Under the pieces are notes generated by a model. The model saw nothing but the letters and a program-made list of their open reading frames with translations. It was not told where the DNA came from and did not search any database. The position numbers were made by a program, and so were the translations under genes. From Candidatus Omnitrophota bacterium (GTDB taxonomy: Bacteria; Omnitrophota; Gorgyraeia; Tantalellales; Tantalellaceae), in contig JBARQV010000006.1 of assembly GCA_049643885.1 (NCBI GenBank), positions 19,234 through 83,233 of the forward strand: a stretch of 64,000 nucleotides of DNA, written 5' to 3'. Below, piece by piece: positions 1 through 64,000 of this stretch. Numbering within the stretch: position 1 is the first letter of the stretch; each line of letters opens with the position of its first letter.

Positions 1-228
1 AACGTCATGGTAGAAGGGGGCGGGGAACTCGCGGGCAGTTTAGTTGATGAGAATATGGTCGATGAAGTGATGTTTTTTATTGCCCCGAAGATATTGGGAG
101 GCGCCTTCTCTTCAGTGAAGGGCAGAGGAGTAAAGAACATCGCTTCAGCTATTGAATTGAACGGCGTCGAAGTCAAAAGAATAGGTACGGATATACTGGT
201 AAGAGGTGTGGCATGTTCTCGGGGATAA
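1..228 (+). CDS. ribD: riboflavin biosynthesis protein RibD, C-terminal (reductase domain) fragment; 5' end lies outside the window
   Basis: ORF is open from nt 1. C-terminal motifs typical of the RibD reductase domain (VDEVMFFIAPKILGG...). Immediately followed by riboflavin synthase. Confidence 0.6.
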   Translation, partial: NVMVEGGGELAGSLVDENMVDEVMFFIAPKILGGAFSSVKGRGVKNIASAIELNGVEVKRIGTDILVRGVACSRG

Positions 229-842
229 TCATTGAAATAGGAAAGGTTAAAAGCATTACGCGCGGGCATTCGGTGTTTCATTTGAAGGCGGCCTGCGAAA
301 AGGTAAACAAGGAACTTGACATCGGCGACAGTGTCGCCGTGAACGGGGTCTGTTTGAGTGTTGTCGAGTTCGAGCCGGACAGCGTGCTATTCGATGTCGT
401 GGCAAATACCTTTGACGTGACCAGCCTCAAAAGGCTAAAGAAGGGTGATGCCGTCAATCTCGAAGGTTCTTTAAGGCTGGGAGATAAGATCAGCGGTCAC
501 ATGGTGACCGGGCACGTCGACGGGGAACGACGGATCAAACGTAACGCGAAGACGGAAAAAGGCTGGATGCTCGAGATAAGCACGTTGCCGGGTGACGAGA
601 AGTACCTGGTCCCGAAAGGCGCTGTTGCCGTAGATGGAGTAAGCTTGACCATAGGGGAACTTTTCCCGGGCGCGTTAAGGATCTTTCTTATACCGCATAC
701 CTTAAAAAATACTACCTTGGAATTGAAAAAAGCCGGATATTATGTTAATGTTGAATTTGATATGATGGCGAAATACGCCGAGAAAAAAGACACCAGGGGA
801 ATGATCACGGAAGAAATGCTTCGGGAAGAAGGGTTTATTTAA
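213..842 (+). CDS. ribE: riboflavin synthase alpha subunit
   Basis: MFSGIIIEIGKV... N-terminus and two lumazine-binding repeats. About 209 aa, the length typical of RibE/RibC. Confidence 0.85.
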   Translation: MFSGIIIEIGKVKSITRGHSVFHLKAACEKVNKELDIGDSVAVNGVCLSVVEFEPDSVLFDVVANTFDVTSLKRLKKGDAVNLEGSLRLGDKISGHMVTGHVDGERRIKRNAKTEKGWMLEISTLPGDEKYLVPKGAVAVDGVSLTIGELFPGALRIFLIPHTLKNTTLELKKAGYYVNVEFDMMAKYAEKKDTRGMITEEMLREEGFI

Positions 843-856
843 AAGAAGGGGGAAAG

Positions 857-1222
857 ATGAAGAAAATCGCACTGTTTCTGGTCATCGCTGTTCTTATTGT
901 TCCAATGCTCGCGCATGCCGAGGATATCACCAAAGGGCCTATAGAAAAACTTGGCAGGGGCATAGCCAACGTTTTGACATGTCCGTTTGAACTTTCTAAG
1001 GGGATGGGGGACGCCGATGAAGAAAAAGGGATATTTGCCGCTTATACATGGGGCGTTCTTCAGGGAACGGTAAACATTGTGAAAAGGGCAGTGGTAGGCG
1101 TTTATGAGATCGTTACTTTTCCTATCCCGTTACCCAAAGATTACGAGCCGATACTGACAGATCCCGAATATTTCCTGGAATCGGAAGAATATTCAGGAAA
1201 GTCCGGATATGACAAGCGGTAG
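857..1222 (+). CDS. small secreted protein with KLGRG motif (resembles exosortase-associated TIGR04073-like family)
   Basis: Signal peptide MKKIALFLVIAVLIVPMLAHA, then ...KLGRGIANV...G...G...N... The family assignment is from memory of its motif and is not verified. Confidence 0.4.
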   Translation: MKKIALFLVIAVLIVPMLAHAEDITKGPIEKLGRGIANVLTCPFELSKGMGDADEEKGIFAAYTWGVLQGTVNIVKRAVVGVYEIVTFPIPLPKDYEPILTDPEYFLESEEYSGKSGYDKR

Positions 1223-1362
1223 CGAAGCTAAATCATGTGCTCATTTGACCCCGCCCGTTATCATCGCCGACACTTCTTGGGGCGTTTTTGCGTCGGACGG
1301 GATGAATTCGCATCTATGATTTACAAACACTACCGTGTTTCTAAATCATGTGCTCATTTACA

Positions 1363-1391
1363 TTGACGCTTTATTATTATAATGATAATAT
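1363..1391 (+). promoter_or_regulatory. sigma70-like promoter (TTGACG-17-TAATAT) about 11 nt upstream of tRNA-Pro
   Basis: -35 TTGACG, 17-nt spacer, -10 TAATAT, read directly from the sequence. Positioned correctly for a tRNA +1. Confidence 0.4.
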
Positions 1392-1402
1392 AGCCTAATT
1401 TT

Positions 1403-1480
1403 CGGGGCGTAGCGCAGTTTGGCTAGCGCGCCACGTTCGGGACGTGGAGGTCATGGGTTCAAATCCCATCGCCCCGACCA
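1403..1480 (+). tRNA. tRNA-Pro (anticodon CGG)
   Basis: Cloverleaf folded by hand: acceptor CGGGGCG/CGCCCCG, anticodon loop TTCGGGA, T-loop TTCAAAT, encoded CCA. Confidence 0.85.
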
Positions 1481-1664
1481 GTTTCCTACAATCGAATAAT
1501 AAGTAGGGGATTTGAAGGGAGCCGCCGAGTCTTTAATGTGGGGAGTTTCCGAACTAGTGAGGAAAAGACCTACCGACGAGGCGGCGGGTGGCCGACCGGA
1601 GTCCCGCTATGTTTTTTGACGAGAGGAAGCGAGGAACAAAAACATGATAGCGGGACGGAGGCGC

Positions 1665-1685
1665 CAAATCCCATCGCCCCGACCA
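1665..1685 (+). repeat. 21-nt direct repeat of the tRNA-Pro 3' end (caaatcccatcgccccgacca); att-like remnant
   Basis: Exact duplicate of nt 1460-1480, found 184 bp downstream of the intact tRNA. Confidence 0.7.
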
Positions 1686-1692
1686 TCTGATC

Positions 1693-2418
1693 ATGGTTTA
1701 CATTATATTCTCTGATGTCCACGGCAATCTGGAAGCATTCGATGCTGTGATCAAGTCCTTCCCTGATACCGCCGAAAAAGAGTTCCTGTGCGCCGGTGAT
1801 GTTGTCGGCTACGGCGCGAACCCGGACGAGTGTATTGATAAAGTAATTTCACTCGGCGCGGTGAATATCATGGGAAATCATGACGCGGCGGTCCTGGGGA
1901 AGACCGACGTTTCTTCTTTTAATCCCCACGCCGCGGCAGCTGTTTCATGGACCATCACGCAATTGACAGAGGGTTCGAACGGATATCTTGAAAGCCTGCC
2001 GTACATTCATCAAACCGAGCTTTTCACAATGGTCCACGGGACTCTGCACGATCCGGAAGAGTTCAGGTACATGCTGACCAACGTGGATGCCCGGAATACT
2101 TTTGACATCCTTAAAACGCAGATATGTTTTGTCGGCCATTCGCATGTCCCGGCAGTTTTCATGGTGAAGGACGGACAGATAGCTTTGAGTTTTAAAAAGA
2201 AAATAAAACTCGAAGACGACATCCAGTATATAATAAACGTCGGAAGCGTGGGGCAGCCGCGTGACGGGGACTGGAGAGCGTGTTACTGCGTATATGATCC
2301 GGGAAAAAAGATGATCGAGCTTCGCAGGGTTGAATATGACCTAAAAACAGCCCAGAACAAGATTTACGATGCAGGTTTACCCAAAATATTGGGAGACAGG
2401 CTGGCCTACGGGAGGTAA
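1693..2418 (+). CDS. metallophosphoesterase (calcineurin-like, YfcE/MJ0936-type)
   Basis: DVHGN...GD..GYG...GNHD...GHSH motifs. Confidence 0.75.
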   Translation: MVYIIFSDVHGNLEAFDAVIKSFPDTAEKEFLCAGDVVGYGANPDECIDKVISLGAVNIMGNHDAAVLGKTDVSSFNPHAAAAVSWTITQLTEGSNGYLESLPYIHQTELFTMVHGTLHDPEEFRYMLTNVDARNTFDILKTQICFVGHSHVPAVFMVKDGQIALSFKKKIKLEDDIQYIINVGSVGQPRDGDWRACYCVYDPGKKMIELRRVEYDLKTAQNKIYDAGLPKILGDRLAYGR

Positions 2419-2422
2419 GAAT

Positions 2423-2926
2423 ATGAGAGGGATAAGAATAAAAGTTGCTGTTGTCTTGTTGGCTTTTGCATTACTGGCTTCGGGCTGCGCCCAGCTCAAA
2501 GATAAGTTTGTGCGAAAACCCAAGGAGACAGACGAGGCCAGGCGTTATCATATGGTAAAAGATTATGACGTCAAACCGAGCATTGAGCTTTATACTAAAC
2601 GATACATCTTCTGGAAGACCTGGCACAAGGAACTTGTGGAACAGATAATGCAGGGTAATCATAAGAAGATAGTAGTGGCCGTGGAACAGGACGTTTCGAA
2701 TCTTTATGACATGAAAAGGATGCTTGTCGACGAAAAAGGAGATCAGCTGCAGCCTTTTATAGTGGACATGGAGGATATGGAAAATACTATAAAGAACTCG
2801 AGGATCACGCGGGCGAACCGCGCGAGGATAAGAATGAAACTGGAATCCATAGGCAGGGGAGTAAAAAAGGATTTCTCATACAATAAGATCAAATACAGTT
2901 TAAGAGATGAATTCCGGACTGAATGA
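2423..2926 (+). CDS. hypothetical lipoprotein
   Basis: Start trimmed to MRGIRIK..., which has a lipobox (LLASGC). No recognisable catalytic motif. Confidence 0.45.
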   Translation: MRGIRIKVAVVLLAFALLASGCAQLKDKFVRKPKETDEARRYHMVKDYDVKPSIELYTKRYIFWKTWHKELVEQIMQGNHKKIVVAVEQDVSNLYDMKRMLVDEKGDQLQPFIVDMEDMENTIKNSRITRANRARIRMKLESIGRGVKKDFSYNKIKYSLRDEFRTE

Positions 2927-3488
2927 TATAGTTATCAAAAGGTTTGTCGTCGGACCTTTAGGGACAAACTGTTATGTGGTCCATGGTAAGGATTCCCGCG
3001 AAGGCTTATTGATCGATCCCGGGGCGTGTGATCCCGGAATAGCCGCTTATATCCGGGATAATAAAATAAACGTGCAGTATATCTTGAACACTCACGGTCA
3101 CCCTGACCATGTAGCCGGGAACCTGGGATTCGGCTTTCCGATATTGATCCATGAGCTCGATGAGTCTTATATACGGCCCATAAAACCGGCATGGTTTTTA
3201 AGAGACGGAGATGTGATAACTTTAGGAGGGATCAAGCTGGAGATCATCCATACTCCGGGGCACACTCCCGGAAGCGTTTCGGTGAGATCGGGGGATATCC
3301 TCTTCAGCGGTGACACCCTTTTTCTTGAGGGGGTCGGGCGTACGGATCTCCCGGGCGGTGACCATGCGGCATTGCTGAAGTCTGTAAAAGAAAAGCTTAT
3401 GGTCCTGCCGGATTCTGTCAGGGTCTTCCCCGGGCACGGGCCGGAGACCACGATAGGACACGAGAAGGAAAATAATCCGTTCTTGTAG
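2907..3488 (+). CDS. MBL-fold metallo-hydrolase (glyoxalase II-like)
   Basis: HGHPDH metal-binding motif and GHTPG. Confidence 0.75.
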   Translation: MNSGLNDIVIKRFVVGPLGTNCYVVHGKDSREGLLIDPGACDPGIAAYIRDNKINVQYILNTHGHPDHVAGNLGFGFPILIHELDESYIRPIKPAWFLRDGDVITLGGIKLEIIHTPGHTPGSVSVRSGDILFSGDTLFLEGVGRTDLPGGDHAALLKSVKEKLMVLPDSVRVFPGHGPETTIGHEKENNPFL

Positions 3489-3752
3489 CACATGTTGGAT
3501 GTTGGATAATCGTAAGCATGAGAGTGAATCGAGGATCAAAAATAGGATACCAGGTTAATAGAGCATCAGGGGGCAGGATATCAGTTGATCAGTATATCAG
3601 GAAGCATTTCTGCCCGATCCCCTGATATCCAGAATCCTGCTTCCTGATAATCTGATTTCCCGATGACCTTTATTTCGAAATTGTATGTTTGGTACTGTTT
3701 GGGATTTGTGTATTGGAATTTCTTGCAATACAACCGGTGATAGAGGGCAGAA

Positions 3753-4637
3753 GTGGAAGAATACATCGACCAATTTATAGATTTCATGGAAGTTGAACGC
3801 GGGGTAAGCCCGAATACTATCGAATCTTACCGGAGGGATATCGAAAAGTTCGTTTCTTACCTCCGTTCCGTAAAAAAAGACCTGGCAAAAGCCGACCGCG
3901 AGGAGATCATGGATTTCATGATGAGCCTCAAAAGCAAAGGCCTTTCCGCGTCGACTATCGCCAGAAATCTTGCTTCGCTAAAAACATTCTGGAAGTTCCT
4001 TGTGATGGAGAGGATAGTGCCCGAGAACGTCGCTGCGGTCATCGAGACCCCAAAGACCTGGAAGACCATCCCTGATGTGCTGAACAAACAGGAAGTGGAG
4101 AAGCTTTTGAACGCTCCCCCGCGCAAGGGAACGACCGGTGTCAGGGACAGGGCCATACTTGAACTGATGTACGCGACGGGCTTGAGAGTCTCGGAAGTCA
4201 AGGACCTGAAAAAGGCGAATGTCAACCTTGAAGCGAGTTTTGTAAAATGTTCAGGGAAAGGGGGCAAGGAGCGTGTGGTGCCTCTGGGAAGCTTTGCTAA
4301 AGACGCGGTGGCAAAATACGTGAGCGGAGCCAGGCAGAAACTTTCGCGTAAGATCGAAGACGATCATCTGTTTTTATCTAAGCTGGGGAAATGTCTTTCC
4401 CGCCAGAGTATATGGAAGATGATCCGGAAGTACGCCAGACAGTCCGGCATAAAGAAGCATATTACACCCCACACCCTGAGGCATTCGTTCGCTACGCATC
4501 TATTGGAAGGCGGGGCGGAACTCCTCGGGATCCAGGAAATGCTAGGGCACGCTGATATATCGACGACGCAAATATACACGCATATAAATAAGGATAAGCT
4601 CAAGAAGGTGCATGAGAAGTACCACCCGAGAGCGTAG
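3753..4637 (+). CDS. xerD: tyrosine recombinase XerD (GTG start)
   Basis: N-terminal SAM-like domain. C-terminal R...HxxR...Y catalytic residues (HTLRHSFATHLLEGG...Y). 294 aa, the canonical Xer size. Confidence 0.8.
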   Translation: MEEYIDQFIDFMEVERGVSPNTIESYRRDIEKFVSYLRSVKKDLAKADREEIMDFMMSLKSKGLSASTIARNLASLKTFWKFLVMERIVPENVAAVIETPKTWKTIPDVLNKQEVEKLLNAPPRKGTTGVRDRAILELMYATGLRVSEVKDLKKANVNLEASFVKCSGKGGKERVVPLGSFAKDAVAKYVSGARQKLSRKIEDDHLFLSKLGKCLSRQSIWKMIRKYARQSGIKKHITPHTLRHSFATHLLEGGAELLGIQEMLGHADISTTQIYTHINKDKLKKVHEKYHPRA

Positions 4638-4780
4638 ATTGGATGCTCGATGCGGGGGGACGGGTGGCGCGACAGTGTCCGAGCACAGCACAAATGAAAT
4701 GCGGATGCGCGCAGGACACTGAGCGACAGGACCCGCCCACCGGATGTTGGTTGTAGAATAACGATATACGCAATACGGAT

Positions 4781-7465
4781 ATGGATTTGATCGTTACGCA
4801 CAAGAATGCCGATTTTGACGCGCTGAGCTCTCTGGTCGCGGCAAAAAAACTTTACCCCAAAGCCCGTCTTTTACTTCCGGGTTCCCAGGAAAGGGCGGTC
4901 CGGAAGTTCATGTCTCTTTTTAAAGATCAGTTAAAAATAGAGAATGAAAAAACATGCCGGATGGATGACATCACCCGGATGATAATCGTTGATAACCGCC
5001 ACAGATCCCGTATCGGGATAGTGGCCTCTCTTTTGGGCAAAAAGGGGATAAAAGTCCATATCTATGATCACCATCCCCGGACCAAGTATGATATAAAGGG
5101 AGACATAGACGTGTTTAAAGAGGTCGGGGCCACGGTCAGCATCCTCCTGGAAAAACTTATTAAAAAAGGCAAACTGTCTTTGACTCCGCTGGAAGCGACG
5201 CTGATGCTTCTCGGCATATACGAGGAGACGGGATATCTTACCTACCGGACTACTACCAAACTCGACATCGACATTGTAAGCAAACTTCTTGAGCAGGGGG
5301 CAAACCTGAACGCGGTGTCTTCTTACCTGAACCGTGAACTTTCTGCCAGTGAACTTTCCGCGCTTATAAAACTTTTGGAATCGATAGAGGCTATCGAGGT
5401 CCGCGGGGTAGAGGTAGCTTTTGCCGAGATGGACTCCAGTGATTTCGACGGGGAAACCGGTACCGTTGTCCATAAGCTGCAGGATGTGGAGAATTATCCC
5501 GTTCTCTTTGTGATGTTCAGGTCCGGGGAAAAGGTGAAGATACTGGCCAGGAGCCGGTTTGAGAGCATAGATGTCAACAAACTGCTCGGGCACCTGGGAG
5601 GCGCGGGCCATTCCAGCGCCGCGAGCGCTAGACTGGAAGGCAGGACGACGAAAGATATCCGCGAAGAACTTCTAACGAGGTTGGATAAGATCATCCGGCC
5701 CGAGGTCAAAGCCGGCGATATCATGTCGTTCCCGGTAAAGACGGTTATCCAGGAAGAAACGGTAAATGAAGTATTGGAAAAGTTGGTCCGTCTCGGGCAC
5801 AAGGGCGCTCCGGTCCTTGACGAAGACGGAAAGCTGGTCGGTGTCGTGACACAGGGGGACATTAAAAAGGCTCTCAGGCATAACATGGGGCATTCCCGCG
5901 TAAAGGGTTACATGGCCTCAAGAGTGGTGACCGTGGATCCCGGGACCCCGCTTTATGTCCTGGAGAAAATAATGCTGGAGGAGGACAAGGGACGTATACC
6001 GGTCATAGATAAAGACAATAAACTGGTGGGGATCATCACCCGGACGGATGTGCTCAAGAAAGTTTACAGTTCACTGTTCATGGGAAAGGTCCACAGGCAA
6101 AAAAGTATGTCCAATGTCGCCGCAAAGATGAGAGCATTGCTCCCCAAAAAACTATTGGAACTTTTAAATACCATCGGGAGTGAAGCCGACGCGAAGGGTA
6201 TCAGCATATTTCTTGTGGGCGGGTTCGTGAGGGATGTCTTGCTTGGCGTGAAAAATTACGATCTGGACATAGTAGTCGAGGGCGATGCCATGGAATTCGG
6301 GAGGATCCTGGGAGACAGGATAGGAGGCAGTCTTGTGGTCCACAAGAAGTTCGGGACCTCCACCCTGGTAAAAGACTGGCCGAAGTGGCTGGGGTCTTCC
6401 CTTCATCCGGATAACAAATTCAAGATAGACATAGCTACTGCCAGGAAGGAAGTATACGAGAGGCCGGCAGCTTTGCCGACGGTGCAATTCAGTTCCCTCA
6501 GGGAGGACCTGTACCGCAGGGATTTCACCATAAACGCCATGGCAGTCGGTATAAACAAGGATACCTTCGGCCTCTTTATCGACTTTTTCGGCGGGATGAA
6601 CGATCTGCAAAAAGGGACCATAAGAATACTGCATGACAGGAGTTTTATAGATGACCCGACACGCATCTTCAGGGCGGTAAGGTTCGAGCAGAGGTTCGGG
6701 TTCGCCATTGACAAGCATACAGAGTATCTTATCCAGCACGCGATAAGGCGCGAGATGTTCAAGCGGACGGAAAACCAGAGGATAAGAGATGAGCTTATTC
6801 TCATCCTGAAGGAGAAAAATCCAGAAAAAACCGTGTTCCGGATGAGGGAACTTCACGAACTCAGGTTCATACATCCTGACCTGGTCCTGCCGAGATCCAT
6901 GAAGAAGAGATTCGAGGAGATCAGTAAATGCGTCCAGTGGTATGATACCGCCGAGGACATAAGGCGAAGACGGCTCGATAAGTGGCTCATAAACTTTATG
7001 GCTATCCTGGACTCGCTTTCCGCCAGGCAGGTGGAAGAAGTGCTGAAAGGGTTCGTTTTCACCAGGAGCGAGACCATAAGGGTGATGTCTTACAAGGAAA
7101 AAGGAGACCGGATCATCCGCAAACTTTCTTCGAAGAATAAAATGGCCCCGAGCAGCATTTACAAGCTGCTGGAACCGCTTTCCCACGAGGCCACTCTTTG
7201 CATAATGGCCAAGGCCCGGTCAAGGGTCGCCCGCAGCCGCATAAGGAAATTTTTTACCGTCTATAACGGTATGCGTTTGAAGATCTCCGGAAGTTATATC
7301 ACGAAAGAAGGCATCCAGCCCGGGCCGCTGTACAAGAAGATACTTGACCAGATATTGTGCAGAAAACTTGACGAAAAGCTTCTGACCAAGCAGGATGAGG
7401 TAGAATACCTGAAAAAAGTGGTAAAAGACATCAAAAAGAAGAAAAGCAAGAAACGTAAAAAGTGA
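4781..7465 (+). CDS. multidomain DHH-DHHA1 / tandem CBS / poly(A) polymerase-CCA-adding nucleotidyltransferase fusion protein
   Basis: N-terminal DHH (DHH motif...GGGH), CBS pair, nucleotidyltransferase head (GGFVRD...DLD), HD-like C-terminus. Confidence 0.75.
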   Translation: MDLIVTHKNADFDALSSLVAAKKLYPKARLLLPGSQERAVRKFMSLFKDQLKIENEKTCRMDDITRMIIVDNRHRSRIGIVASLLGKKGIKVHIYDHHPRTKYDIKGDIDVFKEVGATVSILLEKLIKKGKLSLTPLEATLMLLGIYEETGYLTYRTTTKLDIDIVSKLLEQGANLNAVSSYLNRELSASELSALIKLLESIEAIEVRGVEVAFAEMDSSDFDGETGTVVHKLQDVENYPVLFVMFRSGEKVKILARSRFESIDVNKLLGHLGGAGHSSAASARLEGRTTKDIREELLTRLDKIIRPEVKAGDIMSFPVKTVIQEETVNEVLEKLVRLGHKGAPVLDEDGKLVGVVTQGDIKKALRHNMGHSRVKGYMASRVVTVDPGTPLYVLEKIMLEEDKGRIPVIDKDNKLVGIITRTDVLKKVYSSLFMGKVHRQKSMSNVAAKMRALLPKKLLELLNTIGSEADAKGISIFLVGGFVRDVLLGVKNYDLDIVVEGDAMEFGRILGDRIGGSLVVHKKFGTSTLVKDWPKWLGSSLHPDNKFKIDIATARKEVYERPAALPTVQFSSLREDLYRRDFTINAMAVGINKDTFGLFIDFFGGMNDLQKGTIRILHDRSFIDDPTRIFRAVRFEQRFGFAIDKHTEYLIQHAIRREMFKRTENQRIRDELILILKEKNPEKTVFRMRELHELRFIHPDLVLPRSMKKRFEEISKCVQWYDTAEDIRRRRLDKWLINFMAILDSLSARQVEEVLKGFVFTRSETIRVMSYKEKGDRIIRKLSSKNKMAPSSIYKLLEPLSHEATLCIMAKARSRVARSRIRKFFTVYNGMRLKISGSYITKEGIQPGPLYKKILDQILCRKLDEKLLTKQDEVEYLKKVVKDIKKKKSKKRKK

Positions 7466-7466
7466 C

Positions 7467-7748
7467 ATGCGGGTCGGGATATTACAGGTTGAATTGATGC
7501 TTAGCGACGGGAATTCTCTCAAAGATAAAAGAAGGGTGCTCAAAAGGTTAAAGGACCGCATAAAGAAGGATTTTAACGCGTCGATCGCCGAGGTCGACTA
7601 TATGGACAAGTGGCGCAGGTCGACGTTAGGTGTTGCTGTTGTATCTAACGGGAGCAAGCATCTCTCCGCGTATCTGGATAACATCGTCGAGTCGATAAGG
7701 CAAGACAGGAAAGTGACCATAGTGGATCACATGACGGAAATAATCTAA
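7467..7748 (+). CDS. DUF503 (YlxP-like) protein
   Basis: About 90 aa, MRVGILQVEL... Sits in the rbfA-truB neighbourhood, as is typical. Confidence 0.55.
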   Translation: MRVGILQVELMLSDGNSLKDKRRVLKRLKDRIKKDFNASIAEVDYMDKWRRSTLGVAVVSNGSKHLSAYLDNIVESIRQDRKVTIVDHMTEII

Positions 7749-7757
7749 GGATAGGAT

Positions 7758-8144
7758 ATGCTAGACAGGATGGATAAAATCACAGAGGGGATAAAGAGGG
7801 AAATATCGATGATATTGCAAGAGAAGGTCAATGATCCCCGTCTCGACGGCATTGCGGTTACCCGGGCTAAAGTCAGCCGTGACCTGAAGTATGCGAAGAT
7901 CTATTACCTGGGATATTCTGATGACGAAAGGGTTAAGAGCGATGCCGAAAAAGCCCTGAAGAAGGCCCGCCGTTTTATCCGGAGCGAACTTGCCGGGAGG
8001 GTATCGATAAAATTCATTCCAGAGCTGGTATTTGTCGAGGACAAAGAAGAGGAGATGGAAGAGCATATGGATCGGACTTTCGAGGTAATCGAAAAGGAGT
8101 TGGAAGAACACGGGGAAACAGAGGAAGGAAAAGAGGATGAATAG
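7758..8144 (+). CDS. rbfA: ribosome-binding factor A
   Basis: KH-like RbfA motifs (VTRAKVSRDLKYAKIYY). Acidic C-terminal tail. Confidence 0.85.
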   Translation: MLDRMDKITEGIKREISMILQEKVNDPRLDGIAVTRAKVSRDLKYAKIYYLGYSDDERVKSDAEKALKKARRFIRSELAGRVSIKFIPELVFVEDKEEEMEEHMDRTFEVIEKELEEHGETEEGKEDE

Positions 8145-9111
8145 ATCGATGGTAGACGAAGTAACAGAAGCCCTGAAGACAGGTGATAATTTTCTGATAA
8201 CCGCGCATGTAAATCCTGAAGGTGATTCCATCGGCAGCCAGTTAAGCGTTTATCATATTCTGGAGAAGATGGGGAAAAATGCCGTGATGGTGGGTAATTA
8301 CATAGTGCCTGAAAATCTAAGATTTCTGCCCGGTGCCGGGTCTATCCTGAACGAACTCCCCGCAGGTTTTCGCCCCGAAACAGCCATTATACTGGATTGC
8401 CCGACGAAGGAGCGGATCGGGAAAGTCAATGATCATCTGGAAGGAGTGAAACTGATAGTTAACATAGACCATCATATAAGCAACGAATATTTCGGTGACA
8501 TTAACTGGGTCGAACCGGAAGCGAGCGCCGTGGGCGAAATGGTATACAGCCTTATCGAAAAACTCGGGATGGAACTTGACGATAAAATGAATTCAGCCAT
8601 GTACGCGGCGATCGTGACCGATACCGGCATGTTCAATTATGATAACACGTCGAGAAGGACTCATCTGGTCGCCGGGGAGCTTATTGCGAGCGGCGTGAAC
8701 CCCAAGATCATGCACACGAAACTGTTTGAGGAAAAGTCACTTCCCCAGATAAGATTAATGGGAAAGGTCTTGTCTACGATCAAAGTCGAAAAGGACGGTA
8801 GGTTGGCCTATATGTGGATGACCCGCGAAATGCAGGAAGAGGAGAACATCAGGAGCGTAGCGACGGATGAGTTTATCAATTATCCGCGGTCGATCAAAGG
8901 CGTCGAGGTCGCTGTGTTCTTCAAGGAAAGGATAAACAATCCCGGGCATATCGATATCAGTTTCCGGTCTATGGGGAAGATCGACGTGGATGTGATCGCG
9001 GCGTCTTTCGGGGGCGGCGGCCACAAGAGGGCGGCCGGGTGTTTTCTTAAAGGGGATCTCGAGGAAGTCAGGGAAAAGGTCCTTAAGGAGATCAGGGAGG
9101 TATTAGGCTAG
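8137..9111 (+). CDS. DHH-family phosphoesterase (NrnA-like oligoribonuclease / pAp phosphatase)
   Basis: DHH and DHHA1 motifs (DHH...GGGH). Confidence 0.75.
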
Positions 9112-9794
9112 TGGAAGATCCGTTTGGACTTTTGATAGTTGATAAAGCGAAGGGCATGACCAGCCACGATGTCGTGGACCTGGTGCGCAGGAAGTTCAGG
9201 ATAAAAAAGGTCGGTCACGCCGGGACGCTTGACCCCGGTGCGACCGGGGTCCTGGTCCTTTTGGTCGGAAAGGCGACCAAGCTGTCCGGGGATTTTTTAA
9301 ATCAAGATAAAGAGTACGTGGCTACTATGAGGCTCGGGGAAAAGACCGATACCGGGGATAGTGCCGGGAAGATCATAGAGGCCCGGGAGATCCGCGTGTC
9401 GGAGAAAGAAATAAAAGATGTAATGGAAGGATTTTTGGGCGAGTCTTACCAGGTCCCCCCGATGGTTTCGGCTAAAAAAGTAAACGGGAAAAGGTTATAC
9501 AAGATAGCCCGTAAAGGCATAGAGATCGAAAGGCAACCAAAAAAGATCTTCATTAAAGAAATAGAAACGATCAGCGTGGAACTCCCTTGCGTCAAGTTCC
9601 GTGTTATCTGCAGCAAAGGCACCTATATCCGCCAGTTGGCCGAGGATGCCGGGGAGAAATTGGGCTGCGGCGCGCATCTGACGGAGCTGGAGCGGACAAG
9701 ATCCGGGCCATTTCTTTTGGAACAGGCAATTCCGGTTTCAACCCTTGTGGACATGGATCAGCATACCTTAAATGAAAGTATTATACGGATATAA
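9111..9794 (+). CDS. truB: tRNA pseudouridine(55) synthase
   Basis: HAGTLDP catalytic motif. Conserved operon position. Confidence 0.85.
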
Positions 9795-10746
9795 GAACGA
9801 ATCCCCTCTCAATGATCCCGTGGTTGCCATAGGCATATTTGACGGCATCCACATAGGGCACAAACGCCTTATCAAGAGGCTCATGAACTATCCCGGCCGC
9901 GGCAGGGACAAAGTAGTGGTGACGTTCGATCCTCATCCCGAGACCATTCTCAGGCCGAAAAAGACGCCTCCCAGGATAATGTCACTTGATCACCGTCTGT
10001 CCATATTCGGGAAGATGGGCCTGGATGCGGCGGTAATAATCCATTTCTCCCATTTCATCGCTTCCATGACCCCTGAAGAGTTCATACAGAAAGTCATTAT
10101 CCAGGGGTTGGGGGCCAGGACGATCTATGTAGGAGGGAATTTCCACTTTGGACACGGAGGATCCGGGAACATTGAAATGTTCAGGATGATCGGCAAGGAA
10201 TACGGTCTTGAGGTCCACACCGTTCCGCCGGTAAAAAAAAGCGGTAAAATAGTAAGCAGCACCTGGTTAAGGAAACTTATTACCAGGGGAGACCTGAAGA
10301 AGGCCGAAACTCTTTTGAGGCGTCCCGTGTCTGTTCTGGGGACGGTTGTAAAAGGGGATGAACGCGGGAGGGCGATAGGCATACCGACTGCTAATATAGA
10401 CCCCCACCAGGAGGTAATTCCGCCGCCGGGGGTTTACGCGGTAAAAGCCGACATTGAGGGCAAAATGTATGACGGTTTGATGAATATCGGATTCAGGCCT
10501 ACGTTTTACGGCAGGAAGCCCCTGAAAAGAAAAGAGCCGCATATAGAAGTACATGTGTTCGATCTTAACAGGGATCTATACGGCAGTCCAATGGAGATAT
10601 TCTTCATAAAGAAATTGAGGAAAGAGAGAAAGTTCAGAAAAGCCGAAGATCTTGTAAGGCAGATAAACAAGGACGCGGAACTTGCCAGGAAATTCCTTAG
10701 CTGTAATAAAGTGCTGCACAGGATCAGAAAATATAAGCCCGCTTGA
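9772..10746 (+). CDS. ribF: bifunctional riboflavin kinase / FMN adenylyltransferase
   Basis: FAD-synthetase N-terminal domain (GIFDGIHIGH), riboflavin-kinase C-terminal domain. Confidence 0.85.
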   Translation: MKVLYGYKNESPLNDPVVAIGIFDGIHIGHKRLIKRLMNYPGRGRDKVVVTFDPHPETILRPKKTPPRIMSLDHRLSIFGKMGLDAAVIIHFSHFIASMTPEEFIQKVIIQGLGARTIYVGGNFHFGHGGSGNIEMFRMIGKEYGLEVHTVPPVKKSGKIVSSTWLRKLITRGDLKKAETLLRRPVSVLGTVVKGDERGRAIGIPTANIDPHQEVIPPPGVYAVKADIEGKMYDGLMNIGFRPTFYGRKPLKRKEPHIEVHVFDLNRDLYGSPMEIFFIKKLRKERKFRKAEDLVRQINKDAELARKFLSCNKVLHRIRKYKPA

Positions 10747-10843
10747 GTAAATCTTATTTACAAATAATAGTTTATATGCTAACATAATTATCCGTAAGTG
10801 TTTAAAAATGTTAGAAAGAATGTAATTGAGGAGGTGAAAAGCC

Positions 10844-11113
10844 GTGTCTCTCGTTAAAGAGAAAAAACAGGAGGTTATTGGTAAATTCAAGAAGCACGAT
10901 ACCGATACAGGTTCTCCTGAGGTGCAGATAGCCCTTTTGACCGAGCGGATAACCCAGCTCGCAGAGCACTTCAAGAAGCACAAAAAGGATAATCATTCCA
11001 GGAGGGGACTGTTAAAAATGGTCAACTCCAGAAGAAAGCTTCTTGCTTACCTGAAGTCGATTGACAGGGAGAAGTACAGCCAGGTTATCGACAGCCTTGG
11101 TTTGAGGAAATAA
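10844..11113 (+). CDS. rpsO: 30S ribosomal protein S15 (GTG start)
   Basis: 89 aa, [15 protein letters not shown] signature. RBS GGAGG upstream. Confidence 0.9.
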
Positions 11114-11175
11114 CGTGTATTTCTCCAAACGTGTTAACCAGTTGTCAAAATAACTCTACACAGAAAAGGATGTAA

Positions 11176-13263
11176 ATGGAAAAGATAAGCGTAAAAATCG
11201 GTCGTGAAGAATTAATCATAGAAACAGGTAAACTTGCGAAACAGGCAGACGGTTCAGTGACCGTTAGGTACGGCGGAACGATGGTTCTGGTGGCCTGCGT
11301 ATGTTCGCGGGAATCAAAAGAGGGCCTGGGATTCTTCCCCCTCACTGTTGAATACCAGGAAAAGACATTTGCCGCGGGCAAGATACCGGGCGGCTTCTTT
11401 AAAAGAGAGGGGCGTCCTTCAGAGAAGGCGATATTGACTGCCAGGATGATAGACCGGCCGATCAGGCCTCTTTTTCCTTCAGGCATGACTAACGAAGTCC
11501 AGGTCATCGCCACGGTCCTTTCATCCGACGGCGAGAACGATTCCGACATACTGGCGCTTATCGGCGCTTCAGCGGCGCTTACCATATCAGACATTCCTTT
11601 CAATGGGCCCATAGGCGGTTTGCGTGTAGGAATGGTCGGCGGCGAATTCGTGATAAATCCGACTTTCAAGGAAGTAGACGAAAGCGAACTGGATTTGGTC
11701 GTCGTGGCTAACGAGAAAAGCGTGATAATGCTTGAAAGCGGGTCAAACAAGATCAGCGAGGAAAAGATGATGGAAGCCATAAAATTCGGCCATGAGAACA
11801 TGAAACCCCTCATCGATATCCAGAAGCAGTTGATAGAGAAAGTAGGCAAAAAGAAAAGAGAAGATGTCACGATCGCGGAAGTCAATGAAGAGCTGTATAA
11901 GAAGCTTAAGGAGAAGACGTCGGGCGAACTAATAAGAATTCTTCAATTGCCGGCAAAACAGCAGCGCGTGGAAGCACTGGACCTTCTCGAAAAGAAACTG
12001 ATCGAAGAGGAAGGCGGAGAGGAACCCGAAGAGATAGAAGCTGATGTAAAGACGGTGCTTGCCAAAGTCGAAAAAGAAGCAGTAAGGGATTTTGTCCTGA
12101 AAAACAAGAAAAGGATAGACGGAAGGAAATTTGATGAAATAAGGGCTCTTTATTCCGAGGTGAACCTCCTTCCCCGCACCCACGGTTCGGGCTTATTTAC
12201 CCGCGGGGAGACTCAGGCCCTTGCGGTCACCACCCTTGGAACGAGTTCCGATGAACAGATCATTGACGCTCTTGAAGGGGAATCGATGAAGACGTTCATG
12301 CTGCACTACAACTTTCCGCCTTTTAGCGTGGGAGAGACCAGGCCGATGAGAGGTCCCGGCAGGAGGGAGATAGGCCATGGTGCTCTCGCCGCGAAAGCCC
12401 TGAAACCGGTTCTTCCTTCAAACGAAGAATTCCCTTACACCGTGAGAGTTGTCTCTGAGATACTTGAATCCAACGGTTCAAGTTCGATGGCTACTGTGTG
12501 CGCCAGCTCGCTTTCCCTGATGGCGACGGGTGTTCCCGTTAAGGACGCGGTTTCGGGTATCGCCATGGGGCTTATCACGGAAGGCGATGATTATGCGATC
12601 CTTACTGATATAGCCGGAGCGGAAGATTATTTCGGCGATATGGATTTCAAGGTCGCGGGGACCAAAGACGGCATCACGGCGGTCCAGATGGACCTGAAGA
12701 TCGAAGGCATAAGTTATGACATACTCAAAGATGCTTTCGAGAAAGCAAAAAAGGCGCGCTTTGAGATATTGGAACACATGAACAAGACGATATCCGAACC
12801 GCAGAAAGAGCTCGCTCCTACGGCGCCTAGGATCGTCAGTATCAAGGTAAAAGTAGACAAGATCAGGGAAGTCATCGGGCCCGGGGGCAAAGTCATACGG
12901 GGGATAATCGCGGAAACCGGAGCGGATATCAATATCGAAGACGACGGCACGTGTCAGATAGCCTCGTCGGATAAGGCATCCCTGGATAGAGCGGTCGAAA
13001 TAATCCAAGGCATCCTTGCCGAGCCCGAGGTCGGCAAGGTGTATGATGGTAAGATAACAAAACTTATGCCTTTCGGGGCCTTCTGCGAATATTTACCCAA
13101 TCAGGAAGGTCTCATACATATATCAGAACTTTCGGACAAGTATGTAAAAGAAGCATCAGACGTGGTCAAAGAAGGGCAGAAGGTCAAAGTCAAGCTGATC
13201 GGTATCGACGACCAGGGCCGCGTCAAGTTGAGCATTAAACAAGTTGAAGAAAATAAGAGTTAA
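11176..13263 (+). CDS. pnp: polynucleotide phosphorylase
   Basis: Two RNase PH domains plus KH and S1. 695 aa. Confidence 0.95.
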
Positions 13264-13693
13264 TATAAAACGCAAGGAAAGCGCGAAGGACCTGCCGATT
13301 CCGACCTACGCCACAGAAGGTTCAAGTGGTGTTGACCTGTTCGCTGATGTCAATGAAAACATCATCCTGTCACCCGGCGATATAAAGCTGATTTCATGCG
13401 GTATATACATAGAACTCCCGACGGGGTATGAGGCGCAGATCAGGCCCCGGAGCGGCCTGGCCCTGAAACACGGTATAAGCTTTGTCAATACTCCCGGGAC
13501 GATCGACAGCGATTACCGCGGTTTGATAAGTCTCATTGTCATAAATCTGGGCAAAGAACATTTTACGATCAATAGGGGATTCAAACTCGCCCAGATGGTC
13601 ATAAAGGAAGTTACGCGGGCGGAATTCGTGGAAGTAGAAGAGCTTGATGAGACCGCCCGGGCTTACGGCGGTTTTGGACATACGGGCGTATGA
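13244..13693 (+). CDS. dut: dUTP diphosphatase (apparent TTG start overlapping the pnp 3' end)
   Basis: dUTPase motifs ([20 protein letters not shown]). There is no in-frame ATG, so the start is uncertain. Confidence 0.8.
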
Positions 13694-14463
13694 CGATAAC
13701 TGAAGCTTTGATAGCAGGGGTTGTTCAGGGGCTGACGGAATTTTTGCCTGTTTCAAGCTCGGGACACCTTGTCCTGGTTCACAGGTTTTTCGGTTTGACC
13801 GAATCGAACATATTCTTTGACATATGTCTTCACGTGGGGACGTTAATAGCCATCCTTTTATACCTGGGCAGGTATATTTTTTCCCTGGTCCGGGAAAAAA
13901 GATTTGACTGGCTGCTTTACATCGCCGTCGGCACCGTTCCGGCGGTGATCGTCGCGCTGCTTTTCGAAAAGAAGATATCTCTTGTGTTCCTGAGCCCGAA
14001 AAAAGTGGCGTTCATGTTCATCATAACGGCCCTTGCGCTTTTTCTTGGGCAGTTCTGCCAGGTGAAAAGCGTGCGGGTCGCGAAAGGTCCGACGGCTTTG
14101 ACATCCCTGCTGGTGGGGATATGTCAGGCTTTCGCGCTTCTGCCGGGCATATCCAGGAGCGGCATGACCATTTCAGCCGGGCTTCTGGGAAAGATGGATG
14201 CCGAGAACTCTTTCAGGTTCTCTTTTTTACTGGCCGTCCCGGCGATCATCGGGGCCTTGCTGTACAAAGCTTTGAAGATAGATCTTAGCGCGGTCGTGCT
14301 TGGTGATCTGGGCAGTTATGTTGCCGGGATGACGGCGGCATTTGCCATAGGCCTACTGAGTCTGGTATTCTTATGGAGAGTGCTTAGGACGAAACGCCTG
14401 TTCATTTTCGGCATATATTGCCTGTTATTAGGCGTTGTCGGAATAATATTCTGGGAATGGTAG
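13690..14463 (+). CDS. uppP: undecaprenyl-diphosphate phosphatase
   Basis: BacA/UppP family ([13 protein letters not shown]). Multi-TM. Confidence 0.85.
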
Positions 14464-16721
14464 ATACTGTTATGGACGATAGCAGGAAGAATGAAATAGT
14501 AGCGGTAGTATTATTTGCTGCCGGTCTTTTTCTATTTTTGAGCCTTTTCACGTTCAGTGATCAGGATCTTTCTTTTTATACCAGCCAGCCCAATGTTCCC
14601 GCTCAGAACGTGACCGGTATTTTCGGTTCATACGTGGGCGGCATCCTTCTTTTCCTTGTAGGAAAGGCCGCCTATGTCTTTCCTTTGCTTGTCCTGGTAT
14701 GGGGCATTTCAAGACTTATACAGCTGGAGCCCCGCAAGATGTTTTTCAAGGTCTTCGGCACGATATTCCTTGTCACCGCGGTAAGCGCCAGTTTGAGCAT
14801 GGTTTCCGATTTCGGCAGGCTCGATTCCTTTGCCCAGGGTGGCCTTGTTGGGTCGGTTGTTTCGGATTTTCTTGTCACGTATCTGGGGAACGTCGGCGCC
14901 ACTGTTTTCATTATCGCCATGATAATCCTATCCTTGCTCGTGGCGACGGAGTTTTTGATATTGCCCATGGTCGTGGGCGTGTATAAATTTTTTGCCGGGC
15001 TTTTTTCGAAAACAAGAACGGGAGTTGCCGCTAAGGTCGGTCCGATCACCCATCCAAGAGCAGAAAGAGAAAACAAGCTGAAAGCCGCTAAAAAGGAAAT
15101 AGCCAAAAAGCTGGAAGCGATGAAGAAACAGGTCGAAGAAGTCCGGAAGACATCCTTGGCCAGGAAGCCGGCGCAAGAAGCTAAAGCAGGAAGATATGGA
15201 GAGCCTAGAATAATCACGCCTTCCGAACCTGCCATGGCGGCGGCGAAACCCGCCAGGGTCGCGGCTTTATCCGATAGTTCGACGGGCAAGAAACTCGAAT
15301 ATAAGCTGCCCTCTATCGACGTATTGAAGAAATCGCAGAAAAGCGGAGAAAAGGCAAGATCCGAGGACTTGAAAACAAAAGCCGCGATCTTAGAGTCCAC
15401 GCTTGCTGAGTTTGGAGTGGAAGCGAAGGTAGTGAAGATAAACAGGGGGCCGGTCATCACGATGTTCGAGCTTGAACCCGCGATCGGGACCAAAGTGAAC
15501 AAGATAACTTCGCTTGGCGACAATCTTTCGCTGGCGATGAAGTCGGCTAACATAAGAATAGTAGCCCCGCTTCCCGGGAAAGGGACGATAGGCATCGAGG
15601 TGCCGAATGAAAAAAGCGAGCTGGTCTTGTTACGCGACATTCTCGAGACGGAAGAATATAACGAAGAGGAATCACCGCTGAAGATAGCCCTGGGGAAAGA
15701 TATTGAAGGCGCCCCGATAGTTACGGACCTGGCGAAGATGCCGCATTTGCTGGTAGCCGGAGCTACCGGTTCGGGGAAGACCGTTTGTCTTAACGGCATT
15801 ATTACAAGCCTCCTGTTCAACTCCTCTCCTGAAGAGTTAAAATTCCTGATGGTGGATCCAAAACGCGTCGAGCTTATGATGTTTCAGGAGATCCCGCATC
15901 TTGTATCTCCCATTGTCACCAATCCGAAGAAAGTTGCCGCGGCTTTGGATTGGGTAGTCAAGGAGATGGAACGGAGGTACGAGATATTCGCGGGAAAAGG
16001 CGTCAGGAACATAACGCTTTACAAGGAAAAAGCCGGTGAAGATTGGGAAAACCTTCCCTTTATCGTGGTGATTGTGGATGAGCTCGCGGATCTCATGGTC
16101 ATAGCCCAGCAGGAGATCGAGGGGGCTATAATGAGGATCGCCCAGCTGTCGAGGGCCGCGGGGATACACATGATCCTTGCGACCCAAAGGCCGTCCGTAA
16201 ACGTTATAACCGGCGTGATCAAGGCGAATTTCCCGGCCAGGATATCGTTCAAAGTCGCGTCAAAAGTCGACTCGAGGACCGTTCTTGATGCGAACGGGGC
16301 GGAAAAACTCCTCGGCAGGGGCGATATGCTGTTCATGGAACCAGGGGAAACGGACATTATCCGCGGCCAGTGCAGTCTGGTCGAAGATAGCGAAATAAAA
16401 AATATGGTGAAAACCATTAAAGCCCAGACAGGCCCGCAATATGTAAAAGAGGTTCTTGAAACGCAGGAAAAGAGAATAAGCGGCGGGGTCGAGCAGGAAA
16501 AAGATGAGTTATACAGGCAGGCAGTGGAGCTGGTCATCCAGACCCGCCAGGCGTCGGTTTCGATGATACAGCGCAGGTTACGGGTAGGTTATACCAGGGC
16601 GGCCAGGATGATAGACATCATGGAAGAAGAAGGCATCGTCGGGCCTTATAATGGCGCGAAGCCGAGGGAGATTTTAATAGATGGTCTTGAAGGGATCGGA
16701 CTGGAAGAGGAAGGACAATGA
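14457..16721 (+). CDS. ftsK: DNA translocase FtsK (start chosen at an internal ATG; the ORF opens at 14418)
   Basis: N-terminal TM segments, Walker A (GATGSGKT) and Walker B motifs, C-terminal gamma wHTH. Confidence 0.85.
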   Translation: MVDTVMDDSRKNEIVAVVLFAAGLFLFLSLFTFSDQDLSFYTSQPNVPAQNVTGIFGSYVGGILLFLVGKAAYVFPLLVLVWGISRLIQLEPRKMFFKVFGTIFLVTAVSASLSMVSDFGRLDSFAQGGLVGSVVSDFLVTYLGNVGATVFIIAMIILSLLVATEFLILPMVVGVYKFFAGLFSKTRTGVAAKVGPITHPRAERENKLKAAKKEIAKKLEAMKKQVEEVRKTSLARKPAQEAKAGRYGEPRIITPSEPAMAAAKPARVAALSDSSTGKKLEYKLPSIDVLKKSQKSGEKARSEDLKTKAAILESTLAEFGVEAKVVKINRGPVITMFELEPAIGTKVNKITSLGDNLSLAMKSANIRIVAPLPGKGTIGIEVPNEKSELVLLRDILETEEYNEEESPLKIALGKDIEGAPIVTDLAKMPHLLVAGATGSGKTVCLNGIITSLLFNSSPEELKFLMVDPKRVELMMFQEIPHLVSPIVTNPKKVAAALDWVVKEMERRYEIFAGKGVRNITLYKEKAGEDWENLPFIVVIVDELADLMVIAQQEIEGAIMRIAQLSRAAGIHMILATQRPSVNVITGVIKANFPARISFKVASKVDSRTVLDANGAEKLLGRGDMLFMEPGETDIIRGQCSLVEDSEIKNMVKTIKAQTGPQYVKEVLETQEKRISGGVEQEKDELYRQAVELVIQTRQASVSMIQRRLRVGYTRAARMIDIMEEEGIVGPYNGAKPREILIDGLEGIGLEEEGQ

Positions 16722-17542
16722 ATATCACTGAAGCGCAGGAAATAGGAAAGATCTTTAGGGATGCCCGCAAAAAGAAGGGCATGAGCATCGAAGAAGCGAC
16801 CCGCCGTTCACGTATCCACATGAATGTTATTGACGATATCGAGAACGGGGTCTTTAACAGGCTCGGGAAACTGTATATAAAAAGCTTTTTAAAAAAATAC
16901 GCGGAATTTCTTGATTTGGACACAGAAAAGATTTTGGAAAAGTATGAAACTGTTGCTGCGGAATATCCAACGATAGAGTTTGACCCGGATATCCAGCAGA
17001 AAGAAGAAAGAAAGAGGCTCCCGAAAAAGTCTTCCTTCGTTATCAGTGAAAAGATGATACAGGGCATGGTCGCGGGCGTCCTCTCCCTGGCCCTTATAAG
17101 CCTGGTTTTTGTTCTTGTAGGGAGGATAAAGACGAAGGTATCGTCTCGCGGGAAGACTGAGACAATGATGGCTGCCCGTGAAAAAAAGGTCCCGGTCTCC
17201 GCGGAAGCGCGGAAACCCGCTTCCCCGGTGCCGCCCAAGAAAGAGGAAGTGAAGGCTCCCCCGAAAAGTTCACAGGTAAAACTGACATTGACCGCTCGGG
17301 GGGAAGCGTGGGTAAAAGTCATGAAGGGTGACGAGACTTTATACGTCGGTGTCATCCGGAAAGGCAGCAGCAAGAGCTGGACGTCGGACACGCCCTTGAC
17401 CATATGGACCGGAAGAGGGGAGATGCTGGATTTTACGGTGAATAATCAGAGGATAGGAAAAGTTGCCGAGGGCGTGGTCAAGAATATAAAAGTCTCGAAT
17501 GCGGGAGTCACTATAGACGATAATTGGGTCACACGGTTCTAG
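16718..17542 (+). CDS. rodZ: RodZ-like cytoskeleton protein (N-terminal HTH, TM, C-terminal DUF4115)
   Basis: XRE-type HTH at the N-terminus, a single TM, and a C-terminal beta-rich domain. Confidence 0.6.
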   Translation: MNITEAQEIGKIFRDARKKKGMSIEEATRRSRIHMNVIDDIENGVFNRLGKLYIKSFLKKYAEFLDLDTEKILEKYETVAAEYPTIEFDPDIQQKEERKRLPKKSSFVISEKMIQGMVAGVLSLALISLVFVLVGRIKTKVSSRGKTETMMAAREKKVPVSAEARKPASPVPPKKEEVKAPPKSSQVKLTLTARGEAWVKVMKGDETLYVGVIRKGSSKSWTSDTPLTIWTGRGEMLDFTVNNQRIGKVAEGVVKNIKVSNAGVTIDDNWVTRF

Positions 17543-17602
17543 AAATAAGATCCCAAATCACAAATTACAGATCACAAGCAAATCCCAAATCAGAAATCCC
17601 AG

Positions 17603-18934
17603 ATGAAAAAGATATATCTCCTGAGCCTTGGTTGTCCGCGCAATCTTGTGGACAGCGAAGTCTTACAGGGCCTTCTTGAGAAAAAAGGCTTTGCCGTGCA
17701 GGATGATCCGGACGGCGCTGACCTGGCCATTGTCAATACCTGTGGATTTATCGAGGACGCGAAAAAAGAATCGATAGATCTCATCCTCCAACTGGCCGGG
17801 CTGAAAAAGGAAGGGAAGGTAGGCAGGCTTGTAGTAACAGGCTGTCTTTCGCAGAGGTATCCCGGGGAATTAATGAAAGAGGTCAAGGAGATCGACGCCG
17901 TGTTCGGGAGCTCCGATTTTATCAGGATCCCCGATATGATATCCGCTATCCTTGCCGGAAAAAGGGTAAGGGAAGTGTCGCCCGCGCCGGATTTCCTGTA
18001 TGACCATCTCCACGAGAGGAAACTTCTCACCCCGTCCCATTACGCGTATATAAAGATACAGGAAGGATGTTCCAACAAATGTTCATACTGCGTGATACCT
18101 GAATTGAAAGGCCCCAGGCGCAGCCGGACGATAGATTCCGTCGTCCGGGAAACGGAGCGTCTCAGGGACGAATATGATATCAAAGAAGCCGTTCTCATAG
18201 GCCAGGACACGACTTCTTTCGGGATAGACCGGTCGGGCAAGCCGGAGCTGGCGGAACTACTTAAAAAGGTAAGTCCCGTGATGGGAGAGGGCTGGGTAAG
18301 ATTACTTTATACGCATCCTGTTCATTTTACGGATGAACTTATAGGGACGATCGCCTCCGCGGACAACATCTGTAAATATATTGATTTGCCTGTCCAGCAT
18401 GCCAATGATAAGATATTACAGGAGATGAACCGCAGGGTGACAAAAAGTGAAACCCTTGACCTTATCTCGAAAATAAGAAGGAATATAAAAGACGTCACCC
18501 TCAGGACATCGGTGATCGTCGGTTTCCCCGGTGAGACTGAAGAAGACTTTGAAGAGCTTATCAGGTTTTTGGAAGAAGTCAGGTTCGAAAGGCTTGGAGC
18601 CTTTGTTTATTCGCCGGAAGAGGGGACAGAGGCCGTGAAATTTGACGGCCAGGTGCCGGATGAACAGAAAAGAGAAAGGTTTGACAGGGTCATGAGGCTT
18701 CAGCAGGAATTATCCCGCGACAACAACCTGAAATACCTGGACAAGGTATTCAGGGCGCTGGTGGACGAGGAAGACCCTTCTGAACTGGGGCTTTTTACGG
18801 GCAGGACCATGATGGACGCGCCTGAAGTCGATGGCGTGGTATATGTCCGGGGGAAAGACCTCAAGGCGGGAGAATTCGCTGATATAAAGATAACCGGTTC
18901 AATGGAATACGATCTTCTGGGGGAAACCGTATGA
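17603..18934 (+). CDS. rimO: ribosomal protein S12 methylthiotransferase
   Basis: MTTase N-terminal domain, radical SAM CxxxCxxC (CSNKCSYC), C-terminal TRAM. The LSLGCPRN start is typical of RimO. Confidence 0.85.
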   Translation: MKKIYLLSLGCPRNLVDSEVLQGLLEKKGFAVQDDPDGADLAIVNTCGFIEDAKKESIDLILQLAGLKKEGKVGRLVVTGCLSQRYPGELMKEVKEIDAVFGSSDFIRIPDMISAILAGKRVREVSPAPDFLYDHLHERKLLTPSHYAYIKIQEGCSNKCSYCVIPELKGPRRSRTIDSVVRETERLRDEYDIKEAVLIGQDTTSFGIDRSGKPELAELLKKVSPVMGEGWVRLLYTHPVHFTDELIGTIASADNICKYIDLPVQHANDKILQEMNRRVTKSETLDLISKIRRNIKDVTLRTSVIVGFPGETEEDFEELIRFLEEVRFERLGAFVYSPEEGTEAVKFDGQVPDEQKRERFDRVMRLQQELSRDNNLKYLDKVFRALVDEEDPSELGLFTGRTMMDAPEVDGVVYVRGKDLKAGEFADIKITGSMEYDLLGETV

Positions 18935-19524
18935 ATCTACCGAACAAAATAACCCTCATCAGGATAGCTCTTGTATTTATTTTCATGCTTTTTCTCTTCA
19001 TGAAGGGGCTGACGTTCAAGATATTGGCCCTGGCTACGTTTATGCTCGCCGCTTTTAGTGATTACCTGGACGGTTTTATTGCCAAAAGGTACGGGATAGT
19101 TTCTGATTTCGGCAAACTGATGGACCCTATCGCGGATAAGATCCTGACACTTGCCGCTTTCCTGGCATTCGTTGAAATGAAGCTTATTCCCGCCTGGATG
19201 GTCGTTATCATATTGATGAGGGAATTGATAATAACCGGTATCAGGCTCTTTGCGCTTGCGAAAGGAGAGGTTTTACCGGCAAGCCTTGCGGGTAAACAGA
19301 AAACCGTATCCCAGATGGTTTCAATATTTGTCATCCTGGTCTTTATCATATTCAGGGAGGCAGGCGTAAGAATATTCGGGTTCTGGAGCCCTCCTTTTGA
19401 ATACTGGTACAAGCAGCTCATCTTCATACTGATGCTTGTAACGGTCGCCCTGACCATTATCAGCGGCGTTTCATATCTCATAAGGGGCAAAAAATATCTT
19501 CTGAACAATGAAAAAAGTACATGA
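18931..19524 (+). CDS. pgsA: CDP-diacylglycerol--glycerol-3-phosphate 3-phosphatidyltransferase
   Basis: CDP-alcohol phosphatidyltransferase motif (DYLDG...G...D...ADK). Confidence 0.8.
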   Translation: MNLPNKITLIRIALVFIFMLFLFMKGLTFKILALATFMLAAFSDYLDGFIAKRYGIVSDFGKLMDPIADKILTLAAFLAFVEMKLIPAWMVVIILMRELIITGIRLFALAKGEVLPASLAGKQKTVSQMVSIFVILVFIIFREAGVRIFGFWSPPFEYWYKQLIFILMLVTVALTIISGVSYLIRGKKYLLNNEKST

Positions 19525-19951
19525 ATATATAGCGACGATATTCGGCCTGGGGTATTTCCCGGTGGCTTCCGGCACGGTCGGAAGTTTCGCGGGCTTGATA
19601 GTTTGCCTGTTGTTGCATAGATACATATTCCTTTATGTAGGCGTATTTCTTGTTCTCTTTGCGGCAGGCGTTATTTCCGCGGGTAAAAAAGAAGCTGAAA
19701 CTAACCAGAAAGACCCGGCCTGCGTCATAATAGATGAATTCGCATGTATTTTTCTTGTTTTTCTGTTCATACCCCTTACGCCTTTATATATCATCGCCGG
19801 CTTTATTATTTACCGCGTGATGGATATAGTAAAACTCCCCCCAATGCGGACCATCGAAAAACTCAAAGGCGGATGGGGCATCATGCTGGATGACGCGGTC
19901 GCCGCCATATACTCCAACATCATCCTCCACATCATATCTTCTTTTATCTAA
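19508..19951 (+). CDS. pgpA: phosphatidylglycerophosphatase A
   Basis: PgpA family (GTVGS). Lies downstream of pgsA. Confidence 0.7.
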   Translation: MKKVHEYIATIFGLGYFPVASGTVGSFAGLIVCLLLHRYIFLYVGVFLVLFAAGVISAGKKEAETNQKDPACVIIDEFACIFLVFLFIPLTPLYIIAGFIIYRVMDIVKLPPMRTIEKLKGGWGIMLDDAVAAIYSNIILHIISSFI

Positions 19952-20005
19952 ATAAGATAACTGAACACAATCGAGCATTTACTCAAAAATTCACTTAAGC
20001 CCGGC

Positions 20006-20033
20006 TTGACGATATATATTTTATCATTATACT
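20006..20033 (+). promoter_or_regulatory. putative sigma70 promoter (TTGACG-16-TATACT) upstream of the excisionase-like HTH gene
   Basis: Read directly from the sequence. About 77 nt upstream of the start codon. Confidence 0.3.
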
Positions 20034-20109
20034 TACAAGCACAAGGGGCGAGAGTATATACTAATTTGTATCAACGCATACCAATTCATACCAACCCGGA
20101 GATAGTATC

Positions 20110-20295
20110 ATGGCAAGAGCGATCATGACAGTAGAAGAGCTGGCTAAATACCTGAAGATGAAAGTGGTTACTATCTATAAACACGCCCAGCAGGGCAAGC
20201 TCCCAGGCTTCAAAGTAGGCTCAAAATGGCGCTTCAAAAAAGAAACCATTGATAAGTGGATTGAGAAACAAGAAAAGAAGAAGCATGTTTTTTAG
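20110..20295 (+). CDS. excisionase-family helix-turn-helix DNA-binding protein
   Basis: 61 aa, TVEELAKYLK...IYK...GKLPGFKVGSKWRF. This is the MerR-like 'excisionase family' HTH (TIGR01764-like). Confidence 0.6.
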   Translation: MARAIMTVEELAKYLKMKVVTIYKHAQQGKLPGFKVGSKWRFKKETIDKWIEKQEKKKHVF

Positions 20296-20312
20296 AGAAG
20301 AAGGAGAAATAC

Positions 20313-21527
20313 TTGAGGATAGTCATTACTGGAGCAACGGGTCTAATAGGCCAAAACCTGCTGTTTGAAATAATCAAGCAGAATCTGCGCAATCTTCATA
20401 ACGTTCAAATAATTGTTTTGGGACGGGATAAAGATGGTAATAATATCCACAAACGCATCAAGGAGATGGTTCTCAACGAAGGTATTCCATATGTAACACG
20501 GGATAAATCAGATATTGGAGCAATTAGGGAGTATTGCCAATCCAGTATCATAAGTATTTATGCTGACTTAAGCAAGAAGAAGCTTGGTCTGAAGGATAAG
20601 GAGTACAGAGAGCTAAAGAAAACTCCCATTGATTTCTTTTTCCATTTAGCCGCGGTAACAGACCTTCGCGATATGCCAAGAATCGAACATACATTAGTAA
20701 AGGTAAATGTTGGCGGAACTAAACAAATTTTAGAACTAATATCATCATTAAAGGTGCGGGAATTTTGTTATACAGGCACCGCATATTCATGTGGCGATAT
20801 TGCAGGAAGCATTAAACCAGACTATATAAACCGTAGCAACAAATTTCGTAATCCGTATGAAAAGACAAAATTGGATGCTGAGCTTCTTGTGCGGGATTTT
20901 GCGAGAAAAACGAAAACAAGATGTAGATATTTTAGGCCATCTGTTACATGTGGCAGGCTTATAGAACAGCCCCTGGGTGCTGTGAATAAATTTGATGTTT
21001 TTTATGGATGGGCGGCATTTTTTTTCCAGGTAAAAATTAAGGAACTAGCGAATGGGAAGGATATATATGATAAACCCTTAAAGTTAGATATGAGAATACG
21101 TTACAATCTCAAGAGTGGTCTCAACATCGTGCCTGCAGATTTTGTAGCTAAAACCATGTATCAGATATGTGTGCAAAATGATTCCGACGAAAGCTATTAT
21201 TTGGTAAACAACCAAGAAACCCCTCATGGGGTTTATATACCGTTGATGCTTCAATCTTTTAATATAGCAGGCCCCAGACAAGTGGATGTCATTCCTGATG
21301 ATATGAATCATCTTGAACGCCTTTATTATAAGACCGTCGGGAAAGTATTTACGCCGTATATCACATCAGACCCTATTTTATTTGATACTAGTAACCTGAG
21401 TGACGTTTTACATAGGGCCAATCTTAAATGTCCGGTTGTGGATGAGAAAAATTTCTTGCTTCTCATGGATTACGCTAAAAAACATGATTTCGGTATTGAT
21501 AAAAATAACGAAAGTGCAGTTTTATAA
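20313..21527 (+). CDS. SDR-family NAD(P)-dependent reductase, NAD_binding_4 / thioester(acyl)-reductase-like
   Basis: ITGATGLIGQNLL Rossmann motif and YxxxK (YEKTK). Confidence 0.55.
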   Translation: MRIVITGATGLIGQNLLFEIIKQNLRNLHNVQIIVLGRDKDGNNIHKRIKEMVLNEGIPYVTRDKSDIGAIREYCQSSIISIYADLSKKKLGLKDKEYRELKKTPIDFFFHLAAVTDLRDMPRIEHTLVKVNVGGTKQILELISSLKVREFCYTGTAYSCGDIAGSIKPDYINRSNKFRNPYEKTKLDAELLVRDFARKTKTRCRYFRPSVTCGRLIEQPLGAVNKFDVFYGWAAFFFQVKIKELANGKDIYDKPLKLDMRIRYNLKSGLNIVPADFVAKTMYQICVQNDSDESYYLVNNQETPHGVYIPLMLQSFNIAGPRQVDVIPDDMNHLERLYYKTVGKVFTPYITSDPILFDTSNLSDVLHRANLKCPVVDEKNFLLLMDYAKKHDFGIDKNNESAVL

Positions 21528-21550
21528 CATTTTTAAAAGAGAGAACACTC

Positions 21551-22846
21551 ATGAAATTAAAAACTGATTTCGCGGTAATAGGAAGTGGTGCTGGAGGCGC
21601 GACAATTGCAATGGAACTAGCCAAAAAGGGCAGGAAGGTTTTAATTCTTGATAAGGGTTCGTTTGCAAAAGAGAGCGAAATAGGCACATTACGTTCGGCA
21701 GTGCTTACTTTTTATGATAGATGCGCTTTGCGAGCAAGCAAAGAAGGAATTATTATTTATCGGGCATTAATGGCTGGGGGGACCACTTTTGTTAGTTGTG
21801 GGAACGGGTTACCGGTTTTGGTAGATGAATTGGAACATTGTGGGATTGATTTAAAAGAGGAGTTTGAAGAAACTGAGAGAGAATTAAGCATCGCACGATT
21901 GCCGGATGATTTTATAGGACCGGGTTCACGCTTGATAATGAATGCTGCTAATAGATTGGGTTTTGATATGGGCCCTATGCCCAAATTCATCAATACGGAT
22001 AAGTGTATATTATGCGGCAAATGTGTATTGGGATGTAAAACAGGCGCTAAATGGTCTGCTTTGGATTACATTAAGGTGGCCCGTAAGCATGGCGCTAAAT
22101 TTGTTAAAAATATAGATGTAAAATCCATAGTTACGCACAATGGCAAAGCTGTTGGCGTTGTCGGGAAAAGCCCGAAGGGGACTGTTCGAGTTTTTGCGAA
22201 CAAGATTATTGTGGCTGCGGGAGGGATTGGTACGCCCGCTATCTTAAAGCGAAGCGGTATAGAAAATGCCGGAAATAAACTATTTGCCGATTTATTTAAT
22301 GTTACCTATGGCATATTTAAAGGTGAAAAAATTAATCAATGGAAAGAAGTTTCGATGTCCGTATTAAGTGCAAAATTCCTGAAAGACAGGGGGTTCATAA
22401 TATCACCGTTTATTGATGTTCCGTTAATATTGAGATGGATAACTTCAAAGAAAAGGCAATTGCAAGGGTTTAGATATAAAAACCTTCTTGGAATAATGGT
22501 TAAGATAAAAGATGACAGCAAAGGAATGGTTACGGAAAAAGGAAATTTTGAAAAGGCGCCAACGATAAATGATAACAAGCGACTTAACGAGGGTGCAAAT
22601 ATAGCAGAGCAAATACTAAGGGAAACGGGCATTAAGAGCGAGGATATATTCCATACCAAGCCAAGAGCGGCGCATCCGGGAGGATCCGCGGCTATTGGCG
22701 AAGTAGTCGATGCTGATTTAGAGACAAAGATAAAAAATCTATATGTATGCGATGCTAGTGTTTTACCGCTTTCTCCCGGCGCTCCGCCAATAGTCACGAT
22801 AGTTGCCTTGGCAAAGAGGTTGGCCAAAAGGATACTAGCATCATGA
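21551..22846 (+). CDS. FAD-dependent oxidoreductase with GMC-type C-terminal domain and an internal CxxCxxCxxxC motif
   Basis: N-terminal FAD fold (VIGSGAGG), C-terminal AHPGGSAAIG...CDASVLP like GMC_oxred_C. Internal CILCGKCVLGC motif. Confidence 0.55.
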   Translation: MKLKTDFAVIGSGAGGATIAMELAKKGRKVLILDKGSFAKESEIGTLRSAVLTFYDRCALRASKEGIIIYRALMAGGTTFVSCGNGLPVLVDELEHCGIDLKEEFEETERELSIARLPDDFIGPGSRLIMNAANRLGFDMGPMPKFINTDKCILCGKCVLGCKTGAKWSALDYIKVARKHGAKFVKNIDVKSIVTHNGKAVGVVGKSPKGTVRVFANKIIVAAGGIGTPAILKRSGIENAGNKLFADLFNVTYGIFKGEKINQWKEVSMSVLSAKFLKDRGFIISPFIDVPLILRWITSKKRQLQGFRYKNLLGIMVKIKDDSKGMVTEKGNFEKAPTINDNKRLNEGANIAEQILRETGIKSEDIFHTKPRAAHPGGSAAIGEVVDADLETKIKNLYVCDASVLPLSPGAPPIVTIVALAKRLAKRILAS

Positions 22847-22886
22847 AAGTTGTTGTACGTATATCGATATTCACAGAAGGTGAAAA

Positions 22887-25025
22887 GTGAATTTATTTAG
22901 GATATCATGTTTAATCGGGATAATATGTAATTTTGGACTAACCCTGTTTTTTCTTTCCTGGAGGGGGAAAAAGCATCCCTCGACTACATGGTTCACGGGG
23001 TTTACTTTGAGTGCCGCAGTATGGCATTTGGGCGCTTTCATGTTTTCAGCCTGTCTGGTAGAACATTATAATGCGGCATTTTTTTGGTGGAAAATATCTT
23101 ATATGGGGGCTTTTTTTGCGATAGCTTTTTTCTTTCATTTTATAATACGGTATCTTGAGTTAGGCAAAAGGTTCTTGCTTTTTGTGGTTTACTTGGCAGC
23201 TTTTACTTTTTCGTTTTTCAACTGGTACGATAATTCAAGGTATTTTTTGGGTGATATACATTTTACTTTTGACCAGTTTTATTGGATAGATGCGCTCAAA
23301 TATAAAAATCCACTATTCTTCATTTTTTACATTTCCTTTTTTTGGGTTATATTGGGGTATGGTTTCTTTCTGCTGTTAAAGGCTCTGCAGAATTCGACCG
23401 GGATTATGCATAATAAGCTGAAGTATTTTATAATAGCCGTGGGCTTTGGTTGGATAGGGACTAATCCTCTTTTTCTCCCGGCTTTTCGTATTAGTTTTTA
23501 CCCTTACAGCAATTTTCTCGTTGGCACATACCCTTTACTTGTTGCTTATGCTATTATTCGATATCAAGTTATGGATATTGAAGTTATTATCAAAAAGACA
23601 ATTGTTTTTGCTGGTCTTTTTCTTGCATCTTATGCTGTACTTGTTAGTTTCGCGTACTTGGGTTCAATTTTTTTTGAAAACGCTGTCCAGAATCGATGGA
23701 TAGCAATGGGTCCTTTTGTTTTGACGCTTGTCCTCATATTACGGCCATTGGAGAATTTTCTCAGAAACGTCACAGATAAATATCTTTTCCAGAAAAAATA
23801 TGATTACAAACAACTTTTGAAAACATTTACAGATAAAGTACTTACAGTCCTGGATCTTAAAGAACTGGTCGATCTTACGGTCAACCAGCTTGTAGATGTC
23901 ATGAAACTGGAAAATGCAAATATTTTGATCCACAATGACGAAAATAAGGAGTTCTATATAGCATCAACTGCCGGCGCTCATAAGAGAGGATATATTTTAA
24001 GTGATAGCAATCGTTTGGTGACTTACATGTATGAACATAAAAAGAATGTTATTTTAAAAAGCGCGGAGATCGATACAGAGATCGAAAAAGAGATGAATAA
24101 GATCGGCGCCGAGCTTACCATGCCTCTGCTGCATTATAAAGAGATGACAGGTATTTTGATTTTAAACAAGAAGAAATCAGATGAAGAATTCACCCAGGAT
24201 GATATCGATGTTCTTTTGTCTATGGCACGTGCTCTAGCTGTAGCGATAACGAACGCACAGCTTTTTGATAAGCTTTCAGTAGCCCAGGCTCAGGCTGCGC
24301 AAAGCGAAAAGATGGCAGTTATCGGGACTCTCTCGGCAGGTATTAATCACGAGATATGTAATCCTCTCAGTATTATCAGAGGTCAGTGTGAGATGTTTTT
24401 GCTGAATTTAAAAGAAGGGTTATATAAAAACAGGAGCACTAAAGAATTGCTTGAAAAATCCAAAGAGATCATGCAAAAGGTCATAAACGAAGCGGACCGG
24501 GCAACGGTGATAACCAGGAAACTATCATCATTTTCAAAGCCCGCGTCAAGGCAGAACCTGGATGATGTCCGGGTAGAGGATGAGCTGGACGAAGTTATTT
24601 CCCTTGTGGAGCACGATCTTCATTTATTAAATATTGAAATAATAAAGGAGATCGAAGGCGGACTTCCTTGTGTTTCCGCAGATCCCAAGCAGGTCCAGGA
24701 GATATTTTTTAACATAATAAGGAACGCGGCCCAGTCGATCAAAGGGGATGGCAAAGTAACAATAAAGGCAAAGAGTAAGGATGATAAGGTATTTGTTGAT
24801 GTTGAAGATACGGGAGCCGGCATAAATCCGGAAAATCTCAAACAAATATTCAATCCATTTTTCACGACCAAGAGTCCGGGAAAAGGAACGGGTTTGGGGC
24901 TTTTTATCGTAAGGCAGATCGTTGAAAAAAATAACGGGAAGATATCTGTTCAGAGCGAACTTGGGAAGGGAACCGTTGTCAGTTTGATCTTTAACGCGGT
25001 TACCGTAAAAGAAAAGACAATATAA
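22887..25025 (+). CDS. sensor histidine kinase with N-terminal multi-TM (7TM-like) sensor domain (GTG start)
   Basis: Hydrophobic N-terminal third, GAF-like middle, HisKA (INHEICNPL) and HATPase_c (G-x-G-L-G) domains. Confidence 0.8.
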   Translation: MNLFRISCLIGIICNFGLTLFFLSWRGKKHPSTTWFTGFTLSAAVWHLGAFMFSACLVEHYNAAFFWWKISYMGAFFAIAFFFHFIIRYLELGKRFLLFVVYLAAFTFSFFNWYDNSRYFLGDIHFTFDQFYWIDALKYKNPLFFIFYISFFWVILGYGFFLLLKALQNSTGIMHNKLKYFIIAVGFGWIGTNPLFLPAFRISFYPYSNFLVGTYPLLVAYAIIRYQVMDIEVIIKKTIVFAGLFLASYAVLVSFAYLGSIFFENAVQNRWIAMGPFVLTLVLILRPLENFLRNVTDKYLFQKKYDYKQLLKTFTDKVLTVLDLKELVDLTVNQLVDVMKLENANILIHNDENKEFYIASTAGAHKRGYILSDSNRLVTYMYEHKKNVILKSAEIDTEIEKEMNKIGAELTMPLLHYKEMTGILILNKKKSDEEFTQDDIDVLLSMARALAVAITNAQLFDKLSVAQAQAAQSEKMAVIGTLSAGINHEICNPLSIIRGQCEMFLLNLKEGLYKNRSTKELLEKSKEIMQKVINEADRATVITRKLSSFSKPASRQNLDDVRVEDELDEVISLVEHDLHLLNIEIIKEIEGGLPCVSADPKQVQEIFFNIIRNAAQSIKGDGKVTIKAKSKDDKVFVDVEDTGAGINPENLKQIFNPFFTTKSPGKGTGLGLFIVRQIVEKNNGKISVQSELGKGTVVSLIFNAVTVKEKTI

Positions 25026-25041
25026 ACAGGAGGAAGATATC

Positions 25042-25416
25042 ATGATAAAATTGCTGGTCGTCGACGATGAAATAGATATTTGCGATTTCGTGAAAAATTT
25101 CTTTAAAGAAAGGAATTTCGATGTTTCCGTGGCTTACAACGGGAAGGAGGCTCTCAGGATAATGGACACCGTAAAGCCTCAAATAGTCCTGCTGGATCTT
25201 AAAATGCCGGTAATGGATGGCATGGAAACCCTGAAAAGAATAAACAAGAGTCATCCGGAAGCAAAGGTCATCATAGTTACCGCGGTGGAAGATACGGAAA
25301 AAGCGGAAGAAGCTAAAAGGCATAACGCGGCCGAATATATAACCAAACCCTTATTTTTAGAGCAGCTTGAAAGGGCGGTCATGACGATCGCAGAGCAGAT
25401 CAAGATGGGGATGTAA
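25042..25416 (+). CDS. single-domain response regulator (receiver only)
   Basis: DD...D...K receiver residues. 124 aa. Confidence 0.85.
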   Translation: MIKLLVVDDEIDICDFVKNFFKERNFDVSVAYNGKEALRIMDTVKPQIVLLDLKMPVMDGMETLKRINKSHPEAKVIIVTAVEDTEKAEEAKRHNAAEYITKPLFLEQLERAVMTIAEQIKMGM

Positions 25417-25430
25417 AAAATAGGGGGCAT

Positions 25431-26762
25431 ATGGAAAAGGATAAAAGTTGGCGTGATATTCATGAGTGGATCATCGAAAAGATGAAAAACACTGATGGGG
25501 CGCTCATCCCGATAGATAATGAAAGTATCAGGATGAGACAGGAGCCTGAACTGGATTACCAGTTCATCCTGGAAAATACCTCGCGGAGCATGATACGTTT
25601 CAAAAAGCCGGAACGCCTCATCCGCATGATCGTCAGGGTGATCGACGAGCTGGTAAAAGTGTCCCATACGGCCATGCTTTTATACCATAAAGACAGGGAT
25701 TATTTCACGCTTATAGACAGCAAAGGAGCCGAGGGCGTCAAGATACCGATCGGGTTTATCCGGCTCACTTTTGACAATCCGCTTATTCGTTTATTTAACG
25801 AGGGGTATAATTTCAAGCTATCGGATACGGGGGCTATCGAGTATAAAGAGATGAAAACCAGCTTACACGATAACAGGATCGAAAAAGATAAAGAACTGGT
25901 AGGATTGATCGACCTGTCGCTCAGGCAAATGGATCTTTTAAAGGCGAATGTATGTATTCCAGTTTATTACAAGAAAGAGCTCGTGGGCGTTTTTGTCCTG
26001 GGCGTGAAGTTATCGGGCGAAAAATTTTCCAGACAGGAGATAGGTTTTTTCAGGACGCTGGCGAATGATGTAGCAATGGCGTTATCCAATGCCCAGCTCA
26101 TCCAGGATCTCCAGGACAAGATACATGAGATACATAACCTGTATGAGAGGGAGCATACGTTATTTTTACAGACTTCTATATCTCTTGCTGCCGCCATTGA
26201 CGCCAGGGATACTTATACCAGGGGCCATACGGAACGGGTTACACATTATGCTCTTGCGATCGCTAATGAACTGGAGGGCATTCCGGAGGCCCAGGCATAC
26301 GAGAATTTCAAGGAAACACTTCATGTTGCATCACTTCTGCATGATGTAGGCAAAATAGGAGTTCCGGACAGTATTCTGAACAAGAAAAGCCAGCTCACGA
26401 AAGAAGAATATGAGAGAATAAAGGAGCACTCCGTTACCGGTGCGGCTATCCTTTCTCCTATTAAAGAATTGGGAGATATTGCTAATGAAGTCAAGGCGCA
26501 TCACGAAAAGTATGATGGCACGGGATATCCTGACGGTTTAAAGGGCGAGGCAATACCGTTTATCGCGCGCATAATAGCTGTAGCGGATACTTTTGACGCG
26601 ATAACTAGTGACAGGCCTTACCGTCAAAAAGGGATGGAGGAGGTAGCTGTCCAGATAATAAAGGATAACTCCGGGACTCAGTTTGACCCGATCCTTGTAA
26701 GCGCTTTTCTCTTAGCTTATAGAAAAGGCAAGTTTCTTATTAATAAGAACAAGAAAGGATAA
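25431..26762 (+). CDS. GAF-domain HD-GYP phosphodiesterase (c-di-GMP)
   Basis: HD...HHEKYDGTGYP motif of the HD-GYP family. Confidence 0.85.
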   Translation: MEKDKSWRDIHEWIIEKMKNTDGALIPIDNESIRMRQEPELDYQFILENTSRSMIRFKKPERLIRMIVRVIDELVKVSHTAMLLYHKDRDYFTLIDSKGAEGVKIPIGFIRLTFDNPLIRLFNEGYNFKLSDTGAIEYKEMKTSLHDNRIEKDKELVGLIDLSLRQMDLLKANVCIPVYYKKELVGVFVLGVKLSGEKFSRQEIGFFRTLANDVAMALSNAQLIQDLQDKIHEIHNLYEREHTLFLQTSISLAAAIDARDTYTRGHTERVTHYALAIANELEGIPEAQAYENFKETLHVASLLHDVGKIGVPDSILNKKSQLTKEEYERIKEHSVTGAAILSPIKELGDIANEVKAHHEKYDGTGYPDGLKGEAIPFIARIIAVADTFDAITSDRPYRQKGMEEVAVQIIKDNSGTQFDPILVSAFLLAYRKGKFLINKNKKG

Positions 26763-28347
26763 TTTCAAAAGATGTTCCTTTTCCAGGTTCACTTTTGACG
26801 TTGATTTTTCCACCGTGTTTATTGATAATGCCATGAACAACGCTCAGGCCCAGTCCGCTGCCGCCGTCCTTTTTAGTGAAAAACGGGTCAAAGATATGCT
26901 TTAAGTCTTCTCTGTCTATGCCCTTGCCTGTGTCTTCTATCAGGATCGATATTTTGTTGTCCCCGGCTATTTCGGTTTTTACTGTGATCGTGCCGCTATT
27001 CTCAATAGATTCGAGCGCATTAAGTAAAATATTCAAGAAAATCTGTTTAATTTGTGACGGGTCAACTTTAACGGGCGGAATCCGTGAGTAGCTCTTTTCA
27101 ACTTTAATATTGTGTTTTAGAAGATCATTGTTTAAAAGTTCTAAAGTCTCGTTCAATAAGCTATTCAGGTCAGATTCCTCAAGACAAAGTTCTTTAGGTT
27201 TAGAAAAATCCAGAAGCTGCTTGACTATGCTGTTTATTTTTTCTACTTCAGCCCCAACGACATTATTAAATTTTTTAATGAAACCAGGATCATCGCATTT
27301 TTCCGGCAGGTATTCCGTAAAGGTCTTGATGGATGTAAGCGGATTTTTTATTTCATGTGCCATGCCGGCAGCAAGTGTTGCTACGGCCTTGAGTTTTTCG
27401 CTTTTTCGAAGTTCTTCGCGGAGTTTAATATTCTCCTCATCTATTTGGTCGATTGAGCCGCGGAAGAAATATTTATCAATAATTGATTGCGTCTTATTTT
27501 TCAAAGGTTGAAACAAAACGATGAATAAAATAATTAGTGCAAAAGATATTGGAAATGATTGGTAACCATAATATATTCTAAAAATATTTTCAAGCACTAA
27601 AATTATGCTGAAATAAATTATTGTTAAAATAGTTGCTAATACAGAATAAAGGAGTGTTTTTCTAAAAATTATATTAATATCGAGTAATTCATGTGCAACA
27701 ATTGCATATACAATTATAGCAGCGTAAACAAAAACCAAAATGTTTAAATAGGGTGGAAATGAAATATTGAAAAATTGAAAATAATTTGTTGAGCCACCCA
27801 GGTATCCAGCAATAGCACCTGTTAATATGTATTTTAGTTGATTTTTTCTTTTCGAAGAAACACTATGCAAATAGGATTTAAAAAGAAAAATCATCGAGAG
27901 GAGGCTAAATCCAAAAAAATTGGCAAGAAAAACATAATAAAGCGGGCCAGGAACGCCCCAATAAGGGAATATGCCGATTGGTTTCATGCCTTTAATAAAG
28001 TATGGAGTAAAAATTAATGGCAAAATTAGAAAGCTTAATAAATAACCAAAAAATAACACTCTTTTTTTATTCTTGTCTAACAGGGTAATGACAAAATGAA
28101 AAAATGTTATTGAAATAAAATTAGCGCCACAATGTAAAAACTGAAACCAAAAAAGAGTGCTATCTGAAGTTTTTGATATTGGCCAGAATATATAACCAAA
28201 ACTCCAAATGGCTATGGAGAGGTTAAATATTGCAAAACGAATGTTAATCTTAGATTTTTTGTTTTTATAATAAACGAAAAGCGCTAAGAAAATAAAGGCA
28301 ATGAAATTAATTGCGCCAGTAAGTGTAAAATATAACATTTTGTTCAT
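26740..28347 (-). CDS. sensor histidine kinase with N-terminal multi-TM domain (paralog of the 22887 kinase)
   Basis: Same architecture: HisKA (MAHEIKNPL) and HATPase_c (GSGLGLS). Confidence 0.8.
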   Translation of the reverse strand: MNKMLYFTLTGAINFIAFIFLALFVYYKNKKSKINIRFAIFNLSIAIWSFGYIFWPISKTSDSTLFWFQFLHCGANFISITFFHFVITLLDKNKKRVLFFGYLLSFLILPLIFTPYFIKGMKPIGIFPYWGVPGPLYYVFLANFFGFSLLSMIFLFKSYLHSVSSKRKNQLKYILTGAIAGYLGGSTNYFQFFNISFPPYLNILVFVYAAIIVYAIVAHELLDINIIFRKTLLYSVLATILTIIYFSIILVLENIFRIYYGYQSFPISFALIILFIVLFQPLKNKTQSIIDKYFFRGSIDQIDEENIKLREELRKSEKLKAVATLAAGMAHEIKNPLTSIKTFTEYLPEKCDDPGFIKKFNNVVGAEVEKINSIVKQLLDFSKPKELCLEESDLNSLLNETLELLNNDLLKHNIKVEKSYSRIPPVKVDPSQIKQIFLNILLNALESIENSGTITVKTEIAGDNKISILIEDTGKGIDREDLKHIFDPFFTKKDGGSGLGLSVVHGIINKHGGKINVKSEPGKGTSFEIILSCSY

Positions 28348-28386
28348 ATCTAGAAGTGATTTTTAAAATAAGACTTATAAAAATCT

Positions 28387-28743
28387 TTAAATCTTACTCA
28401 CTTTTTCTTTTACTTCGTCGCTTTCGAATGGTTTGGTGATGTAGTCGATGGCGCCGTATTGGACGGCTTTTGTGGCGGTTTCAACGCTCTGGTAACCGGT
28501 CACAATGATCACTTTTGTGTTCGGGGAGATCCTTTTGATCTCTTTGAGTGTTTCCAGGCCGTCTTTTGTCGGCATTTTGATATCCAGCAAAACACCGTCA
28601 AAATTAGCGTTCTTGACTTTATTAATAGCCTCGTTCCCGGTTGAGGCAAAATCGAGCTTATAATTATCTTCAAGTATCAGATTAAGGGATTCGCGGACAC
28701 CTTCTTCATCATCACATATTAAGATTTTTTTTTGAGTATTCAT
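28387..28743 (-). CDS. single-domain response regulator (receiver only)
   Basis: CheY-like receiver, 118 aa. Sits directly downstream (in the transcription direction) of the minus-strand kinase's partner position. Confidence 0.85.
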   Translation of the reverse strand: MNTQKKILICDDEEGVRESLNLILEDNYKLDFASTGNEAINKVKNANFDGVLLDIKMPTKDGLETLKEIKRISPNTKVIIVTGYQSVETATKAVQYGAIDYITKPFESDEVKEKVSKI

Positions 28744-28756
28744 ATTTTCCCCCTTA

Positions 28757-29308
28757 TTACAGTGCCGGCGGTGAGATCACGCAAATAGCTTCGGCTTCTG
28801 TTTTTGTCTTATTCTTGAAGAAATGGGGAAGGGAAGCGTCGAAGTAAAGGCTGTCTCCTTTTTTAAGCGCGTAGTTTTGGCCGCCGACGTTCGCTTCAAT
28901 AACCCCGGTCATGACATATATGAATTTTTCAATGCCCGGTTTATTCTTCTCTTTCTGGGTCTCTCCGCCTTTCCCGAGCACCATCATAAGAGGCATGATC
29001 TTCTTATCCAGCGTTTTAGTCACCAAAAGTTCGTATTTGGCTTTCTGGGCATGGATAAAGTGTTCCGTTCTTTTTCTTCTGGGAACGGTTTCGATCACCT
29101 TGGCTTCATCTTCAAGTTCGCCGTAAAGTTCCACCAAAGAAGTCCCAAGTGCTTTACACAGGCGGTTATGCGAGACAAGGGTGCCGGTCATTTTATTGTT
29201 CTCGATCCGGCTCAAAGTAGCCAGGGCTACGCCGCTTTTCTTGGATAGCTCCTCAAGCGTCATGTTTTGTTCTTTTCGCAGTTCTTTTAGTCTTTTTCCT
29301 ATTTTCAT
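28757..29308 (-). CDS. XRE-family transcriptional regulator with C-terminal cupin domain
   Basis: HTH_3 motif (LKELRKEQNMTLEELS...LSRIE) plus a cupin beta-barrel. Start trimmed to MKIGKRL. Confidence 0.75.
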   Translation of the reverse strand: MKIGKRLKELRKEQNMTLEELSKKSGVALATLSRIENNKMTGTLVSHNRLCKALGTSLVELYGELEDEAKVIETVPRRKRTEHFIHAQKAKYELLVTKTLDKKIMPLMMVLGKGGETQKEKNKPGIEKFIYVMTGVIEANVGGQNYALKKGDSLYFDASLPHFFKNKTKTEAEAICVISPPAL

Positions 29309-29440
29309 TTTGCCTTCCTTCCCTTGGTCCGGTAACAAATAATATATCCTAGTTTTTGCGAAAAATCAAATAGAATTTTTAATTATTGAAAATAAGGACA
29401 TTATTGTTTATAGGATATAATTATGCTACAATTATACCCT

Positions 29441-32230
<2,790 letters not shown>

Positions 32231-32236
32231 AGGACC

Positions 32237-34690
32237 ATGAAGAAGACGTTATTTTTTCTTTTAGTATTGCTGTTCATAATCCCGTGTTTATCGGCTAACG
32301 CGATAGAAGAACATTTTCGTTCAGAGATAGATTTTGCCAAGAAAGCTATCAGGGACGGTTTTTATGACGTGGCCGAGAACAGGCTCAGTGTCCTGCTTAA
32401 TGCGAATATCCCCAGGCAGATAGGGACCGAAGCGCATCTTTTGCTGGGCAGGATCTATTATGAAAAATCCTTGCCCCAGAAAGCGCTTTCAGAATTTAAT
32501 TTCGTTCTCGATCGTTACAAGGAAAGCGGTTTCGCGGACCAGGCGACATACTGGATAGCCGAGGTGTATTTTACCGAGGGCCATTTTGAACAGGCTCTGG
32601 TCTATTACCAGGATGTCATCGAGGATTATCCGTCGAGCAAGTATGTGCCTTACTCTCTTTTTTCTCAAGCCTGGTGTTACGAAAAAATGGGTGAATACGG
32701 GACGGCGACAGATATTTTGCGTGAAAACATACAAAAATACCCTAACAGCGAACTGGCGGTAAGATCAAGATACAAGGTCGCCGAGATATTGTACAAATCG
32801 GGTAGATACGGGAACGCCGCTTCAGATCTGGATGGTTTTATTAAAAAGTATCCCGTGAACGAGAAAACTCTCGAGGCGTATTACATGCTTGGGGATTGTT
32901 ATTATAAGCTCGGGCAATTTGCCGATGCCGTGAACAGCCTTAAGAACTCGCTGCAGGGCGGGAGGAGTGAACCCTGGAATATCGTCGCAGAATATAAATT
33001 GGCAAGATCTTACATGCAGCTGGGCGAGCAAGAGATGAGCGAAAAGTGGTTTGAGAAGGTAAGGGATGACGCGACAAGCGAGGATTTTCGCAGCGCGGCG
33101 TTGATGGGCCTGGCCAAGATATACAGGGAAAGAGGTGATCCCGATAAAGCGATAATTTTGTATAAGGAGATCATTAATGAAATACCTGAAAATGAATGGA
33201 CAGACGACGCTTATTCCTGGCTGGGAGAGACTCTTTATAAAGGGAACATGATAGAGGAGTCGATCAGGGTTTACAGCAAGGCCCTGGATAAATATCCCGA
33301 GGGAGAGTTTTCGGATAAAATGCATTATAACCTGGCCTGGGCTTATCTCAGTTCGGGTGAAAAAGACAAGGCCTTGAGCGAGTTCGATCTGGTGGTGGAG
33401 ACGTCCAGCAGTGAAGATCTGGTCGTAAGCGCGCTTTGCAGTATAGGAGACATCCTGAACGCCAGGGGCGAGAACGAACAAGCTATCGATGTCTATGACA
33501 GGGTGCTCAGGAATTACCCGGAAAGCATATTGGCGGATTACGCGCAATACCAGGTGGGTAAGATCCTGGCGGAAATGGGCAGGGAAGACGCCGCGATTTT
33601 GTCGTTCAAGTCGCTGACCCTGAATTTCCCGGGGTCTACATTGATCGATAAGTCTTATTATCAGCTGGGGTTACTATATGCCCGTAAAGGCGATTACCAG
33701 ACTTCCGCGAGCCAGTTTGATCGTATCCTTAAAGAGCTTCCCAGGAGCAATCTGACCGACGAAGCGTCGCTGCAGAAAGCCAATTCCCTGTACAATGACG
33801 GCAAATACCGGCAGGCGGCCGAGATATACGAAAAGATACTTGCGTCCACCGGCGACCAAAGGCTCATTTCAAGGGGCAGCTATCACCTGGGTTGGACTTA
33901 TTATAAGATGGGACAGGAGAAAAAAGCCCTTGAGATCTTCAATAAAATACTGGCGGAAAACAGGGACAGGTCTCTTGTCCCGGGGATAAAATTCTGGTTC
34001 GGTGAATATTTTTACAGCAACGGTGATTTCGCGAACGCGCGTAAATACTTCGAGGAAGTTTTGAAGGAATATCCCGCAAGCCAGTTCGCGGACGACGCGG
34101 CTTACTGGCTGGGCTGGGTCCTCTATGAAGACAATAGGACGGATGAAAGTATCGCCCAGTTCGAGAAGATGCTGGAGGAGCGTCCCGGAAGCAAGTGGGT
34201 CCCCCAGGCTATCTTGACCATCGGGGATATACTCAAGAAGGACGGCAAGCAAAAAGACGCCATAGCCCAGTACAGGATACTGATACGCAAATACCCGGGT
34301 AACGATATAACGGACATCGCTCACAACAGGATCGGCACGACACTGAAGGGCCAGGGTAAATATGACCTGGCAGCAGGGTACTTTAAAATGGCTCTTACCG
34401 ATGAAAATACCGAAGGAAACGCTCAGATACAGTTTGACATAGCGGAATGTTTTGAGAAAAAAGGCATGGATGATCAGGCCGTAGAAGAATATCTCAAAGT
34501 GGAATATAAATACCCCCGCGGCGGGTTCTGGGTCACCCGCGCCTGGCTGAGATGCGCGGAGATCCTGGAGAGGAAAGGCGAAAACGAAAGAGCTCTTAAG
34601 ATCTACCAAAAACTTGCCGAGGGAGAAGGGCAGGAAGCCATATCTGCCAAAGAAAAGATAAAGTTGCTTAAGAGATACACAAAACGATAA
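32237..34690 (+). CDS. secreted tetratricopeptide-repeat protein (tandem YbgF-like TPR units)
   Basis: Signal peptide, then many W..A..Y / G.Y..A TPR units over 817 aa. Confidence 0.75.
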   Translation: MKKTLFFLLVLLFIIPCLSANAIEEHFRSEIDFAKKAIRDGFYDVAENRLSVLLNANIPRQIGTEAHLLLGRIYYEKSLPQKALSEFNFVLDRYKESGFADQATYWIAEVYFTEGHFEQALVYYQDVIEDYPSSKYVPYSLFSQAWCYEKMGEYGTATDILRENIQKYPNSELAVRSRYKVAEILYKSGRYGNAASDLDGFIKKYPVNEKTLEAYYMLGDCYYKLGQFADAVNSLKNSLQGGRSEPWNIVAEYKLARSYMQLGEQEMSEKWFEKVRDDATSEDFRSAALMGLAKIYRERGDPDKAIILYKEIINEIPENEWTDDAYSWLGETLYKGNMIEESIRVYSKALDKYPEGEFSDKMHYNLAWAYLSSGEKDKALSEFDLVVETSSSEDLVVSALCSIGDILNARGENEQAIDVYDRVLRNYPESILADYAQYQVGKILAEMGREDAAILSFKSLTLNFPGSTLIDKSYYQLGLLYARKGDYQTSASQFDRILKELPRSNLTDEASLQKANSLYNDGKYRQAAEIYEKILASTGDQRLISRGSYHLGWTYYKMGQEKKALEIFNKILAENRDRSLVPGIKFWFGEYFYSNGDFANARKYFEEVLKEYPASQFADDAAYWLGWVLYEDNRTDESIAQFEKMLEERPGSKWVPQAILTIGDILKKDGKQKDAIAQYRILIRKYPGNDITDIAHNRIGTTLKGQGKYDLAAGYFKMALTDENTEGNAQIQFDIAECFEKKGMDDQAVEEYLKVEYKYPRGGFWVTRAWLRCAEILERKGENERALKIYQKLAEGEGQEAISAKEKIKLLKRYTKR

Positions 34691-34708
34691 ACACAGGAGG
34701 AAAGGAAT

Positions 34709-35347
34709 ATGTGGGAATTTGTTGTAAAAGGCGGGCCGTTGATGTATTTGATCATACTATGTTCGATCATCGCTCTTGCGGTCGTTATCGAGAGGTTGTG
34801 GCAACTGAACAGGGCCCGTATAGATACCGAAGGGTTCATGGAGGACATCGCTGAGACCCTCAGGAGGAACAGGATCATGGACGCCATCGATAAATGCAAC
34901 GCGACTGCGGGGCCTGTCGCCAGCATCCTGAAGGCGGGCATACTGAAGCATGATCGTTCCAGGGCCGAGATAAAAGAAGCCATCGAGGATGCCGGGCTTC
35001 ATGAAGTCCCCCGCCTGGAGAAGAACCTGGGAGTACTGGCGACGATCGCGCATATATCGCCTCTTTTAGGCCTGCTGGGGACCGTGACGGGCATGGTGCA
35101 GTCATTCCAGGTCATCGAGCTGAAAGCTGTTTCCCTGATGCCGGTCAACCCGGGGGATCTGGCGGGAGGTATCTGGGAAGCTTTGATAACCACCGTAGCA
35201 GGCCTTTCCGTGGCGATACCCACATACGTGGCGTATAACTTCCTGGTGAGCAAAGTCGACGGGTTCGTGCTGGAGATGGAAAAAAGCGCCACTGATGTGG
35301 TGAATATACTCGGGATGAAAAGGGACGACGGGGAAGATGAAGTTTAA
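34709..35347 (+). CDS. MotA/TolQ/ExbB proton-channel family protein
   Basis: 3-TM ExbB/TolQ topology with conserved SPLLGLLGTV.GM motif. Confidence 0.8.
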   Translation: MWEFVVKGGPLMYLIILCSIIALAVVIERLWQLNRARIDTEGFMEDIAETLRRNRIMDAIDKCNATAGPVASILKAGILKHDRSRAEIKEAIEDAGLHEVPRLEKNLGVLATIAHISPLLGLLGTVTGMVQSFQVIELKAVSLMPVNPGDLAGGIWEALITTVAGLSVAIPTYVAYNFLVSKVDGFVLEMEKSATDVVNILGMKRDDGEDEV

Positions 35348-35729
35348 AAGAAAAGTATTTCTTGAAAAAGGAAATCTGGACATAGCGCCTCTGATAGACG
35401 TGGTCTTTTTGCTGTTGATCTTTTTTATGCTGACGTCCAGTTTTATCTTTCAGCCGGGGATAAGGGTAAACCTCCCTAAGGCGGTGACCAGTGAGATACT
35501 GCATAAAGAGCTCTTGATAGTAGTTGTCACCGGGGAGAACGAGGTGTTCATAAACGAACGACCGGTTTCAAGGGACGAGTTGATATCACGCATAACCCTG
35601 GCCGCCAAGGGCGATAGATCATTGCTGATAAAAGCGGACAAGGATGCCGACCTGGGGAAGGTTATCGAGATCTGGGATATCTGCCGGCAGCAGGATATAA
35701 AAAGGATAAGTATCGCAACGACCCAATGA
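35337..35729 (+). CDS. ExbD/TolR biopolymer transport protein
   Basis: Single N-terminal TM (DIAPLIDVVFLLLIFFM) plus periplasmic domain. Confidence 0.75.
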   Translation: MKFKRKVFLEKGNLDIAPLIDVVFLLLIFFMLTSSFIFQPGIRVNLPKAVTSEILHKELLIVVVTGENEVFINERPVSRDELISRITLAAKGDRSLLIKADKDADLGKVIEIWDICRQQDIKRISIATTQ

Positions 35730-36403
35730 GTATCATGATCGACAGAAATTTAAGGATCGCGGTTTGTATCTCGGTAGGGGTCCATATTTTCGCCATGTCA
35801 GCGGTGATGATCGTGGCGCCCAATGATATCGGCCGGAATAAGAGTTTTACGCGTGTGGATTTTCTCGGTCCTATTCTGGAGAAGACCGCGTTCGACATCA
35901 TGCTTGAAAGCGCTAATCCTGTTGTCAAGACCAGTTACGGCTGGGGGATGTTGCCGGAAAGTCCGGAGGATCTCGGTGTTTCATCCCCCGGGAGGATATC
36001 GTTTGAACAGGACTTGCCCGCGGGGTTTGAAAACAGCCTGGACAGGGCCATTATCGACGCTTTATCGGATTACAAGTCCGTGCCTGATTTTTTTCTGGAT
36101 GTAAGGGACGAAAGGATGAACCGGCTGGGCTGGCGCGCCGGCGAAAGAAGGATTATTTATACTTCTGAACAGCCGTACATCATGAAAGGACTTTACGGCG
36201 ATAAGGAAATTATCCTGATAAAGGTCAGGGCGCTGGTGAGTCCTCACGGAGAAGTAAAAAAGACCGAACCGGTGACCACCACAGGGTATCCGCAGCTTGA
36301 TATGCTTGCAGCCAAATATGTCAGGAGCTGGATATTTGAGGGCAGGGAAGAAGGCGTCGATGAATGGGTGTTGCTGGAAGTCAAACTAAATACCGGAGAT
36401 TGA
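35726..36403 (+). CDS. TonB-family energy transducer, C-terminal domain-containing
   Basis: N-terminal TM. C-terminal TonB_C-like beta-alpha-beta (GEVKKTEPVTTTGYPQLD...A...V..W.F). Confidence 0.55.
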   Translation: MSIMIDRNLRIAVCISVGVHIFAMSAVMIVAPNDIGRNKSFTRVDFLGPILEKTAFDIMLESANPVVKTSYGWGMLPESPEDLGVSSPGRISFEQDLPAGFENSLDRAIIDALSDYKSVPDFFLDVRDERMNRLGWRAGERRIIYTSEQPYIMKGLYGDKEIILIKVRALVSPHGEVKKTEPVTTTGYPQLDMLAAKYVRSWIFEGREEGVDEWVLLEVKLNTGD

Positions 36404-36407
36404 GCGC

Positions 36408-36686
36408 ATGATCAAGGTCGATATCTCAACTGCTCTTTTTTTATACCTGTTTTTCACGGCCGTATTACTCTTGATCCTATGGTCTTTTTTCAGTTTCGGG
36501 ACCAGGATGAAGACTTTCGGGTCCGAGGAGAAGTATATTTGGCATTGTTCGATATGCGCGTATACTTATATAGACAGCAAACATGAGAATATTTCAAGGT
36601 GCCCAAGGTGCAACAGTTATAATGAAAAGATCGATAAAGAGAGATTGAAGGAAAAATTACAGAAGACTATGAAGGGAGGTGAGTGA
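36408..36686 (+). CDS. small membrane protein with C-terminal CxxC...CxxC zinc ribbon
   Basis: One TM, then CSIC...CPRC. Its start is 5 nt after the tonB stop. Confidence 0.45.
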   Translation: MIKVDISTALFLYLFFTAVLLLILWSFFSFGTRMKTFGSEEKYIWHCSICAYTYIDSKHENISRCPRCNSYNEKIDKERLKEKLQKTMKGGE

Positions 36687-36921
36687 GGTGATTACACAGA
36701 TAGGCATTGTCGCGGGAGAAATATGGACCTATCTCGAGGGACATAACAAGGTCGATCATATTGACAACCTTATCAGCGAGTTGTCCAGGGACAGGGACCT
36801 GGTGCTCATGAGTTTAGGTTGGTTGGCCAGGGAGGGGCATGTCGCCATGAAGGGAGACGCCCCGAACTATTTAGTGACTCTTATGAATGAGAAGGGGAGT
36901 AAAGATGAACGAAACTGCTAA
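36679..36921 (+). CDS. small winged-helix-like protein (possibly DUF2582-type)
   Basis: 80 aa. Overlaps the upstream stop (GTGA). The wHTH call rests on a vague pattern (GEIWTYL...LSLGWLAREGHV) only. Confidence 0.35.
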   Translation: MSEVITQIGIVAGEIWTYLEGHNKVDHIDNLISELSRDRDLVLMSLGWLAREGHVAMKGDAPNYLVTLMNEKGSKDERNC

Positions 36922-37243
36922 AGACAGAGAGATACAGGAAGAAGCAAAAGAGATAGAGGAACATGCTTTGCCGATCGAGGAAGGCGCCCCGGGAGAAAAA
37001 GATGAAAGGGTGCCGATAAAAGCTCCTTTGCGGGTTTTACGCTTCAAGACGATCAACAAGCAGTTCGGATGGTGGGCCGCGGTGGTCCTTTTGGAGAGCT
37101 ACGCGAAAAAACAGGTGTGTCTGTACCTGTGGCAGAAAAGAGACGGATCATGGAAGCGTAAACAAAAGTTCGGCATACATTCCAAGGAGGACTGGCAGCT
37201 CATGAAAAACGCCGTCGAGTCCTTTGTCGGAGAATTAACGTGA
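36905..37243 (+). CDS. hypothetical protein (acidic N-terminus, basic Trp-rich C-terminus)
   Basis: ORF with a 4-nt overlap onto the HDAC start. No recognisable domain. Confidence 0.35.
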   Translation: MNETAKDREIQEEAKEIEEHALPIEEGAPGEKDERVPIKAPLRVLRFKTINKQFGWWAAVVLLESYAKKQVCLYLWQKRDGSWKRKQKFGIHSKEDWQLMKNAVESFVGELT

Positions 37244-38166
37244 TATTTGGGTCAAGATCCAAAGTACCGGTCATCTATTCCGAGAAATATTACGTGGAGA
37301 TCGGGGATCACGTATTCCCTACCTCGAAATACAGGATATTAAAAAAGCGTTTAGAGTCTGACGCGTCATTGAAAGACAAATTTGAAATGCTTTCGCCCGT
37401 GCCGGCTAAGGACGAAGAGGTCCTTACGGTCCATACACCCGAATACATTTATAAACTCAGGAACGGGACATTAAGCCCTGAAGAGGTATTCAAAATGGAA
37501 CTTCCGTATTCGCCGGAACTCGCGGAGGTGGCGTTTATTACCTGCGGCGGGACGATAACCGCTTCAAGGCAGGCTCTCGACAAGAAGGCTTCGGTCCACC
37601 TGGGCGGCGGGTTCCATCACGCGTTTCCGGACCATGGAGAGGGGTTCTGCGTCCTGAACGATATCGCCGTAAGCATAAGATCGCTGCAGATGGAAGGCTC
37701 CGTCAAAAAAGCTTTGGTAGTCGATTGTGATCTTCATCAGGGGAACGGGACCGCTTTTACTTTCAAGAATGATCCTACCGTATTTACTTTTTCTATACAC
37801 CAGGAAAACAATTATCCCCTGATGAAGCCCAAGAGCGATCTGGATATCGGCCTTCTTGACTGGACGGGGGACAAAACATATTTGAAACACCTTCACGACA
37901 ACGTGCCAAGGATCATAAGCGAGTTCAAGCCTGATATAATCTTATACCTGGCCGGCGCTGACCCTTACGAGAAAGACCAGCTCGGGAACCTGCGTCTTTC
38001 AAAGAAGGGTTTAAGGGAACGTGATAATTTCGTGTGCACCCAGGCGTTGAATTTCGGCGTGCCTATAGCTATAACTCTGGCCGGAGGCTATGCCGTCAAC
38101 AGGGAAGACACTGTAGATATACATTTCGGGACCATTGACGAGTGTATCAAGGTCTTTGTCGGGTAG
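37240..38166 (+). CDS. histone deacetylase-family (AcuC/acetylpolyamine amidohydrolase-like) Zn-dependent deacetylase (GTG start)
   Basis: HDAC motifs: GGGFHHA, D..HHGNG, and the YxAGADPY-like LAGADPYE. Confidence 0.8.
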   Translation: MIFGSRSKVPVIYSEKYYVEIGDHVFPTSKYRILKKRLESDASLKDKFEMLSPVPAKDEEVLTVHTPEYIYKLRNGTLSPEEVFKMELPYSPELAEVAFITCGGTITASRQALDKKASVHLGGGFHHAFPDHGEGFCVLNDIAVSIRSLQMEGSVKKALVVDCDLHQGNGTAFTFKNDPTVFTFSIHQENNYPLMKPKSDLDIGLLDWTGDKTYLKHLHDNVPRIISEFKPDIILYLAGADPYEKDQLGNLRLSKKGLRERDNFVCTQALNFGVPIAITLAGGYAVNREDTVDIHFGTIDECIKVFVG

Positions 38167-38233
38167 CTTGTGCCGACTGAAGGCTTTATTTTTCGTTATT
38201 TTGTGTTATAATACCTTTCACGATTTTCCTAGT

Positions 38234-38309
38234 GGGGCAGTAGCTCAGCTGGAAGAGCATCACGTTCGCAACGTGGGGGTCGTGGGTTCGAGTCCCATCT
38301 GCTCCACCA
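38234..38309 (+). tRNA. tRNA-Ala (anticodon CGC)
   Basis: Cloverleaf folded by hand. G3:U70 Ala identity pair, anticodon loop TTCGCAA, encoded CCA. Confidence 0.85.
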
Positions 38310-38313
38310 ACAA

Positions 38314-38349
38314 TAAAAAAACCCTTCAGTTTTTCTGAAGGGTTTTTTA
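38314..38349 (+). terminator. rho-independent terminator (cccttcag/ctgaaggg stem plus T-run; A-run on the 5' side, possibly bidirectional)
   Basis: Perfect 8-bp GC-containing stem followed by TTTTTT, directly after the tRNA. Confidence 0.6.
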
Positions 38350-38366
38350 TTGTCGTTCCGTTCCCA

Positions 38367-38530
38367 TTAAACGTTCATCAGACGTTTGACTCATCTGAAT
38401 GTTGAAAAGGCCCGGGGGTGTATTCCGTGCTCAGACAGTCCAAAAAAAAGCGACCTAAAATCGCTTTTTTTTGGAAACTCGCACTGAACACACCCCCGGA
38501 CCTTTCCGTAACCCTGATCAGATCAAGCAT
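38367..38530 (+). repeat. F1 structured repeat, copy a (about 165-bp imperfect palindrome centred on the perfect hairpin ccaaaaaaaagcga...tcgcttttttttgg)
   Basis: About 90% identical to copy b at 41146-41312 in the same orientation. Internal long inverted repeats. Confidence 0.75.
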
Positions 38531-38544
38531 CTGAGTGAAGAAAT

Positions 38545-38710
38545 TTGTGATTTTTATTGCCTGGACTGTTCCGTACAGGGCTTTAAATTTCCGAGCGGGC
38601 ACGGTTCGCCCGTGTCCTAACTTCCGGCGAGAGCGAGGAAATTTTAGAGTCCGATTTTCTCGCTGGGAAAAGCGGACGTCCCTGGTAGGAACGGACAGGT
38701 AATAAAAAAA
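38545..38710 (+). repeat. F2 structured repeat, copy a (about 165 bp, 25-bp terminal inverted repeats ttattgcctgg.ctgttccgtacaggg / ccctggtaggaacggacagg.aataa, two internal hairpins)
   Basis: About 95% identical to copy b at 59266-59431 in the same orientation. Confidence 0.75.
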
Positions 38711-38745
38711 CCACGAATCACGAACCACGAACGACGAACCACGAG
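38711..38745 (+). repeat. tandem heptamer (cacgaa[c/t]) x5 microsatellite
   Basis: ccacgaatcacgaaccacgaacgacgaaccacgagg, read directly. Abuts F2a. Confidence 0.6.
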
Positions 38746-38801
38746 GGGCGCGACTTGACTTTTCGGGAGAATAGGGCATATTTGTTACTTAAGGAGGTGG
38801 T

Positions 38802-38978
38802 ATGATGAAAATAATTTCTTGTTTATTAGCTTTGGTCGGGTTGGTCTGTATAGCCTTTTCGATCCTCATGAAGCTCAAAGGGATCAATCTTCTGGGAGCC
38901 GGCGCCCCGGTATCGTATTTAGTGCTTGCGAACACCTTCTTTCTTCTATCGATCTCTGCGGCGATGCATAAAAAGTGA
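38802..38978 (+). CDS. hypothetical small membrane protein (58 aa; below the cutoff of the ORF track)
   Basis: Strong RBS AAGGAGGTGG 5 nt upstream of ATG. Two predicted TM helices. Confidence 0.4.
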   Translation: MMKIISCLLALVGLVCIAFSILMKLKGINLLGAGAPVSYLVLANTFFLLSISAAMHKK

Positions 38979-39145
38979 TAAAAATCCTTGTTTAAGGGGA
39001 CATGATCTGTTTCCCGTAAAGATCCCAGGCTTAATTGCTTGGGATTTTTATTTCTGTGGCGTATAATATGGTACTATGCGGGGTATAAAAAACAGCTCTT
39101 GAAACGCGCCGAAGCGGTGCTCTCATGAAACGAGGTGTTACAGGC

Positions 39146-39505
39146 ATGAAAAAGCTTATACTTAAAACGTTCATTATTCTTTTTCTGGCCGTTTTTTCTA
39201 CGGCCTCGGCCCGGGGAGCAGGGGATATCGATCTTTCAAAGATCCCGGACGGTGTATATAAGGGTAAATGCAGATATTACGGGATGTTTACGTGCGAGGT
39301 GGAAGTAAGGGTGCGCGACCACCGGATAACCGATATCAAGGTATTTGAGGACAGGGAAAGTGAATATGTGGAACAAGCCAAGGGTGTTACTAAGAACGTG
39401 ATAAAGGAACAGTCTTTGAAAGTTGATACTGTCACGGGAGCTACAATTACCAGCCGGGCGATACTTAAGGCCATAGAGAACGCGTTGGCGAAAAAGGGTA
39501 AGTAA
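39146..39505 (+). CDS. secreted FMN-binding-domain protein
   Basis: Signal peptide, C-terminal ...VDTVTGATITSRAI motif of the FMN_bind domain (PF04205-like). Start trimmed to MKKLILK. Confidence 0.55.
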   Translation: MKKLILKTFIILFLAVFSTASARGAGDIDLSKIPDGVYKGKCRYYGMFTCEVEVRVRDHRITDIKVFEDRESEYVEQAKGVTKNVIKEQSLKVDTVTGATITSRAILKAIENALAKKGK

Positions 39506-39520
39506 AAAAAGGGGGATACG

Positions 39521-39640
39521 ATGAAAGTTAAAGAAGCAGGAGAAAATTACAGGTGCAACATTTGCGGCAATGAGGTCACCGTGACGAAAGCGGGAGGGGG
39601 AGAACTTGTCTGCTGCGGTCAGCCGATGGAAAAAATATGA
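39521..39640 (+). CDS. desulforedoxin (39 aa; below the cutoff of the ORF track)
   Basis: [12 protein letters not shown]...[12 protein letters not shown] matches the desulforedoxin CxxC...CC Fe(Cys)4 signature. RBS GGGGGA upstream. Its stop overlaps the next start (ATGA). Confidence 0.7.
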
Positions 39641-41124
39641 AACGGTTTCTCCCGGCAGTTCTGGTTTTATTTCTGCTATCCGTCTCGTGGAACGAAGCTT
39701 CCGGAAAAATGGCCGACCTAGCGGGCTCGTGGTACACGGCTGATCCCCGCGCTCTTGAGGCCGAGCTGAAAGATTACCTGGACAATGCCGATGTCCCCCC
39801 GGTCGAGGGGGATATCATCGGCCTTGTGGCTCCCCACGCGGGGTTCAGGTATTCCGGTCCCGTAGCGGCATATGCGTATAAAGCGGCCTTGAAGCAGGAT
39901 CCGGACCTGGTTGTAATTGTCGGTTTTTCCCACAGGAAATATTCCCCCTGGATATCGGTTTTTACCGACGAGAGTTTTGTCACGCCGCTCGGCCCCCTTG
40001 CCGTTGACCAGGAGCTATCCCGTAAGTTGATGGCTTCAAATGAAAAGATACAAAGCGTTCCCGGGTTGTTCGAGCAGGAAAATTCGGTAGAGATGGAGAT
40101 CCCGTTCGTGCAGGTCGCTTTCAAGAACGCCCGGGCGGTGCTGGTAGCTGTAGGCGAGCAGAGCCGGGAGAATTTCCATATCCTGGGAGACGCCCTGTAT
40201 GAAGTTCTGCGTGGTGAGAAGAATTTCATAATTATCGCGAGCACGGACATGTGCCATTATCTGCCTTATGAAGAGGCGAACACGCGGGACGCAATGACGA
40301 TCAAAGCTATAAAAAGCTTCGACCCGGATAATTTTTATTCCGTGAGCCTGAAAAACAGGCATGAACTGATGTGCGGTCCGGGGCCTGTCTGCGCGACGAT
40401 GCTCGCGTGTAAAAAACTGGGCGCGGACAAGGTCGAAATATTGAAATATGCCAATTCCGGCGATACTTCGGGAATGAAGGACCGGGTCGTCGGTTACCTC
40501 AGCGCGGCTTTTGTCAGGAGCGGAGGAAGAAAAGCCGGGGAGAAGCCGGCGGCAGTAAAGGAGGGCAGCGAGATGTTTACTCAGGAGCAAAAAGATAAGC
40601 TCTTGAAGATCGCAAGAGACACTATGCGTCATTATCTTGAAACCGGGAAACGCCTTGAAGTGGACGTCGAGGACGAAGCCCTTAAAGAAGATATGGGCGC
40701 GTTCGTGACCCTTCATGAGAAAGGGAAGTTAAGAGGATGTATCGGCCATATGGTCGGCACACAGCCTTTTTACCTTACTGTAAGGGATATGGCGATCGCG
40801 TCGGCCACCGAAGATCCCAGGTTTCCGCCGGTTACAGCGGGTGAGCTGGACGATATTGATATTGAGATATCCGCGCTTTCCCCGATGAGGAAAATAGACG
40901 ATTACAACGAGATCAATATCCCCGGGCAGGGTGTAATGGTCAGGATGGGTTTCCGCAGCGGAGTTTATCTTCCCCAGGTCGCGATAGAGACCGGTTGGGA
41001 CAGGGACCAGTTCATGAACAGCCTCTGCGCGCATAAGGCCGGTATCCCCATGGATGCATGGAAAACAGGGGCATGCGATATATACGTCTTCGACGCGGAA
41101 GTATTCGGGGAAAAAGAAAAGTAG
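39637..41124 (+). CDS. fused MEMO1-family (AmmeMemoRadiSam system protein B) / AMMECR1-domain (protein A) protein with a signal-peptide-like N-terminus
   Basis: MEMO1 motifs (GSWY..D, APHAG..YSG, TDM(C)HY) in aa 25-300. AMMECR1 motif (GAFVTL...LRGCIG) in aa 330-495. The N-terminal 22 aa are hydrophobic; an alternative start at the Met inside [11 protein letters not shown] is possible. Confidence 0.8.
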
Positions 41125-41145
41125 TATCGTGATCCGTATATCGTG

Positions 41146-41312
41146 TTAAACGTTCATTGGATGCTTGACTTATCTGAATGTTGAAAAGGTCTGGGGGGTG
41201 TATTCCGTGCTCAGACAGTCCAAAAAAAACGACCTAAAATCGCTTTTTTTTGGAAACTCGCACTGAACACACCCCCAGACCTTTCCGTAACTCTGATCAG
41301 GTTAATCATCCA
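41146..41312 (+). repeat. F1 structured repeat, copy b
   Basis: See copy a. Lies between the MEMO1-AMMECR1 stop and the rsmE start. Confidence 0.75.
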
Positions 41313-41347
41313 CAGGCAATAAACAAATCGATGATGACTAACGAACA

Positions 41348-42094
41348 ATGAGCAGATTTTACGTTCCAAAAGAAAAAGTAAATCAAGCGAGAAACGAGAT
41401 CCTCATCGACGGTGAAGAAGCTCATCACATCCTCGATGTCATGCGGCTCAAGGATGGGGATACGCTCGTCGTCTTTGACGGCACAGGGGTCGAATACTCG
41501 GGTTTTATCAAGAAAGCGGATCCGCGCTCGAAAGCCTTAACGGTTGAAATAATAAGGATCGATAAACCGGCCGCGGAAAAGATACCGGAGATCATCCTGG
41601 CCCAGGCGATCCCAAAGAAAGCCAAAATGGAGCATATCATAGAAAAGGCCACGGAACTGGGCGTTTCCCGCGTTATACCGCTGGTCACCGGCAGGACCAT
41701 AGTCAGGCCCGATGAGACCGGGCGTGAGAAGAAAGTCTCAAGATGGAAAAAGATCGCTGCCGAATCGTCAAAACAATGCGGCAGGGTAGACGTCCCGCCG
41801 GTCGAAGATATCACCAGGTTTGAGGACCTGGTCAAGACCCTCGATGAATACGACCTGGCGCTTCTGGCGCATGTTTCGGAAAAGACTGAACCGATCAAAA
41901 AAGCATTGGCAGATTTCAGGTCCGGGAAGATAATCGTCTTTATAGGCCCGGAAGGGGATTTCACTCCCGATGAAGTTAAAATGACCGAAGGCAAAGGCAA
42001 TTGCAGGCTGGTATCCCTTGGCAGCCGGGTCCTCAGGGCTGATACGGCCGGTCTTTTTGTCCTCTCTGTCCTCAATTACGAATTCTCGATGTGA
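41348..42094 (+). CDS. rsmE: 16S rRNA (uracil1498-N3)-methyltransferase
   Basis: RsmE family: N-terminal PUA-like domain and C-terminal SPOUT domain. Confidence 0.85.
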   Translation: MSRFYVPKEKVNQARNEILIDGEEAHHILDVMRLKDGDTLVVFDGTGVEYSGFIKKADPRSKALTVEIIRIDKPAAEKIPEIILAQAIPKKAKMEHIIEKATELGVSRVIPLVTGRTIVRPDETGREKKVSRWKKIAAESSKQCGRVDVPPVEDITRFEDLVKTLDEYDLALLAHVSEKTEPIKKALADFRSGKIIVFIGPEGDFTPDEVKMTEGKGNCRLVSLGSRVLRADTAGLFVLSVLNYEFSM

Positions 42095-43401
42095 TGATGA
42101 AGCCGACCTTTACGATAGAGACGCTGGGCTGTAAAGTCAACCAGTACGAGTCACAGGTTATCAGGGAAGCCCTTGTCAGGCTTGGGTTTGAGGAGGCCGA
42201 CGCCGACCAGGCCGAAGTAGGCATCGTCAATTCCTGCACGGTTACTTCCAAGGCTGACGGCAAGACGAGAAAACTGGTGCGGAAATTAAAAAAAAGCAAT
42301 CCGTTCAGCAGAATATTCGTCACCGGGTGCTGCGCGGTGTTCAGTGAAGATATCGAAGAACTGGAATCGTTGCCCGAAGTTCACAAGGTAGTGCCGAACC
42401 GGGATAAAATGAAATTGCCGTTCATTATAGGTTCCGAATACGGGAAAGAAACAGATAACCAGCCGGTCGAAGAGCGGGTTTCAGGGTTTGATTTGCATAC
42501 AAGGGCGTTTCTCAAGGTCCAGGATGGCTGCGACCGGAGATGTTCTTACTGCAAGGTGAATCTGGTCAGGGGGCCCTCGCGCAGCAAAGATAAAAAAGAT
42601 GTTATTGAAGAACTTGTGCGCCTGGTAGGCCGCGGGTATAAAGAGATCGTGATCACCGGCATATGCCTTGGAGGCTGGAAAGGTGCCGGCGGGGAAAAAT
42701 TTTCTGATCTTTTAAGGGATGTCGACGGATTGACTGGAGATTTCAGGATAAGGCTGAGCTCGATCGAACCGGACCATATAGATGAAGACCTTATTGACGT
42801 AATTTCCGGATCAAGCAGGATATGTCATCACTTGCATATACCCCTTCAAAGCGGCTCGGATAAGATATTGAAGCTTATGAAAAGAGAATACGACACTGGA
42901 AAGTTGGAAGAGTTGATAGCAGGTATAAGGAAAAAGATCCCTTTGGTCGGGATAACCATGGATGTCATTTGCGGTTTTCCGGGTGAAAGCGACGAGGATT
43001 TTGAAAGAACGCTCTTTTTTATTGAAAAAGTGAGGCCGACGCGTTTACACGTCTTCAGCTACAGTGATCGTAAAGGCACTTGTTCGCACAAAATGAAAGA
43101 AAAAGTGCCGATAGAGAAGATCCGGGAGCGTGTAAGCCTTTTAATAGGGGTCGGGGAAAAACTTCAGGCTGAGTTCTGCAGGAAATTTATCGGCCAGGAA
43201 GTAGAGATCCTCGTGGAGAAAAAAATAAAAGACGACATGCTTATTGAAGGCTATACCGGTGAGTATGTTAAGGTAAAATTAAAGGGTTTTTCAGGAAAAG
43301 AGGGTTCTTTAATCCGTTCAAAAGTTAATTATGTTGATGAAGTTTTGCCTTTCCTTCTTATAGGGCACAAGGAACCCAAAGAAAAAGCAACAAAACGTTA
43401 G
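42091..43401 (+). CDS. mtaB: MiaB-like tRNA methylthiotransferase (MtaB-type)
   Basis: MTTase N-terminal domain (TLGCKVNQYES), radical SAM CDRRCSYC, C-terminal TRAM. RimO is separate, so this one is most likely MtaB. Confidence 0.65.
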   Translation: MMMKPTFTIETLGCKVNQYESQVIREALVRLGFEEADADQAEVGIVNSCTVTSKADGKTRKLVRKLKKSNPFSRIFVTGCCAVFSEDIEELESLPEVHKVVPNRDKMKLPFIIGSEYGKETDNQPVEERVSGFDLHTRAFLKVQDGCDRRCSYCKVNLVRGPSRSKDKKDVIEELVRLVGRGYKEIVITGICLGGWKGAGGEKFSDLLRDVDGLTGDFRIRLSSIEPDHIDEDLIDVISGSSRICHHLHIPLQSGSDKILKLMKREYDTGKLEELIAGIRKKIPLVGITMDVICGFPGESDEDFERTLFFIEKVRPTRLHVFSYSDRKGTCSHKMKEKVPIEKIRERVSLLIGVGEKLQAEFCRKFIGQEVEILVEKKIKDDMLIEGYTGEYVKVKLKGFSGKEGSLIRSKVNYVDEVLPFLLIGHKEPKEKATKR

Positions 43402-43501
43402 TGTTATAAAAACTAAGCAACGCTTTACGGGCGTTTCATTTCTGTAGTTTGACTTCATAATTATTATATGATATACTTCCTAAGCATTAGAGGGGATTCC
43501 C

Positions 43502-44062
43502 TTGTCCACACTTATTCAAAATATTAACTGGCTGGATATTGTTTTCATAATTCTTTTATTGGGAATGGGTTATAAAGGTGCCAGTATCGGCGTCGGTGGC
43601 CAGATCCTTTCCTTGGTAGGATGGGTTCTCTTATTGTTTACCTCTTTAACTTTTTATACGAAGTTATCCACAGATATTTTTGGTTTTTTAACACAAGATT
43701 GGGCAAGGCCCGTATCTTTTGTTATTATTGCTGGAACGATATTCGTTATAATCAAAGTGCTGGAGAAAATTTCGGGTATGATCAGCGGGGAGGACCTTGC
43801 TCCTATCGAAAAATTCGGCGGCATAGTGATAGCTTCGGTAAGAGCGTGTTTATTTTTCGGCGTGATCGGGATAATGTTTTTGCTTATGCCGCTGGATTTT
43901 ACGCGGACAGCGGTAGTTGAAGGGTCTTTTTCAGGCATGTTTTTTGTCAATTTAGACGCGAAAATATACAGTACGATGACCGGGCGATTAGGTCTTACGG
44001 AAAAACAGACCGGAAAAGGAGTCGTAAAAACGATCTTGTCGCCCCAGCGGAAGGAGAAGTAA
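43502..44062 (+). CDS. cvpA: CvpA-family membrane protein (TTG start)
   Basis: NWLDIVFIILL N-terminus and 4 TM helices typical of colicin V production protein. Confidence 0.6.
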   Translation: MSTLIQNINWLDIVFIILLLGMGYKGASIGVGGQILSLVGWVLLLFTSLTFYTKLSTDIFGFLTQDWARPVSFVIIAGTIFVIIKVLEKISGMISGEDLAPIEKFGGIVIASVRACLFFGVIGIMFLLMPLDFTRTAVVEGSFSGMFFVNLDAKIYSTMTGRLGLTEKQTGKGVVKTILSPQRKEK

Positions 44063-45016
44063 ATGAAATTACGCGACATTTATGATATCGCAGTGAAAAA
44101 AGCGATCCAGGAGGATCAGCGCTCCCGGAAAGCTGTTAAAGAGACCCTGAACGAGGCGAAGAAAGAATACCGGAAAGCCAGGGGGATCGATAAAAAGACT
44201 TTTGACGTCGAAAGCCTGAAAAATCCATATGCTGATACCCGTATCCTGAACGGAACCGGAAAAGAAGAAGTAAAAACAGTGATGATCGGGATCGATATCC
44301 ATGTATCCGAGATCCTGCTTGCCGACAGGTTGCGCGAGAAAGGCGTGAAGATAGATCTTGTCATAGCTCATCATCCGTCGGGGAGGGCCCTGGCAAGGCT
44401 TGACAAAGTCATGGGCTTACAGCCCGGCATATGGGAAAAATACGGTCTTTCCAGAGAAGTGGCCCAGGGGATAATGAAAGACCGTATGGAACAGGTCTTC
44501 AGGGGCGTGGCCGCGGCAAATTCTACCAGGGCTATAGACGCGGCGAAACTGTTAGGCATTCCTTTCATGTGCATCCACACCGCCGCTGATAATTGCGTGG
44601 CGAATTATCTTCAGAAATTGTTCGATAAAAAGAAACCCCGCAAGCTCAGGAATGTCCTGGCCATTTTGAAAGGGATAAACGAGTATAAAAATGGCATGAA
44701 CGCGGGTGCCGGTCCGTATATCATGATCGGCGATGAAAATAAAGATGCCGGCAGGATATTTGTCGATATGACCGGGGGGACTTCAGGCCCGGACAAGATG
44801 TTCGCCCGTCTTTCCCAGGCAGGCGTAAAGACCATCGTCGGCATGCATTGTAAGGACTCGGGGTACAACACCGCGAAAACGGAATTTTTAAATTACGTTA
44901 TAGCGGGACACATAGCAAGCGATAACCTCGGACTCAATTTGTTGCTTGATTCAGTAGAAAAAAAAGGAAAGCTGAAGGTAATTGAGTGCTCGGGATTTAA
45001 AAGAGTAAGAAGATAA
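44063..45016 (+). CDS. divergent Nif3-like (DUF34) dinuclear-metal-centre family protein
   Basis: DLVIAHHP and GIPFMCIHTAAD resemble the Nif3 THHP / HTNlD motifs. The N-terminal region is atypical. Confidence 0.35.
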   Translation: MKLRDIYDIAVKKAIQEDQRSRKAVKETLNEAKKEYRKARGIDKKTFDVESLKNPYADTRILNGTGKEEVKTVMIGIDIHVSEILLADRLREKGVKIDLVIAHHPSGRALARLDKVMGLQPGIWEKYGLSREVAQGIMKDRMEQVFRGVAAANSTRAIDAAKLLGIPFMCIHTAADNCVANYLQKLFDKKKPRKLRNVLAILKGINEYKNGMNAGAGPYIMIGDENKDAGRIFVDMTGGTSGPDKMFARLSQAGVKTIVGMHCKDSGYNTAKTEFLNYVIAGHIASDNLGLNLLLDSVEKKGKLKVIECSGFKRVRR

Positions 45017-45018
45017 CA

Positions 45019-46776
45019 ATGGGAAAGATCCCACAGGAAATAATAGACCAGATACTGGACAAGGTAGATATAGTCGAAGTTGTTTCTGATCACATACAGC
45101 TGAAAAGGGCCGGAAGGAGTTTTAAGGCCAACTGTCCTTTTCACAATGAGAAGACACCTTCCTTTATCGTCAGCCCTGATAAGCAGATATATCACTGTTT
45201 CGGGTGCGGCGAGGGCGGGAACGTTATCGGGTTCGTGATGAAATATGAAAACATGGATTTCCCCGAAACGGTCAAGCTCCTGGCCGCCAGGGCGGGAGTG
45301 GAACTGCCCAAATACAGGGATGAATCCGGGGAAGGGCCGTCTTTGTCGTCCCGTCTTTACGAGACCAACAAGATTGCGGCCACCTTTTATCAAAACTGCC
45401 TGAGAAGCGAAAAAGGGAAGAGAGCGCTTGATTATCTTACCAAGCGGGGTTTTGAAACCACCATTTTAGCCGATTTCAGGATAGGATACGCGCCGAACGA
45501 ATGGGAATCCCTCAGAAGATATTGCGAAGGGAAAAGGATCCCTGCGGATCTTTTAAGAAAAGCCGGTCTTACTATTCCCAGCGAAAAGGGAAAAGGAGAT
45601 TATGACAGGTTCAGAAACAGGATAACCTTCCCTATTTTCAACGAGAGGGGTCATATTGTGGGTTTCGGGGCCAGGGTCATGGATGATTCCTTGCCGAAAT
45701 ACATTAATTCTCCTGAAACCCCGATATACAGTAAAAGTAATGTCCTTTATGGGTTGAATTTCAGCAAGAAAGGCATCCGGGAGAAAGGATACGCGGTCAT
45801 CGTGGAAGGCTACATGGACGTGATAATTCCCTTTCAGTACGGCGTCAACAGTGCCGTAGCTACTTCCGGGACTGCTCTTACTCCAAGACAGATAAGCATG
45901 CTGAAAAAATACACCGATACAGCCATCATGATCTTTGATTCCGACCAGGCCGGAGAAACCGCCAGTCTCAGGGGGCTGGATATGATCATAGAGAACGGCA
46001 TGAAGGTCAGGGTCGTGACTTTGCCCAGGGGGGAGGACCCGGACAGTTTTGTGAGAAAATACGGAAAAGACAAGTTTGAAGAAGCCATCAAAAAAGCGAA
46101 AGACCTTTTTGATTACAAGCTGGACCTCTTGGTAAAGAAATTCGGTGCCGGTAATGTAGGCGGGATAACGGATGAGCTGCTCCCGACGATATCAAAAGTC
46201 GATAATATGGTCATCCAGTCCGATTACTTGAGAAAACTCGCCGAGCGGCTTGGAATACATGAGGCTTCGCTGCGTTATGAGATGCGAAAGGTCAAACCCG
46301 ATTATTCTTACCGCTACGACTCCGAGACCAGGGCCGACAAGGTTTCACGCAATTATAATTTGAGCGAGATCCATCTTTTAGGGCTGGCGATCGTAGATAA
46401 GGGATTTTTTACTGCTATACGTGATGACCTGGGGCTGGACATGTTCCGCGATAAGAACGTGCGCAAGGCTCTGGATTTCGTCAGCGCCGTTTTCAGAGAA
46501 GAGGGAAAGATCAACCTGGGAAAACTTCTGAGCAGGTTTGATAATGATGAAGATCTTAAGGCTGTTGTAATGCAGGCGGTCGCCAAGGCCGATATCACAA
46601 AGGATAGAGACAAGGTTTTGCAGGACTGCATGTTATGCGCCCGCAGGGCAAGCCGGGATGAAAAACTCAAAGATCTGACCAGCAGGCTGAAAAAAGCGCA
46701 GGAGTCGAACAACGATCCGGAAATAAAGGATTTACTTGAGAAGATAAACAGGATACACAAAGAGAGGGTGATCTGA
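45019..46776 (+). CDS. dnaG: DNA primase
   Basis: Zinc-ribbon [17 protein letters not shown] domain (EGYMD), C-terminal helicase-binding domain. Sits upstream of rpoD. Confidence 0.9.
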
Positions 46777-46778
46777 CC

Positions 46779-48404
46779 ATGCCCCGGCAAAAGAAGAAGA
46801 AGAAAACAGAGCAAAAAGAACAGGAAGAAAAGAAGCCGGCGGTCCCGATCGAACCTAAAACCGAGGAAGAGGCTGGCAGCACGAAGTCGGCTATTCTCCG
46901 CAAGCTGATCAGGGCCGGAAAGGACAAAGGGTACCTCAGTTATGATGAGGTGAACGATATTCTGCCCGAGGATGTCAGTTCTTCAGAAGAGATAGACGAG
47001 GTATTCAGCGCGCTTCACAGCGCGGATATCAAGGTCGTGGAGTCTGAAGAAGAAATGGAAAGAATATCCATGGTAGTGAAGGGCGGCCAGAAGAAGATGA
47101 CCACCCGCAAATTTGTCCAGATCGACGATCCCGTCAAGATGTACCTGAAGCAAATGGGACAGATCTCCCTTTTGAGCCGCGACGAGGAGCTCGAACTGGC
47201 CGAAAGGATCAAAAGGAAAGAAAAAGAATTCAAGGATATAGTGTTCAATGTCAAGATGGGCAGGGGAAAGATCCTGGAAGAGATCGAAGAAGCCTTTGAC
47301 AATGAGTATAACCTGGACGATGTCCTTGATATTGAACCTAACGCGGACATTTATAAGCTTGAAACGAGGAAGCGCGGGCTTATAAGAAGGATAAAACTTT
47401 CCAAGAAAAAAAATACGGTCCTTGTGCTCATGAACAAGCTGAAGGTCGCCGTTGCCCTGGCGGAAAGGGTCGCTGATGAAGTAGTAAGACTGATGGAAGG
47501 ATGCAAGAAGTGGCATAGCCGGGTGGCCAAGCTTAAGAAGGACAGGAAAAAGAAAGAACTAAGAGAGGCCCAGAGCGAGCTCAGGAAGGCGACCAGGTCA
47601 ATAGGCGGACCGCTGGACCAGATATTAAAAGACCTGGAAGATATCAGGCAGATAGAAATGGAATATATAAAGGCCAAGAAAGAGCTGGTAGCGGCTAACC
47701 TTCGCCTTGTTGTCAGCATAGCTAAAAAATACACTAATCGCGGCCTTTCCTTCCTGGACCTGATCCAGGAAGGCAATATGGGCCTTATGAAAGCCGTGGA
47801 CAAGTTTGAATACGAAAGGGGCTATAAGTTCAGCACTTACGCAACCTGGTGGATACGACAGGCGATCACACGTTCCATAGCTGACCAGTCCAGGACCATA
47901 CGTATCCCGGTCCATATGACGGAGACCATCAACAAACTGGTGAGGGCGTCGCGGGTCCTGGTCCAGCGGAACGGGAGAGAACCCACTCCGGAAGAGATAG
48001 CGGCCGAAATGAAGGTGCCGGTCTCGAAAGTAAGAGAGATCATCAAGATCGCCCAGCATCCGATATCGCTTGAGACCCCGATCGGAGATGAAGGGGATAC
48101 CAGTTTTGGGGATTTCATCGAGGATAAATCGGCGATCTCGCCCGCGAATGCCACGGCTTACGCGATGCTCAAAGAGCAGATGGACGATGTCCTCGCGACA
48201 CTGACCGAGCGTGAAAGAAAAGTACTGACCCTCAGGTTCGGCATAGGGGACGGTTGTCCTAGGACGCTTGAGGAAGTAGGGAAAATATTCAATGTTACCA
48301 GGGAAAGAGTCCGGCAGATAGAAGCTAAGGCGCTGAAGAAACTAAAACACCCTATCAGGGCGAAGAAACTTAAGAACTTTCTGGATATGGGTTTTTCAGA
48401 ATGA
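46779..48404 (+). CDS. rpoD: RNA polymerase sigma-70 factor
   Basis: Regions 1.2, 2, 3 and 4 present ([10 protein letters not shown], etc.). Lysine-rich N-terminal extension. Confidence 0.9.
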
Positions 48405-48425
48405 TAATTTAGGAAGGAGAAAGAT

Positions 48426-48656
48426 ATGGAAGAATTGAAAGTCGAACTTTTCATCCCGGGAGACCTGAAAGATGATCCCATACTGTACAACATGATAAAG
48501 GATTTCAACGTTTTCGTTAAGGTAGTGGAAGCGTCTTTTTCCACGGAAAGCGGATGGGCGTATCTGGTGCTCCGGGGGGAAAAAAATGAAATGGAAAAAA
48601 TGTTCAAATATCTCCGGGGGTTAGGTGTCAGTATAGAATTAAGGAACGAATCGTAA
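48426..48656 (+). CDS. hypothetical small protein (possibly ACT/NIL-like fold)
   Basis: ORF with the RBS GGAAGGAGA. No confident domain. Confidence 0.3.
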   Translation: MEELKVELFIPGDLKDDPILYNMIKDFNVFVKVVEASFSTESGWAYLVLRGEKNEMEKMFKYLRGLGVSIELRNES

Positions 48657-48698
48657 GAACGTCTGGACCAGGTCTACCTGTGCCGCGTATGTGAGATA

Positions 48699-49439
48699 AT
48701 GAGGCTCGTAAGATTCCGCTATCAGGATTCGATATATAAAGGTCATATTTCAGGTGATGAGGTAGTGATAGACGTTCCCGGTGCGGATGCGGAACGTCTA
48801 AAGCTTGAAGAAGTTTCATTGCTCGCCCCCGTAGAACCCTCCAAGATCATATCTGTTGGTTTAAATTATAAAGATCATGCCGAAGAGTTGGGTATGCCCT
48901 TGCCGCAAGAGCCGGTGATATTCATAAAACCCTCGACTTCGGTCATAGGCCCGGGAGACGTTATCGTGTACCCTCGCGCGGCTACTAGAGTGGATTACGA
49001 AGCGGAACTCGCGGTGGTTATAAAGGACAAAGCTCGGAACGTGACGGCCAAGGACGCGCCCCGCTATATCGCCGGGTATACCTGCTTTAACGACGTGACG
49101 GCCAGGGATATTCAGAAAAAGGATGTCCAGTGGAGCAGGGCAAAGTCGTTCGATACTTTTGCTCCTGTCGGACCCTGGGTCGAGACCGATATTGACCCCG
49201 GTAATCTGCGGATAAAGACGCTATTGAACGGCAAGATCAAGCAGGATTCATCCACGGCCGAGTTTATTTATTCCGTGCCTGAACTGGTCAGTTTTGTCTC
49301 CGGGATAATGACGCTCCTTCCCGGTGACGTGATATCGACAGGGACACCGCCGAATGTCGGTCCCATGAAACCGGGTGATGAAGTAATAGTGGAAATCGAA
49401 GGAATAGGACAACTAAAGAACAAGGTTGAGCTGGAATGA
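48699..49439 (+). CDS. fumarylacetoacetate hydrolase-family protein (2-keto-4-pentenoate hydratase-like)
   Basis: FAH-fold motifs (GLNYKDHAEE, DYEAELAVVIGK-like, GTP.G). Confidence 0.8.
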   Translation: MRLVRFRYQDSIYKGHISGDEVVIDVPGADAERLKLEEVSLLAPVEPSKIISVGLNYKDHAEELGMPLPQEPVIFIKPSTSVIGPGDVIVYPRAATRVDYEAELAVVIKDKARNVTAKDAPRYIAGYTCFNDVTARDIQKKDVQWSRAKSFDTFAPVGPWVETDIDPGNLRIKTLLNGKIKQDSSTAEFIYSVPELVSFVSGIMTLLPGDVISTGTPPNVGPMKPGDEVIVEIEGIGQLKNKVELE

Positions 49440-49891
49440 AAGTCGTCTTACAAAGAGTCAAAGAAGCATCGGTATCCGTTGGCGGAGCGCAGAAAAGTTC
49501 CATCGGCAAGGGATTTTTGCTGCTTGTGGGTATCGGCAGGACGGATAAGCTGGATGTCGTGAAAAAAATGGCCCGTAAGATAAGCAAGATGAGGATCTTC
49601 GAGGATGAAAACGGCAAGATGAACCTGGACTTGATCCAGGCCGGCGGAGAGATATTGAGCGTTCCCCAGTTCACGCTGTTAGCTGATACGAGGAAAGGGA
49701 ACAGGCCTGGTTTTGATGATGCCGCCGACCCCGGGGAAGCGGAAGCTTTATGGAAAATGTTCAACCACTCGTTAAGGGATGAGAATGTTTCCGTCAAGGA
49801 GGGGGAGTTCGGCGCGCACATGGAGATAAACCTTATAAATGATGGTCCGGTGACAATTATTCTTGAACTGAACGCGGGAGGGGGAAAATGA
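49436..49891 (+). CDS. dtd: D-aminoacyl-tRNA deacylase
   Basis: MKVVLQRV...SVPQFTL...GPVT signature. About 150 aa. Confidence 0.85.
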   Translation: MKVVLQRVKEASVSVGGAQKSSIGKGFLLLVGIGRTDKLDVVKKMARKISKMRIFEDENGKMNLDLIQAGGEILSVPQFTLLADTRKGNRPGFDDAADPGEAEALWKMFNHSLRDENVSVKEGEFGAHMEINLINDGPVTIILELNAGGGK

Positions 49892-50355
49892 AGTTTTGTT
49901 CGGGACAGGAGATCGCCGTTGTGCTTACAGGCCTGATATCTGAAAAGCACCAAATACACAAGTACAGCGTAGACCTTACTGTCGGAAAGGTCTATTCGAT
50001 GAAAAAAGAAGGCGACCTGGATTTTGGCGGGAGCGAGGAGAAAGAAGCCCTTATCGAGCAGATAAAGCCCGTTAAAAGGACACCAGGAGATAAATACGGC
50101 TGGTGGAATCTTACCGCAGGCCAATATATGGTGGAATATAACGAAAAGGCTGTTGTGCCTGAAAAATGCCTGTGCATCCTGCAGCCGCTCTTGAGGACCC
50201 TTGGAGCGGGGGCTATGCATCCTACCCTGGTCTTCTGCAGCGGCGAAATGGTTGAAAGGATCGTTGTAATAGTCGGAAAATCCGGGCTTAATATCAAGGA
50301 GAACGCCAGGATATCTTCTATCATGGGGATCGAGGCCGTAGAAGTGAAAGAGTAA
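49888..50355 (+). CDS. putative dUTPase-fold (dCTP deaminase-like) protein
   Basis: Weak pattern similarity only. Its start overlaps the dtd stop. Confidence 0.3.
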   Translation: MKFCSGQEIAVVLTGLISEKHQIHKYSVDLTVGKVYSMKKEGDLDFGGSEEKEALIEQIKPVKRTPGDKYGWWNLTAGQYMVEYNEKAVVPEKCLCILQPLLRTLGAGAMHPTLVFCSGEMVERIVVIVGKSGLNIKENARISSIMGIEAVEVKE

Positions 50356-50382
50356 ACCATGTGCTCATTAAAGGAGGGAGAT

Positions 50383-50655
50383 ATGGGAAAAATAAAGATC
50401 GAAAAACCGGATGCCGGGAAACTGAAAAAGCTCGGCGTGGATTCATGGCCGATATGGGAAAAAGGCATTTCCCGTTTTGATTGGAGTTATGACGAGCAGG
50501 AAACGTGCTATATACTTGAAGGAAAAGCAAAAGTCGAGCCTAAAGCAGGTGAACCGGTTGAGTTTCAGGCGGGCGACCTGGTCACATTTCCAAAAGGGAT
50601 GAATTGCGTATGGGAAATATCGAGCCCAATAAGAAAACATTACAAGTTCGGATGA
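50383..50655 (+). CDS. cupin-domain protein (cupin_3 / DUF861-like)
   Basis: RBS AAGGAGGG, and G.....GD...FP.G cupin motifs. Start trimmed to MGKIKIEK. Confidence 0.6.
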   Translation: MGKIKIEKPDAGKLKKLGVDSWPIWEKGISRFDWSYDEQETCYILEGKAKVEPKAGEPVEFQAGDLVTFPKGMNCVWEISSPIRKHYKFG

Positions 50656-51146
50656 TCTTAGGAAGAAAATATATCGTTTGCATTTTAGCCGTCATGTTGT
50701 CGGCCGTTCTTTTCCCCGGCCTGTCCCCGGCGGAAGAAGGACGGCTGCACGCGGGCGATGGCATGGGCATGGGTTTCCCGCTTGGAGGGATGTCAGAGGA
50801 TGCTGACCTGGATCTGTGTCCGATGGGCTCTCATGTCATCAGACTATTTCTCGAAGCATGGGAAAAAGAGGATCTCAGGGAGATGTATGAACTGATCGAT
50901 GACAGCAGCAAAGAGGATTATCCTTTCGAGCAGGCAAGATTAGATCTTATGTTGCTCGAATTTAAACCTTACACGATAAGCCAGGTAAGAAAAGACGGGG
51001 ATGATTTTGAATTTATACTCAGTCATGGAAACTGGCAGGACGGGGATAAAGAGCTCAGAAAAATGGTGATCAGCGGGAAAACATATAAAATAATCATGCC
51101 CACGAAAAATTCTCCTTTCAAAAAATCAGCTGAATCATATCACTAA
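50652..51146 (+). CDS. hypothetical secreted protein
   Basis: Signal peptide MILGRKYIVCILAVMLSAVLFPGLSPA. No known domain. Confidence 0.4.
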   Translation: MILGRKYIVCILAVMLSAVLFPGLSPAEEGRLHAGDGMGMGFPLGGMSEDADLDLCPMGSHVIRLFLEAWEKEDLREMYELIDDSSKEDYPFEQARLDLMLLEFKPYTISQVRKDGDDFEFILSHGNWQDGDKELRKMVISGKTYKIIMPTKNSPFKKSAESYH

Positions 51147-51189
51147 TATTCATAAAAACCGCGGTTAGACAGTTTTTTTATTTCCTTAT

Positions 51190-51223
51190 TTGACAAGTAT
51201 ATATACTTGTGATATACTTGTCA
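51190..51223 (+). promoter_or_regulatory. promoter with embedded perfect 18-bp palindromic operator (TTGACA-AGTATATATACTTGT-GATATACTTGTCA)
   Basis: -35 TTGACA, 17-nt spacer, -10 TATACT. ACAAGTATATATACTTGT equals its own reverse complement. A third half-site follows. Confidence 0.55.
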
Positions 51224-51238
51224 TTACACGGAGGAATC

Positions 51239-51412
51239 ATGAGAAGGAGATCCATGTTCAGGTTTTTTGCCACGGTATCCGACAGGGGGCAGATCTTCAT
51301 ACCCAGGGTGCTGCAGGACTATTTCCATATAAAAAGCAGAGATAAAGTCATGTTCCAGGTATTAGATGACGGGAAAGTGGTTTTTGAAAAAAAAGAGGGG
51401 GATGCGAAGTGA
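51239..51412 (+). CDS. AbrB/MazE/SpoVT-family DNA-binding protein (antitoxin-like)
   Basis: SDRGQIFIPRVLQDYFHIKSRDKVMF is a looped-hinge-helix motif. RBS GGAGG upstream. Confidence 0.55.
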   Translation: MRRRSMFRFFATVSDRGQIFIPRVLQDYFHIKSRDKVMFQVLDDGKVVFEKKEGDAK

Positions 51413-51591
51413 TGAAAAGAAGAAAATATATCCAGTCATGTGAAGTGGGATCTATGTACGGGAAGAAGAAAAACCAGAGAAAGACCGCTGCGCATAGCGC
51501 AAAAGTGCGGAAGAAGGACCTCACGGACGTATATAACAAATTTTTTAAGGACCAGGTCGCGGCGTTGTACAAGGCAATAAACAGCATCTAG
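51409..51591 (+). CDS. hypothetical small basic protein (60 aa), translationally coupled to the AbrB-like gene
   Basis: ATGA overlap with the upstream stop. Lys/Arg-rich, no homology recognised. Confidence 0.3.
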   Translation: MMKRRKYIQSCEVGSMYGKKKNQRKTAAHSAKVRKKDLTDVYNKFFKDQVAALYKAINSI

Positions 51592-51689
51592 ATTTTGATT
51601 TCCCCCACATAGTTCTTGAAAAAATTTTCCCTTGTAGTAATATGAATATGCAAACTTCATATAACTATTAAGAGGGAAGGAGTTTCTTT

Positions 51690-52901
51690 ATGGATATCAA
51701 AAAGATAGGTATAATGACCAGCGGTGGCGATTGCGGCGGGTTAAACGCAGTTGTCAAAGGTGCGGCTGATGCTTCGATCAGATCAGGAATAAGATGCTTT
51801 GTCATACCGAACGGGTACGCGGGGCTATATAATCTTATCGATTTCGATGAATTGATCGAGCTCACAGAACGGCGGACTGATCTTATAGATGCCAACCCGG
51901 CCGGTTCCGAGGCGGGGCATTCCAGGGTCAAGATAAAGAAGATAAAAGACGAAAATAAATATGAACGCATCAAGAAGGGCCTGGAAAAGTTCGGGATAGA
52001 CGGCCTTGTTATCAGCGGGGGAGACGATACCGGCAGCGTTATCATAGACCTTTTTAAGCACGGTATCCCGTGCGTCCATGTCCCTAAGACCATGGATCTC
52101 GATCTTCAGACGTATTCGGTCGGAGGTGATTCCACGGTCAACCGCATAGCGAATTTCGCGGAAGACCTGAAAACTACCGGGAAGACCCACAACAGGGTCA
52201 TCGTTCTTGAAGTGTTCGGCAGGTATGCCGGGCATACGGCCTTGCGAGGCGGCGTAGCCGCCGATGCGGACGCGGTATTGATCCCGGAAATACCTGTCGA
52301 TTTTGATATCTTGTACGTCCATGTCAAGGAAAGGCTTACGAAAAGGATCCTCGGGAGCGATGTCCATGCCGGAACATATCTTATCATCGCGGCCGAGGGG
52401 CTTAGAGACGTCAGCGGAAAAGCGATCGTTGATGAAAGCACGGGAGTCGACGCTTTCGGACATAAAAAACTCGCGGGTGCGGGTAAATATGTCCGCCAGG
52501 AATTGTCTAAAAGATTTAAGGTCGATCCGGAAATAGTCGATTTCATGAAGAAATCCCACATGTATGTCGAAGAGCTTTATGTTGCGCCTGAGGTGCGCGA
52601 GGTGACTCCGGGGCATCTTGTGCGTTCCGGGCGAAGCTCCGCGTATGACGTGAATTTCGGAAGGGAAGGCGGATCTGCAGCAGTAGCTCTCCTGAAAAAC
52701 GGCATAACAGGCGTTACGGTGGCGGGGGTCTCCGGTAAAGAGGTCCGTTACATGTCGACCGAAGCAGCCATAAAGCCGAGGCACGTAGATCTGGACCTTG
52801 TCAGCCTTTATGAACAGCTCGGCATCTGTTTCGGCAGGGATCCCGGAAAATTCACTCCTACGTTTAAAGAGCTGGAAAAAGCCCCTGAGAGGTTTCTATA
52901 A
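51690..52901 (+). CDS. pfk: 6-phosphofructokinase (PfkA family, possibly PPi-dependent type)
   Basis: GIMTSGGDCGGLNAVV...GGDDT...MDLD motifs. 403 aa. Confidence 0.85.
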   Translation: MDIKKIGIMTSGGDCGGLNAVVKGAADASIRSGIRCFVIPNGYAGLYNLIDFDELIELTERRTDLIDANPAGSEAGHSRVKIKKIKDENKYERIKKGLEKFGIDGLVISGGDDTGSVIIDLFKHGIPCVHVPKTMDLDLQTYSVGGDSTVNRIANFAEDLKTTGKTHNRVIVLEVFGRYAGHTALRGGVAADADAVLIPEIPVDFDILYVHVKERLTKRILGSDVHAGTYLIIAAEGLRDVSGKAIVDESTGVDAFGHKKLAGAGKYVRQELSKRFKVDPEIVDFMKKSHMYVEELYVAPEVREVTPGHLVRSGRSSAYDVNFGREGGSAAVALLKNGITGVTVAGVSGKEVRYMSTEAAIKPRHVDLDLVSLYEQLGICFGRDPGKFTPTFKELEKAPERFL

Positions 52902-52994
52902 ATGAGCACATGATTTACGAACACGATAGTGTCCGTAAATCATAAGTGCGAATTTATCCCGTCCGACATAAAAACGCCCCAAGCGGCGTCGGTG

Positions 52995-53369
52995 ATGATA
53001 ACGGACGGGATAACTCAAACCATGATAACGAATGAACGAAGAGCTTTCAAGAGGGTGAACAATAGGTTTAACGTAACTTTTAAACCCCTTGATGATCCGG
53101 GAACCAATGCTGGCAGTTCATTTACAAAAAATATCAGCATAGGCGGGGTTTATTTTACCAGCCTTAAAAAATTCGACATAGGACAACTTGTAGACTGCCG
53201 CATAGGTGTTCCCGGAGCAGCCAAAGAGGGCAAATGGACCGGAAGGGTCGTCCGCTGTGAAGACCTGGAAGATCATGTAGTGGACACGTACGGCATTGCC
53301 GTCGAGTTTGTCAGATCTTTCGGCAACGCGGAAAAAGATTTAAAAAAAGCGCTGGAAAAAGACCTGTAA
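52995..53369 (+). CDS. PilZ-domain protein
   Basis: RRAFKR...ISIGG c-di-GMP-binding motifs. The ORF is open from 52929, so the start is uncertain. Confidence 0.6.
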   Translation: MITDGITQTMITNERRAFKRVNNRFNVTFKPLDDPGTNAGSSFTKNISIGGVYFTSLKKFDIGQLVDCRIGVPGAAKEGKWTGRVVRCEDLEDHVVDTYGIAVEFVRSFGNAEKDLKKALEKDL

Positions 53370-53735
53370 GTCATTTTTCTCGTCAAAAATCTTAGAAAAA
53401 ATATTTTTTCTAAAATTTTTTCATCCAACCAAAACAAAATCCAGAGAAAATATTTTTTTATTCTTTTTGAACAACCCTAGAATGAACGCTCCGTAAAGCC
53501 TGATATCAGAGGTTTTTAGAAGCTCAAAACTCCCGGGGCGTTAAATGGATCGGATCGGAGGCCCCGGAGGAGAGTTTTGTTCGCGGAAGGAAAAAATAAT
53601 GAAATAAAAAATGAAAAAATTTTGTTTTTCGCCTTGCAAATCGAAAATAATAATGTATTCTTTTTAACAAAGAGGAAAAAGAGCAACGAAAAAGATTTTG
53701 TGATTAAAAAGTTTTAAAACGAAGGGAGGCATGAC

Positions 53736-53852
53736 ATGGCGAAGAAGAAAAAGAAAGCAGCGAAGAAAAAAGTAGCGAAGAAGAAGGTCGTAAAGAAAAA
53801 GACAACAAAAAAAGCCGCGAAGAAAAAGAAAAAGTAGTTTTTCGGCATATTA
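53736..53852 (+). CDS. lysine-rich micro-protein (about 38 aa, MAKKKKKAAKKKVAKKKVVKKK...)
   Basis: RBS GAAGGGAGG 6 nt upstream. A rho-independent terminator lies 20 nt downstream. Confidence 0.3.
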
Positions 53853-53870
53853 GCTGAAAAAGTTTAATGA

Positions 53871-53904
53871 AAGAGGTGGTTTCCAAGGGGAACCACCTTT
53901 TTTT
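53871..53904 (+). terminator. rho-independent terminator (ggtggtttcc-aagg-ggaaccacc plus T8)
   Basis: Read directly from the sequence. Confidence 0.6.
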
Positions 53905-54044
53905 TAACTCCATTTTCCTTGCCAATTTTCTGACCCCTATGTTATAATTACGCGAAAATAACAAGGTGGGGGCATCCCCCTTCGCCAAACAAATTACATA
54001 TTATTAGGCTACGGAGGATAGCCCCGCAAATCGTTAGTAAAGGT

Positions 54045-54121
54045 GGGGGCATAGCTCAATTGGTTAGAGCAACTGACTCATAATCAGTAGGTTCATGGTT
54101 CAAGTCCATGTGCCCCCACCA
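54045..54121 (+). tRNA. tRNA-Met/Ile2 (anticodon CAU; elongator-type, G1:C72)
   Basis: Acceptor GGGGGCA/TGCCCCC, anticodon loop CTCATAA, T-loop TTCAAGT, encoded CCA. Confidence 0.8.
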
Positions 54122-54160
54122 TTTATCGCCCACACGATGCGATGGACGATGGACAAAAAA

Positions 54161-54237
54161 GGGCGCATAGCTCAGTTGGTTAGAGCGCATGCCTCACATG
54201 CATGAGGTCGGAGGTTCGAGCCCCCCTGCGCCCACCA
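54161..54237 (+). tRNA. tRNA-Val (anticodon CAC)
   Basis: Acceptor GGGCGCA/TGCGCCC, anticodon loop CTCACAT, T-loop TTCGAGC, encoded CCA. Confidence 0.8.
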
Positions 54238-54256
54238 TTTTTAATGAAAGGTTGAG

Positions 54257-54979
54257 ATGTCTGAAGAAACGAACTATAAAGGTCAATTAGCCAAGCTCAT
54301 TCAGCTGCAGGAATATGACGCCGAGATATATGGCCTTAAGGCCAGAAAAGGCGGGATCCCTGTAAGGATCGAAGGGATAAATTCAGCGATCGAAAAGAGA
54401 AAAGGAAACATGAATAAAGCGGACGAAGATCTCAAGGTCTTTCAGGTCGCGAGGAGCCAAAAAGAAACAGAAATGGGCGCCAACGAGGAAAAGATCAAAA
54501 AGCACGAGGGGAATCTCTACCAGATAAAGAATAATAAAGAATACCAGGCTCTTCTTGGCGAGATCAAAAGCATCAAAGCCGACGTTTCGCTCCAGGAGGA
54601 GGAGATAATAAATCTCCTGGACCAGATAGGGAACGCTAAGAACAAGTTCGAGGAAGAGAAGAAGATCTTCGAGGAAGAAAAGTCCAAATTGAACAAGGAA
54701 CAGGAAGACATAAAGGCCGAGGAAAAGAGGATCGTCGCCCGTCTCGATGAGCTTGAGCCCACGCGCAAGCAGTACGCGCAGGATATCGATAAAAACATAC
54801 TTGATAGATATGATAGGGTGCTTGAGCTGAGAGGCGGGATAGCGTTAGCCAAGGTCAACGGCGAGGTGTGCAGCGAGTGCAGCATGACCCTGCGCCCGCA
54901 GATAATAAACGAAGCTAAGCTGAAAAGAGAACCGGTTTTTTGCGAAAATTGTTCCAGAATACTTTATGTCGAAGACTAA
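54257..54979 (+). CDS. coiled-coil C4 zinc-ribbon protein (COG1579-like)
   Basis: Long coiled coil, then C-terminal CSECS...CENC zinc ribbon. Confidence 0.65.
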   Translation: MSEETNYKGQLAKLIQLQEYDAEIYGLKARKGGIPVRIEGINSAIEKRKGNMNKADEDLKVFQVARSQKETEMGANEEKIKKHEGNLYQIKNNKEYQALLGEIKSIKADVSLQEEEIINLLDQIGNAKNKFEEEKKIFEEEKSKLNKEQEDIKAEEKRIVARLDELEPTRKQYAQDIDKNILDRYDRVLELRGGIALAKVNGEVCSECSMTLRPQIINEAKLKREPVFCENCSRILYVED

Positions 54980-55394
54980 CGAAAAAGGAACAGTACAGAT
55001 ATACACTGACGGGGGAGCGCGCGGCAATCCCGGCCCGGCCGGTATAGGCGTGGTGCTTTTCGATGGCAGCGGCAAAAAGCTGGAAGAAATATCAAAATAT
55101 ATCGGGAGCGCCACAAATAACGTGGCGGAATATCTGGCGGTCATTTACGGCCTGACCGAAGCGCTTTTCAAGGGCGCGGGGAACGTCATCCTTAACGTGG
55201 ACAGCCAGCTGGTCGCGAAACAGCTCAAGGGAGAGTACAAGGTTAAGGACCAGAATATACGCAAATATTGCGGCATTGCCTTGAATCTTTTCAGGGGATT
55301 TGATAAAGTGGAAGTGAAGGAGATCCCGAGGGAAAAGAACAAGGAAGCCGACACCCTTGTTAATAAGGCCATAAATCTGGAATCTTTATTGTAA
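54966..55394 (+). CDS. rnhA: ribonuclease HI
   Basis: IYTDGG..GNPG...E..A...L DEDD catalytic pattern. 142 aa. Confidence 0.85.
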   Translation: MSKTNEKGTVQIYTDGGARGNPGPAGIGVVLFDGSGKKLEEISKYIGSATNNVAEYLAVIYGLTEALFKGAGNVILNVDSQLVAKQLKGEYKVKDQNIRKYCGIALNLFRGFDKVEVKEIPREKNKEADTLVNKAINLESLL

Positions 55395-55410
55395 AATATA
55401 CAGTTCATTG

Positions 55411-55767
55411 AAGCAGGTCGGGTGATTGCTCTTTGCTTTCGGCAAGGGGAGGAAAGTCCGGGCTCCACATAGCAGCGTAGCGGGTAACGCCCGTCCACCG
55501 CGAGGTGAGGATAAGAGCCACAGAGACGAGTAGGCGCGCATTCAGCGCGTTGACGTGAAACGAGGCAATCTCTACGCGGAGCAAGGCCAAATAGGGAAGG
55601 AATCAGAAAAGTCCGGAACGTGCGGATAGACTGATACCGAAGCAGCTAGTTTCGTTAATACTTCCGGGTAGGCCGCAAGAGGCCGCCAGCGATGGCGGTC
55701 CCAGATAGATAATCACCGGGGAAGATGAATATCTTACTCACAGAACCCGGCTTACAGACTTGCTTCA
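55411..55767 (+). ncRNA. rnpB: RNase P RNA, bacterial type A
   Basis: Universally conserved GGAAAGTCCGGGCTCC (P4 5' strand), GTAACGCC, AGCAAGGCCAAATAGGG, ACAGAACCCGGCTTA. The P1 5' strand gaagcaggtc pairs with the 3' strand gacttgcttc. Confidence 0.85.
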
Positions 55768-55781
55768 ATGGGTAGATCATA

Positions 55782-56522
55782 ATGCAAGGGATCATTTCCG
55801 CCAAAAGTCTTTTCTACACTTACGGATCAGGCCGGAACCGCGTCGAAGCCCTGAAAGGCGTCGACCTGGAAGTGTTCAGGGGAGAGATCTTCGGTTTTTT
55901 AGGTCCGAACGGTGCCGGCAAGACCACTACCATAAAACTTCTGCTTGGCATTCTGCCAAATCAAAAAGGGGAACTTTCTCTTTTCGGTAAAAATCCTTCC
56001 ATCCCTGAAACCCGCCAGTCCATCGGATATATGCCTGAGATCGCTGATTATTACAGGTATCTTACTCCCGTGGAGCTTCTTGACATGTACGGGGCTTTTT
56101 TCCGGATCGAAAAAAGTGACCTGCGCGGGAGGATAAAGGAGCTCATGGGCCTGGTAGGCCTGGAAGAGGCCACGGGCAGGCTTATGCAGACGTTCTCTAA
56201 GGGAATGATGCAGAAAGTCAGCTTTGCCCAGGCCCTTGTAAATGACCCTGACCTGTTGATCCTGGACGAGCCTACCGGAGGGCTGGACCCTGTCGCCCGG
56301 AAGAGAATGCGCAAGGTCATTACGGATTTGCGGGACAAGGGCAAGACTATATTCTTTTCTTCTCACGAACTTTCCGAGGTAGAGCTCGTGGCTGACAGGG
56401 TAGGCATACTCGACAAGGGAAAACTTAAAGCCAGCGGCTCTCTTGAAGATTTCCTGAGAGGAAAAGGCGAAAAACAGACCCTGGAGAATTATTTTCTGCA
56501 AATAATAGAGGAGAAGGCGTGA
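55782..56522 (+). CDS. ABC transporter ATP-binding protein
   Basis: Walker A GPNGAGKTT, ABC signature, and Walker B LLILDEPT. Confidence 0.85.
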   Translation: MQGIISAKSLFYTYGSGRNRVEALKGVDLEVFRGEIFGFLGPNGAGKTTTIKLLLGILPNQKGELSLFGKNPSIPETRQSIGYMPEIADYYRYLTPVELLDMYGAFFRIEKSDLRGRIKELMGLVGLEEATGRLMQTFSKGMMQKVSFAQALVNDPDLLILDEPTGGLDPVARKRMRKVITDLRDKGKTIFFSSHELSEVELVADRVGILDKGKLKASGSLEDFLRGKGEKQTLENYFLQIIEEKA

Positions 56523-57289
56523 AAGCGGTCTTAGCCATCGGCAACTGTGTCATGAAAGAGCTTATGAGAAAAAAGGATTTTTTCGTCCTTCTCATTTTCA
56601 TGCTCGTTATCCTCGGTATCATGGCAGCCCAGAATTTTTTCCAGATCGAGGGAATCACGCGTTATATCAGGGATATCGGGTACTCACTGGTCATGTTGTT
56701 TTCTTTTATTATTGCCGTGGTCTTTTCGTCCAGGCAGTTCCCGGTAGAGATCGAATCCCGGACGATATACCCGCTCTTGTCCAAGCCCTTGAGCCGTTTT
56801 ACCATAATCCTGGGTAAGTTCTGGGGTTGTGTGCTTATTTCCGTGATCTCGTATACTTTCTATTTCGGCGTTTATCTTCTTTTTTTCATCGCTGAGACCG
56901 GAACGGGCAACCTGGTGCTCATGGGGCAGAGTTATTTTTTCGGCATTCTTTTCCTGTGCCTTGTGTCCGCGCTTGTGGTCTTCTTTTCTAATTTCTTGAC
57001 GATGTCTGCCAATATTACCTTGTCTTTCCTGATATACTTTATTATCACAGGCTTCAGCGACAACATCAGGAATGCTGTTACGTTTTCCAAGGGGGTATTG
57101 TCATACGCCCTCGGTGTTTTGTATTACATCCTTCCTCATTTTGATTTTTTTGATCTGCGTTTAAGGGTCACTCACGAGTGGGATCCTTTGCCTCTTTGGG
57201 TGGTCGCTTCTGTTGCGCTTTATGCCCTGGTTTACTGCGGCATACTTCTGATTTTGTCAGGTTATCTTTTCGAAAGGAAAAGATTTTGA
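56519..57289 (+). CDS. ABC-2-type transporter permease
   Basis: Six TM helices. Coupled to the ATPase. Confidence 0.65.
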   Translation: MKAVLAIGNCVMKELMRKKDFFVLLIFMLVILGIMAAQNFFQIEGITRYIRDIGYSLVMLFSFIIAVVFSSRQFPVEIESRTIYPLLSKPLSRFTIILGKFWGCVLISVISYTFYFGVYLLFFIAETGTGNLVLMGQSYFFGILFLCLVSALVVFFSNFLTMSANITLSFLIYFIITGFSDNIRNAVTFSKGVLSYALGVLYYILPHFDFFDLRLRVTHEWDPLPLWVVASVALYALVYCGILLILSGYLFERKRF

Positions 57290-58083
57290 GCAAGCGAGGC
57301 GTCTTTTTTCTCCTGGCATGTCTGGTCCTGCTGGTATTTACGGCTCCCGGAATAGACGGGTATAACCATGCTTTCATGGCTTCCAAGCAGGTGCAGGACC
57401 TCCCGTTCTGGGTCCGTTTTTTGGGGGAAGGCAGGTCCATTCTTTCGAATCTCGCCATTTTACAGGCAGACCTTTATTTCCACGGCGGCGTCGGGCATTT
57501 CCACGAGGAACACACGGAAGGTTTGTGTATATTCGAGCGGGGTGAGGGGTGTGAAGAAGAGGCGCATGAGCGCGAAGAGACCCCGGAGTGCGGCAAATAC
57601 AATATTTTGTTCCGGATATCCAGGGAGATCGAGCTGACGGAGCATATACACCTTGAAGGCGAACAGACCGAGCAGATCGTCCCCTGGCTTTATTACGCCG
57701 CAAAGATCGATCCACACAATATTCTTGCCTATACCCTTACTTCTTACTGGCTTGCCGACAGGTGGGGTAAATTCGATCAGGCATTTTCTTTCCTGCGGGA
57801 AGGGCTGGCCAATAACCCGGACTCGTGGGAGATAAACGCGGAGCTTGGACGCTTATATTTTCAGCATAAAGAGGACTATGAAGCCGCGGTACGTTTTTTG
57901 ACCAGAGCCAGGGACCTGCTAAAAGAATCGCCGCACGATAAATTCGAAGAAAGATTCGTCCTTTTTTATCTCGCGTTGAGTTACGAGGCCTTGGGCGAGA
58001 AGGAAAAGGCCCTGCTTGTTTACAGGCACCTCAATGAGATCTTCCCCGGGGCATACGACAAAAAGATAAAGGGGCTTGAGTGA
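57286..58083 (+). CDS. secreted TPR-like protein (apparent TTG start overlapping the permease stop)
   Basis: Signal peptide, TPR-like helical repeats in the C-terminal half. Start uncertain. Confidence 0.4.
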   Translation: MSKRGVFFLLACLVLLVFTAPGIDGYNHAFMASKQVQDLPFWVRFLGEGRSILSNLAILQADLYFHGGVGHFHEEHTEGLCIFERGEGCEEEAHEREETPECGKYNILFRISREIELTEHIHLEGEQTEQIVPWLYYAAKIDPHNILAYTLTSYWLADRWGKFDQAFSFLREGLANNPDSWEINAELGRLYFQHKEDYEAAVRFLTRARDLLKESPHDKFEERFVLFYLALSYEALGEKEKALLVYRHLNEIFPGAYDKKIKGLE

Positions 58084-58937
58084 AGACGTATCTGGAATGT
58101 ATTCCATGTTTTCTGCGCCAGGCCCTGGACGCGGCAAAACTGTCCGGAGCCGATAAGAAGACCCAGAAGAAGATCATAGATGAAGTTGCACGCCTGCTCC
58201 CGGATTTTTCCCTGGATGTGGCCCCGCCCGAGATCGCGAGGACAGTTTACGGTGTGGTAGAAAACTACACCGGGGGGAAAGACGCCTACCGGCACATCAA
58301 GGAAAAGAGCAACGCGATGGCCATGGAGCTTTATGCCCGCCTTAAAAAGGAGATCGAAGGCTCGGATGATATTCTCCTGAGCGCGGTGCGCCTTGCTGTT
58401 GCGGGAAATGTCATAGATTACGGGGTACCCCACGCGTTCGATATCGAAAAAGAGATCGAGGAATGCCTGGAGAAGGATTTCGCGGTGTTCGATTTTGATG
58501 ATTTCAAAAAGGCGGTGAATGAAGCTAAAAATATCCTCTATATCCTGGATAACGCAGGTGAGATAGTTTTCGACACCATACTTATAGAGGAAATAAAGAA
58601 AGATATCATTTGCGCGGTCAGGGGAAAACCGATCATAAATGATGTGACCATGGAAGACGCCAGGCAAGTCGGTCTTGATAAAAAGGCCAGGGTCATTTCA
58701 AGCGGTTCTGACATCCCGGGGACGGGCCTTGAAAGGTGCGACAAGGAATTCCTCCAGATATACAAAGATGCCGATGTCATCATAAGCAAAGGCCAGGGGA
58801 ATTACGAGACGCTAGCCGATGAGGCAAGGCCTATCTTTTTCATTTTCAAAGCCAAATGCCCGGTTATCGCCGAGCACATCGGATGCAGGGTAGGGGACAT
58901 CATTTTAAAGAAGCAGAGTTCCGCATCGGTTATTTAG
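58080..58937 (+). CDS. DUF89-family (ARMT1-like damage-control phosphatase) protein
   Basis: N-terminal TYLECIPCFLRQ hallmark and DN.GE motif. Confidence 0.7.
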   Translation: MKTYLECIPCFLRQALDAAKLSGADKKTQKKIIDEVARLLPDFSLDVAPPEIARTVYGVVENYTGGKDAYRHIKEKSNAMAMELYARLKKEIEGSDDILLSAVRLAVAGNVIDYGVPHAFDIEKEIEECLEKDFAVFDFDDFKKAVNEAKNILYILDNAGEIVFDTILIEEIKKDIICAVRGKPIINDVTMEDARQVGLDKKARVISSGSDIPGTGLERCDKEFLQIYKDADVIISKGQGNYETLADEARPIFFIFKAKCPVIAEHIGCRVGDIILKKQSSASVI

Positions 58938-58961
58938 AATGTTTATCCTGTTTTTGCCGGG

Positions 58962-59002
58962 GCACCGGGCGGAGGGGCCCTGGTAGGGAATATGCTGCAC
59001 TG
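58962..59002 (+). repeat. F3 repeat, partial copy a (right arm: gcaccgggcggaggggccctggtagggaatatgctgcactg)
   Basis: 40/41 identical to part of F3b at 61879-61919. Confidence 0.6.
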
Positions 59003-59265
59003 CGCAACTTATATCCGAACGAAAAATAGCTCTGCAAAAACAATAAAATCTTTCCCATCCAAATTTTTTAACGGTATTTTTCTAACTTTCGAAGGGCATA
59101 AAAGAACTCGCCCTTTTTGATTTCTTCCGGAAGAAATCAAAAAGGGCTCAAACATCCTTTTACGCTGTTTTCCTTCAAAAGTTATAAAAATACCTAAAAT
59201 TTGGCAATGGGTCCCTTTGATCTTATTGTTTTTGCTGAGCTAATCATCTACTAGTAACAAAAACG

Positions 59266-59431
59266 TTCGTGATTTTTATTGCCTGGCCTGTTCCGTACAG
59301 GGCTTTAAATTTCCGAGTGGGCACGGTTCGCCCGTGTCTTAACTTCCGGCGAGAGCGAGGAAATTTTAGAGTCCGATTTTCTCGCTGGGAAAATCGGACG
59401 TCCCTGGTAGGAACGGACAGGCAATAAAAAA
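59266..59431 (+). repeat. F2 structured repeat, copy b
   Basis: See F2a. Confidence 0.75.
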
Positions 59432-59473
59432 TCGAAGTCAATAGTGTCGAGATAGCTTGACAACCATCCAAAA

Positions 59474-59513
59474 ATATGTTAACATATGAACAGTTGTTCA
59501 TATGTTAACATAT
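59474..59513 (+). promoter_or_regulatory. ArsR/SmtB-type operator: perfect 10-2-10 inverted repeat CATATGAACA-GT-TGTTCATATG nested inside flanking ATATGTTAACATAT palindromes
   Basis: Read directly from the sequence. Lies 18 nt upstream of the arsR start. Confidence 0.6.
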
Positions 59514-59530
59514 TAGCTTGGGGAAGAAAT

Positions 59531-59869
59531 ATGAGAAAAGATCTGATCGCGGAAATACAGAAACAGATGAAGTCCCAGGAAATAGTCGACAAACTTTCCA
59601 GGACGTTCAGCGTGCTTGGCGACCCGACCAGGACCAAGCTGATATTCGCCTTGTCCAAGGAAGAGTTGTGCGTGGCTGAGTTGTCACAGATCCTTGGCAT
59701 GAGCCATTCGGCGATATCACACCAATTGAGGGCTCTTAAGGACCTGGACCTGGTAAGGTGCTGTAAAAAGGGAAGAAAGGCTTTTTATTCACTGAACGAT
59801 AAACATATAGAGAACCTTTTCAAGGAGGGGCTGAAGCACGTCCTTGAAAGAGTTGAAAAAGAGGTATAA
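59531..59869 (+). CDS. arsR: ArsR/SmtB-family metalloregulator
   Basis: LGDPTRTKLIFAL...ELCVAEL...SHSAISHQLRAL wHTH. Start trimmed to MRKDLIAE. Confidence 0.8.
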   Translation: MRKDLIAEIQKQMKSQEIVDKLSRTFSVLGDPTRTKLIFALSKEELCVAELSQILGMSHSAISHQLRALKDLDLVRCCKKGRKAFYSLNDKHIENLFKEGLKHVLERVEKEV

Positions 59870-59870
59870 A

Positions 59871-60101
59871 ATGGAAGAAATGGTCCTGACAAAATTAAAA
59901 CCGCACCAGACCGCTGTGGTCAAGGATATCACCGGCGGATACAATGCCGTCCAGCGTCTGGGCGCCATGGGTATAAGGCCGGGGAAGAAGATAACCATGA
60001 TAAGCGCTCATTTCTGGAGGGGGCCCGTTACTATTTTGATCGACAAGGCAAAGATAGCGATAGGCCACGGCATGGCTCAGAAGATCATGGTAGAGGTATA
60101 G
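59871..60101 (+). CDS. feoA: ferrous iron transport protein A
   Basis: SH3-like FeoA (LKPHQTAVVKDI...G.RPG). 76 aa. Confidence 0.75.
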   Translation: MEEMVLTKLKPHQTAVVKDITGGYNAVQRLGAMGIRPGKKITMISAHFWRGPVTILIDKAKIAIGHGMAQKIMVEV

Positions 60102-60102
60102 T

Positions 60103-61833
60103 ATGGCGAAGGAAGAGAGAGAAATTCTTCTCATGGGCAACCCAAATACGGGGAAGAGTGTGATATTCTCCAGGCTTACGGGAGCGAAGGTGACGATTTC
60201 CAATTATCCCGGCACCACCGTAGGCTTTACCCAGGGATACATGAAGCTGAAAGGGGAAGAAACCGGTATTGTCCTCGATGTCCCCGGAGTATATAATCTG
60301 GAACCCCTCTGCAAAGCTGACGAAGTCGCTACCGATATGTTGGAAAAAGGCGACATGCTTATAAATATTGTCGATGCCACAAATCTCGAAAGGAATCTAT
60401 ATCTTACACTGGAGCTTCGTGAAAGGGGCATTCCCATGGTCGTCGCGCTTAACATGTGGGACGAGACAAAACACCGTGGGGTGGAAATAGATGTTGAGAA
60501 ATTAGAGAAAGAACTCGGCGTGCCGGTTGTCCCTACGTGCGGCCTTACCGGTGTAGGTATAAAGGAGATGGTGGGGCGATTGCAGAAGGCCGGGAAACCT
60601 GGCTTCAAGCCCTTAAGCCGTGACCAGAAATGGGAAGAGATCGGAAGGATAGTCAGCGTAGCCCAGAAACTCCATCGCCACCATCATACCATCCTGCAGC
60701 GGCTCGAAGATATAAGCACCCGGCCGGCTACGGGGTTGCCTATCGCGATTTTGGTCATTTATCTGTCTTTTGTGATCATAAGGTTCATAGGCGAAGGGCT
60801 TACAGGATATGTTTTCAATCCCTTTTTTGAAAAGATATGGATGCCGCTCATGATGAAATTGAGCGCTCTTTTAGGCGGCGGAGGAGTCATCCATGATATC
60901 CTTATCGGTAAAATCGTGGAAGGAGGGGTAGATTTCGGCGAATCTTTCGGTATATTGACGACGGGGCTTTATGTCCCCTTCGCCGCGGTCCTCCCGTACA
61001 TTTTCAGTTTTTATCTTGTCCTGGGCCTGCTCGAGGACTTTGGTTATCTTCCGCGTCTGGCGACGCAGGTAGATAACCTCATGCACCGTCTGGGGCTTCA
61101 TGGTTATGCAATAATCCCTATGATACTCGGGCTTGGCTGCAATGTCCCCGGGGCTATGGCACTGAGGCTTCTGGAGAACAGAAGGGAAAAATTCATTGCT
61201 GCTACAATAATGGCGATAGCCGTTCCTTGCATGGCCCAGATAGCCATGATCGTGGGGATTGTAGGGCAAAGGGGCGGCGGTTACCTGGCAATAATCTTCG
61301 GGACGCTTTTGCTGCTGATCATTATTAAAGGGCTTCTTATGAATCTTTTCATGAAAGGTAAAAGTCCGGAGATATTATGGGAGATACCTCCGTACAGGAT
61401 GCCGCAGCCCATGGCGGTCATGAAAAAACTATGGATGAGAGTATTTGAATTTCTGAAAGATGCCGTTCCCTATGTTTTGCTCGGCATTTTGATCGTAAAT
61501 ATACTGTATTTGCTCAGGGTATTTGATTTCCTGTCCAATTTGTTTGCGCCTGTCCTTACCGGACTGTGGGGGCTGCCCAAAGAGACGATGTCGGCGCTTC
61601 TTATAGGTTTTCTCCGTAAGGATGTGGCCGTGGGCATGCTGGCGCCGCTTAACCTGTCTACAAAAGATCTGGTCGTTGCATGTACTATCCTGGCTATTTA
61701 TTTTCCATGCATGGCGACGTTCATGGTGATGGTCCGCGAGTTAGGGGCGAAAGACATGGCAAAGTCGGCAGTGATCATGATAGTAACGGCTTTGATCGTA
61801 GGGACGGCTATGAACTTTTTGTTGCCGTTTTAA
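60103..61833 (+). CDS. feoB: ferrous iron transport protein B
   Basis: N-terminal G-domain (GNPNTGKS, DVPG, NMWD), then the polytopic membrane domain. Confidence 0.85.
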   Translation: MAKEEREILLMGNPNTGKSVIFSRLTGAKVTISNYPGTTVGFTQGYMKLKGEETGIVLDVPGVYNLEPLCKADEVATDMLEKGDMLINIVDATNLERNLYLTLELRERGIPMVVALNMWDETKHRGVEIDVEKLEKELGVPVVPTCGLTGVGIKEMVGRLQKAGKPGFKPLSRDQKWEEIGRIVSVAQKLHRHHHTILQRLEDISTRPATGLPIAILVIYLSFVIIRFIGEGLTGYVFNPFFEKIWMPLMMKLSALLGGGGVIHDILIGKIVEGGVDFGESFGILTTGLYVPFAAVLPYIFSFYLVLGLLEDFGYLPRLATQVDNLMHRLGLHGYAIIPMILGLGCNVPGAMALRLLENRREKFIAATIMAIAVPCMAQIAMIVGIVGQRGGGYLAIIFGTLLLLIIIKGLLMNLFMKGKSPEILWEIPPYRMPQPMAVMKKLWMRVFEFLKDAVPYVLLGILIVNILYLLRVFDFLSNLFAPVLTGLWGLPKETMSALLIGFLRKDVAVGMLAPLNLSTKDLVVACTILAIYFPCMATFMVMVRELGAKDMAKSAVIMIVTALIVGTAMNFLLPF

Positions 61834-61844
61834 GAAGTAAAGAG

Positions 61845-61925
61845 TATAGTGCAGTATGTTCCCGTACAGGGAGGATCCACACCGGGCGGAGGGGCCCTGG
61901 TAGGGAATATACTGCACTGTATAGT
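61845..61925 (+). repeat. F3 repeat, full copy b: about 28-bp-stem hairpin (tatagtgcagtatgttcccgtacaggg...ccctggtagggaatatactgcactgtata)
   Basis: Read directly. Lies between the feoB stop and the radical SAM start. Shares the gtacaggg/ccctggtag core with the F2 termini. Confidence 0.65.
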
Positions 61926-61973
61926 TTACATTCGCGACAGGACCCGCCTCCGCAATACGATATACAAGGGTGC

Positions 61974-63152
61974 ATGATGGATGTTATCAAGAAACTCGAT
62001 AAGATCTGGCACGAGAAACTGACCCGGAAAGACTTCCTCAAAAAGTGTCTCGCCGCCGGGATAGGTATGGGAGTTTCTTTATACCTTTTCGATATGTTTT
62101 CCAGATACAGGGCGTATGCCGCCATCGGCGAGAAAAGAGGCATGCGCGAGGCTCTTTTCTACGAGAAGATGGGCGACGAAGCCGTGAAGTGCCTCTTGTG
62201 TCCGAACTACTGCGTGCTCTCGAACGGCCAGAGGGGGTTTTGCCGCGTCCGGGAACAGGTCGACGGTAAACTTTACAGTCTTGTGTATGAACTTGTCTGC
62301 GCCGTTCATGTCGATCCTATTGAAAAAAAGCCCATGTATCACATGCTGCCCGGCAGCAGGTCCTTTTCCATAGCCACAGCCGGTTGCAATTCGCGGTGTA
62401 AATACTGCCAGAATTGGACTATCTCCCAGAGACCCCCGGAGGAGACCATGAACAAACGGTTGAGCGTCCCGAATCTGGTGGAGAGCGCTTCTTCAAACGG
62501 CTGCCGTTCGATAGCCTACACTTATAACGAGCCGATCATCTTCTACGAGTATATGCTCGATGCCTCCAAGCTCGCCAAGGAAAAAGGAATATATAATGTC
62601 ATGGTTACCGGGGGCAAGATCAATCCCGATCCTATTAAAAGAATGTTGAGCTATGTGGATTCCGCCAATTTTGACCTTAAGGGTTTTGACAAAAAATACC
62701 TGAGAGAGGTCTGCGCCCAGGACCTTGATAACATACTCCAGTCATTGACGCTGATGAAACAGGGGGGCATGTGGGTCGAAATAACCAACCTGATCGTCCC
62801 CACGCTGAACGATAAGATGGATGATATCAGGCAGATGGTGAAGTGGATAAAGAGAGAGCTCGGCCCGGACGTGCCGCTGCACTTTTCCAGATTCTGGCCC
62901 CAGTATAAATTGCGGTCGCTTTATCCTACGCCTACCGAGACGCTTAAGCGGGCAAGGGACATCGCTCTTGAAGAGGGGCTGCATTATGTGTACATAGGGA
63001 ACGTCCCGGAAATCGGGACGGGCGATACTGTATGCCCCAGGTGCAAGAACACAGTTATAAAAAGGATCGGGTACAGTGTCCTGGAAAATCATGTCTCGTC
63101 AGACGGGATATGCGGATTTTGCGGAAATAAAATAGCCGGTATTTGGAAATAA
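61974..63152 (+). CDS. AmmeMemoRadiSam-system radical SAM enzyme (PflA-like) with Tat/signal-like N-terminus
   Basis: Radical SAM motif CNSRCKYC plus upstream Cys cluster CLLCPNYC. N-terminus TRKDFLKKCLAAGIGMGVSLYLF...AYA. The ORF-track start at 61680 overlaps feoB and was trimmed to the first ATG after the F3b hairpin. Confidence 0.8.
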   Translation: MMDVIKKLDKIWHEKLTRKDFLKKCLAAGIGMGVSLYLFDMFSRYRAYAAIGEKRGMREALFYEKMGDEAVKCLLCPNYCVLSNGQRGFCRVREQVDGKLYSLVYELVCAVHVDPIEKKPMYHMLPGSRSFSIATAGCNSRCKYCQNWTISQRPPEETMNKRLSVPNLVESASSNGCRSIAYTYNEPIIFYEYMLDASKLAKEKGIYNVMVTGGKINPDPIKRMLSYVDSANFDLKGFDKKYLREVCAQDLDNILQSLTLMKQGGMWVEITNLIVPTLNDKMDDIRQMVKWIKRELGPDVPLHFSRFWPQYKLRSLYPTPTETLKRARDIALEEGLHYVYIGNVPEIGTGDTVCPRCKNTVIKRIGYSVLENHVSSDGICGFCGNKIAGIWK

Positions 63153-63153
63153 T

Positions 63154-64000
63154 GAATTTCAGAAAAACCGCGACTTTTTCAATGATCCTCATGGGTGTCA
63201 CCGCCATGGCTTCCCAGATCGTCTTCATGCGGGAGTTCCTGGTGGTGTTTTACGGTAACGAGATATCCATCGGGATAATCCTCGCGAGCTGGCTCGTGTG
63301 GGGGGCTTTCGGTAGCTGGTTTCTCGGGCGTTTTTCGGACCGTGTTACCGCGAAGGTCAGGCTTTTCTCCCTTTGCCAGCTAAGTCTGGCCTTTATCCTT
63401 CCGGCGACACTTTTTGCCATCCGGAGCTCCAAGTCGGTCATGGACATAGCCACGGGAGAGATCGTCGGTTATTACCCCATGGCCCTGGCGACATTTGTCA
63501 TACTTTCCCTGTCCTGCATGGTGATGGGTTTCATGTTCAGCCTCGGCTGCCGCGTTTACAAAGGCGTTACCGGTATCCCCGCGGAACAAGTGGCACGGGT
63601 CTATGTCCTGGAGGCAGTGGGAGCTTTGACCGGCGGTTTTCTCGTAAGCTATTTTCTTGTGCGGTATATGGTCCCGTTCGGGATAATTTTTTCATTATCT
63701 TTCCTTAACATCCTGGGCGCCCTTGCCATGCAGGTGCATTCCGAGCCGCACAGGGCAAAGCCGGTGCTTTTCGGGATAACCGCTGCTGTTCTTCTTTTGG
63801 GGCTGGCCGCATTATCAGCCGGGGGAGTAAGCAAGGTCAGGGCGGCCTCCCTGGACCGCCTCTGGGCCGGCTATGATGTCCTTGAGTCAAAAGATTCGTT
63901 GTACGGCAATATCACCGTTACCCGCAGTGAAGACCAGCGTTCATTTTACGACAGCGGTCTGCATCTCTATACGGTTCCTGATAAGTTGTCGGCGGAGGAA
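63154..64000 (+). CDS. membrane-anchored spermidine-synthase-like aminopropyltransferase; 3' end outside the window
   Basis: Multi-TM N-terminus, then ...KDSLYGNITVT...SFYDSGLHLYTVPD, resembling the spermidine synthase N-terminal tetramerisation/beta region. Open to the window edge. Confidence 0.5.

Follow-up and report, generated by a model that had tools for sequence, protein, structure and literature searches.

A long-hairpin repeat beside a MEMO-AMMECR1 operon segment, probably a module of a mosaic interspersed repeat family in one Candidatus Omnitrophota lineage

In the genome of a Candidatus Omnitrophota bacterium, two similar palindromic repeats, F1a and F1b, lie on either side of a 2.6-kb operon segment, and the question is whether they are bidirectional terminators, MITE-like mobile elements, or recombination substrates that make the segment between them movable. 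The window, that is, the whole stretch of DNA that was analysed, is 64 kb long, and the features of the locus are as follows.

38234-38309, + strand: tRNA-Ala(cgc) gene, at the same position in the relatives L008 and L009
38316-38348, no strand assigned: terminator-like hairpin of the tRNA gene, bidirectional and genuine (terminator consensus scan)
38340-38364, + strand: F2-type half terminus TTTTTTATTGTCGTTCCGTTCC, directly left of F1a, complementary to the right end of F2a and overlapping the T-tract of the tRNA-Ala terminator
38367-38547, + strand: F1a, about 165-181 bp, a repeat forming a long imperfect hairpin (pairwise repeat comparison, folding, profile search)
38440-38474, no strand assigned: core of F1a, a perfect A8-GCGA-loop-TCGC-T8 mini-hairpin
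38544-38712, + strand: F2a, a TIR-bounded repeat adjoining F1a, 96% identical to F2b (59266-59434)
38712-38746, + strand: five CACGAAC-like heptamers in tandem after F2a, complementary to GTTCGTG/GTCGTTC motifs at the left
38802-41124, + strand: resident operon between the F1 copies
39521-39640: desulforedoxin-type protein
39637-41124: MEMO-AMMECR1 fusion
41146-41323, + strand: F1b, the second copy, which occupies the MEMO-AMMECR1/rsmE spacer at 41125-41347 (repeat comparison, folding, profile search, synteny)
41220-41253, no strand assigned: core hairpin of F1b, in which one G is missing and the G/C stem has 3 bp
41312-41331, + strand: F2-type right-terminus remnant ACAGGCAATAAACAAATCGA, abutting F1b (compare ACAGGCAATAAAAAATCGA at 59417-59435 in F2b)
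41348-42094, + strand: rsmE-like 16S rRNA methyltransferase gene, which overlaps or abuts MEMO-AMMECR1 in relatives

The original prediction of two copies in the same orientation with about 90% identity is borne out; over the core alignment (38367-38531 and 41146-41310), F1a and F1b are 91.6% identical in 166 columns in direct orientation (E 2e-60), and the profile search lengthens them to 38367-38547 and 41146-41323, respectively. Folding of either strand of each copy gives a single long imperfect hairpin, with energies for the two strands of -75.3/-93.0 kcal/mol in F1a and -68.3/-71.9 kcal/mol in F1b; z ranges from -7.4 to -11.2, and none of 200 shuffles matches the native energy. The spacers with repeats are fold-energy outliers. 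F1 is palindromic over its whole length and not just at the ends. Its outer helix has 22 pairs, 89% paired over the three known copies (the third, F1c, is described below), and F1b is without the outermost 3′ portion. In the core, the A8 tract pairs with the U8 tract, and this A8-hairpin-U8 arrangement is symmetric and thus looks the same on both strands. The palindrome with a perfect A8/T8 core that had been proposed therefore holds as to the long hairpin in both window copies, but the central hairpin ccaaaaaaaagcgacctaaaatcgcttttttttgg is perfect in F1a only; F1a has a G/C stem of 4 bp, F1b and F1c one of 3 bp. The second, nested stem (cccgggggtgt/acacccccgg) was found as predicted and carries paired changes in F1b (tctgggggg/cccccaga). 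The 3′ half of F1 is near-invariant across all three copies, an invariant 47-mer region of F1 is CGACCTAAAATCGCTTTTTTTTGGAAACTCGCACTGAACACACCCCC, and changes on both sides that preserve pairing occur at 4 of the 63 stem pairs; with three sequences the controls for covariation are weak, the number of doubly changed pairs being equalled in 41 of 500 shuffles and the covariation score in 8 of 500. A small coding ORF was also considered and rejected, because the short ORFs spanning F1 are not preserved from one copy to the next and the reading frame is shifted in F1c; the spurious 133-aa ORF across F2 and F1, used as a protein query, gave no matches.

The genes between the two copies are those that had been named, namely a 58-aa membrane protein, FMN_bind, a desulforedoxin-type domain and Memo plus AMMECR1 (Pfam). 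Three related Candidatus Omnitrophota genomes (L007, L008 and L009; MEMO-AMMECR1 65-70% identical) keep the order of deacetylase, tRNA-Ala, MEMO-AMMECR1, rsmE, mtaB-like, dnaG and rpoD genes, and the MEMO-AMMECR1 fusion is, on this sequence comparison, a resident core gene. The genes from tRNA-Ala to MEMO-AMMECR1 vary among relatives; L008 has none and L009 has a 173-aa protein and FMN_bind. At the MEMO-AMMECR1/rsmE junction, the three relatives show an 8-bp overlap, an 8-bp gap and a 4-bp overlap, respectively, and the 223-bp spacer that holds F1b in the present genome is missing in all of them. Since the two genes overlap or lie 8 bp apart in relatives, the F1b spacer is a lineage-specific insertion, and F1b is an example of an insertion splitting an operon junction. 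The loci of the three relatives contain no match to F1 or F2.

The known F1 copies number three: F1a and F1b in this genome, and one elsewhere. F1c, the one true additional copy from a narrow exact-match scan of the metagenome collection, lies on contig Ga0163203_1011321 (L006) of another Omnitrophota population and is 93.9% identical to F1a. It is located between genes for a CPBP protease and a STAS-like protein, in the orientation opposite to the neighbouring genes, at a locus unrelated to those of F1a and F1b. The best non-self matches of this CPBP protein are only 74-78% identical, so the host of F1c apparently differs from the organisms of those matches. The contexts of CPBP orthologues (L010-L013) were checked for an unambiguous empty counterpart of the L006 composite; the downstream gene is different in each, so none was definable. 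In the genome collection, scanning for exact matches to a 20-mer turned up nothing but a chance match in a Coriobacteriia MAG; since this 20-mer is variable even in F1c, the missing matches say little. Searches of viral contigs, phage records and plasmid records yielded nothing relevant to F1, and an nhmmer profile search of the window and all loci found no diverged copies.

All three F1 copies sit within F2-type termini, and at the same position relative to the terminus. The left flank of F1c, ATTGCCTGTCCGTTCCTA, repeats the right terminus of F2b exactly, in inverted orientation; the flank of F1a is of the same kind, and F1b is abutted by ACAGGCAATAAA. In addition, F1a is flanked by roughly 20 bp of the F2 left arm in imperfectly duplicated form. 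On L006, a comparable heptamer run follows the F2-type element.

Taken together, F1 is probably the hairpin module of a mosaic, non-autonomous family of small interspersed repeats in one Candidatus Omnitrophota lineage, resembling MITE, ERIC and BOX/BIME elements. Of the three options raised at the outset, the MITE-like element is the best supported, by the absence of the F1b spacer in three relatives and by F1c at an unrelated locus elsewhere, although neither a target-site duplication nor a transposase was found. First, F1 is non-coding and its 165-181 bp fall in the size range of prokaryotic MITEs, 50-800 bp (PMC11602168). Second, the 22-pair outer helix supplies the terminal inverted repeats, of 10-15 bp or more, expected of a MITE, though F1 as a whole is palindromic. 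Third, copies are dispersed, two in 64 kb and one elsewhere, and the F1b site is empty in all three relatives. Alignment of the flanks of F1a, F1b and F1c revealed no short duplication that recurs consistently; since F1a and F1c lie in a common composite context, they do not count as independent insertions. No transposase or RAYT gene was found in the 64-kb window, in which the only recombinase is XerC/D-like and 34 kb away.

What the comparisons show directly is the repeat with its hairpin, F1b as a lineage-specific insertion, an unrelated third locus, and placement within F2-type termini; how such elements move, and any RNA effect, we infer. F1 copies may have multiplied through transposition, or through some related copying process, with the machinery provided in trans; F1 would be carried inside F2-type termini (TTTTATTGCCTGTCCGTTCCTA and its complement) or insert into them, giving mosaic clusters in intergenic spacers. 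F1a could have arrived together with an F2 element downstream of tRNA-Ala, and F1b in the formerly overlapping MEMO-AMMECR1/rsmE junction. When co-transcribed, F1 would form an imperfect RNA hairpin of about 60 pairs with an A8/U8 core, which could attenuate read-through or form a processing or stabilising site between cistrons.

F1-type elements are biologically ordinary, a new family within a well-known class. Correia elements, which are MITEs of Neisseria, have a TA duplication. They resemble F1 as inverted-repeat elements of 100-200 bp between genes, whose hairpin transcripts are possible RNase III substrates (PMC10969869), but F1 is set apart from them by their defined 26-bp terminal repeats, more than 100 copies, promoters and IHF site. 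ERIC, the enterobacterial repetitive intergenic consensus, is a 127-bp imperfect palindrome classed as a MITE (PMC10969869). Like F1, such elements are long imperfect palindromes of 100-200 bp, intergenic, probably transcribed and foldable into a single hairpin, with copies in related species (PMC10969869). They belong, however, to another phylum, no sequence relationship was found, and the A8/T8 core is peculiar to F1; ERIC has 30-700 copies and mRNA-decay effects known from experiment, whereas F1 has three known copies and a conjectural RNA effect. Repeats that cluster, nest or resemble terminators have been published (PMC3049150, PMC10969869). Among the pneumococcal BOX, RUP and SPRITE repeats, several small families cluster and insert into each other, BOX is modular, and one lineage has them while its relatives are nearly without (PMC3049150). 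SPRITE resembles a terminator in its stem and U-tract and has no established target duplication (PMC3049150), but consists of an 18-bp duplex with a U-rich tail behind it, whereas F1 is a 60-pair hairpin whose presumed mobility is read from three copies. The REP/BIME and REPIN sequences of E. coli likewise form mosaic clusters of palindromic units, intergenic and often within operons, in which compensatory changes keep the hairpin (PMC3184786, PMC3116915). REP units are 20-40 nt long, G+C-rich, headed by GT[AG]G and RAYT-linked, whereas F1 is four times longer and has an A/T core; membership in the REP/REPIN class was rejected for this hairpin of about 165 nt, the window also containing no Y1 transposase. 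A full-text literature search returned no paper that pairs Omnitrophota with MITEs, and as far as this search shows, small interspersed repeats are apparently undescribed so far in this phylum.

An unlikely alternative is that F1 is mainly a cis-acting RNA element of the host, such as a bidirectional intrinsic terminator, an attenuator or a stabiliser of mRNA 3′-ends, which was duplicated and kept by selection rather than being selfish. The like appearance of the A8-hairpin-U8 core on both strands would suit such a role, as would the position of F1 downstream of genes, the paired changes maintaining the hairpin and the near-invariant 3′ half, and SPRITE shows that repeats can be co-opted as terminators (PMC3049150). 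However, intrinsic terminators have a short loop on a G+C-rich stem of 5 or more pairs, followed by a U-tract, and the F1 cores with their G/C stem of 3-4 bp do not conform to this; the consensus scan that detects the adjacent tRNA terminator (38316-38348) passes over them. Furthermore, F1b lies inside the operon of the relatives and splits a gene pair translationally coupled there, the tRNA gene upstream of F1a already has its own terminator, and none of L007, L008 and L009 has F1 at these sites. The bidirectional terminator of the original prediction is thus a possible reading, though a weak one.

It is quite unlikely that F1 was moved by an enzyme that recognises hairpins in single-stranded DNA (as in REP/REPIN with RAYT, or IS200/IS605-like), or that it integrated site-specifically at F2-type termini, instead of being mobilised through its inverted ends by a DDE transposase. 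The end-to-end palindrome without a short target duplication, the shared position of the three copies relative to the F2-type terminus and the arm duplication at F1a are consistent with it, whereas the window holds neither a RAYT nor a Y1 transposase, F1 is much longer than REP units, and three copies, two of them in the same composite context, would look alike under independent targeting and under composite copying. A more specific and similarly doubtful version, based on the same F2-type terminus abutting all three copies and on the imperfect 20-bp duplication at F1a, is that F1 is a hairpin element integrating site-specifically into the F2-type terminal arm, perhaps held at 94% identity across Omnitrophota species by selection on the hairpin. 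If true, F1 would belong to a nested, target-specific repeat system of a little-studied phylum, mobilised by an enzyme other than a DDE transposase (HUH or tyrosine recombinase).

A family of small structured RNA genes is very improbable. The fold is very stable, F1 is 94% identical between two organisms, and a weak promoter-like CAGACA-17/18-TAAAAT occurs inside the core of both window copies, but such promoter matches are at chance level (6 found, 3.4 expected), G-U versus C-A asymmetry reveals no strand bias, and both orientations relative to neighbouring genes occur. Of the Rfam 15 covariance models, only tRNA matched, F1 and F2 giving nothing even at E <= 5.

That F1 copies are recombination substrates or att-like sites bounding an excisable or mobile desulforedoxin/MEMO-AMMECR1 block, or an island at tRNA-Ala, is scarcely credible and already largely refuted by synteny: the direct repeats of about 165 bp, 92% identical and 2.8 kb apart, do lie beside a tRNA gene, and the genes between tRNA-Ala and MEMO-AMMECR1 do differ among relatives, but F1-free relatives keep MEMO-AMMECR1 in the rsmE operon and FMN_bind and tRNA-Ala in the same place, the block has ordinary GC and composition and contains no recombinase or integrase, all seven same-species contigs carrying the locus have the same arrangement without presence/absence or deletion variants, and F1c stands alone at an unrelated locus. 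A tRNA-linked genomic island was rejected; F1 does not overlap the tRNA gene. As for integrons, the F1 ends (TTAAAC.../...GTTTGA) do not, as judged by eye, fit the R″/R′ core sites of attC (RYYYAAC...GTTRRRY) and the block has four genes; a gene cassette is further excluded by the fixed position of MEMO-AMMECR1 in relatives and by the distant XerC/D-like protein as the sole tyrosine recombinase. The movable cassette of the original prediction is not supported. The same orientation of F1a and F1b around the 2.6-kb segment is best read as incidental, and as a practical caution, paired repeats around genes should not be taken as cassette borders.

The mosaic family to which F1 probably belongs lies in a repeat-rich setting; the 64-kb window has eight long local inverted repeats and at least five hairpin-repeat families, compared with none of either in 43 kb from relatives. 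Independent assemblies end inside F1a, F1b and F2a, and F1/F2-type elements explain the metagenome assembly breaks at these points in this population.

At least five repeat families were counted in the window. In the following lines, F1a and F1b are the two hairpin-repeat copies of the F1 family, and F2a and F2b the two copies of a separate repeat bounded by terminal inverted repeats.

Repeat families in the window
38367-38547 (F1a) and 41146-41323 (F1b), direct orientation: F1 family, two copies
38544-38712 (F2a) and 59266-59434 (F2b): F2 family, two copies, 96% identical
1250-1360 and 52899-53009, inverted: 110-bp family
58963-59017 and 61880-61934: D3
59027-59242: 216-bp palindrome

As originally predicted, F1a and F1b are direct copies of a long imperfect palindrome; they are 91.6% identical over about 165 bp (38367-38531 versus 41146-41310; E = 2e-60), and their boundaries were extended to 38547 and 41323 by a profile search with three copies. 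Each forms a single long imperfect hairpin on both strands (z from -7.4 to -11.2; 0/200 shuffles equal), with fold energies of -75.3 (plus) and -93.0 kcal/mol (minus) for F1a and -68.3 (plus) and -71.9 kcal/mol (minus) for F1b. The perfect A8/T8-flanked centre (A8-GCGA-loop-TCGC-T8) claimed for each copy is found in F1a but not in F1b, which is short of one G. No Rfam family matches F1, even at E ≤ 5.

The third copy, F1c, was found by scanning the JGI metagenomes with an exact 22-mer from F1, which returned one contig, Ga0163203_1011321 (L006). This copy shares 93.9% identity with F1a and 90.9% with F1b; its neighbours are a CPBP protease gene on one side and a STAS-like gene on the other, both in the orientation opposite to that of F1c. 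F1a resembles F1c more closely than it does F1b, and so the F1 family diversified before its copies arrived where they are now. The best non-self matches of the CPBP protein on this contig, one of them (L011) from the metagenome that also yielded the window, are only 74-78% identical, and therefore the host of F1c appears to differ from their source organisms. The three-copy stem has 63 pairs and is 94.7% paired; four of these pairs are altered on both sides with pairing kept, although three sequences make for weak covariation controls (the doubly-changed pair count is reached by 41/500 shuffles, the covariation score by 8/500). Neither strand is favoured by G-U/C-A asymmetry, so that a single-strand RNA function of F1 is not indicated. 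The MAG GCA_049645405.1 (L014) differs from the window at just 3 of 10,120 nt, and two of the differences (window 41258 and 41285) are transversions that fall in the 3′ arm of F1b and are left uncompensated, a sign of relaxed constraint, local hypermutability or an assembly error at the hairpin.

The orthologous locus was taken from L007, L008 and L009, three relatives with MEMO-AMMECR1 proteins sharing 65-70% identity with that of the window. L008 and L009 have the whole order in common with the window: deacetylase, tRNA-Ala(cgc), variable small genes, MEMO-AMMECR1, rsmE, mtaB-like, cvpA, NIF3, dnaG and rpoD. L007, which starts 48 bp 5′ of MEMO-AMMECR1, shares it from that point on. MEMO-AMMECR1 and rsmE overlap by 8 bp in L007 and by 4 bp in L009 and are 8 bp apart in L008, whereas in the window a 223-bp gap is occupied by F1b. 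F1b is accordingly an insertion into a once-coupled junction, and MEMO-AMMECR1 a resident gene. By its size, inverted ends, dispersal and empty orthologous sites F1 resembles a MITE, and a MITE-like mobile element is the best supported of the readings first proposed. F1 is a new repeat family, of a class already known, in a phylum that has been little studied. F1 did not qualify as a REP unit or as an attC site.

The 3′ arm of F1b provides a TTG start for a 33-codon ORF (41250-41351), which overlaps the rsmE start codon at ATGA; this ORF is probably fortuitous, because it is frameshifted in F1c. The window rsmE has no obvious Shine-Dalgarno sequence; in relatives there is GAGGG. In L008, tRNA-Ala(cgc) is on the opposite strand (5763-5838) with flanking genes in unchanged positions, which indicates a small local inversion.

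A bidirectional terminator was also proposed. The F1 core does have the look of a symmetric terminator; however, the G/C stem measures just 3-4 bp, and a scan that calls the adjoining tRNA terminator does not call the F1 cores, so that F1 is not an intrinsic terminator by that scan. Moreover, an ancestral operon would be severed if a strong terminator stood between MEMO-AMMECR1 and rsmE. Among comparable elements, Correia elements are linked to RNase III and ERIC to RNase E, and SPRITE is terminator-like (PMC10969869, PMC3049150). Judged from these elements, F1 would most probably act through partial attenuation or RNA processing at the long hairpin.

The idea that F1a and F1b bracket a movable or excisable cassette finds no support. 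The genes between them are as first described (by Pfam assignments and translation). The relatives share the synteny, with an FMN_bind gene at the matching position in L009, the block has an ordinary GC content, and no contig covering the locus is missing the block or one of the F1 copies.

The window is a core part of the chromosome, with genes for tRNAs and RNase P RNA beside pnp, ftsK, uvrA, dnaG and rpoD; its proteins are named Candidatus Omnitrophota, and several MAGs and assemblies contain the same sequence at 99.97-100% identity. No transposase is encoded within the 64 kb, and the sole recombinase is XerC/D-like (3753-4637). Overlapping inverted repeats (3567-3669) occupy the spacer immediately 5′ of this tyrosine recombinase gene.

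F1 is itself nested with F2-type sequence. On its left, F1c is flanked by ATTGCCTGTCCGTTCCTA, which is the right end of F2b, TAGGAACGGACAGGCAAT, repeated exactly in inverted form; F1a has a like flank on its left (38340-38364) and a complete F2 element after it, and F1b abuts ACAGGCAATAAACAAATCGA on its right, matching the F2b end and flank at 19/20 positions. CACGAAC-like heptamers close the composite in both F1a and F1c. F1 thus behaves as a module within elements that have F2-type termini as their boundaries, an arrangement like that of modular BOX repeats or BIMEs. The entire 38335-38750 stretch gives a nested hairpin fold (z -8.8). Each F2 copy has inverted termini of about 28 nt at its boundaries (TTTTTATTGCCTGG.CTGTTCCGTACAGGG / CCCTGGTAGGAACGGACAGGCAATAAAAA). 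The heptamers are in tandem 3′ of the F2-type element in two organisms (window 38712-38746, five units; L006 1750-1775) and are complementary to GTTCGTG motifs across the element. Both F2 copies lie about 50-100 bp 5′ of operon starts (membrane protein/FMN_bind/Dx/MEMO-AMMECR1 and arsR-feoB), a placement that may be coincidence or a promoter/leader effect.

Eight local inverted repeats 24 nt or longer were counted in the window, versus 0 in 43 kb from relatives, and repeat-bearing spacers are fold-energy outliers (z -7.4, -8.2 and -9.4). Independent assemblies end inside F1a, F1b, F2a and the 216-bp palindrome. F2 and the otherwise dissimilar D3 have one motif in common in their stems, TTCC(C)GTACAGGG ... 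CCCTGGTAGG(G)AA, which contains a symmetric internal GTA/GTA mismatch; it has 4 matches in the window versus 0.2 expected (38568-38580/38680-38691; 59290-59302/59402-59413; 61860-61871/61895-61906; 58978-58989), and could be a recognition site for whatever moves these elements. The two inverted copies of the 110-bp family (1229-1360 and 52899-53020) are 86% identical. The first adjoins tRNA-Pro with the 17-bp direct repeat AAATCATGTGCTCATTT on either side (1229-1246 and 1343-1360); since the second retains one good and one degenerate version, AAATCATGTGCTCATTT probably belongs to the element itself instead of being a target duplication. The 216-bp palindrome is imperfect and has a central hairpin of its own, and contigs of two independent assemblies stop inside it (window 59178 and 59039), which suggests more copies elsewhere in the genome. 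Finally, a near-perfect 42-bp palindrome, ATATGTTAACATATGAACAGTTGTTCATATGTTAACATAT (59473-59514), lies directly 5′ of an ArsR-family regulator gene and is probably its operator.

Follow-up and report, generated by a model that had tools for sequence, protein, structure and literature searches.

A probable MITE-like hairpin repeat in Candidatus Omnitrophota, with hints that its RNA fold matters

Correia/NEMIS elements in Neisseria, ERIC/IRU in enterobacteria, and RUP and BOX in Streptococcus pneumoniae are transcribed bacterial MITEs that occur in tens to hundreds of copies. The arms of MITEs are usually conserved, owing to the constraint imposed by the transposase, and the core is usually neutral filler. 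REP/BIME sequences are imperfect palindromes of 20 to 40 nucleotides (nt), have RAYT transposases, and usually number in the hundreds. The PATEs of the IS200/IS605 group carry separate left-end and right-end subterminal hairpins and insert 3' of a fixed target of 4 to 5 nt. Effects on mRNA processing or stability have been described for Correia, ERIC, and REP elements.

The repeat analyzed here, F2, occurs in the 64-kb stretch of DNA under study (the window) from Candidatus Omnitrophota, an uncultured and poorly characterized phylum, and shares a stem module with a shorter hairpin family, termed mini. Like Correia/NEMIS, ERIC/IRU, RUP, and BOX, F2 belongs to the 100- to 200-bp class, is non-coding, and has ends that form a long imperfect stem; it is likewise dispersed in intergenic and intercistronic spacers, varies in presence between relatives, and runs in the direction of the flanking genes, with which it is apparently co-transcribed. 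Unlike those elements, F2 lacks a visible TA or other target-site duplication, has no sequence similarity to them, and combines diverging arms with a conserved core, which is the opposite of the usual arrangement; it is also scarce, at 2 copies per 64 kb and 3 found in total, as opposed to tens to hundreds. With REP/BIME it shares an imperfect palindrome with a conserved internal mismatch or loop, strand-specific structure, the lack of a target-site duplication, and placement just after stop codons or between cistrons (a mini hairpin begins 4 nt past the feoB stop codon). The REP/RAYT size range, however, accommodates neither F2, which is ~165 nt with a 100-nt nonpalindromic core, nor mini (~75 to 90 nt), and no RAYT gene was seen in the window or in the flanks that were fetched. 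The PATEs derived from IS200/IS605 also resemble F2 in having hairpin ends, strand asymmetry, and no target-site duplication, and the GTGA at the left boundary of F2 could be a target or cleavage motif, being at or near the boundary in three of three copies, which is too small a number for a verdict. Unlike a PATE, F2 forms a single long stem from both of its termini, and neither TnpA nor TnpB is encoded nearby.

The two copies in the window (copies A and B [Table 1]) align without gaps and in the same orientation at 96% identity over 166 nt (BLAST E = 6e-76), in good agreement with the ~95% given in an earlier note on this DNA. They are 20.7 kb apart, their flanks are unrelated, and the similarity ends within a few bases outside the unit. 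Gene positions around both copies bear out that each is intergenic, as that note also claimed: copy A has tRNA-Ala(CGC) at 38234-38309, with its terminator extending to 38348, on its left and a 58-amino-acid open reading frame (ORF) at 38802 on its right, and copy B is flanked by an ARMT1-like gene (stop codon at 58937) and the arsR-feoA-feoB operon (arsR start at 59532). The F2 copies and all mini copies point in the same direction as the adjoining genes, but almost every gene of the window is on the + strand, so that orientation relative to transcription is inseparable from orientation relative to replication. At 166 nt, F2 is within the size of a MITE (non-coding and less than ~500 bp). That it is non-coding follows from three observations: each difference between copies A and B is nonsynonymous in the sole open + frame, the homologue described below contains a frameshifting extra G (1 nt), and peptides from the two open frames of F2 have no match in a database of 5.8 billion proteins. 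Several assemblies break at these repeats, with MAG and Logan contigs ending inside F2 or the neighboring repeat F1, as expected of repeats.

Table 1. Coordinates of F2, its parts, and associated features in the window
Feature	Position	Strand	Basis or remarks
F2 copy A	38544..38709	+	Unit bounds set by homology to copy B
F2 copy B	59266..59431	+	Homologous to copy A
5' arm, copy A	38551..38580	+	TTTTTATTGCCTG-GA-CTGTTCC-GTA-CAGGG; pairs with 38680-38708 in the minimum-free-energy fold
3' arm, copy A	38680..38708	+	CCCTG-GTA-GGAACGG-A-CAGGTAATAAAAA; minimum-free-energy fold
5' arm, copy B	59273..59302	+	Comparison with copy A; fold
3' arm, copy B	59402..59430	+	Comparison with copy A; fold
Conserved core, copy A	38581..38679	+	~95% identical to the L006 homologue
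Core hairpin GGGCACGG-TTCGC-CCGTGTCC	38597..38617	+	Predicted in all folds
Core hairpin AGCGAGGAAAT-loop-ATTTTCTCGCT	38632..38664	+	Competes with GTCCGATTTTC..GAAAAKCGGAC; one of two mutually exclusive folds
Mini hairpin	61837..61929	+	F2 inner-arm module GTTCCC-GTA-CAGGG / CCCTG-GTA-GGGAA; 23-nt apex replaces the core
Mini hairpin, 3' half only (truncated)	58963..59017	+	250 nt upstream of F2 copy B
Heptamer array (AACCACG)x5.1	38709..38744	+	TRF; abuts the 3' end of copy A

F2 has a ~100-nt core closed by a ~25-bp imperfect stem formed from both ends, and it has terminal inverted repeats, as a MITE does, which span ~30 nt and are 80 to 83% complementary. In the predicted fold the terminal stem consists of 13, 7, and 5 bp, divided by a GA/A bulge and by a symmetric 3x3 internal loop (GUA/GUA); the 25-bp inverted repeats originally described are thus present as 25 bp of the fold but are imperfect. 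The + strand folds to -72.1 kcal/mol (z = -5.6, with none of 200 shuffles as good) and the - strand to -54.9 kcal/mol. The + strand is the more stable in four of five elements, comprising all three F2 copies, where the advantage is 6 to 17 kcal/mol, and one of two mini hairpins.

Only one of the two interior hairpins that had been proposed is invariant: GGGCACGG/CCGTGTCC appears in every fold, but AGCGAGGAAAT..ATTTTCTCGCT has an alternative with which it cannot coexist. The competition in the 3' half of the core is between AGCGAGGAAAU...AUUUUCUCGCU and GUCCGAUUUUC...GAAAAUCGGAC. A T-to-C change in the L006 homologue converts a G-U to a G-C pair in the former and breaks the latter, and the G of copy A (a T in the other copy) breaks one pair of GUCCGAUUUUC...GAAAAUCGGAC; in models built on three sequences, these changes favor AGCGAGGAAAU...AUUUUCUCGCU, the hairpin of the earlier description.

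Copies A and B differ at six positions. Two of the differences fall in arm or hairpin helices, and both are G-U/G-C exchanges: in the outer helix, the T at 38700 of copy A (C in copy B) faces a G, and in the GGGCACGG/CCGTGTCC hairpin a C/T difference exchanges G-C for G-U (alignment pair 65-85). These exchanges retain pairing on the + strand only, because the G-U pairs occur on that strand alone. A third difference is C-G/U-G in the RNAalifold model, an A/C difference lies in the bulge that separates the two outer helices, the G/T difference is the one that breaks a pair of GUCCGAUUUUC...GAAAAUCGGAC in copy A, and a T/C difference marks the left end of the unit, immediately outside the 13-bp outer helix. 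The check for covariation in the core gave no statistical support (RNAalifold covariation term of 0.02 for three sequences), and with three F2 sequences the fold of the core is ambiguous.

A scan with a core 20-mer recovered a third member of the family in a JGI metagenome contig, Ga0163203_1003408 (L006), whose GuaA places it in Omnitrophota; the search for copies beyond the window that had been suggested therefore yielded one, at an unrelated locus, and the family as known here has three members. A second JGI match to the core 20-mer (L005) is a chance match in high-GC coding DNA. The core of the L006 copy is ~95% identical to those of the window copies, but its arms cannot be aligned with theirs (TTTTTATTGCCTG.../...CAGGTAATAAAAA in the window versus AAATGTTTGTTCT.../...AGAACAAACATTT in L006). 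In both cases the arms nevertheless pair in an uninterrupted 13-bp outer helix, with more pairs and then the 3x3 loop further in; the loop is GUA/GUA in the window copies and GUA/GGA in L006. Differences between the window and L006 at paired positions are again G-U/G-C exchanges that pair on the + strand only. The pattern expected of a MITE is therefore inverted, with the arms least conserved and the core most, and in this respect a functional RNA fits better.

The L006 copy is an insertion of ~170 nt in the guaA-purL spacer, oriented with the coding strand of both genes. In four relatives (L014, L033, L015, and L018, whose GuaA proteins are 90, 87, 86, and 84% identical to that of L006) the two genes are separated by 44, 70, 0, and 22 nt, respectively, and the alignment shows a clean insertion in L006 with no trace of the element in the relatives. 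Such filled and empty versions of the same spacer, which are the insertion polymorphism characteristic of MITEs, indicate that F2 is or was mobile and show that at least one copy, that of L006, inserted into an intergenic spacer. The 13-bp outer stem is part of the inserted segment and is absent from the empty sites, so that the arms travel with the core; insertion of a core into a preexisting palindrome was accordingly rejected for L006. Other hairpins behave in the same manner: the L006 mini hairpin separates icd from guaA, two genes that overlap in these four relatives, and the second F1 copy of the window lies between a Memo/AMMECR1 gene and rsmE, which overlap in the relative L023 (Memo/AMMECR1 70% identical), so that several hairpin families act as insertions in this lineage. 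The check for target-site duplications was negative at copy A, copy B, and the L006 copy, although a palindromic TA duplication would be concealed by arms rich in A+T, and the empty sites compared are not exact ones. Genes for a transposase, RAYT, TnpA, or reverse transcriptase were found neither in the 64 kb of the window nor in the flanks that were fetched.

F2 copies proved few in the related DNA searched. A covariance model of the core (R1) matched copy A at 38566-38694 (157.9 bits) and copy B at 59288-59416 (157.7 bits); run on the window with filters off and on ~180 kb of related loci with default filters, ~240 kb altogether, it detected no extra F2 copies, its sole other match being a weak one (16 bits) to the mini hairpin at 61857-61909. 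F2 is also absent from ~30 kb of further DNA of the same species (L024, L028, and L029, the first two contributing ~18 kb). Exact window proteins identify five MAGs of this species (GCA_049642145.1, GCA_049644805.1, GCA_049644745.1, GCA_049645405.1, and GCA_049645485.1) as well as ENA sample ZINK19-1, and the closest named homologues of the window proteins are all from Omnitrophota. Copy B is identical in sequence in four other assemblies of the species, and among those available neither copy A nor copy B is polymorphic for presence, with the copies identical in all.

Searches of broader collections were negative. An exact 20-mer from the 3' arm had no match in the representative genomes of 185,579 species, and the five matches to a core 19-mer in that collection were rejected as chance, having nothing in common but the probe. 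Five patterns searched in IMG/VR gave chance matches or none, and plasmid and phage collections gave no F2 match by blastn in distant mode. Against Rfam 15, the whole window returned only RNase P and tRNAs at the gathering threshold, and permissive scans with copy A, the L006 copy, and the mini hairpin (to E <= 10) returned only noise. A known ribozyme and an origin from an insertion sequence or tRNA were likewise rejected as identities for F2, there being no such similarity within the window and no Rfam match. No described repeat or MITE family was found in the literature on repeats and noncoding RNAs in Omnitrophota.

The mini hairpins contain the inner arm of F2 (GTTCC-GTA-CAGGG / CCCTG-GTA-GGAAC), including its 3x3 internal loop. 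The complete copy in the window is 97% identical to L006 3916-3849, part of a mini hairpin (L006 3925-3850, - strand) in which the 3' strand of the loop is GCA. Across five hairpins, the loop is conserved as 5'-GUA/5'-GNA, with only the middle base of the 3' strand varying (U, U, U, C, and G). This stem module is the sole feature that all five have in common and is for that reason the most promising candidate recognition site. The stems of both families run on into flanks that differ between copies but are complementary (F2 copies A versus B and the two minis). The mini apex, CCGGGCGGA, resembles both edges of the F2 core (CCGAGCGG ... GCGGACGT), and on this resemblance mini may be an internal-deletion derivative of F2 or, conversely, F2 may be a mini that acquired an inserted core.

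Fragments resembling a single F2 arm occur at 38343-38364 and 41312-41331 in the window, where both abut F1 copies, and at 2660-2680 in L029, from another MAG, where the fragment comes after a GATase gene. They match at 82 to 95% over 20 to 22 nt and may be either relics of F2-type ends or chance similarities (E of 0.04 to 0.15 in the window and 2e-4 in L029). That MAG (GCA_049645485.1) differs in gene content upstream of the truncated mini and copy B: where the window has ABC, TPR, and ARMT1 genes, it has ATP-grasp and GATase genes (window 58900-58945 versus L029 2600-2700). The difference reflects a rearrangement or, alternatively, a chimeric join at this cluster of repeats.

We place the probability at a little over one-half (about 0.55) that F2 is a lineage-restricted, non-coding, nonautonomous mobile element of Candidatus Omnitrophota, a MITE- or REP-like hairpin carried on flanking transcripts. 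F2 is best classed as working like a MITE rather than as a proven one, since the test for a target-site duplication failed. The first proposal, of a MITE or a conserved structured RNA, holds in part: a mobile copy exists in L006 and arm pairing is retained despite sequence turnover, but neither a target-site duplication nor a cognate transposase was found, the arms are the least conserved part, and covariation in the core lacks statistical support (n = 3). As a mobile element, F2 would ride on the transcripts of its neighbors, where its + strand is able to form a branched hairpin of very high stability, and its movement would depend on an enzyme acting in trans. The stem module with the GUA/GNA 3x3 loop may be what this enzyme, or some other protein, recognizes. 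Once transcribed, the hairpin may also have secondary effects on the processing or stability of mRNAs, like those described for Correia, ERIC, and REP elements. F2 would then be a new, lineage-restricted member of a well-known type of bacterial repeat, and some of the evidence hints that the folding of its RNA is important.

The strongest competitor, possible though on balance unlikely, is that F2 is a functional structured RNA of benefit to its host, either a small RNA gene or a module embedded in mRNAs (for protein binding or for processing or stability), with selection retaining the core and closing helix and the few copies arising by duplication or transfer in the absence of active transposition. 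The low copy number agrees with such a role, as does the retention of a ~95% identical core between species whose GuaA proteins differ by ~10 to 14% (the ~14% assumes that P0004, from the same sample, is the GuaA of the window species). The three copies, however, occupy three unrelated contexts with no synteny, no shared promoter upstream, and no terminator downstream. Selection on a fold would also explain why the arms have diverged yet are fully paired, with a perfect 13-bp outer helix of different sequence, why the 5'-GUA/5'-GNA loop is retained in five hairpins, why both A/B substitutions in arm or hairpin helices are G-U/G-C exchanges valid on the + strand only, and why that strand is 6 to 17 kcal/mol more stable in three of three F2 copies; but RNAalifold covariation is ~0 with an ambiguous core fold (n = 3), Rfam has no match even at E <= 10, and two exact probes indicate that F2 is absent from representative genomes of 185,579 species.

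The inverted conservation, the G-U asymmetry favoring the + strand, and the retained internal loop keep both RNA-level function and mobility through RNA or single-stranded DNA in play. A reading more doubtful than a host RNA is that F2 and the minis constitute a new class of mobile structured RNA module, in which the core and the GUA/GNA module would act at the level of RNA or single-stranded DNA as a protein recognition site or as a catalytic fold that drives its own spread. Ends that needed only to base-pair would allow the arms to be rewritten while the core stayed ~95% conserved, and such a module would move by a mechanism distinct from DDE transposition dependent on binding of the terminal inverted repeats.

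Less probable again is movement through an RNA or single-stranded DNA intermediate as such, whether by retro-mobilization, by an HUH transposase of the IS200/IS605 type (a PATE), or by hairpin-primed copying. Here too the ends need only pair, which would explain rewritten but complementary arms, and the lack of target-site duplications, the strand-specific pairing asymmetry, and the extension of stems into differing yet complementary flanks (F2 copies A and B and the two minis) are all consistent with it. The GTGA at the left boundary in three of three F2 copies also fits, but in L006 it is 15 nt from the stem, and for the longer motif TTCGTGA the window shows no enrichment (13 matches versus 8.4 expected). 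Moreover, derivatives of IS200/IS605 have a separate subterminal hairpin at each end as opposed to the one long terminal stem of F2, and TnpA, RAYT, and reverse transcriptase genes were not seen in the window or its flanks.

A cis-regulatory leader (riboswitch or attenuator) controlling the downstream genes is disfavored and very improbable. Every F2 copy is upstream of a gene on the same strand, and the 3' half of the core offers two mutually exclusive hairpins, but neither alternative is followed by a U-tract, the guaA-purL site is empty in relatives, and the downstream genes form no coherent set (the 58-amino-acid ORF with FMN_bind/Memo, arsR-feoAB, and purL). In addition, the best sigma-70-like promoters for the genes after copies A and B sit downstream of the element (38755-38782 and 59457-59485), and this, together with the unrelated genes, argues against a leader. 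The least tenable reading, a one-off segmental duplication without particular properties, accords with the presence of only two copies in the window, identical in every assembly of the species, but is refuted by the L006 homologue, an insertion at a different locus in another species, and is at odds with the unrelated flanks of copies A and B and with a duplicated unit that coincides exactly with the hairpin.

These hairpin families fragment MAG assemblies and have inserted within tightly coupled operons (icd-guaA-purL). As nothing more than a MITE, F2 would be an ordinary entry in the list of such repeats. Should the conserved core and GUA/GNA module prove functional, they would point to a partner that binds RNA or single-stranded DNA, and they would also serve as markers, both in strain typing and in locating assembly breaks within the lineage.

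F2 is one of at least four dispersed families of intergenic hairpins in the 64 kb (F1, F2, mini, and I1). F1 is ~165 nt, occurs at 38367-38531 and 41146-41310 with 92% identity, and forms a long near-palindrome centered on A8-GCGA...TCGC-T8. Its first copy sits 13 to 19 nt upstream of copy A, confirming the reported junction of the two repeats, and on the other side of copy A the reported (cacgaac)x5 microsatellite was recovered by TRF as a 7-nt array of 5.1 units, the strongest short-period array in the window. The reverse complement of an AACCACG unit is the TT(C/T)GTGA in front of F2 copies A and B, and through this complementarity the first unit lengthens the stem of copy A by pairing with TTTGTG at 38544-38549. 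A different array, (TCGTCGG)x4, lies upstream of the L006 copy (L006 2250-2220, - strand) and is also present at the empty site in L014 (9146-9175), indicating that heptamer arrays can predate insertion. A link between heptamer arrays and F2 insertion is possible. The juxtaposition of F1 and F2 and the heptamer arrays fit the suggestion that repeats nest at a hotspot, but a hotspot is not demonstrated by them.

Several other sequence features accompany these repeats. A promoter-like TTCCCA-17-TAAAAT, a match to consensus only, lies on the - strand within the core of both window copies. Copy B is preceded by a strong palindrome (59110-59147). Just upstream of arsR-feoAB, a perfect 40-nt palindrome, ATATGTTAACATATGAACAGTTGTTCATATGTTAACATAT (59473-59512), overlaps a promoter-like site and is probably an ArsR operator. 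A 111-nt dispersed repeat occurs at 1250-1360 and, in inverted orientation and at 86% identity, at 52899-53009; a third, partial copy lies ~4.6 kb upstream of the start of the window (L024 5389-5456). With this repeat, the intergenic repeat families in the 64 kb number four. The last 20 nt of tRNA-Pro(CGG) (1461-1480) are repeated exactly 205 nt downstream (1666-1685), with 0 such repeats expected by chance, and look like the att-site scar of an integrated or excised element. A tyrosine recombinase (Phage_integrase) gene is situated at 3753-4637. The region from ~20000 to 30000 has a G+C content of 0.38 to 0.42, compared with ~0.48 elsewhere in the window, and holds most of the few - strand genes; it encodes two histidine kinases of the 7TM type, an HD-GYP-like protein, and an HTH-cupin regulator.

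Follow-up and report, generated by a model that had tools for sequence, protein, structure and literature searches.

Introduction

The proteins MEMO1 and AMMECR1, both linked to disease, show conservation from archaea to humans, and to our knowledge neither has a known biochemical activity. The bacterial three-gene AmmeMemoRadiSam system offers the best route to such an activity. The contexts of Memo, AMMECR1 and radical SAM genes were reportedly treated by Burroughs et al. 2019 (J Biol Chem 294:10211), and Memo is said to have been linked there to the modification of nucleotide bases and isoprenoids. Our search of the literature for AMMECR1 together with radical SAM and Memo yielded merely a citation of that study; AmmeMemoRadiSam was mentioned only in passing in the papers found, and a 2026 preprint on Omnitrophota genomes does not discuss Memo proteins or AMMECR1.

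The locus studied here lies in a stretch of 64,000 nucleotides (the window) from a Candidatus Omnitrophota genome. A gene for a Memo-AMMECR1 fusion is preceded by genes for a 58-aa membrane protein, an FMN-binding (FMN_bind) protein and a desulforedoxin (Dx), which raises the question of which of these proteins, if any, provides the fusion with electrons, and on which side of the membrane. In the original prediction Dx was seen as the dedicated partner of the Memo metal domain, and the system was thought to carry out redox chemistry.

Results

Gene organization and boundaries of the locus

The open reading frames of the four genes, all on the forward strand, were found where the original prediction had placed them (Table 1), and the HMM searches proposed with it (desulforedoxin, FMN_bind, TIGR04336 and TIGR04335) all gave strong matches. 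Three NCBI MAGs and Logan contigs of seven samples share this arrangement with 99.97–100% DNA identity, and it is thus not an assembly artefact. The window species is represented by the MAGs GCA_049644745.1, GCA_049644805.1 and GCA_049642145.1. Conservation was assessed in an unbiased set of 99 related Omnitrophota loci (80 GTDB species representatives and 19 JGI metagenome loci); profile searches for neighbouring genes were performed on 106 loci.

Table 1. Positions of the features discussed in the text; numbering is that of the window.
Feature	Position	Strand	Size	Remarks
tRNA-Ala(CGC)	38234..38309	+		ARAGORN; Rfam tRNA, 64 bits; upstream boundary of the variable region
Terminator hairpin	38316-38348			terminator scan; after tRNA-Ala
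Hairpin-forming (MITE-like) direct repeat, copy 1	38367..38531	+	165 nt	flanks the four-gene block
Small membrane protein	38802..38978	+	58 aa	two hydrophobic segments; strong RBS AAGGAGGTGG
Terminator-like stem-loop with U-tract	39016..39051	+		after the 58-aa gene; 15-bp stem; z = -3.5 (87-nt segment)
Sigma-70-like promoter match	39039..39067	+		TTGGGA-17-TATAAT, 10/12; consensus match only; upstream of the FMN_bind gene
FMN_bind protein	39146..39505	+	119 aa	predicted exported; longest ORF from 39125 (126 aa)
Flavinylation motif TGAT of FMN_bind	39434-39445			residues 97-100
Desulforedoxin (Dx), stand-alone	39521..39640	+	39 aa	RBS GGGGGA
Memo-AMMECR1 fusion (AmmeMemoRadiSam B-A)	39637..41124	+	495 aa	
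Fusion, signal-peptide-like segment	39637-39705	+		residues 1-23
Fusion, Memo domain	39715-40512	+		residues 27-292
Fusion, disordered linker				around residues 299-311
Fusion, AMMECR1 domain	40597-41106	+		residues 321-490
Hairpin-forming direct repeat, copy 2	41146..41310	+	165 nt	between the fusion gene and rsmE
rsmE	41348-42094	+		NCBIfam match; downstream of the fusion gene
mtaB	42091-43401	+		NCBIfam match
AmrS (AmmeMemoRadiSam radical SAM enzyme)	61974..63152	+	392 aa	immediately after feoB

The position of the fusion gene just upstream of rsmE-mtaB is conserved across the phylum: RsmE is encoded downstream of the fusion in 48 and MtaB in 42 of the 80 species loci. The region upstream of the fusion gene is a hotspot of gene turnover, in which AmrS, CutA, DsbA/MauE, a Zn-ribbon gene, the 58-aa gene or a tRNA is found depending on the lineage. 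When 38100-41500 was searched against Rfam (E up to 1), the tRNA alone was recovered, with all other matches far under the gathering scores; the 165-nt repeats on either side of the block match no Rfam family. These repeats occur as two copies only within the window, are ∼91.6% identical to each other, and have a predicted fold of −68.5 kcal/mol (z = −10). The possibility that they delimit a mobile island carrying all four genes was ruled out, since the fusion gene occupies its ancestral location by synteny, and the related loci L112 and L113 lack the repeat.

The 58-aa protein, whose hydrophobic segments agree with the membrane protein proposed for this position, has no match in Pfam or NCBIfam. 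An ortholog (67% identical) takes the same position in L112, where all four genes remain together, and a homolog is encoded directly upstream of the fusion gene in L001. Of its Cys and His residues, just one each is conserved between the window protein and that of L112. The idea that the protein is a remnant of a Zn-ribbon gene with a transmembrane (TM) helix was rejected, similarity not being detectable. Because a terminator-like hairpin and a promoter-like site (the best sigma-70-like match of the region) lie downstream of the 58-aa gene, this gene is probably a separate transcription unit; the FMN_bind, Dx and fusion genes likely form an operon.

Domains and predicted metal site of the Memo-AMMECR1 fusion

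The fusion was expected to combine parts B and A of AmmeMemoRadiSam in one 495-aa polypeptide, which was borne out by the domain matches. The Memo domain was recognized by PF01875 (5.5e-60) and TIGR04336 (2.4e-74; 250 bits versus a cutoff of 26), and the AMMECR1 domain by PF01871 (2e-52) and TIGR04335 (4.6e-50; 169.4 bits versus a cutoff of 99). An AF2 model of the monomer (mean pLDDT 90.9), with a helix at residues 4–16 near the N-terminus and a pLDDT below 50 in the linker, confirms two domains joined by a flexible linker and is uninformative on partners. The Fe/Cu ligands of human MEMO1, H49, H81 and C244 (PMC11081632), align to H67, H99 and C246 of the fusion, which are invariant in 28 homologs. 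D189 and H192 of MEMO1 align to D204 and H207, both invariant in the Omnitrophota fusions. The Memo domain of the fusion has an intact predicted 2-His-1-Cys metal site.

Predicted export signal of the fusion

The first 23 residues of the fusion resemble a signal peptide, a feature absent from the original prediction. Signal peptides were called by inspection and with simple hydropathy rules. Like a cleaved Sec signal, the N-terminus of the fusion is laid out as n-, h- and c-regions: the n-region is positively charged (N-in), and positions −3 and −1 are taken by small residues. Among 113 close homologs sharing the conserved mature N-terminal motif, 108 have an N-terminal extension of at least 15 aa; a hydrophobic core is present in all 108 extended proteins, preceded by K/R in 105, and Ala is found at −3 in 75. 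The N-termini are alike in nearly all of the 80 species loci. A start at the internal M25, which would remove the signal peptide, was ruled out because homologs lack Met here and conserve the hydrophobic segment ahead of it. In three homologs (P0038, P0057 and P0059) a Zn-ribbon and a TM helix take the place of the signal peptide, and the fusion carries a lipobox in L071 (Candidatus Poribacteria) and L072 (uncultured bacterium), two MAG loci from outside the Omnitrophota. In one clade, genes for DsbA-like and MauE/DoxX-like proteins are found directly upstream of the fusion. As judged from these sequences, the fusion appears to be exported from the cytoplasm via a conserved Sec-type signal peptide.

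The FMN_bind protein

The FMN_bind domain was identified with PF04205 (E=7.2e-14; 52.6 bits versus a cutoff of 22). Translation most likely starts at 39146 rather than at 39125, yielding the 119-aa protein also annotated by NCBI, with an N-terminal signal peptide that ends in …FSTASA/RG. A secreted FMN-binding-domain protein had been predicted correctly; the label of lipoprotein was not upheld, as the signal region MKKLILKTFIILFLAVFSTASARGAG is free of Cys and contains no lipobox ([LVI][ASTVI][GAS]C), the first Cys being residue 42 of 119. The protein contains TGAT, which conforms to the flavinylation motif [S/T]GA[S/T] (PMC8238504), and the longer pattern D-x-x-TGAT-x-TS is invariant in every distinct ortholog listed. 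All orthologs have, by inspection, an N-terminal hydrophobic segment after K/R residues; FMN_bind is predicted to be extracytosolic, via a signal peptide or an anchor. Weak local similarity to RnfG and NqrC was detected around the motif. No apbE gene was found among the ORFs of at least 150 aa in the window.

FMN_bind adjoins the fusion in 7 of the 99 unbiased loci, representing three distinct lineages, and the association is found in several sub-branches of the tree. The protein is missing in most relatives, including the close ones of L001, L003, L004 and L089, and is therefore dispensable. The reverse look-up gave a different picture: in all six cases examined, close FMN_bind homologs (50–100% identical) are encoded directly upstream of a Memo-AMMECR1 fusion, and the same holds for 15 of the 15 significant matches in the profile search of 106 loci. 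Two more distant homologs, one of them from Clostridium, have unrelated contexts. Since all close homologs examined lie upstream of the fusion but only 7/99 loci have the gene, FMN_bind is, from its gene neighbourhoods, a dedicated but clade-restricted operon partner of the fusion.

Desulforedoxin

Dx was matched by PF06397 (E=2.2e-18; 66.1 bits versus 23) and TIGR00319 (4e-14; 52 bits versus 36.05), and it has the cysteines of an Fe(Cys)4-type site (C12, C15, C31 and C32; CxxC...CC). It is not the N-terminal domain of a desulfoferrodoxin (Dfx model TIGR00320, 40.7 bits versus a cutoff of 146.9). The stop codon of Dx overlaps the start codon of the fusion (ATGA), so that both the 39-aa desulforedoxin and its overlap were present as originally described.

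Dx was found next to the fusion in none of the 99 unbiased related loci when searched by phmmer, regular expression and a Dx-family profile HMM built from 120 sequences. The order FMN_bind-Dx-fusion is confined to three lineages, namely the window species, L112 and L113; the fusions of L112 and L113 are 64–69% and their Dx orthologs 87% identical to those of the window, and the spacing between Dx and fusion is −4, +10 or +4 nt in the three lineages. A comparison of Dx with the orthologs of L112 and L113 gave 16–18 synonymous versus 5 nonsynonymous codon differences, an excess indicating that Dx is a real gene under purifying selection. Among four other close Dx homologs, two adjoin rubrerythrin (these are the closest, 90% identical), one lies between tatC and a GH94 gene and one follows an alpha/beta hydrolase. 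By its distribution, Dx is a late, narrow addition to the operon, with relatives mostly paired with rubrerythrin. Conservation of the neighbours, a test set beforehand, thus had a split outcome: negative for Dx and patchy for FMN_bind in the unbiased loci, but positive for FMN_bind in the reverse look-up.

No signal peptide or other export signal was detected in Dx, and the protein is probably located across the membrane from the exported fusion. With the donor lacking an export signal and the acceptor predicted to be exported, direct electron transfer from Dx to Memo is unlikely.

AmrS

AmrS was identified with TIGR04337 (E=5.6e-111; 370.8 bits versus a cutoff of 220) and contains the CxxxCxxC motif, so that the expectation of all three AmmeMemoRadiSam parts in the window was correct. 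Its gene is 21 kb away from that of the fusion; in roughly 23 of 80 related loci it is directly upstream (about 1.1 kb), and in L031 AmrS, B and A form a triple fusion that has one signal only, at its N-terminus, and whose junction coincides with the mature start of B. The N-terminus of the window AmrS is Tat-like (LTRKDFLKK…AYAA) with a Gly-rich h-region; the motif T-R-K-D-F-L-K-K has RK, not the RR of the twin-arginine consensus S/T-R-R-x-F-L-K, which precedes a moderately hydrophobic h-region and AxA. The AmrS N-terminus is hydrophobic in about 22 of the 24 full-length genes recovered from related loci. Among the best 150 AmrS cluster representatives, canonical twin-arginine signals are found in 30 and hydrophobic N-termini in 11. 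A literature search on Tat-exported radical SAM enzymes returned nothing relevant.

Discussion

We propose, with about even confidence for and against, that an exported Memo-AMMECR1 fusion is served by a dedicated flavinylated FMN_bind electron relay while Dx stays in the cytoplasm. The fusion would work outside the cytoplasm, and FMN_bind, covalently flavinylated, would be its dedicated extracytoplasmic electron relay. The flavin may feed the Fe/Cu centre of Memo, the AmrS protein with its export signal, or both; the transfer to AmrS would be like that of flavodoxin to cytoplasmic radical SAM enzymes. Dx, without export signal, would remain cytoplasmic and make no contact with the exported fusion. 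It may be a recently recruited donor or protector on the cytoplasmic side, or else a passenger that arose as a copy from an oxidative-stress pair of Dx and rubrerythrin. The Dx gene has been inserted between those of FMN_bind and the fusion in a narrow subclade made up of the window species and two further lineages. An extracytoplasmic flavin relay is a better model than transfer from Dx to Memo. The general link to redox chemistry made in the original prediction survives in this form, with an extracytoplasmic flavin instead of Dx as the donor.

Several observations speak against this explanation. An extracytoplasmic radical SAM enzyme has no obvious supply of SAM or of low-potential electrons, which makes the topology puzzling. 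No apbE was found among the window's ORFs of at least 150 aa, and most relatives lack FMN_bind. The window AmrS has RK at the twin-arginine position. The overlap or tight spacing at which Dx has been kept argues that it is not just a passenger.

A wider reading is tentative, and we give it a fairly low probability: for Omnitrophota, and perhaps for roughly a quarter of the AmrS family at large, the whole AmmeMemoRadiSam system would be extracytoplasmic. AmrS would be exported folded by Tat or be signal-anchored, and would share an envelope substrate with the Sec-exported Memo-AMMECR1; flavinylated FMN_bind would act as the periplasmic counterpart of flavodoxin in the clade of the window; and the cytoplasmic side would be served by Dx or, in sister lineages, by a Cys4 protein tethered to the membrane. 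If true, a radical SAM pathway would here operate outside the cytoplasm and draw its electrons from a dedicated chain.

Among the alternatives, the one that survives best, and which we still regard as rather unlikely, is that Dx has no functional coupling to its neighbours. It would be a small gene, mobile or duplicated, that came from an oxidative-stress pair of Dx and rubrerythrin, settled at an intergenic site tolerant of insertion and is kept for general cytoplasmic defence against peroxide or oxygen, having no more than its promoter in common with FMN_bind and the fusion. The rubrerythrin next to the closest Dx homologs, the narrow distribution of Dx beside the fusion, the gene turnover in this region and the MITE-like repeats that flank the block are all consistent with such an origin. 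However, the position of Dx has been kept down to 64–69% identity of the fusions, and the start/stop overlap or the spacing of 4–10 nt suggests translational coupling.

A relay across the membrane is quite improbable. Electrons would pass from cytoplasmic Dx via a component in the membrane, either the 58-aa protein or one encoded at an unlinked site, to periplasmic flavinylated FMN_bind and on to Memo-AMMECR1 or AmrS; in sister lineages a membrane-tethered Cys4 protein (CPxCG…CxxCG) would replace both Dx and the 58-aa protein. Such a chain matches the three-tier scheme of cytosolic donor, membrane module and flavinylated protein (PMC8238504), and it would account for the four genes being together in L112 and for the Zn-ribbon-TM gene that, absent from the window, has a constant place upstream of FMN_bind in L013, L075, L114, L115 and L116. 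On the other hand, the 58-aa protein has no conserved cofactor-ligand pattern beyond the single Cys and His, its gene seems to be transcribed separately, a single TM helix without cofactors cannot carry electrons across about 30 Å, and HMM searches of the window revealed no NapH-, DsbD-, MsrQ- or PepSY-like electron-transfer module nearby.

The weakest alternative is the original model of Dx as a dedicated cytoplasmic one-electron donor directly reducing the non-heme metal centre of Memo, which would require that the hydrophobic N-terminus does not serve in export of the fusion or else tethers it to the membrane on its cytoplasmic side; it draws on the ATGA overlap, the tight spacing under purifying selection in two other lineages, the normally cytoplasmic location of radical SAM chemistry and the L031 triple fusion, which places AmrS and B-A in one compartment, and is made very unlikely by the absence of Dx from all 99 unbiased loci, the rubrerythrin or unrelated partners of other Dx homologs, the cleaved-Sec layout of the fusion, the canonical Tat signals on AmrS relatives, and the Zn-ribbon-TM-fusion architectures and DsbA/MauE neighbours that point outward.

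The apparent export of Memo-AMMECR1 in one phylum would restrict its substrate to the cell envelope. The dedicated, flavinylatable FMN_bind protein of one clade is a specific candidate for the electron donor, and it can be expressed and assayed. Tat signals are often found on AmrS and, if functional, would challenge the notion that radical SAM chemistry is confined to the cytoplasm. Compared with the export of the fusion, the FMN_bind partner and the Tat signals of AmrS, desulforedoxin is the least general clue.

Comparison with known systems

The window Dx resembles the desulforedoxin of Desulfovibrio gigas and the rubrerythrin-paired Dx proteins in its size (36–41 aa), its CxxC…CC cysteines and its strong match to PF06397/TIGR00319, and it shares 90% identity with Dx genes located ahead of rubrerythrin. 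Known desulforedoxins are redox-active homodimers that hold Fe in a distorted Cys4 site. It differs in being encoded inside an FMN_bind/Memo-AMMECR1 operon, neither beside rubrerythrin, of which there is none in the window, nor fused in a desulfoferrodoxin.

FMN_bind shares with the ApbE-flavinylated proteins NqrC, RnfG and PplA (PMC8238504) the FMN_bind domain, a signal peptide or anchor and the [S/T]GA[S/T] motif, but it is a single small domain (119 aa) and has no linked Nqr or Rnf membrane module. The words Memo and AMMECR1 are absent from the main text of the flavinylation survey of Méheust et al. 2021 (PMC8238504).

Human MEMO1 (PDB 3BCZ, 7KQ8, 7L5C) belongs to the same fold family as the Memo domain of the fusion (phmmer E=1e-20). 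MEMO1 is cytosolic, consists of a single domain and is not known to have enzymatic activity (PMC11081632); in the window protein the Memo domain is joined to AMMECR1, and export is predicted.

The closest known system is AmmeMemoRadiSam itself (TIGR04335 for A, TIGR04336 for B and TIGR04337 for the radical SAM enzyme), all three families of which score above the curated cutoffs here. The B-A fusion has already been annotated for many Omnitrophota proteins by the JGI and NCBI pipelines, and more distant Omnitrophota have AmrS directly upstream of B-A, with one locus fusing all three. The window differs in the remote position of AmrS and in the predicted signals, Sec-type on B-A and Tat-like on AmrS. 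It differs further in having a flavinylatable FMN_bind protein in the putative operon with B-A and, in this subclade only, a desulforedoxin as well.

Gene organization and domain assignments

The ORF call confirmed the four plus-strand open reading frames of the original prediction, encoding a 58-aa membrane protein, a small FMN-binding-domain protein (FMN_bind), a desulforedoxin (Dx) and a Memo-AMMECR1 fusion (AmmeMemoRadiSam parts B and A); the coordinates are listed in the table. The family assignments of the latter three also held, with HMM matches far above threshold: Dx, with cysteines at residues 12, 15, 31 and 32, matched PF06397 (2.2e-18) and TIGR00319 (4e-14), FMN_bind matched PF04205 (7.2e-14), and the fusion matched Memo over residues 27–292 (PF01875, 5.5e-60; TIGR04336, 2.4e-74) and AMMECR1 over residues 321–490 (PF01871, 2e-52; TIGR04335, 4.6e-50). 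The fusion ATG overlaps the Dx TGA, as predicted, by 4 nt, and the gap between FMN_bind and Dx is 15 nt. Because a terminator-like hairpin and the best promoter-like match of the region come after the 58-aa gene, FMN_bind, Dx and the fusion are likely to form an operon. The metal site of Memo is intact: the MEMO1 ligands H49/H81/C244 align to the invariant H67/H99/C246 of the fusion. The AF2 model of the fusion (pLDDT 90.9) contains an N-terminal helix (residues 4–16), two well-folded domains and a disordered linker (299–311). Three NCBI MAGs, as well as Logan contigs from seven samples, contain the same gene block at 99.97–100% DNA identity.

The window also holds the third part of the system, as predicted, though 21 kb from the fusion: the radical SAM protein AmrS (TIGR04337, 5.6e-111). 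The distance from the end of feoB (ferrous iron transporter) to the start of AmrS is 140 nt, and the longest AmrS ORF overlaps feoB (region 60103–63152); co-expression of AmrS with this iron-related gene is possible.

Features of the gene block and its surroundings (window positions)
Feature	Position	Strand	Basis or remark
Low-GC segment	20000–29500		GC 38–42% vs 46–52% in flanks
Conserved trio	36408–37243		
25-nt inverted repeat	38340–38364 / 38688–38712		encloses copy 1 of 165-nt element
165-nt element, copy 1	38367–38531		
Non-coding stretch	38535–38790		250 nt from copy 1 to 58-aa gene
CACGAA-like unit run	38709–38745		
58-aa protein ORF	38802–38978	+	ORF call
Terminator-like hairpin 3' of 58-aa gene	39016–39051		
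Promoter-like match	39039–39067		
FMN_bind protein	39125–39505, likely start 39146	+	GAGGTG ribosome-binding site; 119 aa per NCBI annotation
Dx, 39 aa	39521–39640	+	ORF call + HMM
Fusion, 495 aa	39637–41124	+	ORF call + HMM
165-nt element, copy 2	41146–41310		
AmrS (TIGR04337)	61974–63152		directly after feoB

The two direct copies of the 165-nt element, about 92% identical, lie on either side of the four-gene block. Folding predicts an extended, almost perfect hairpin (−68.5 kcal/mol, z = −10), and the element is probably MITE/REP-like; no further copies were found within the window, it matched no Rfam family, and it is absent from two related loci (L112 and L113). The non-coding stretch ahead of the 58-aa gene likewise gave no Rfam match.

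Genomic setting

The exact fusion sequence and its 120 best homologs all derive from Candidatus Omnitrophota MAGs or metagenomes, and all have the Memo+AMMECR1 architecture. The window is a housekeeping region, with ribE, xerD, nrnA, truB, ribF, pnp, uppP, ftsK, rimO, uvrA and exbB upstream of the cluster and rsmE, mtaB, cvpA, dnaG, rpoD, dtd and pfk downstream. Of these, rsmE lies 3' of the fusion in 48 and mtaB in 42 of the 80 species-representative loci, and close relatives have a conserved trio 5' of it (a TM-plus-Zn-ribbon protein, a DUF2582 winged-helix protein and a 118-aa protein), sometimes accompanied by a deacetylase. Since these neighbours recur in related loci, gene order places the fusion gene at its ancestral position, the variable part being the stretch directly upstream.

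The trio is found upstream of the cluster in about 11–23 of the 80 related loci. Its first member (92 aa) has a TM helix, a CxxC…CxxC zinc ribbon and weak rubrerythrin-rubredoxin-like matches; the DUF2582 protein has 80 aa, and the 118-aa protein has no family. The low-GC segment may be an acquired island; it encodes a fatty-acyl-reductase-like NAD_binding_4 protein, a GMC oxidoreductase with an inserted 4Fe-4S motif, two 7TM-HisKA histidine kinases, a GAF-HD-GYP protein and a cupin-HTH regulator, and two of its genes are on the minus strand of an otherwise plus-strand window.

Conservation of the neighbouring genes

Dx and FMN_bind had both been expected to be conserved beside the fusion, which was assessed in 99 unbiased loci (80 GTDB species representatives and 19 JGI metagenome loci). 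For Dx the expectation failed: phmmer, regex and a profile from 120 Dx homologs detected it in none of the 99. FMN_bind did emerge as a clade-restricted partner, present in seven of the loci, from three distinct lineages, and in every case immediately 5' of the fusion. In a 5.8-billion-protein collection, a small close group of FMN_bind homologs (50–100% identical over 87–100% of the query) stands apart from more distant matches, which include named Clostridium proteins. All six close homologs looked up are directly upstream of a Memo-AMMECR1 fusion (L108–L111, L112–L116), whereas two more distant ones, one from a Clostridium genome, have unrelated gene contexts. L108–L111 belong to the window species; the order is 58-aa gene, FMN_bind, Dx, fusion in L112, FMN_bind, Dx, fusion in L113, and Zn-ribbon-TM gene, FMN_bind, fusion in L114, L115 and L116.

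L112 and L113 are lineages separate from that of the window, with identities of 64% and 69% for the fusion, 73% and 70% for FMN_bind and 87% in both cases for Dx. The Dx codon differences are 16–18 synonymous versus 5 nonsynonymous, and Dx is therefore a real, constrained gene. Its closest homologs, up to 90% identical, lie upstream of rubrerythrin or in other contexts, and no Memo/AMMECR1 gene was found near those looked up. That Dx has no functional relation to the system is rather unlikely.

In a neighbour-joining tree of 106 fusion proteins, the deep branches have AmrS directly 5' of the fusion, apparently the ancestral layout. Within the window's clade, several sub-branches have the Zn-ribbon-TM gene, FMN_bind or both, and losses are numerous; the order 58-aa gene, FMN_bind, Dx, fusion occurs only in the window's small subclade, and the sister of this subclade (L001) has the 58-aa gene only. 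Judged by these neighbourhoods, the comparison shows a putative dedicated operon partner of the fusion in FMN_bind, clade-restricted and dispensable, and a late addition in Dx.

Two other clades have different upstream genes, DsbA-like plus MauE/DoxX-like in one and CutA in the other. The former encode a periplasmic thiol-disulfide pair, made up of a thioredoxin-fold protein resembling DsbA and a MauE/DoxX-like membrane protein that has a CGC motif; in this Omnitrophota clade they lie 0.4–1.3 kb 5' of the fusion (L040, L041, L045, L046, L051, L052, L056, L062, L076, L077). The CutA-like (divalent-cation tolerance) gene lies 0.1–0.5 kb upstream (L017, L019, L023, L098, L103, L105 and others) and is of interest because MEMO1 binds Cu and Fe.

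Predicted location of the components

The location of the proteins in the cell had been overlooked in the original prediction. The fusion has 23 residues ahead of a predicted mature start at K. A conserved mature N-terminal motif is seen in 113 of the 120 closest fusion homologs, 108 of which have an N-terminal extension of at least 15 aa; a hydrophobic core is present in all 108 extensions, K/R ahead of the core in 105, and A predominates at −3 and −1. N-termini of this kind are found at nearly all of the 80 species loci, and fusions in two non-Omnitrophota MAG loci carry lipoprotein lipoboxes (L071, Candidatus Poribacteria; L072, uncultured bacterium). In three homologs (P0038, P0057, P0059) a Zn-ribbon and TM helix replace the signal peptide, and in at least nine loci this module is a separate gene directly upstream.

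The Zn-ribbon-TM protein (64–70 aa) combines a C-terminal TM helix with a pair of zinc-ribbon or rubredoxin-like knuckles (CPxCG…CxxCG) at its N-terminus; its gene is directly 5' of the fusion or FMN_bind in L003, L007, L009, L013, L066, L075 and L114–L116. The window lacks it; there, the 58-aa membrane gene takes its position and Dx supplies a Cys4 module. A trans-membrane relay, in which electrons would pass from Dx via a membrane protein and FMN_bind to the fusion and the Zn-ribbon-TM protein would be the counterpart for sister lineages, is improbable.

Every FMN_bind ortholog carries a signal peptide or anchor, together with a predicted flavinylation motif, D-x-x-TGAT-x-TS, that is invariant (motif as defined in PMC8238504). 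The FMN_bind protein of the window, previously called a lipoprotein, has a signal peptide but is not one, since the lipobox cysteine is absent. No targeting sequence was found in Dx. Because the fusion and FMN_bind carry export signals and Dx does not, their sequences put the membrane between the first two and Dx. Dx had been proposed as a dedicated redox partner of the MEMO1 metal domain; with this placement, direct cytoplasmic electron transfer from Dx to Memo is quite improbable. Dx, the headline of the original prediction, is the weakest clue; the useful clues are the flavin partner and the predicted extracytoplasmic location. The DsbA/MauE association, independent and in another clade, supports an extracytoplasmic location and redox-state sensitivity of the fusion.

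A hydrophobic N-terminal segment is encoded by about 22 of 24 full-length AmrS genes in related loci, and the N-terminus of the window AmrS is Tat-like (LTRKDFLKK…AYAA). In L031, one ORF (6882–9449) encodes AmrS-Memo-AMMECR1 with a single N-terminal signal and a junction exactly at the mature start of B, which argues for a shared compartment of the three predicted domains. Other joined forms are P0329 (a signal followed by a Memo-like N-terminus, with an AMMECR1 tail just before the AmrS domain at the C-terminus) and P0319 (AMMECR1-type sequence immediately upstream of AmrS); P0394 seems similar. Among the best 150 AmrS relatives obtained by scanning all 1.84 billion cluster representatives (P0304–P0453), 30 have canonical twin-arginine signals (e.g. 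SRRDFIKK, TRRDFLGA, SRREFLKA), 11 have N-termini that are hydrophobic or resemble Sec, TM or lipoprotein signals, and 94 lack an extension. Tat export suits Fe-S cluster proteins. SAM and low-potential reductants are cytoplasmic, and a predicted exported radical SAM enzyme is therefore unexpected; no discussion of how such enzymes are supplied with SAM and low-potential electrons was found in the literature.

Proposed function and comparison with known systems

Our overall reading, in which the fusion is extracytoplasmic, flavinylated FMN_bind is an electron relay and Dx is cytoplasmic, is held with about even confidence. The fusion would act outside the cytoplasm, and FMN_bind would relay electrons to its Memo Fe/Cu centre and/or to exported AmrS, in analogy to flavodoxin with cytoplasmic radical SAM enzymes. 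Dx would stay in the cytoplasm and be either a recent recruit that acts there as donor or protector, or a passenger derived from a Dx-rubrerythrin pair.

Both stand-alone Dx proteins and FMN_bind proteins that are flavinylated are well known. NCBIfam already includes the AmmeMemoRadiSam trio and B-A fusions, and the JGI and NCBI pipelines annotate such fusions; Burroughs et al. (2019) reportedly catalogued the wider Memo/AMMECR1/rSAM contexts and proposed nucleotide-base or isoprenoid modification. The specific FMN_bind-fusion operon appears to be new, the words Memo and AMMECR1 being absent from the main text of the survey on flavinylation (PMC8238504), and so does the insertion of Dx into it. 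More generally, the consistent export signals predicted on all three components of the system appear to be new.

Follow-up and report, generated by a model that had tools for sequence, protein, structure and literature searches.

Radical SAM enzymes are regarded as confined to the cytoplasm, given their dependence on SAM, on a low-potential reductant, and on Fe-S cluster assembly. A radical SAM enzyme beginning with what looks like an export signal raises the question of where it works. The window analyzed here, a stretch of 64,000 nucleotides from an Omnitrophota genome, encodes such an enzyme together with a Memo-AMMECR1 fusion protein. The two belong to the AmmeMemoRadiSam system (TIGR04335, TIGR04336, and TIGR04337), whose members include homologues of human AMMECR1 and MEMO1 and whose canonical form has an unknown function. 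The first-pass annotation of this DNA had noticed a Tat-like leader on the enzyme and a Sec-like one on the fusion, and it had suggested that, if both are genuine export signals, the system acts outside the cytoplasm or is tethered to the membrane. In our reading, to which we assign a probability of about 0.6, the window encodes an extracytoplasmic AmmeMemoRadiSam variant, in which a Tat-exported holo-enzyme works with a Sec-exported partner. The elements around the radical SAM gene are the following:

59531-59869, + strand: ArsR/SmtB regulator, first gene of the module immediately upstream of the radical SAM gene
59871-60101, + strand: FeoA, between arsR and feoB
60103-61833, + strand: FeoB, directly upstream of the radical SAM gene
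61844..61923, + strand: long perfect hairpin with a 20-bp stem, in the 140-nt spacer between feoB and the radical SAM gene
61974..63152, + strand: AmmeMemoRadiSam radical SAM enzyme (TIGR04337), 392 aa from 61974 or 391 aa from 61977
61974..62120, + strand: Tat-type signal peptide of that enzyme, residues 1 to 49, recognized by its n/h/c anatomy and motif conservation
63152..64000, + strand: first 282 aa of a 761-aa polytopic protein with a spermidine-synthase-like (SpeE-like) domain, which runs off the window

The open reading frame from 61974 to 63152 matches TIGR04337 with 371.6 bits, against a curated cutoff of 220, and also matches PF04055. The TIGR04337 match starts at residue 62, so that the family core is preceded by about 60 residues. 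Two neighboring ATG codons, at 61974 and 61977, are available as starts; a Shine-Dalgarno-like AAGGG run ends at 61970, with a spacing that suits 61977 better than 61974, and a database protein of 391 aa (P0001) likewise begins at 61977. A longer reading frame from 61680 overlaps feoB and was rejected as the radical SAM gene. The Cys residues of the radical SAM cluster are C138, C142, and C145 (CX3CX2C), and they are invariant in an alignment of 33 sequences, as are C73/C76/C80/C90 and C354/C357/C380/C383. In the signal-bearing TIGR04337 group, 47 of the 54 family-conserved columns are kept and the Cys residues are 85 to 100% retained; judged from its sequence, the signal-bearing enzyme is not degenerate and keeps all conserved Cys. 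The AF2 model (pLDDT 84.5) presents a detached helix at residues 18 to 46 and a core beginning near residue 58, and its closest solved fold is that of PFL-AE (Foldseek E value 1.7e-12; TM-score on the target 0.79 to 0.81).

The N terminus of the enzyme has the three-part anatomy of a Tat signal, as the first-pass annotation had described it, with all topology calls in this study being based on home-made hydropathy and charge rules. In particular, the n-region contains the motif T17-R18-K19-D20-F21-L22-K23 (62022-62042), the h-region from C25 to F39 (62046-62090) is moderately hydrophobic, and the c-region from D40 to A49 is basic (R44, R46) and ends with A47-Y48-A49 (62112-62120). A basic c-region is a feature of Tat signals that discourages the use of Sec, and the enzyme combines the h-region, the basic c-region, and the AxA site expected of such a signal. 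The leader is indeed one residue off the twin-arginine consensus: with RK in place of consecutive arginines, it reaches 16.0 bits against TIGR01409, 0.7 below the 16.7 cutoff, while homologues score above it (24.8 for P0004, which is 80% identical, 27.0 for the protein of locus L014, and 17.2 for that of L064). In the 33-sequence alignment, which covers identities of 53 to 80%, R18 and F21 never vary and at least 90% of the sequences have an arginine at position 19, the clade consensus being [ST]-R-R-x-F-[LI]-K. Furthermore, the motif [ST]R[RK]xF[LI] followed by an h-region is kept in 102 of 108 full-length relatives (75 with RR and 27 with RK), and an AxA-like site is present in 99 of these 102, with a median of 2 K/R in the c-region and a median h-region hydrophobicity (KD12) of 1.67 across relatives. 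The relatives' N termini also give weak matches to the Tat regions of hydrogenase small subunits and formate dehydrogenases. A scan of the 64-kb window found no other open reading frame with a Tat motif.

The partner of the enzyme is encoded farther upstream, preceded by two small genes:

39125..39505, + strand: small secreted FMN_bind protein of 126 aa (PF04205, 52.6 bits), with a signal peptide and a flavinylation motif
39521..39640, + strand: desulforedoxin-type Fe(Cys)4 protein of 39 aa, without a signal (TIGR00319, 52 bits, cutoff 36)
39637..41124, + strand: fusion of Memo (AmmeMemoSam_B) and AMMECR1 (AmmeMemoSam_A), 495 aa (TIGR04336, TIGR04335, PF01875, PF01871)
39637..39705, + strand: Sec-type (signal peptidase I) signal peptide of the fusion, 23 residues, with K at +1

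The fusion scores 250 bits against TIGR04336 and 169 bits against TIGR04335, so that all three families of the system are found above their curated cutoffs; the Memo domain spans residues 27 to 292 and the AMMECR1 domain residues 321 to 490. Alignment to human MEMO1 (3bcz) indicates that equivalents of the MEMO1 metal ligands H49, H81, and C244 (PMC11081632) are kept. The Sec-like signal reported for this protein is well founded, since its n-region (MKR), strongly hydrophobic h-region, and A-S-G before the K agree with a Sec/signal peptidase I signal by our heuristic, and a signal peptide (h-region KD10 of at least 2.0; median 3.15) is present in 111 of 112 full-length homologues. In these 112 proteins, A occupies position -3 in 77 and position -1 in 67, and K occupies position +1 in 110. 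Given the conservation of both leaders, in 102 of 108 radical SAM relatives and 111 of 112 fusion relatives, neither signal is a start codon artifact. Two findings that the first-pass annotation had named as speaking against it, homologues devoid of the N-terminal extension and a start at a downstream Met, were looked for and not borne out.

The FMN_bind protein starts with the signal MKKLILKTFIILFLAVFSTASA and carries the motif D-T-V-T-G-A-T, which fits the flavinylation consensus D-x-x-[ST]-G-A-[ST]. In L006/L007 its gene precedes the fusion by 4 nt; as it adjoins the fusion in only two of the six lineages checked, it was rejected as a conserved operon partner. The stop of the desulforedoxin-type gene overlaps the start of the fusion gene, and in L088 this reading frame is annotated as a gene, with PF06397. 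No apbE was found among the window open reading frames scanned, ten further frames of the window are all housekeeping, and no membrane conduit was found inside the window.

The homologues of AMMECR1 and Memo therefore co-occur with the radical SAM gene in the same genome, at a distance of 20,850 nt (about 21 kb). The first-pass annotation had correctly stated that the partners are split instead of forming one operon, but the ArsR-FeoAB module is not all that separates them: about 20 mostly housekeeping genes (rsmE, mtaB, cvpA, dnaG, rpoD, and others) intervene, and the module only adjoins the radical SAM gene. The order arsR-feoA-feoB-radical SAM-speE-like recurs in L001/L002 (76% identity, with a gap of 28 nt between feoB and the radical SAM gene), and feoB precedes the radical SAM gene in L008 as well. 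Overall, our results point towards an iron-linked redox chemistry of the system.

The most conserved neighbor of the radical SAM gene, missed in the earlier reading, is the SpeE-like gene, whose ATG overlaps the radical SAM TAA stop (TAATG) at 63152. With homologues close to the radical SAM gene at 40 of 80 loci from various phyla, it is the commonest neighbor. The full gene, available in L089, matches PF01564 (99 bits) and NF037959 (74.9, cutoff 40), the "fused MFS/spermidine synthase" subfamily. Its predicted topology consists of seven transmembrane (TM) helices, a soluble domain, and seven more helices (14 TM), and for 29 of 34 homologues the prediction places the soluble domain outside. 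We suggest that this membrane protein would be a previously unremarked fourth partner of the system. A true spermidine synthase or polyamine aminopropyltransferase was rejected, as the scores fall short of the equivalog models (177 versus 472 for NF002956 and 94 versus 249.55 for TIGR00417); GGGVGG and N-L-G-D-P align to GGGEG and D-L-T-D-P of PDB 7xif/1uir, with the diagnostic acidic residue and the first Asp missing.

More than 20 phyla have signal-bearing TIGR04337 enzymes, usually encoded beside Memo-AMMECR1 fusions that bear a signal or a lipobox; at the genome loci that combine the radical SAM gene with the fusion, about 24 of 27 fusions have a Sec or lipobox signal. When core sequences are clustered, 90% of the signal-bearing enzymes have a signal-bearing nearest neighbor, versus 28% in shuffles, and canonical TIGR04337 members, 330 to 350 aa long and without a signal, represent about half of the nearest 150 clusters. 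In about a quarter of the related loci, the RR signal gives way to one of the Sec-like kind or to a simple TM anchor. L028, L037, and L082, assigned to the class without a signal, are not counterexamples, since a hydrophobic N-terminal part is encoded in another frame just upstream. Moreover, tat genes accompany radical SAM genes whose products are all of the RR class: in L014 the order is tatA-tatC-tatA-radical SAM-fusion, in direct adjacency, in L010 (an Omnitrophota MAG) the radical SAM gene has tatA and tatC at a distance of 2.3 kb, and in L077 tat genes are found near it. Neither tatA nor tatC was found in the 64-kb window, where a tatA motif search gave nothing.

Rosetta-stone fusion proteins, all of which exceed the TIGR04337 cutoff, add a further line of evidence. 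In P0246 and P0241, a signal peptide and a CBM_11 domain or a beta-propeller precede the radical SAM domain, and fusions with such domains are typical of extracytoplasmic proteins. In P0245, an anchor, the radical SAM domain, Memo, and AMMECR1 form one chain; as there is no TM helix between the radical SAM and Memo domains, both are expected in one compartment, and a weak hydropathy segment (506-524) falls within the soluble Memo domain. FMN_bind is joined to TIGR04337 in P0244, P0247, P0249, P0252, and P0255. P0249 and P0252 consist of one TM helix, FMN_bind with a D..SGAT motif, and the radical SAM domain, with no TM helix in between, while in P0244 and P0247 FMN_bind is followed by a NapH-like Fer4_5 and then by the radical SAM domain. 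DsbD_2 is joined to the radical SAM domain in P0243, P0255, and P0258, with or without FMN_bind and Fer4_5, and the K/R bias of the loops in P0243 puts the DsbD_2 N terminus outside and with it, by prediction, the radical SAM domain. The orientation of P0249, P0252, and P0245 is ambiguous, because more K/R residues follow the TM helix than precede it, and the positive-inside analysis of single-anchor fusions, being ambiguous, was excluded from the evidence. FMN_bind with NapH-like or DsbD modules constitutes an extracytosolic electron-transfer device (PMC8238504). The link that had been drawn between the system and its secreted FMN_bind neighbor is thus upheld by the FMN_bind-radical SAM fusion proteins and not by synteny.

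The proposal of an extracytoplasmic or membrane-tethered system has strong backing in the conservation of the leader throughout the clade, the signals of the partners, the adjacent tatAC genes, and the fused domains, from which we infer the localization. The radical SAM enzyme would be made with a 49-residue Tat signal peptide, would be loaded with its Fe-S clusters, and possibly with SAM, in the cytoplasm, and would then be exported in folded form by TatABC and probably cleaved after A47-Y-A49. The Memo-AMMECR1 fusion, keeping the Fe/Cu-binding site of MEMO1, would be exported unfolded by Sec and cleaved after A21-S-G23. The two proteins would come together at the inner membrane, on its outer side, and work there with the 14-TM SpeE-like protein, whose gene appears translationally coupled and whose Rossmann-type domain should, by prediction, be on the periplasmic side. 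Extracytosolic carriers, instead of flavodoxin, may supply the electrons for reductive cleavage of SAM, the candidate here being the secreted, flavinylatable FMN_bind protein; in other lineages, DUF362 proteins with a Tat signal, DsbD_2, or NapH-like modules may take this role. As substrate, a molecule of the envelope or the membrane is more probable than a nucleotide.

It is possible to hypothesize, as an unlikely extension, that the whole clade performs periplasmic radical SAM chemistry with a self-contained module, in which Memo-AMMECR1 is accompanied by a radical SAM enzyme, Tat- or membrane-inserted, and by a 14-TM protein whose SAM-type Rossmann domain faces outward, the power coming from flavinylated FMN_bind, NapH-like, or DsbD_2 electron conduits instead of flavodoxin. 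The SpeE-like protein would then deliver SAM or present a membrane-embedded substrate, and lineages in which a Sec-like signal on the radical SAM enzyme is combined with a DsbD_2 partner would additionally need Fe-S insertion outside the cytoplasm. SAM and a low-potential reductant are not known to be available in the periplasm, which counts against export, and we know of no precedent for Sec export of an Fe-S enzyme, which counts against it at the loci with Sec-like signals.

The Tat-like segment may also remain uncleaved, as an N-in/C-out TM helix like that of Rieske proteins, which would tether the enzyme to the outer face of the inner membrane. Many relatives have hydrophobic segments of 19 to 22 residues and no AxA (L012, L051, L056, L074), the radical SAM domain stays joined to membrane modules in the fusion proteins, and the neighboring SpeE-like partner is an integral membrane protein. 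However, the h-region in the window's clade, with about 15 residues and several Gly, is short for a stable TM helix, and the AxA-like site follows it in all but 3 of the 102 motif-bearing sequences, which makes an uncleaved anchor quite improbable; it is a variant of our preferred reading, not its opposite.

A real departure from Tat export would be an enzyme on the cytoplasmic face with a vestigial or repurposed Tat-like leader, serving as a membrane tether or for chaperone binding, and with only the Memo-AMMECR1 fusion exported. There is a precedent in NarG, a cytoplasmic enzyme that is not exported and whose remnant Tat motif, which no longer has the consensus or the cleavage site, acts in this way. 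Such an arrangement would remove the problems of SAM, reductant, and Fe-S supply, and it agrees with the RK motif of the window, below the TIGR01409 cutoff, with the classes that lack RR and are unable to use Tat, and with the charge bias of the single-anchor fusions, which fits N-out/C-in. Different from NarG, however, the full leader architecture is conserved here, n/h/c regions and AxA included, across more than 20 phyla and with a true RR in most members, and the obligate partners bear unambiguous Sec or lipoprotein signals. The tatAC genes adjoining the radical SAM gene in L014, the single chain of P0245, the predicted outside location of the radical SAM domain in P0243, and the CBM_11 and beta-propeller fusions likewise argue against it, and we give a cytoplasmic enzyme a low probability.

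That the true start is a downstream Met (in the region of M57 or M61) and the signal a translated spacer, as a profile beginning at residue 62 and the length of canonical members might suggest and as the first-pass annotation had allowed for, has a negligible probability, because the alignment reveals an extension conserved as protein at 53 to 80% identity with its two invariant residues, preceded by the AAGGG run and encoded just 28 nt after feoB in other genomes.

With respect to the canonical AmmeMemoRadiSam system, the exported form that we favor shares the families, the conserved Cys, most conserved residues, and the MEMO1 ligands. However, canonical members lack signals and are presumed cytoplasmic, whereas here all components have export signals, Memo and AMMECR1 form a single protein, encoded 21 kb from a radical SAM gene that belongs to a feoAB operon, and a conserved membrane SpeE-like protein joins them as a partner. 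PFL-AE shares the fold and the CX3CX2C motif at only 17 to 19% identity; it is cytoplasmic and flavodoxin reduced, and it lacks the N-terminal four-Cys motif, the C-terminal CxxC...CxxC, and a signal peptide. Tat-exported Fe-S proteins, such as hydrogenase small subunits and DmsB/NrfC-type ferredoxins, follow the same logic of cytoplasmic cofactor loading and folded export, but they are electron-transfer subunits, and none is a radical SAM enzyme needing a nucleotide cosubstrate.

If a broad clade is built for export, the assumption that radical SAM enzymes are confined to the cytoplasm would be overturned, and the question would arise of how SAM and electrons reach the enzyme. The search for the function of MEMO1 and AMMECR1 homologues would be narrowed, as the substrate in these bacteria should be an envelope, membrane, or extracellular one. 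The system would also provide a new candidate terminal enzyme for flavinylation-based extracytosolic electron transfer. The modules in common with the flavinylation-based systems of Meheust et al. (2021, PMC8238504) are the secreted FMN_bind with [ST]GA[ST], the PF12801 NapH-like module, and the DsbD-type module, which are here fused to or beside the radical SAM enzyme; no radical SAM, Memo, or AMMECR1 terminal module is listed in that study. The main texts of two flavinylation papers do not contain Memo, AMMECR1, or radical SAM, and the matches in the supplement are unrelated PFL-AE-like genes. In the literature searched, we found no description of an exported AmmeMemoRadiSam form, and an earlier mention is possible (e.g., Burroughs et al. 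2019, JBC).

A minor observation concerns the hairpin in the spacer between feoB and the radical SAM gene, which was judged to have no bearing on the signals. Rfam gives no match to it, it has neither a U-tract terminator nor a repeat elsewhere in the window, and it is absent from relatives, including L001 with its shorter spacer. Its fold energy is -61.7 kcal/mol (z = -5.3).

The radical SAM (rSAM) enzyme of the window, the source of which is a Candidatus Omnitrophota MAG, carries about 60 residues N-terminal to its core, the TIGR04337 profile match beginning at residue 62. The first-pass annotation had proposed a Tat-like signal for this enzyme and a Sec-like signal for the Memo-AMMECR1 fusion, and the N-terminal sequence that it quoted for the former agrees with the translation of the ORF.

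61974-63152, plus strand: AmmeMemoRadiSam rSAM enzyme (TIGR04337, 371.6 bits, cutoff 220; PF04055 match). The n-region ends with T17-R18-K19-D20-F21-L22-K23, followed by the h-region (C25-F39), the c-region with basic residues R44 and R46, and the AxA-like site A47-Y48-A49
39637-41124: Memo-AMMECR1 fusion, with Memo (27-292) and AMMECR1 (321-490) behind an N-terminal signal
63152-64000: SpeE-like gene, encoding a spermidine-synthase-like membrane protein (full gene in L089, a locus of a relative, 13050-15335)

Two adjacent ATGs (61974 and 61977) lie 3' of an AAGGG run; spacing favours the second, at which the identical database protein P0001 also starts. The Tat model of NCBIfam (TIGR01409) scores the window enzyme at 16.0 bits, with a cutoff of 16.7, an 80%-identical homologue with RR at the twin-arginine position at 24.8 and the Altiarchaeota homologue at 27.0. 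In the AlphaFold model (pLDDT 84.5), a detached helix (18 to 46) with a low-confidence hinge at 40 to 47 precedes the core, which starts near residue 58.

Judging from their conservation, both N-terminal extensions are real. Among the 120 best rSAM relatives (53 to 100% identity), 108 are full length, with the [ST]-R-R-x-F-[LI] motif in 75 and R-K, as in the window, in 27; an AxA-like site follows the h-region in 99 of the 102 motif-bearing sequences, and R18 and F21 are invariant across a 33-sequence alignment. With a median KD12 of 1.67, hydrophobicity of the h-region is only moderate, and the median number of basic residues in the c-region is two, a sequence pattern typical of Tat, not Sec, signals. 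The fusion homologues present a strongly hydrophobic h-region (111 of 112 full-length sequences, median KD10 of 3.15), mostly A at -3, A or V at -1, and K at +1 in 110. The signal proposal was to fall if homologues lacked the extensions or if downstream Met residues were the true starts; since the extensions are conserved among relatives of both proteins (102/108 and 111/112, respectively), neither is the case.

The locus scan, with one genome per species, gave 80 loci with rSAM relatives at 42 to 68% identity, spanning more than 20 phyla, including Omnitrophota, Zixibacteria, Acidobacteriota, Thermodesulfobacteriota, Aminicenantes, Planctomycetota/Brocadiaceae, Bacteroidota (with the cultured Mangrovibacterium marinum), Verrucomicrobiota, Kiritimatiellae, Lentisphaerae, KSB1, Caldithrix and an Altiarchaeota MAG. 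To rank the neighbours of the rSAM gene, the ORFs up to 6 kb away from it were all clustered.

N-terminal classes of the rSAM enzyme in 80 loci, and neighbours of its gene
RR, Tat-type: 44 loci (SpeE-like 23, DUF362 17, DsbD_2 5, Memo-AMMECR1 9)
RK or KR: 4 loci
Tat-like under a looser rule: 3 loci
Hydrophobic, no RR (Sec-like signal or TM anchor): 24 loci (SpeE-like 9, DUF362 0, DsbD_2 17, Memo-AMMECR1 13)
None: 5 loci
All 80 loci: polytopic membrane protein with a Spermine_synth domain (SpeE-like) 40, the most frequent; Memo-AMMECR1 26; DsbD_2 24; DUF362 (Tat-signal form, or form with Fer4 domains) 17; DUF6599 6

Memo-AMMECR1, when in the same locus, is with few exceptions a single fused protein that bears a Sec or lipobox signal. 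For three of the five loci without an N-terminal signal, the hydrophobic part is present just upstream in another frame: in the unrelated MAGs of L028 (~1800-2090), L037 (~2200-2460) and L082 (~5140-5470), the segment up to an 'EA-YY' motif is a separate ORF that stops just 5' of the rSAM ORF's own Met, which could reflect a recurrent frameshift, gene split or assembly error.

Of 1.8 billion cluster representatives searched, 1490 matched at E <= 1e-30; the nearest 150 include the classical signal-less form of 330 to 350 aa (about half), RR-type enzymes (about 30) and enzymes in which the N-terminus is hydrophobic or preceded by additional domains (about 15). The nearest neighbour in core sequence is itself signal-bearing for 90% of signal-bearing members (28% in shuffles, maximum 56%), and the group has lost none of the conserved cysteines and retains 47 of the 54 columns conserved in the family; by these sequence measures it is therefore a coherent, non-degenerate clade. 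Tandem paralogous TIGR04337 genes occur in L009 (8739-11143), where a Tat-signal copy lies directly downstream of a signal-less one, and in L075 (9902-12187).

Gene context and domain fusions point, as independent lines together with the topology of P0243, to a location outside the cytoplasm. In particular, L014 presents the order tatA, tatC, tatA, Tat-signal rSAM, lipobox Memo-AMMECR1, while in L010 (an Omnitrophota MAG) the rSAM gene is 2.3 kb away from tatA and tatC, and in L077 both are nearby, the tat genes being confirmed with PF02416 and PF00902. Furthermore, several database proteins, all above the TIGR04337 cutoff, carry the rSAM domain in fusions.

P0249, P0252: one N-terminal TM, FMN_bind (D-x-x-S-G-A-T flavinylation motif), rSAM, with no TM between
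P0244, P0247: FMN_bind and rSAM with a NapH-like PF12801 module inserted
P0255: DsbD_2, FMN_bind, Fer4_5, rSAM
P0243, P0258: DsbD_2 fused to rSAM
P0246, P0241: signal peptide followed by CBM_11 or a beta-propeller in an rSAM protein
P0245: one anchor, then rSAM, Memo and AMMECR1 in one chain

FMN_bind with NapH-like or DsbD modules has been described as an extracytosolic electron-transfer device (PMC8238504). Because all loop K/R of P0243 are confined to odd loops, its DsbD_2 N-terminus, and hence its rSAM domain, is predicted to lie outside.

The cluster of L014, an Altiarchaeota MAG, is contiguous (8887-12608), and its bacterial-style lipobox is odd in an archaeal bin, which could reflect mis-binning. 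In L013, a second, unrelated rSAM-like ORF (3457-4515, minus strand) with a Tat-like N-terminus (MGITRRDFIKGSLLLGSSMLLPPPSDA) adjoins the TIGR04337 gene; radical SAM proteins of other families may bear Tat signals as well.

We consider an extracytoplasmic location of both the rSAM enzyme and the fusion the probable reading (about 0.6), a tethered variant of it being unlikely. The holo rSAM enzyme would be exported by Tat and the fusion by Sec, and both would act with the SpeE-like protein at the outer face of the inner membrane, where extracytosolic flavoproteins or DsbD_2, NapH-like or DUF362 modules would replace flavodoxin as reductant; we infer export, cleavage, electron path, SAM supply and substrate alike. 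The main rival, an rSAM enzyme at the cytoplasmic face with a repurposed leader, would avoid the problem of SAM and Fe-S supply and is favoured by the RK motif and the no-RR classes; with the tat genes, domain fusions and predicted P0243 topology pointing outside, we hold it to be improbable. The Sec-like class with DsbD_2 is outside every current model of Fe-S protein export. No description of an exported form of AmmeMemoRadiSam, a known but uncharacterised system, was found in the literature searched, the coverage of which was incomplete; automated Tat-signal annotation would flag many signal-bearing members.

The neighbours suggest two alternative electron-supply architectures, since DUF362 and DUF6599 accompany the RR class, whereas DsbD_2 accompanies the no-RR class (17/24). 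Tat-signal DUF362 (17 loci) and DUF6599 (6 loci) stand beside RR-class enzymes in L016, L022, L029, L033, L040, L080 and others.

The SpeE-like start at 63152 overlaps the rSAM stop as TAATG; relatives at 76% identity share the order arsR-feoA-feoB-rSAM-speE-like, and those at 68% feoB-rSAM. In the protein, two sets of 7 TM flank a soluble domain of about 318 aa, which K/R bias, a crude rule, predicts to be outside in 29 of 34 homologues. The domain can be aligned to solved aminopropyltransferases, but GGGVGG replaces their GGG(E/D)G, with loss of the acidic residue, and N-L-G-D-P their D-L-T-D-P; given these changes and scores below the SpeE equivalog cutoffs, we do not name the protein a spermidine synthase. 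Going by what is known of that family, a protein without the acidic residue may be less restricted to decarboxylated SAM.

The fusion gene belongs to a conserved series of housekeeping genes (fusion, rsmE, mtaB, cvpA, an unnamed gene, dnaG, rpoD), and the slot upstream of it varies among lineages: FMN_bind plus a 39-aa desulforedoxin in the window, FMN_bind alone in L006 and L007, and, in four further lineages, either other genes or none. The proposed link with the secreted FMN_bind neighbour therefore rests on the FMN_bind-rSAM fusion proteins and is not borne out by synteny. The desulforedoxin-type Fe(Cys)4 ORF (39521-39640; TIGR00319, 52 bits), devoid of a signal peptide, lies between the FMN_bind gene and the fusion, its stop overlapping the fusion start. 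In the Memo domain, the counterparts of the iron or copper ligands of human MEMO1 (H49, H81 and C244; PMC11081632) are kept; this and the linkage to feoAB hint at chemistry related to iron.

The feoB-rSAM spacer contains a hairpin with a 20-bp stem (61844-61923; -61.7 kcal/mol, z = -5.3), with no U-tract, Rfam match or second copy within the window and missing in relatives whose gap is 28 nt long; insertion of a palindromic element may account for it, or it may act in mRNA processing or stability. At 3753-4637 the window encodes a tyrosine recombinase (Phage_integrase, XerC/D-like), and the remaining scanned part of the window is housekeeping (DHH phosphoesterase, truB, ribF, uppP/BacA, rodZ).
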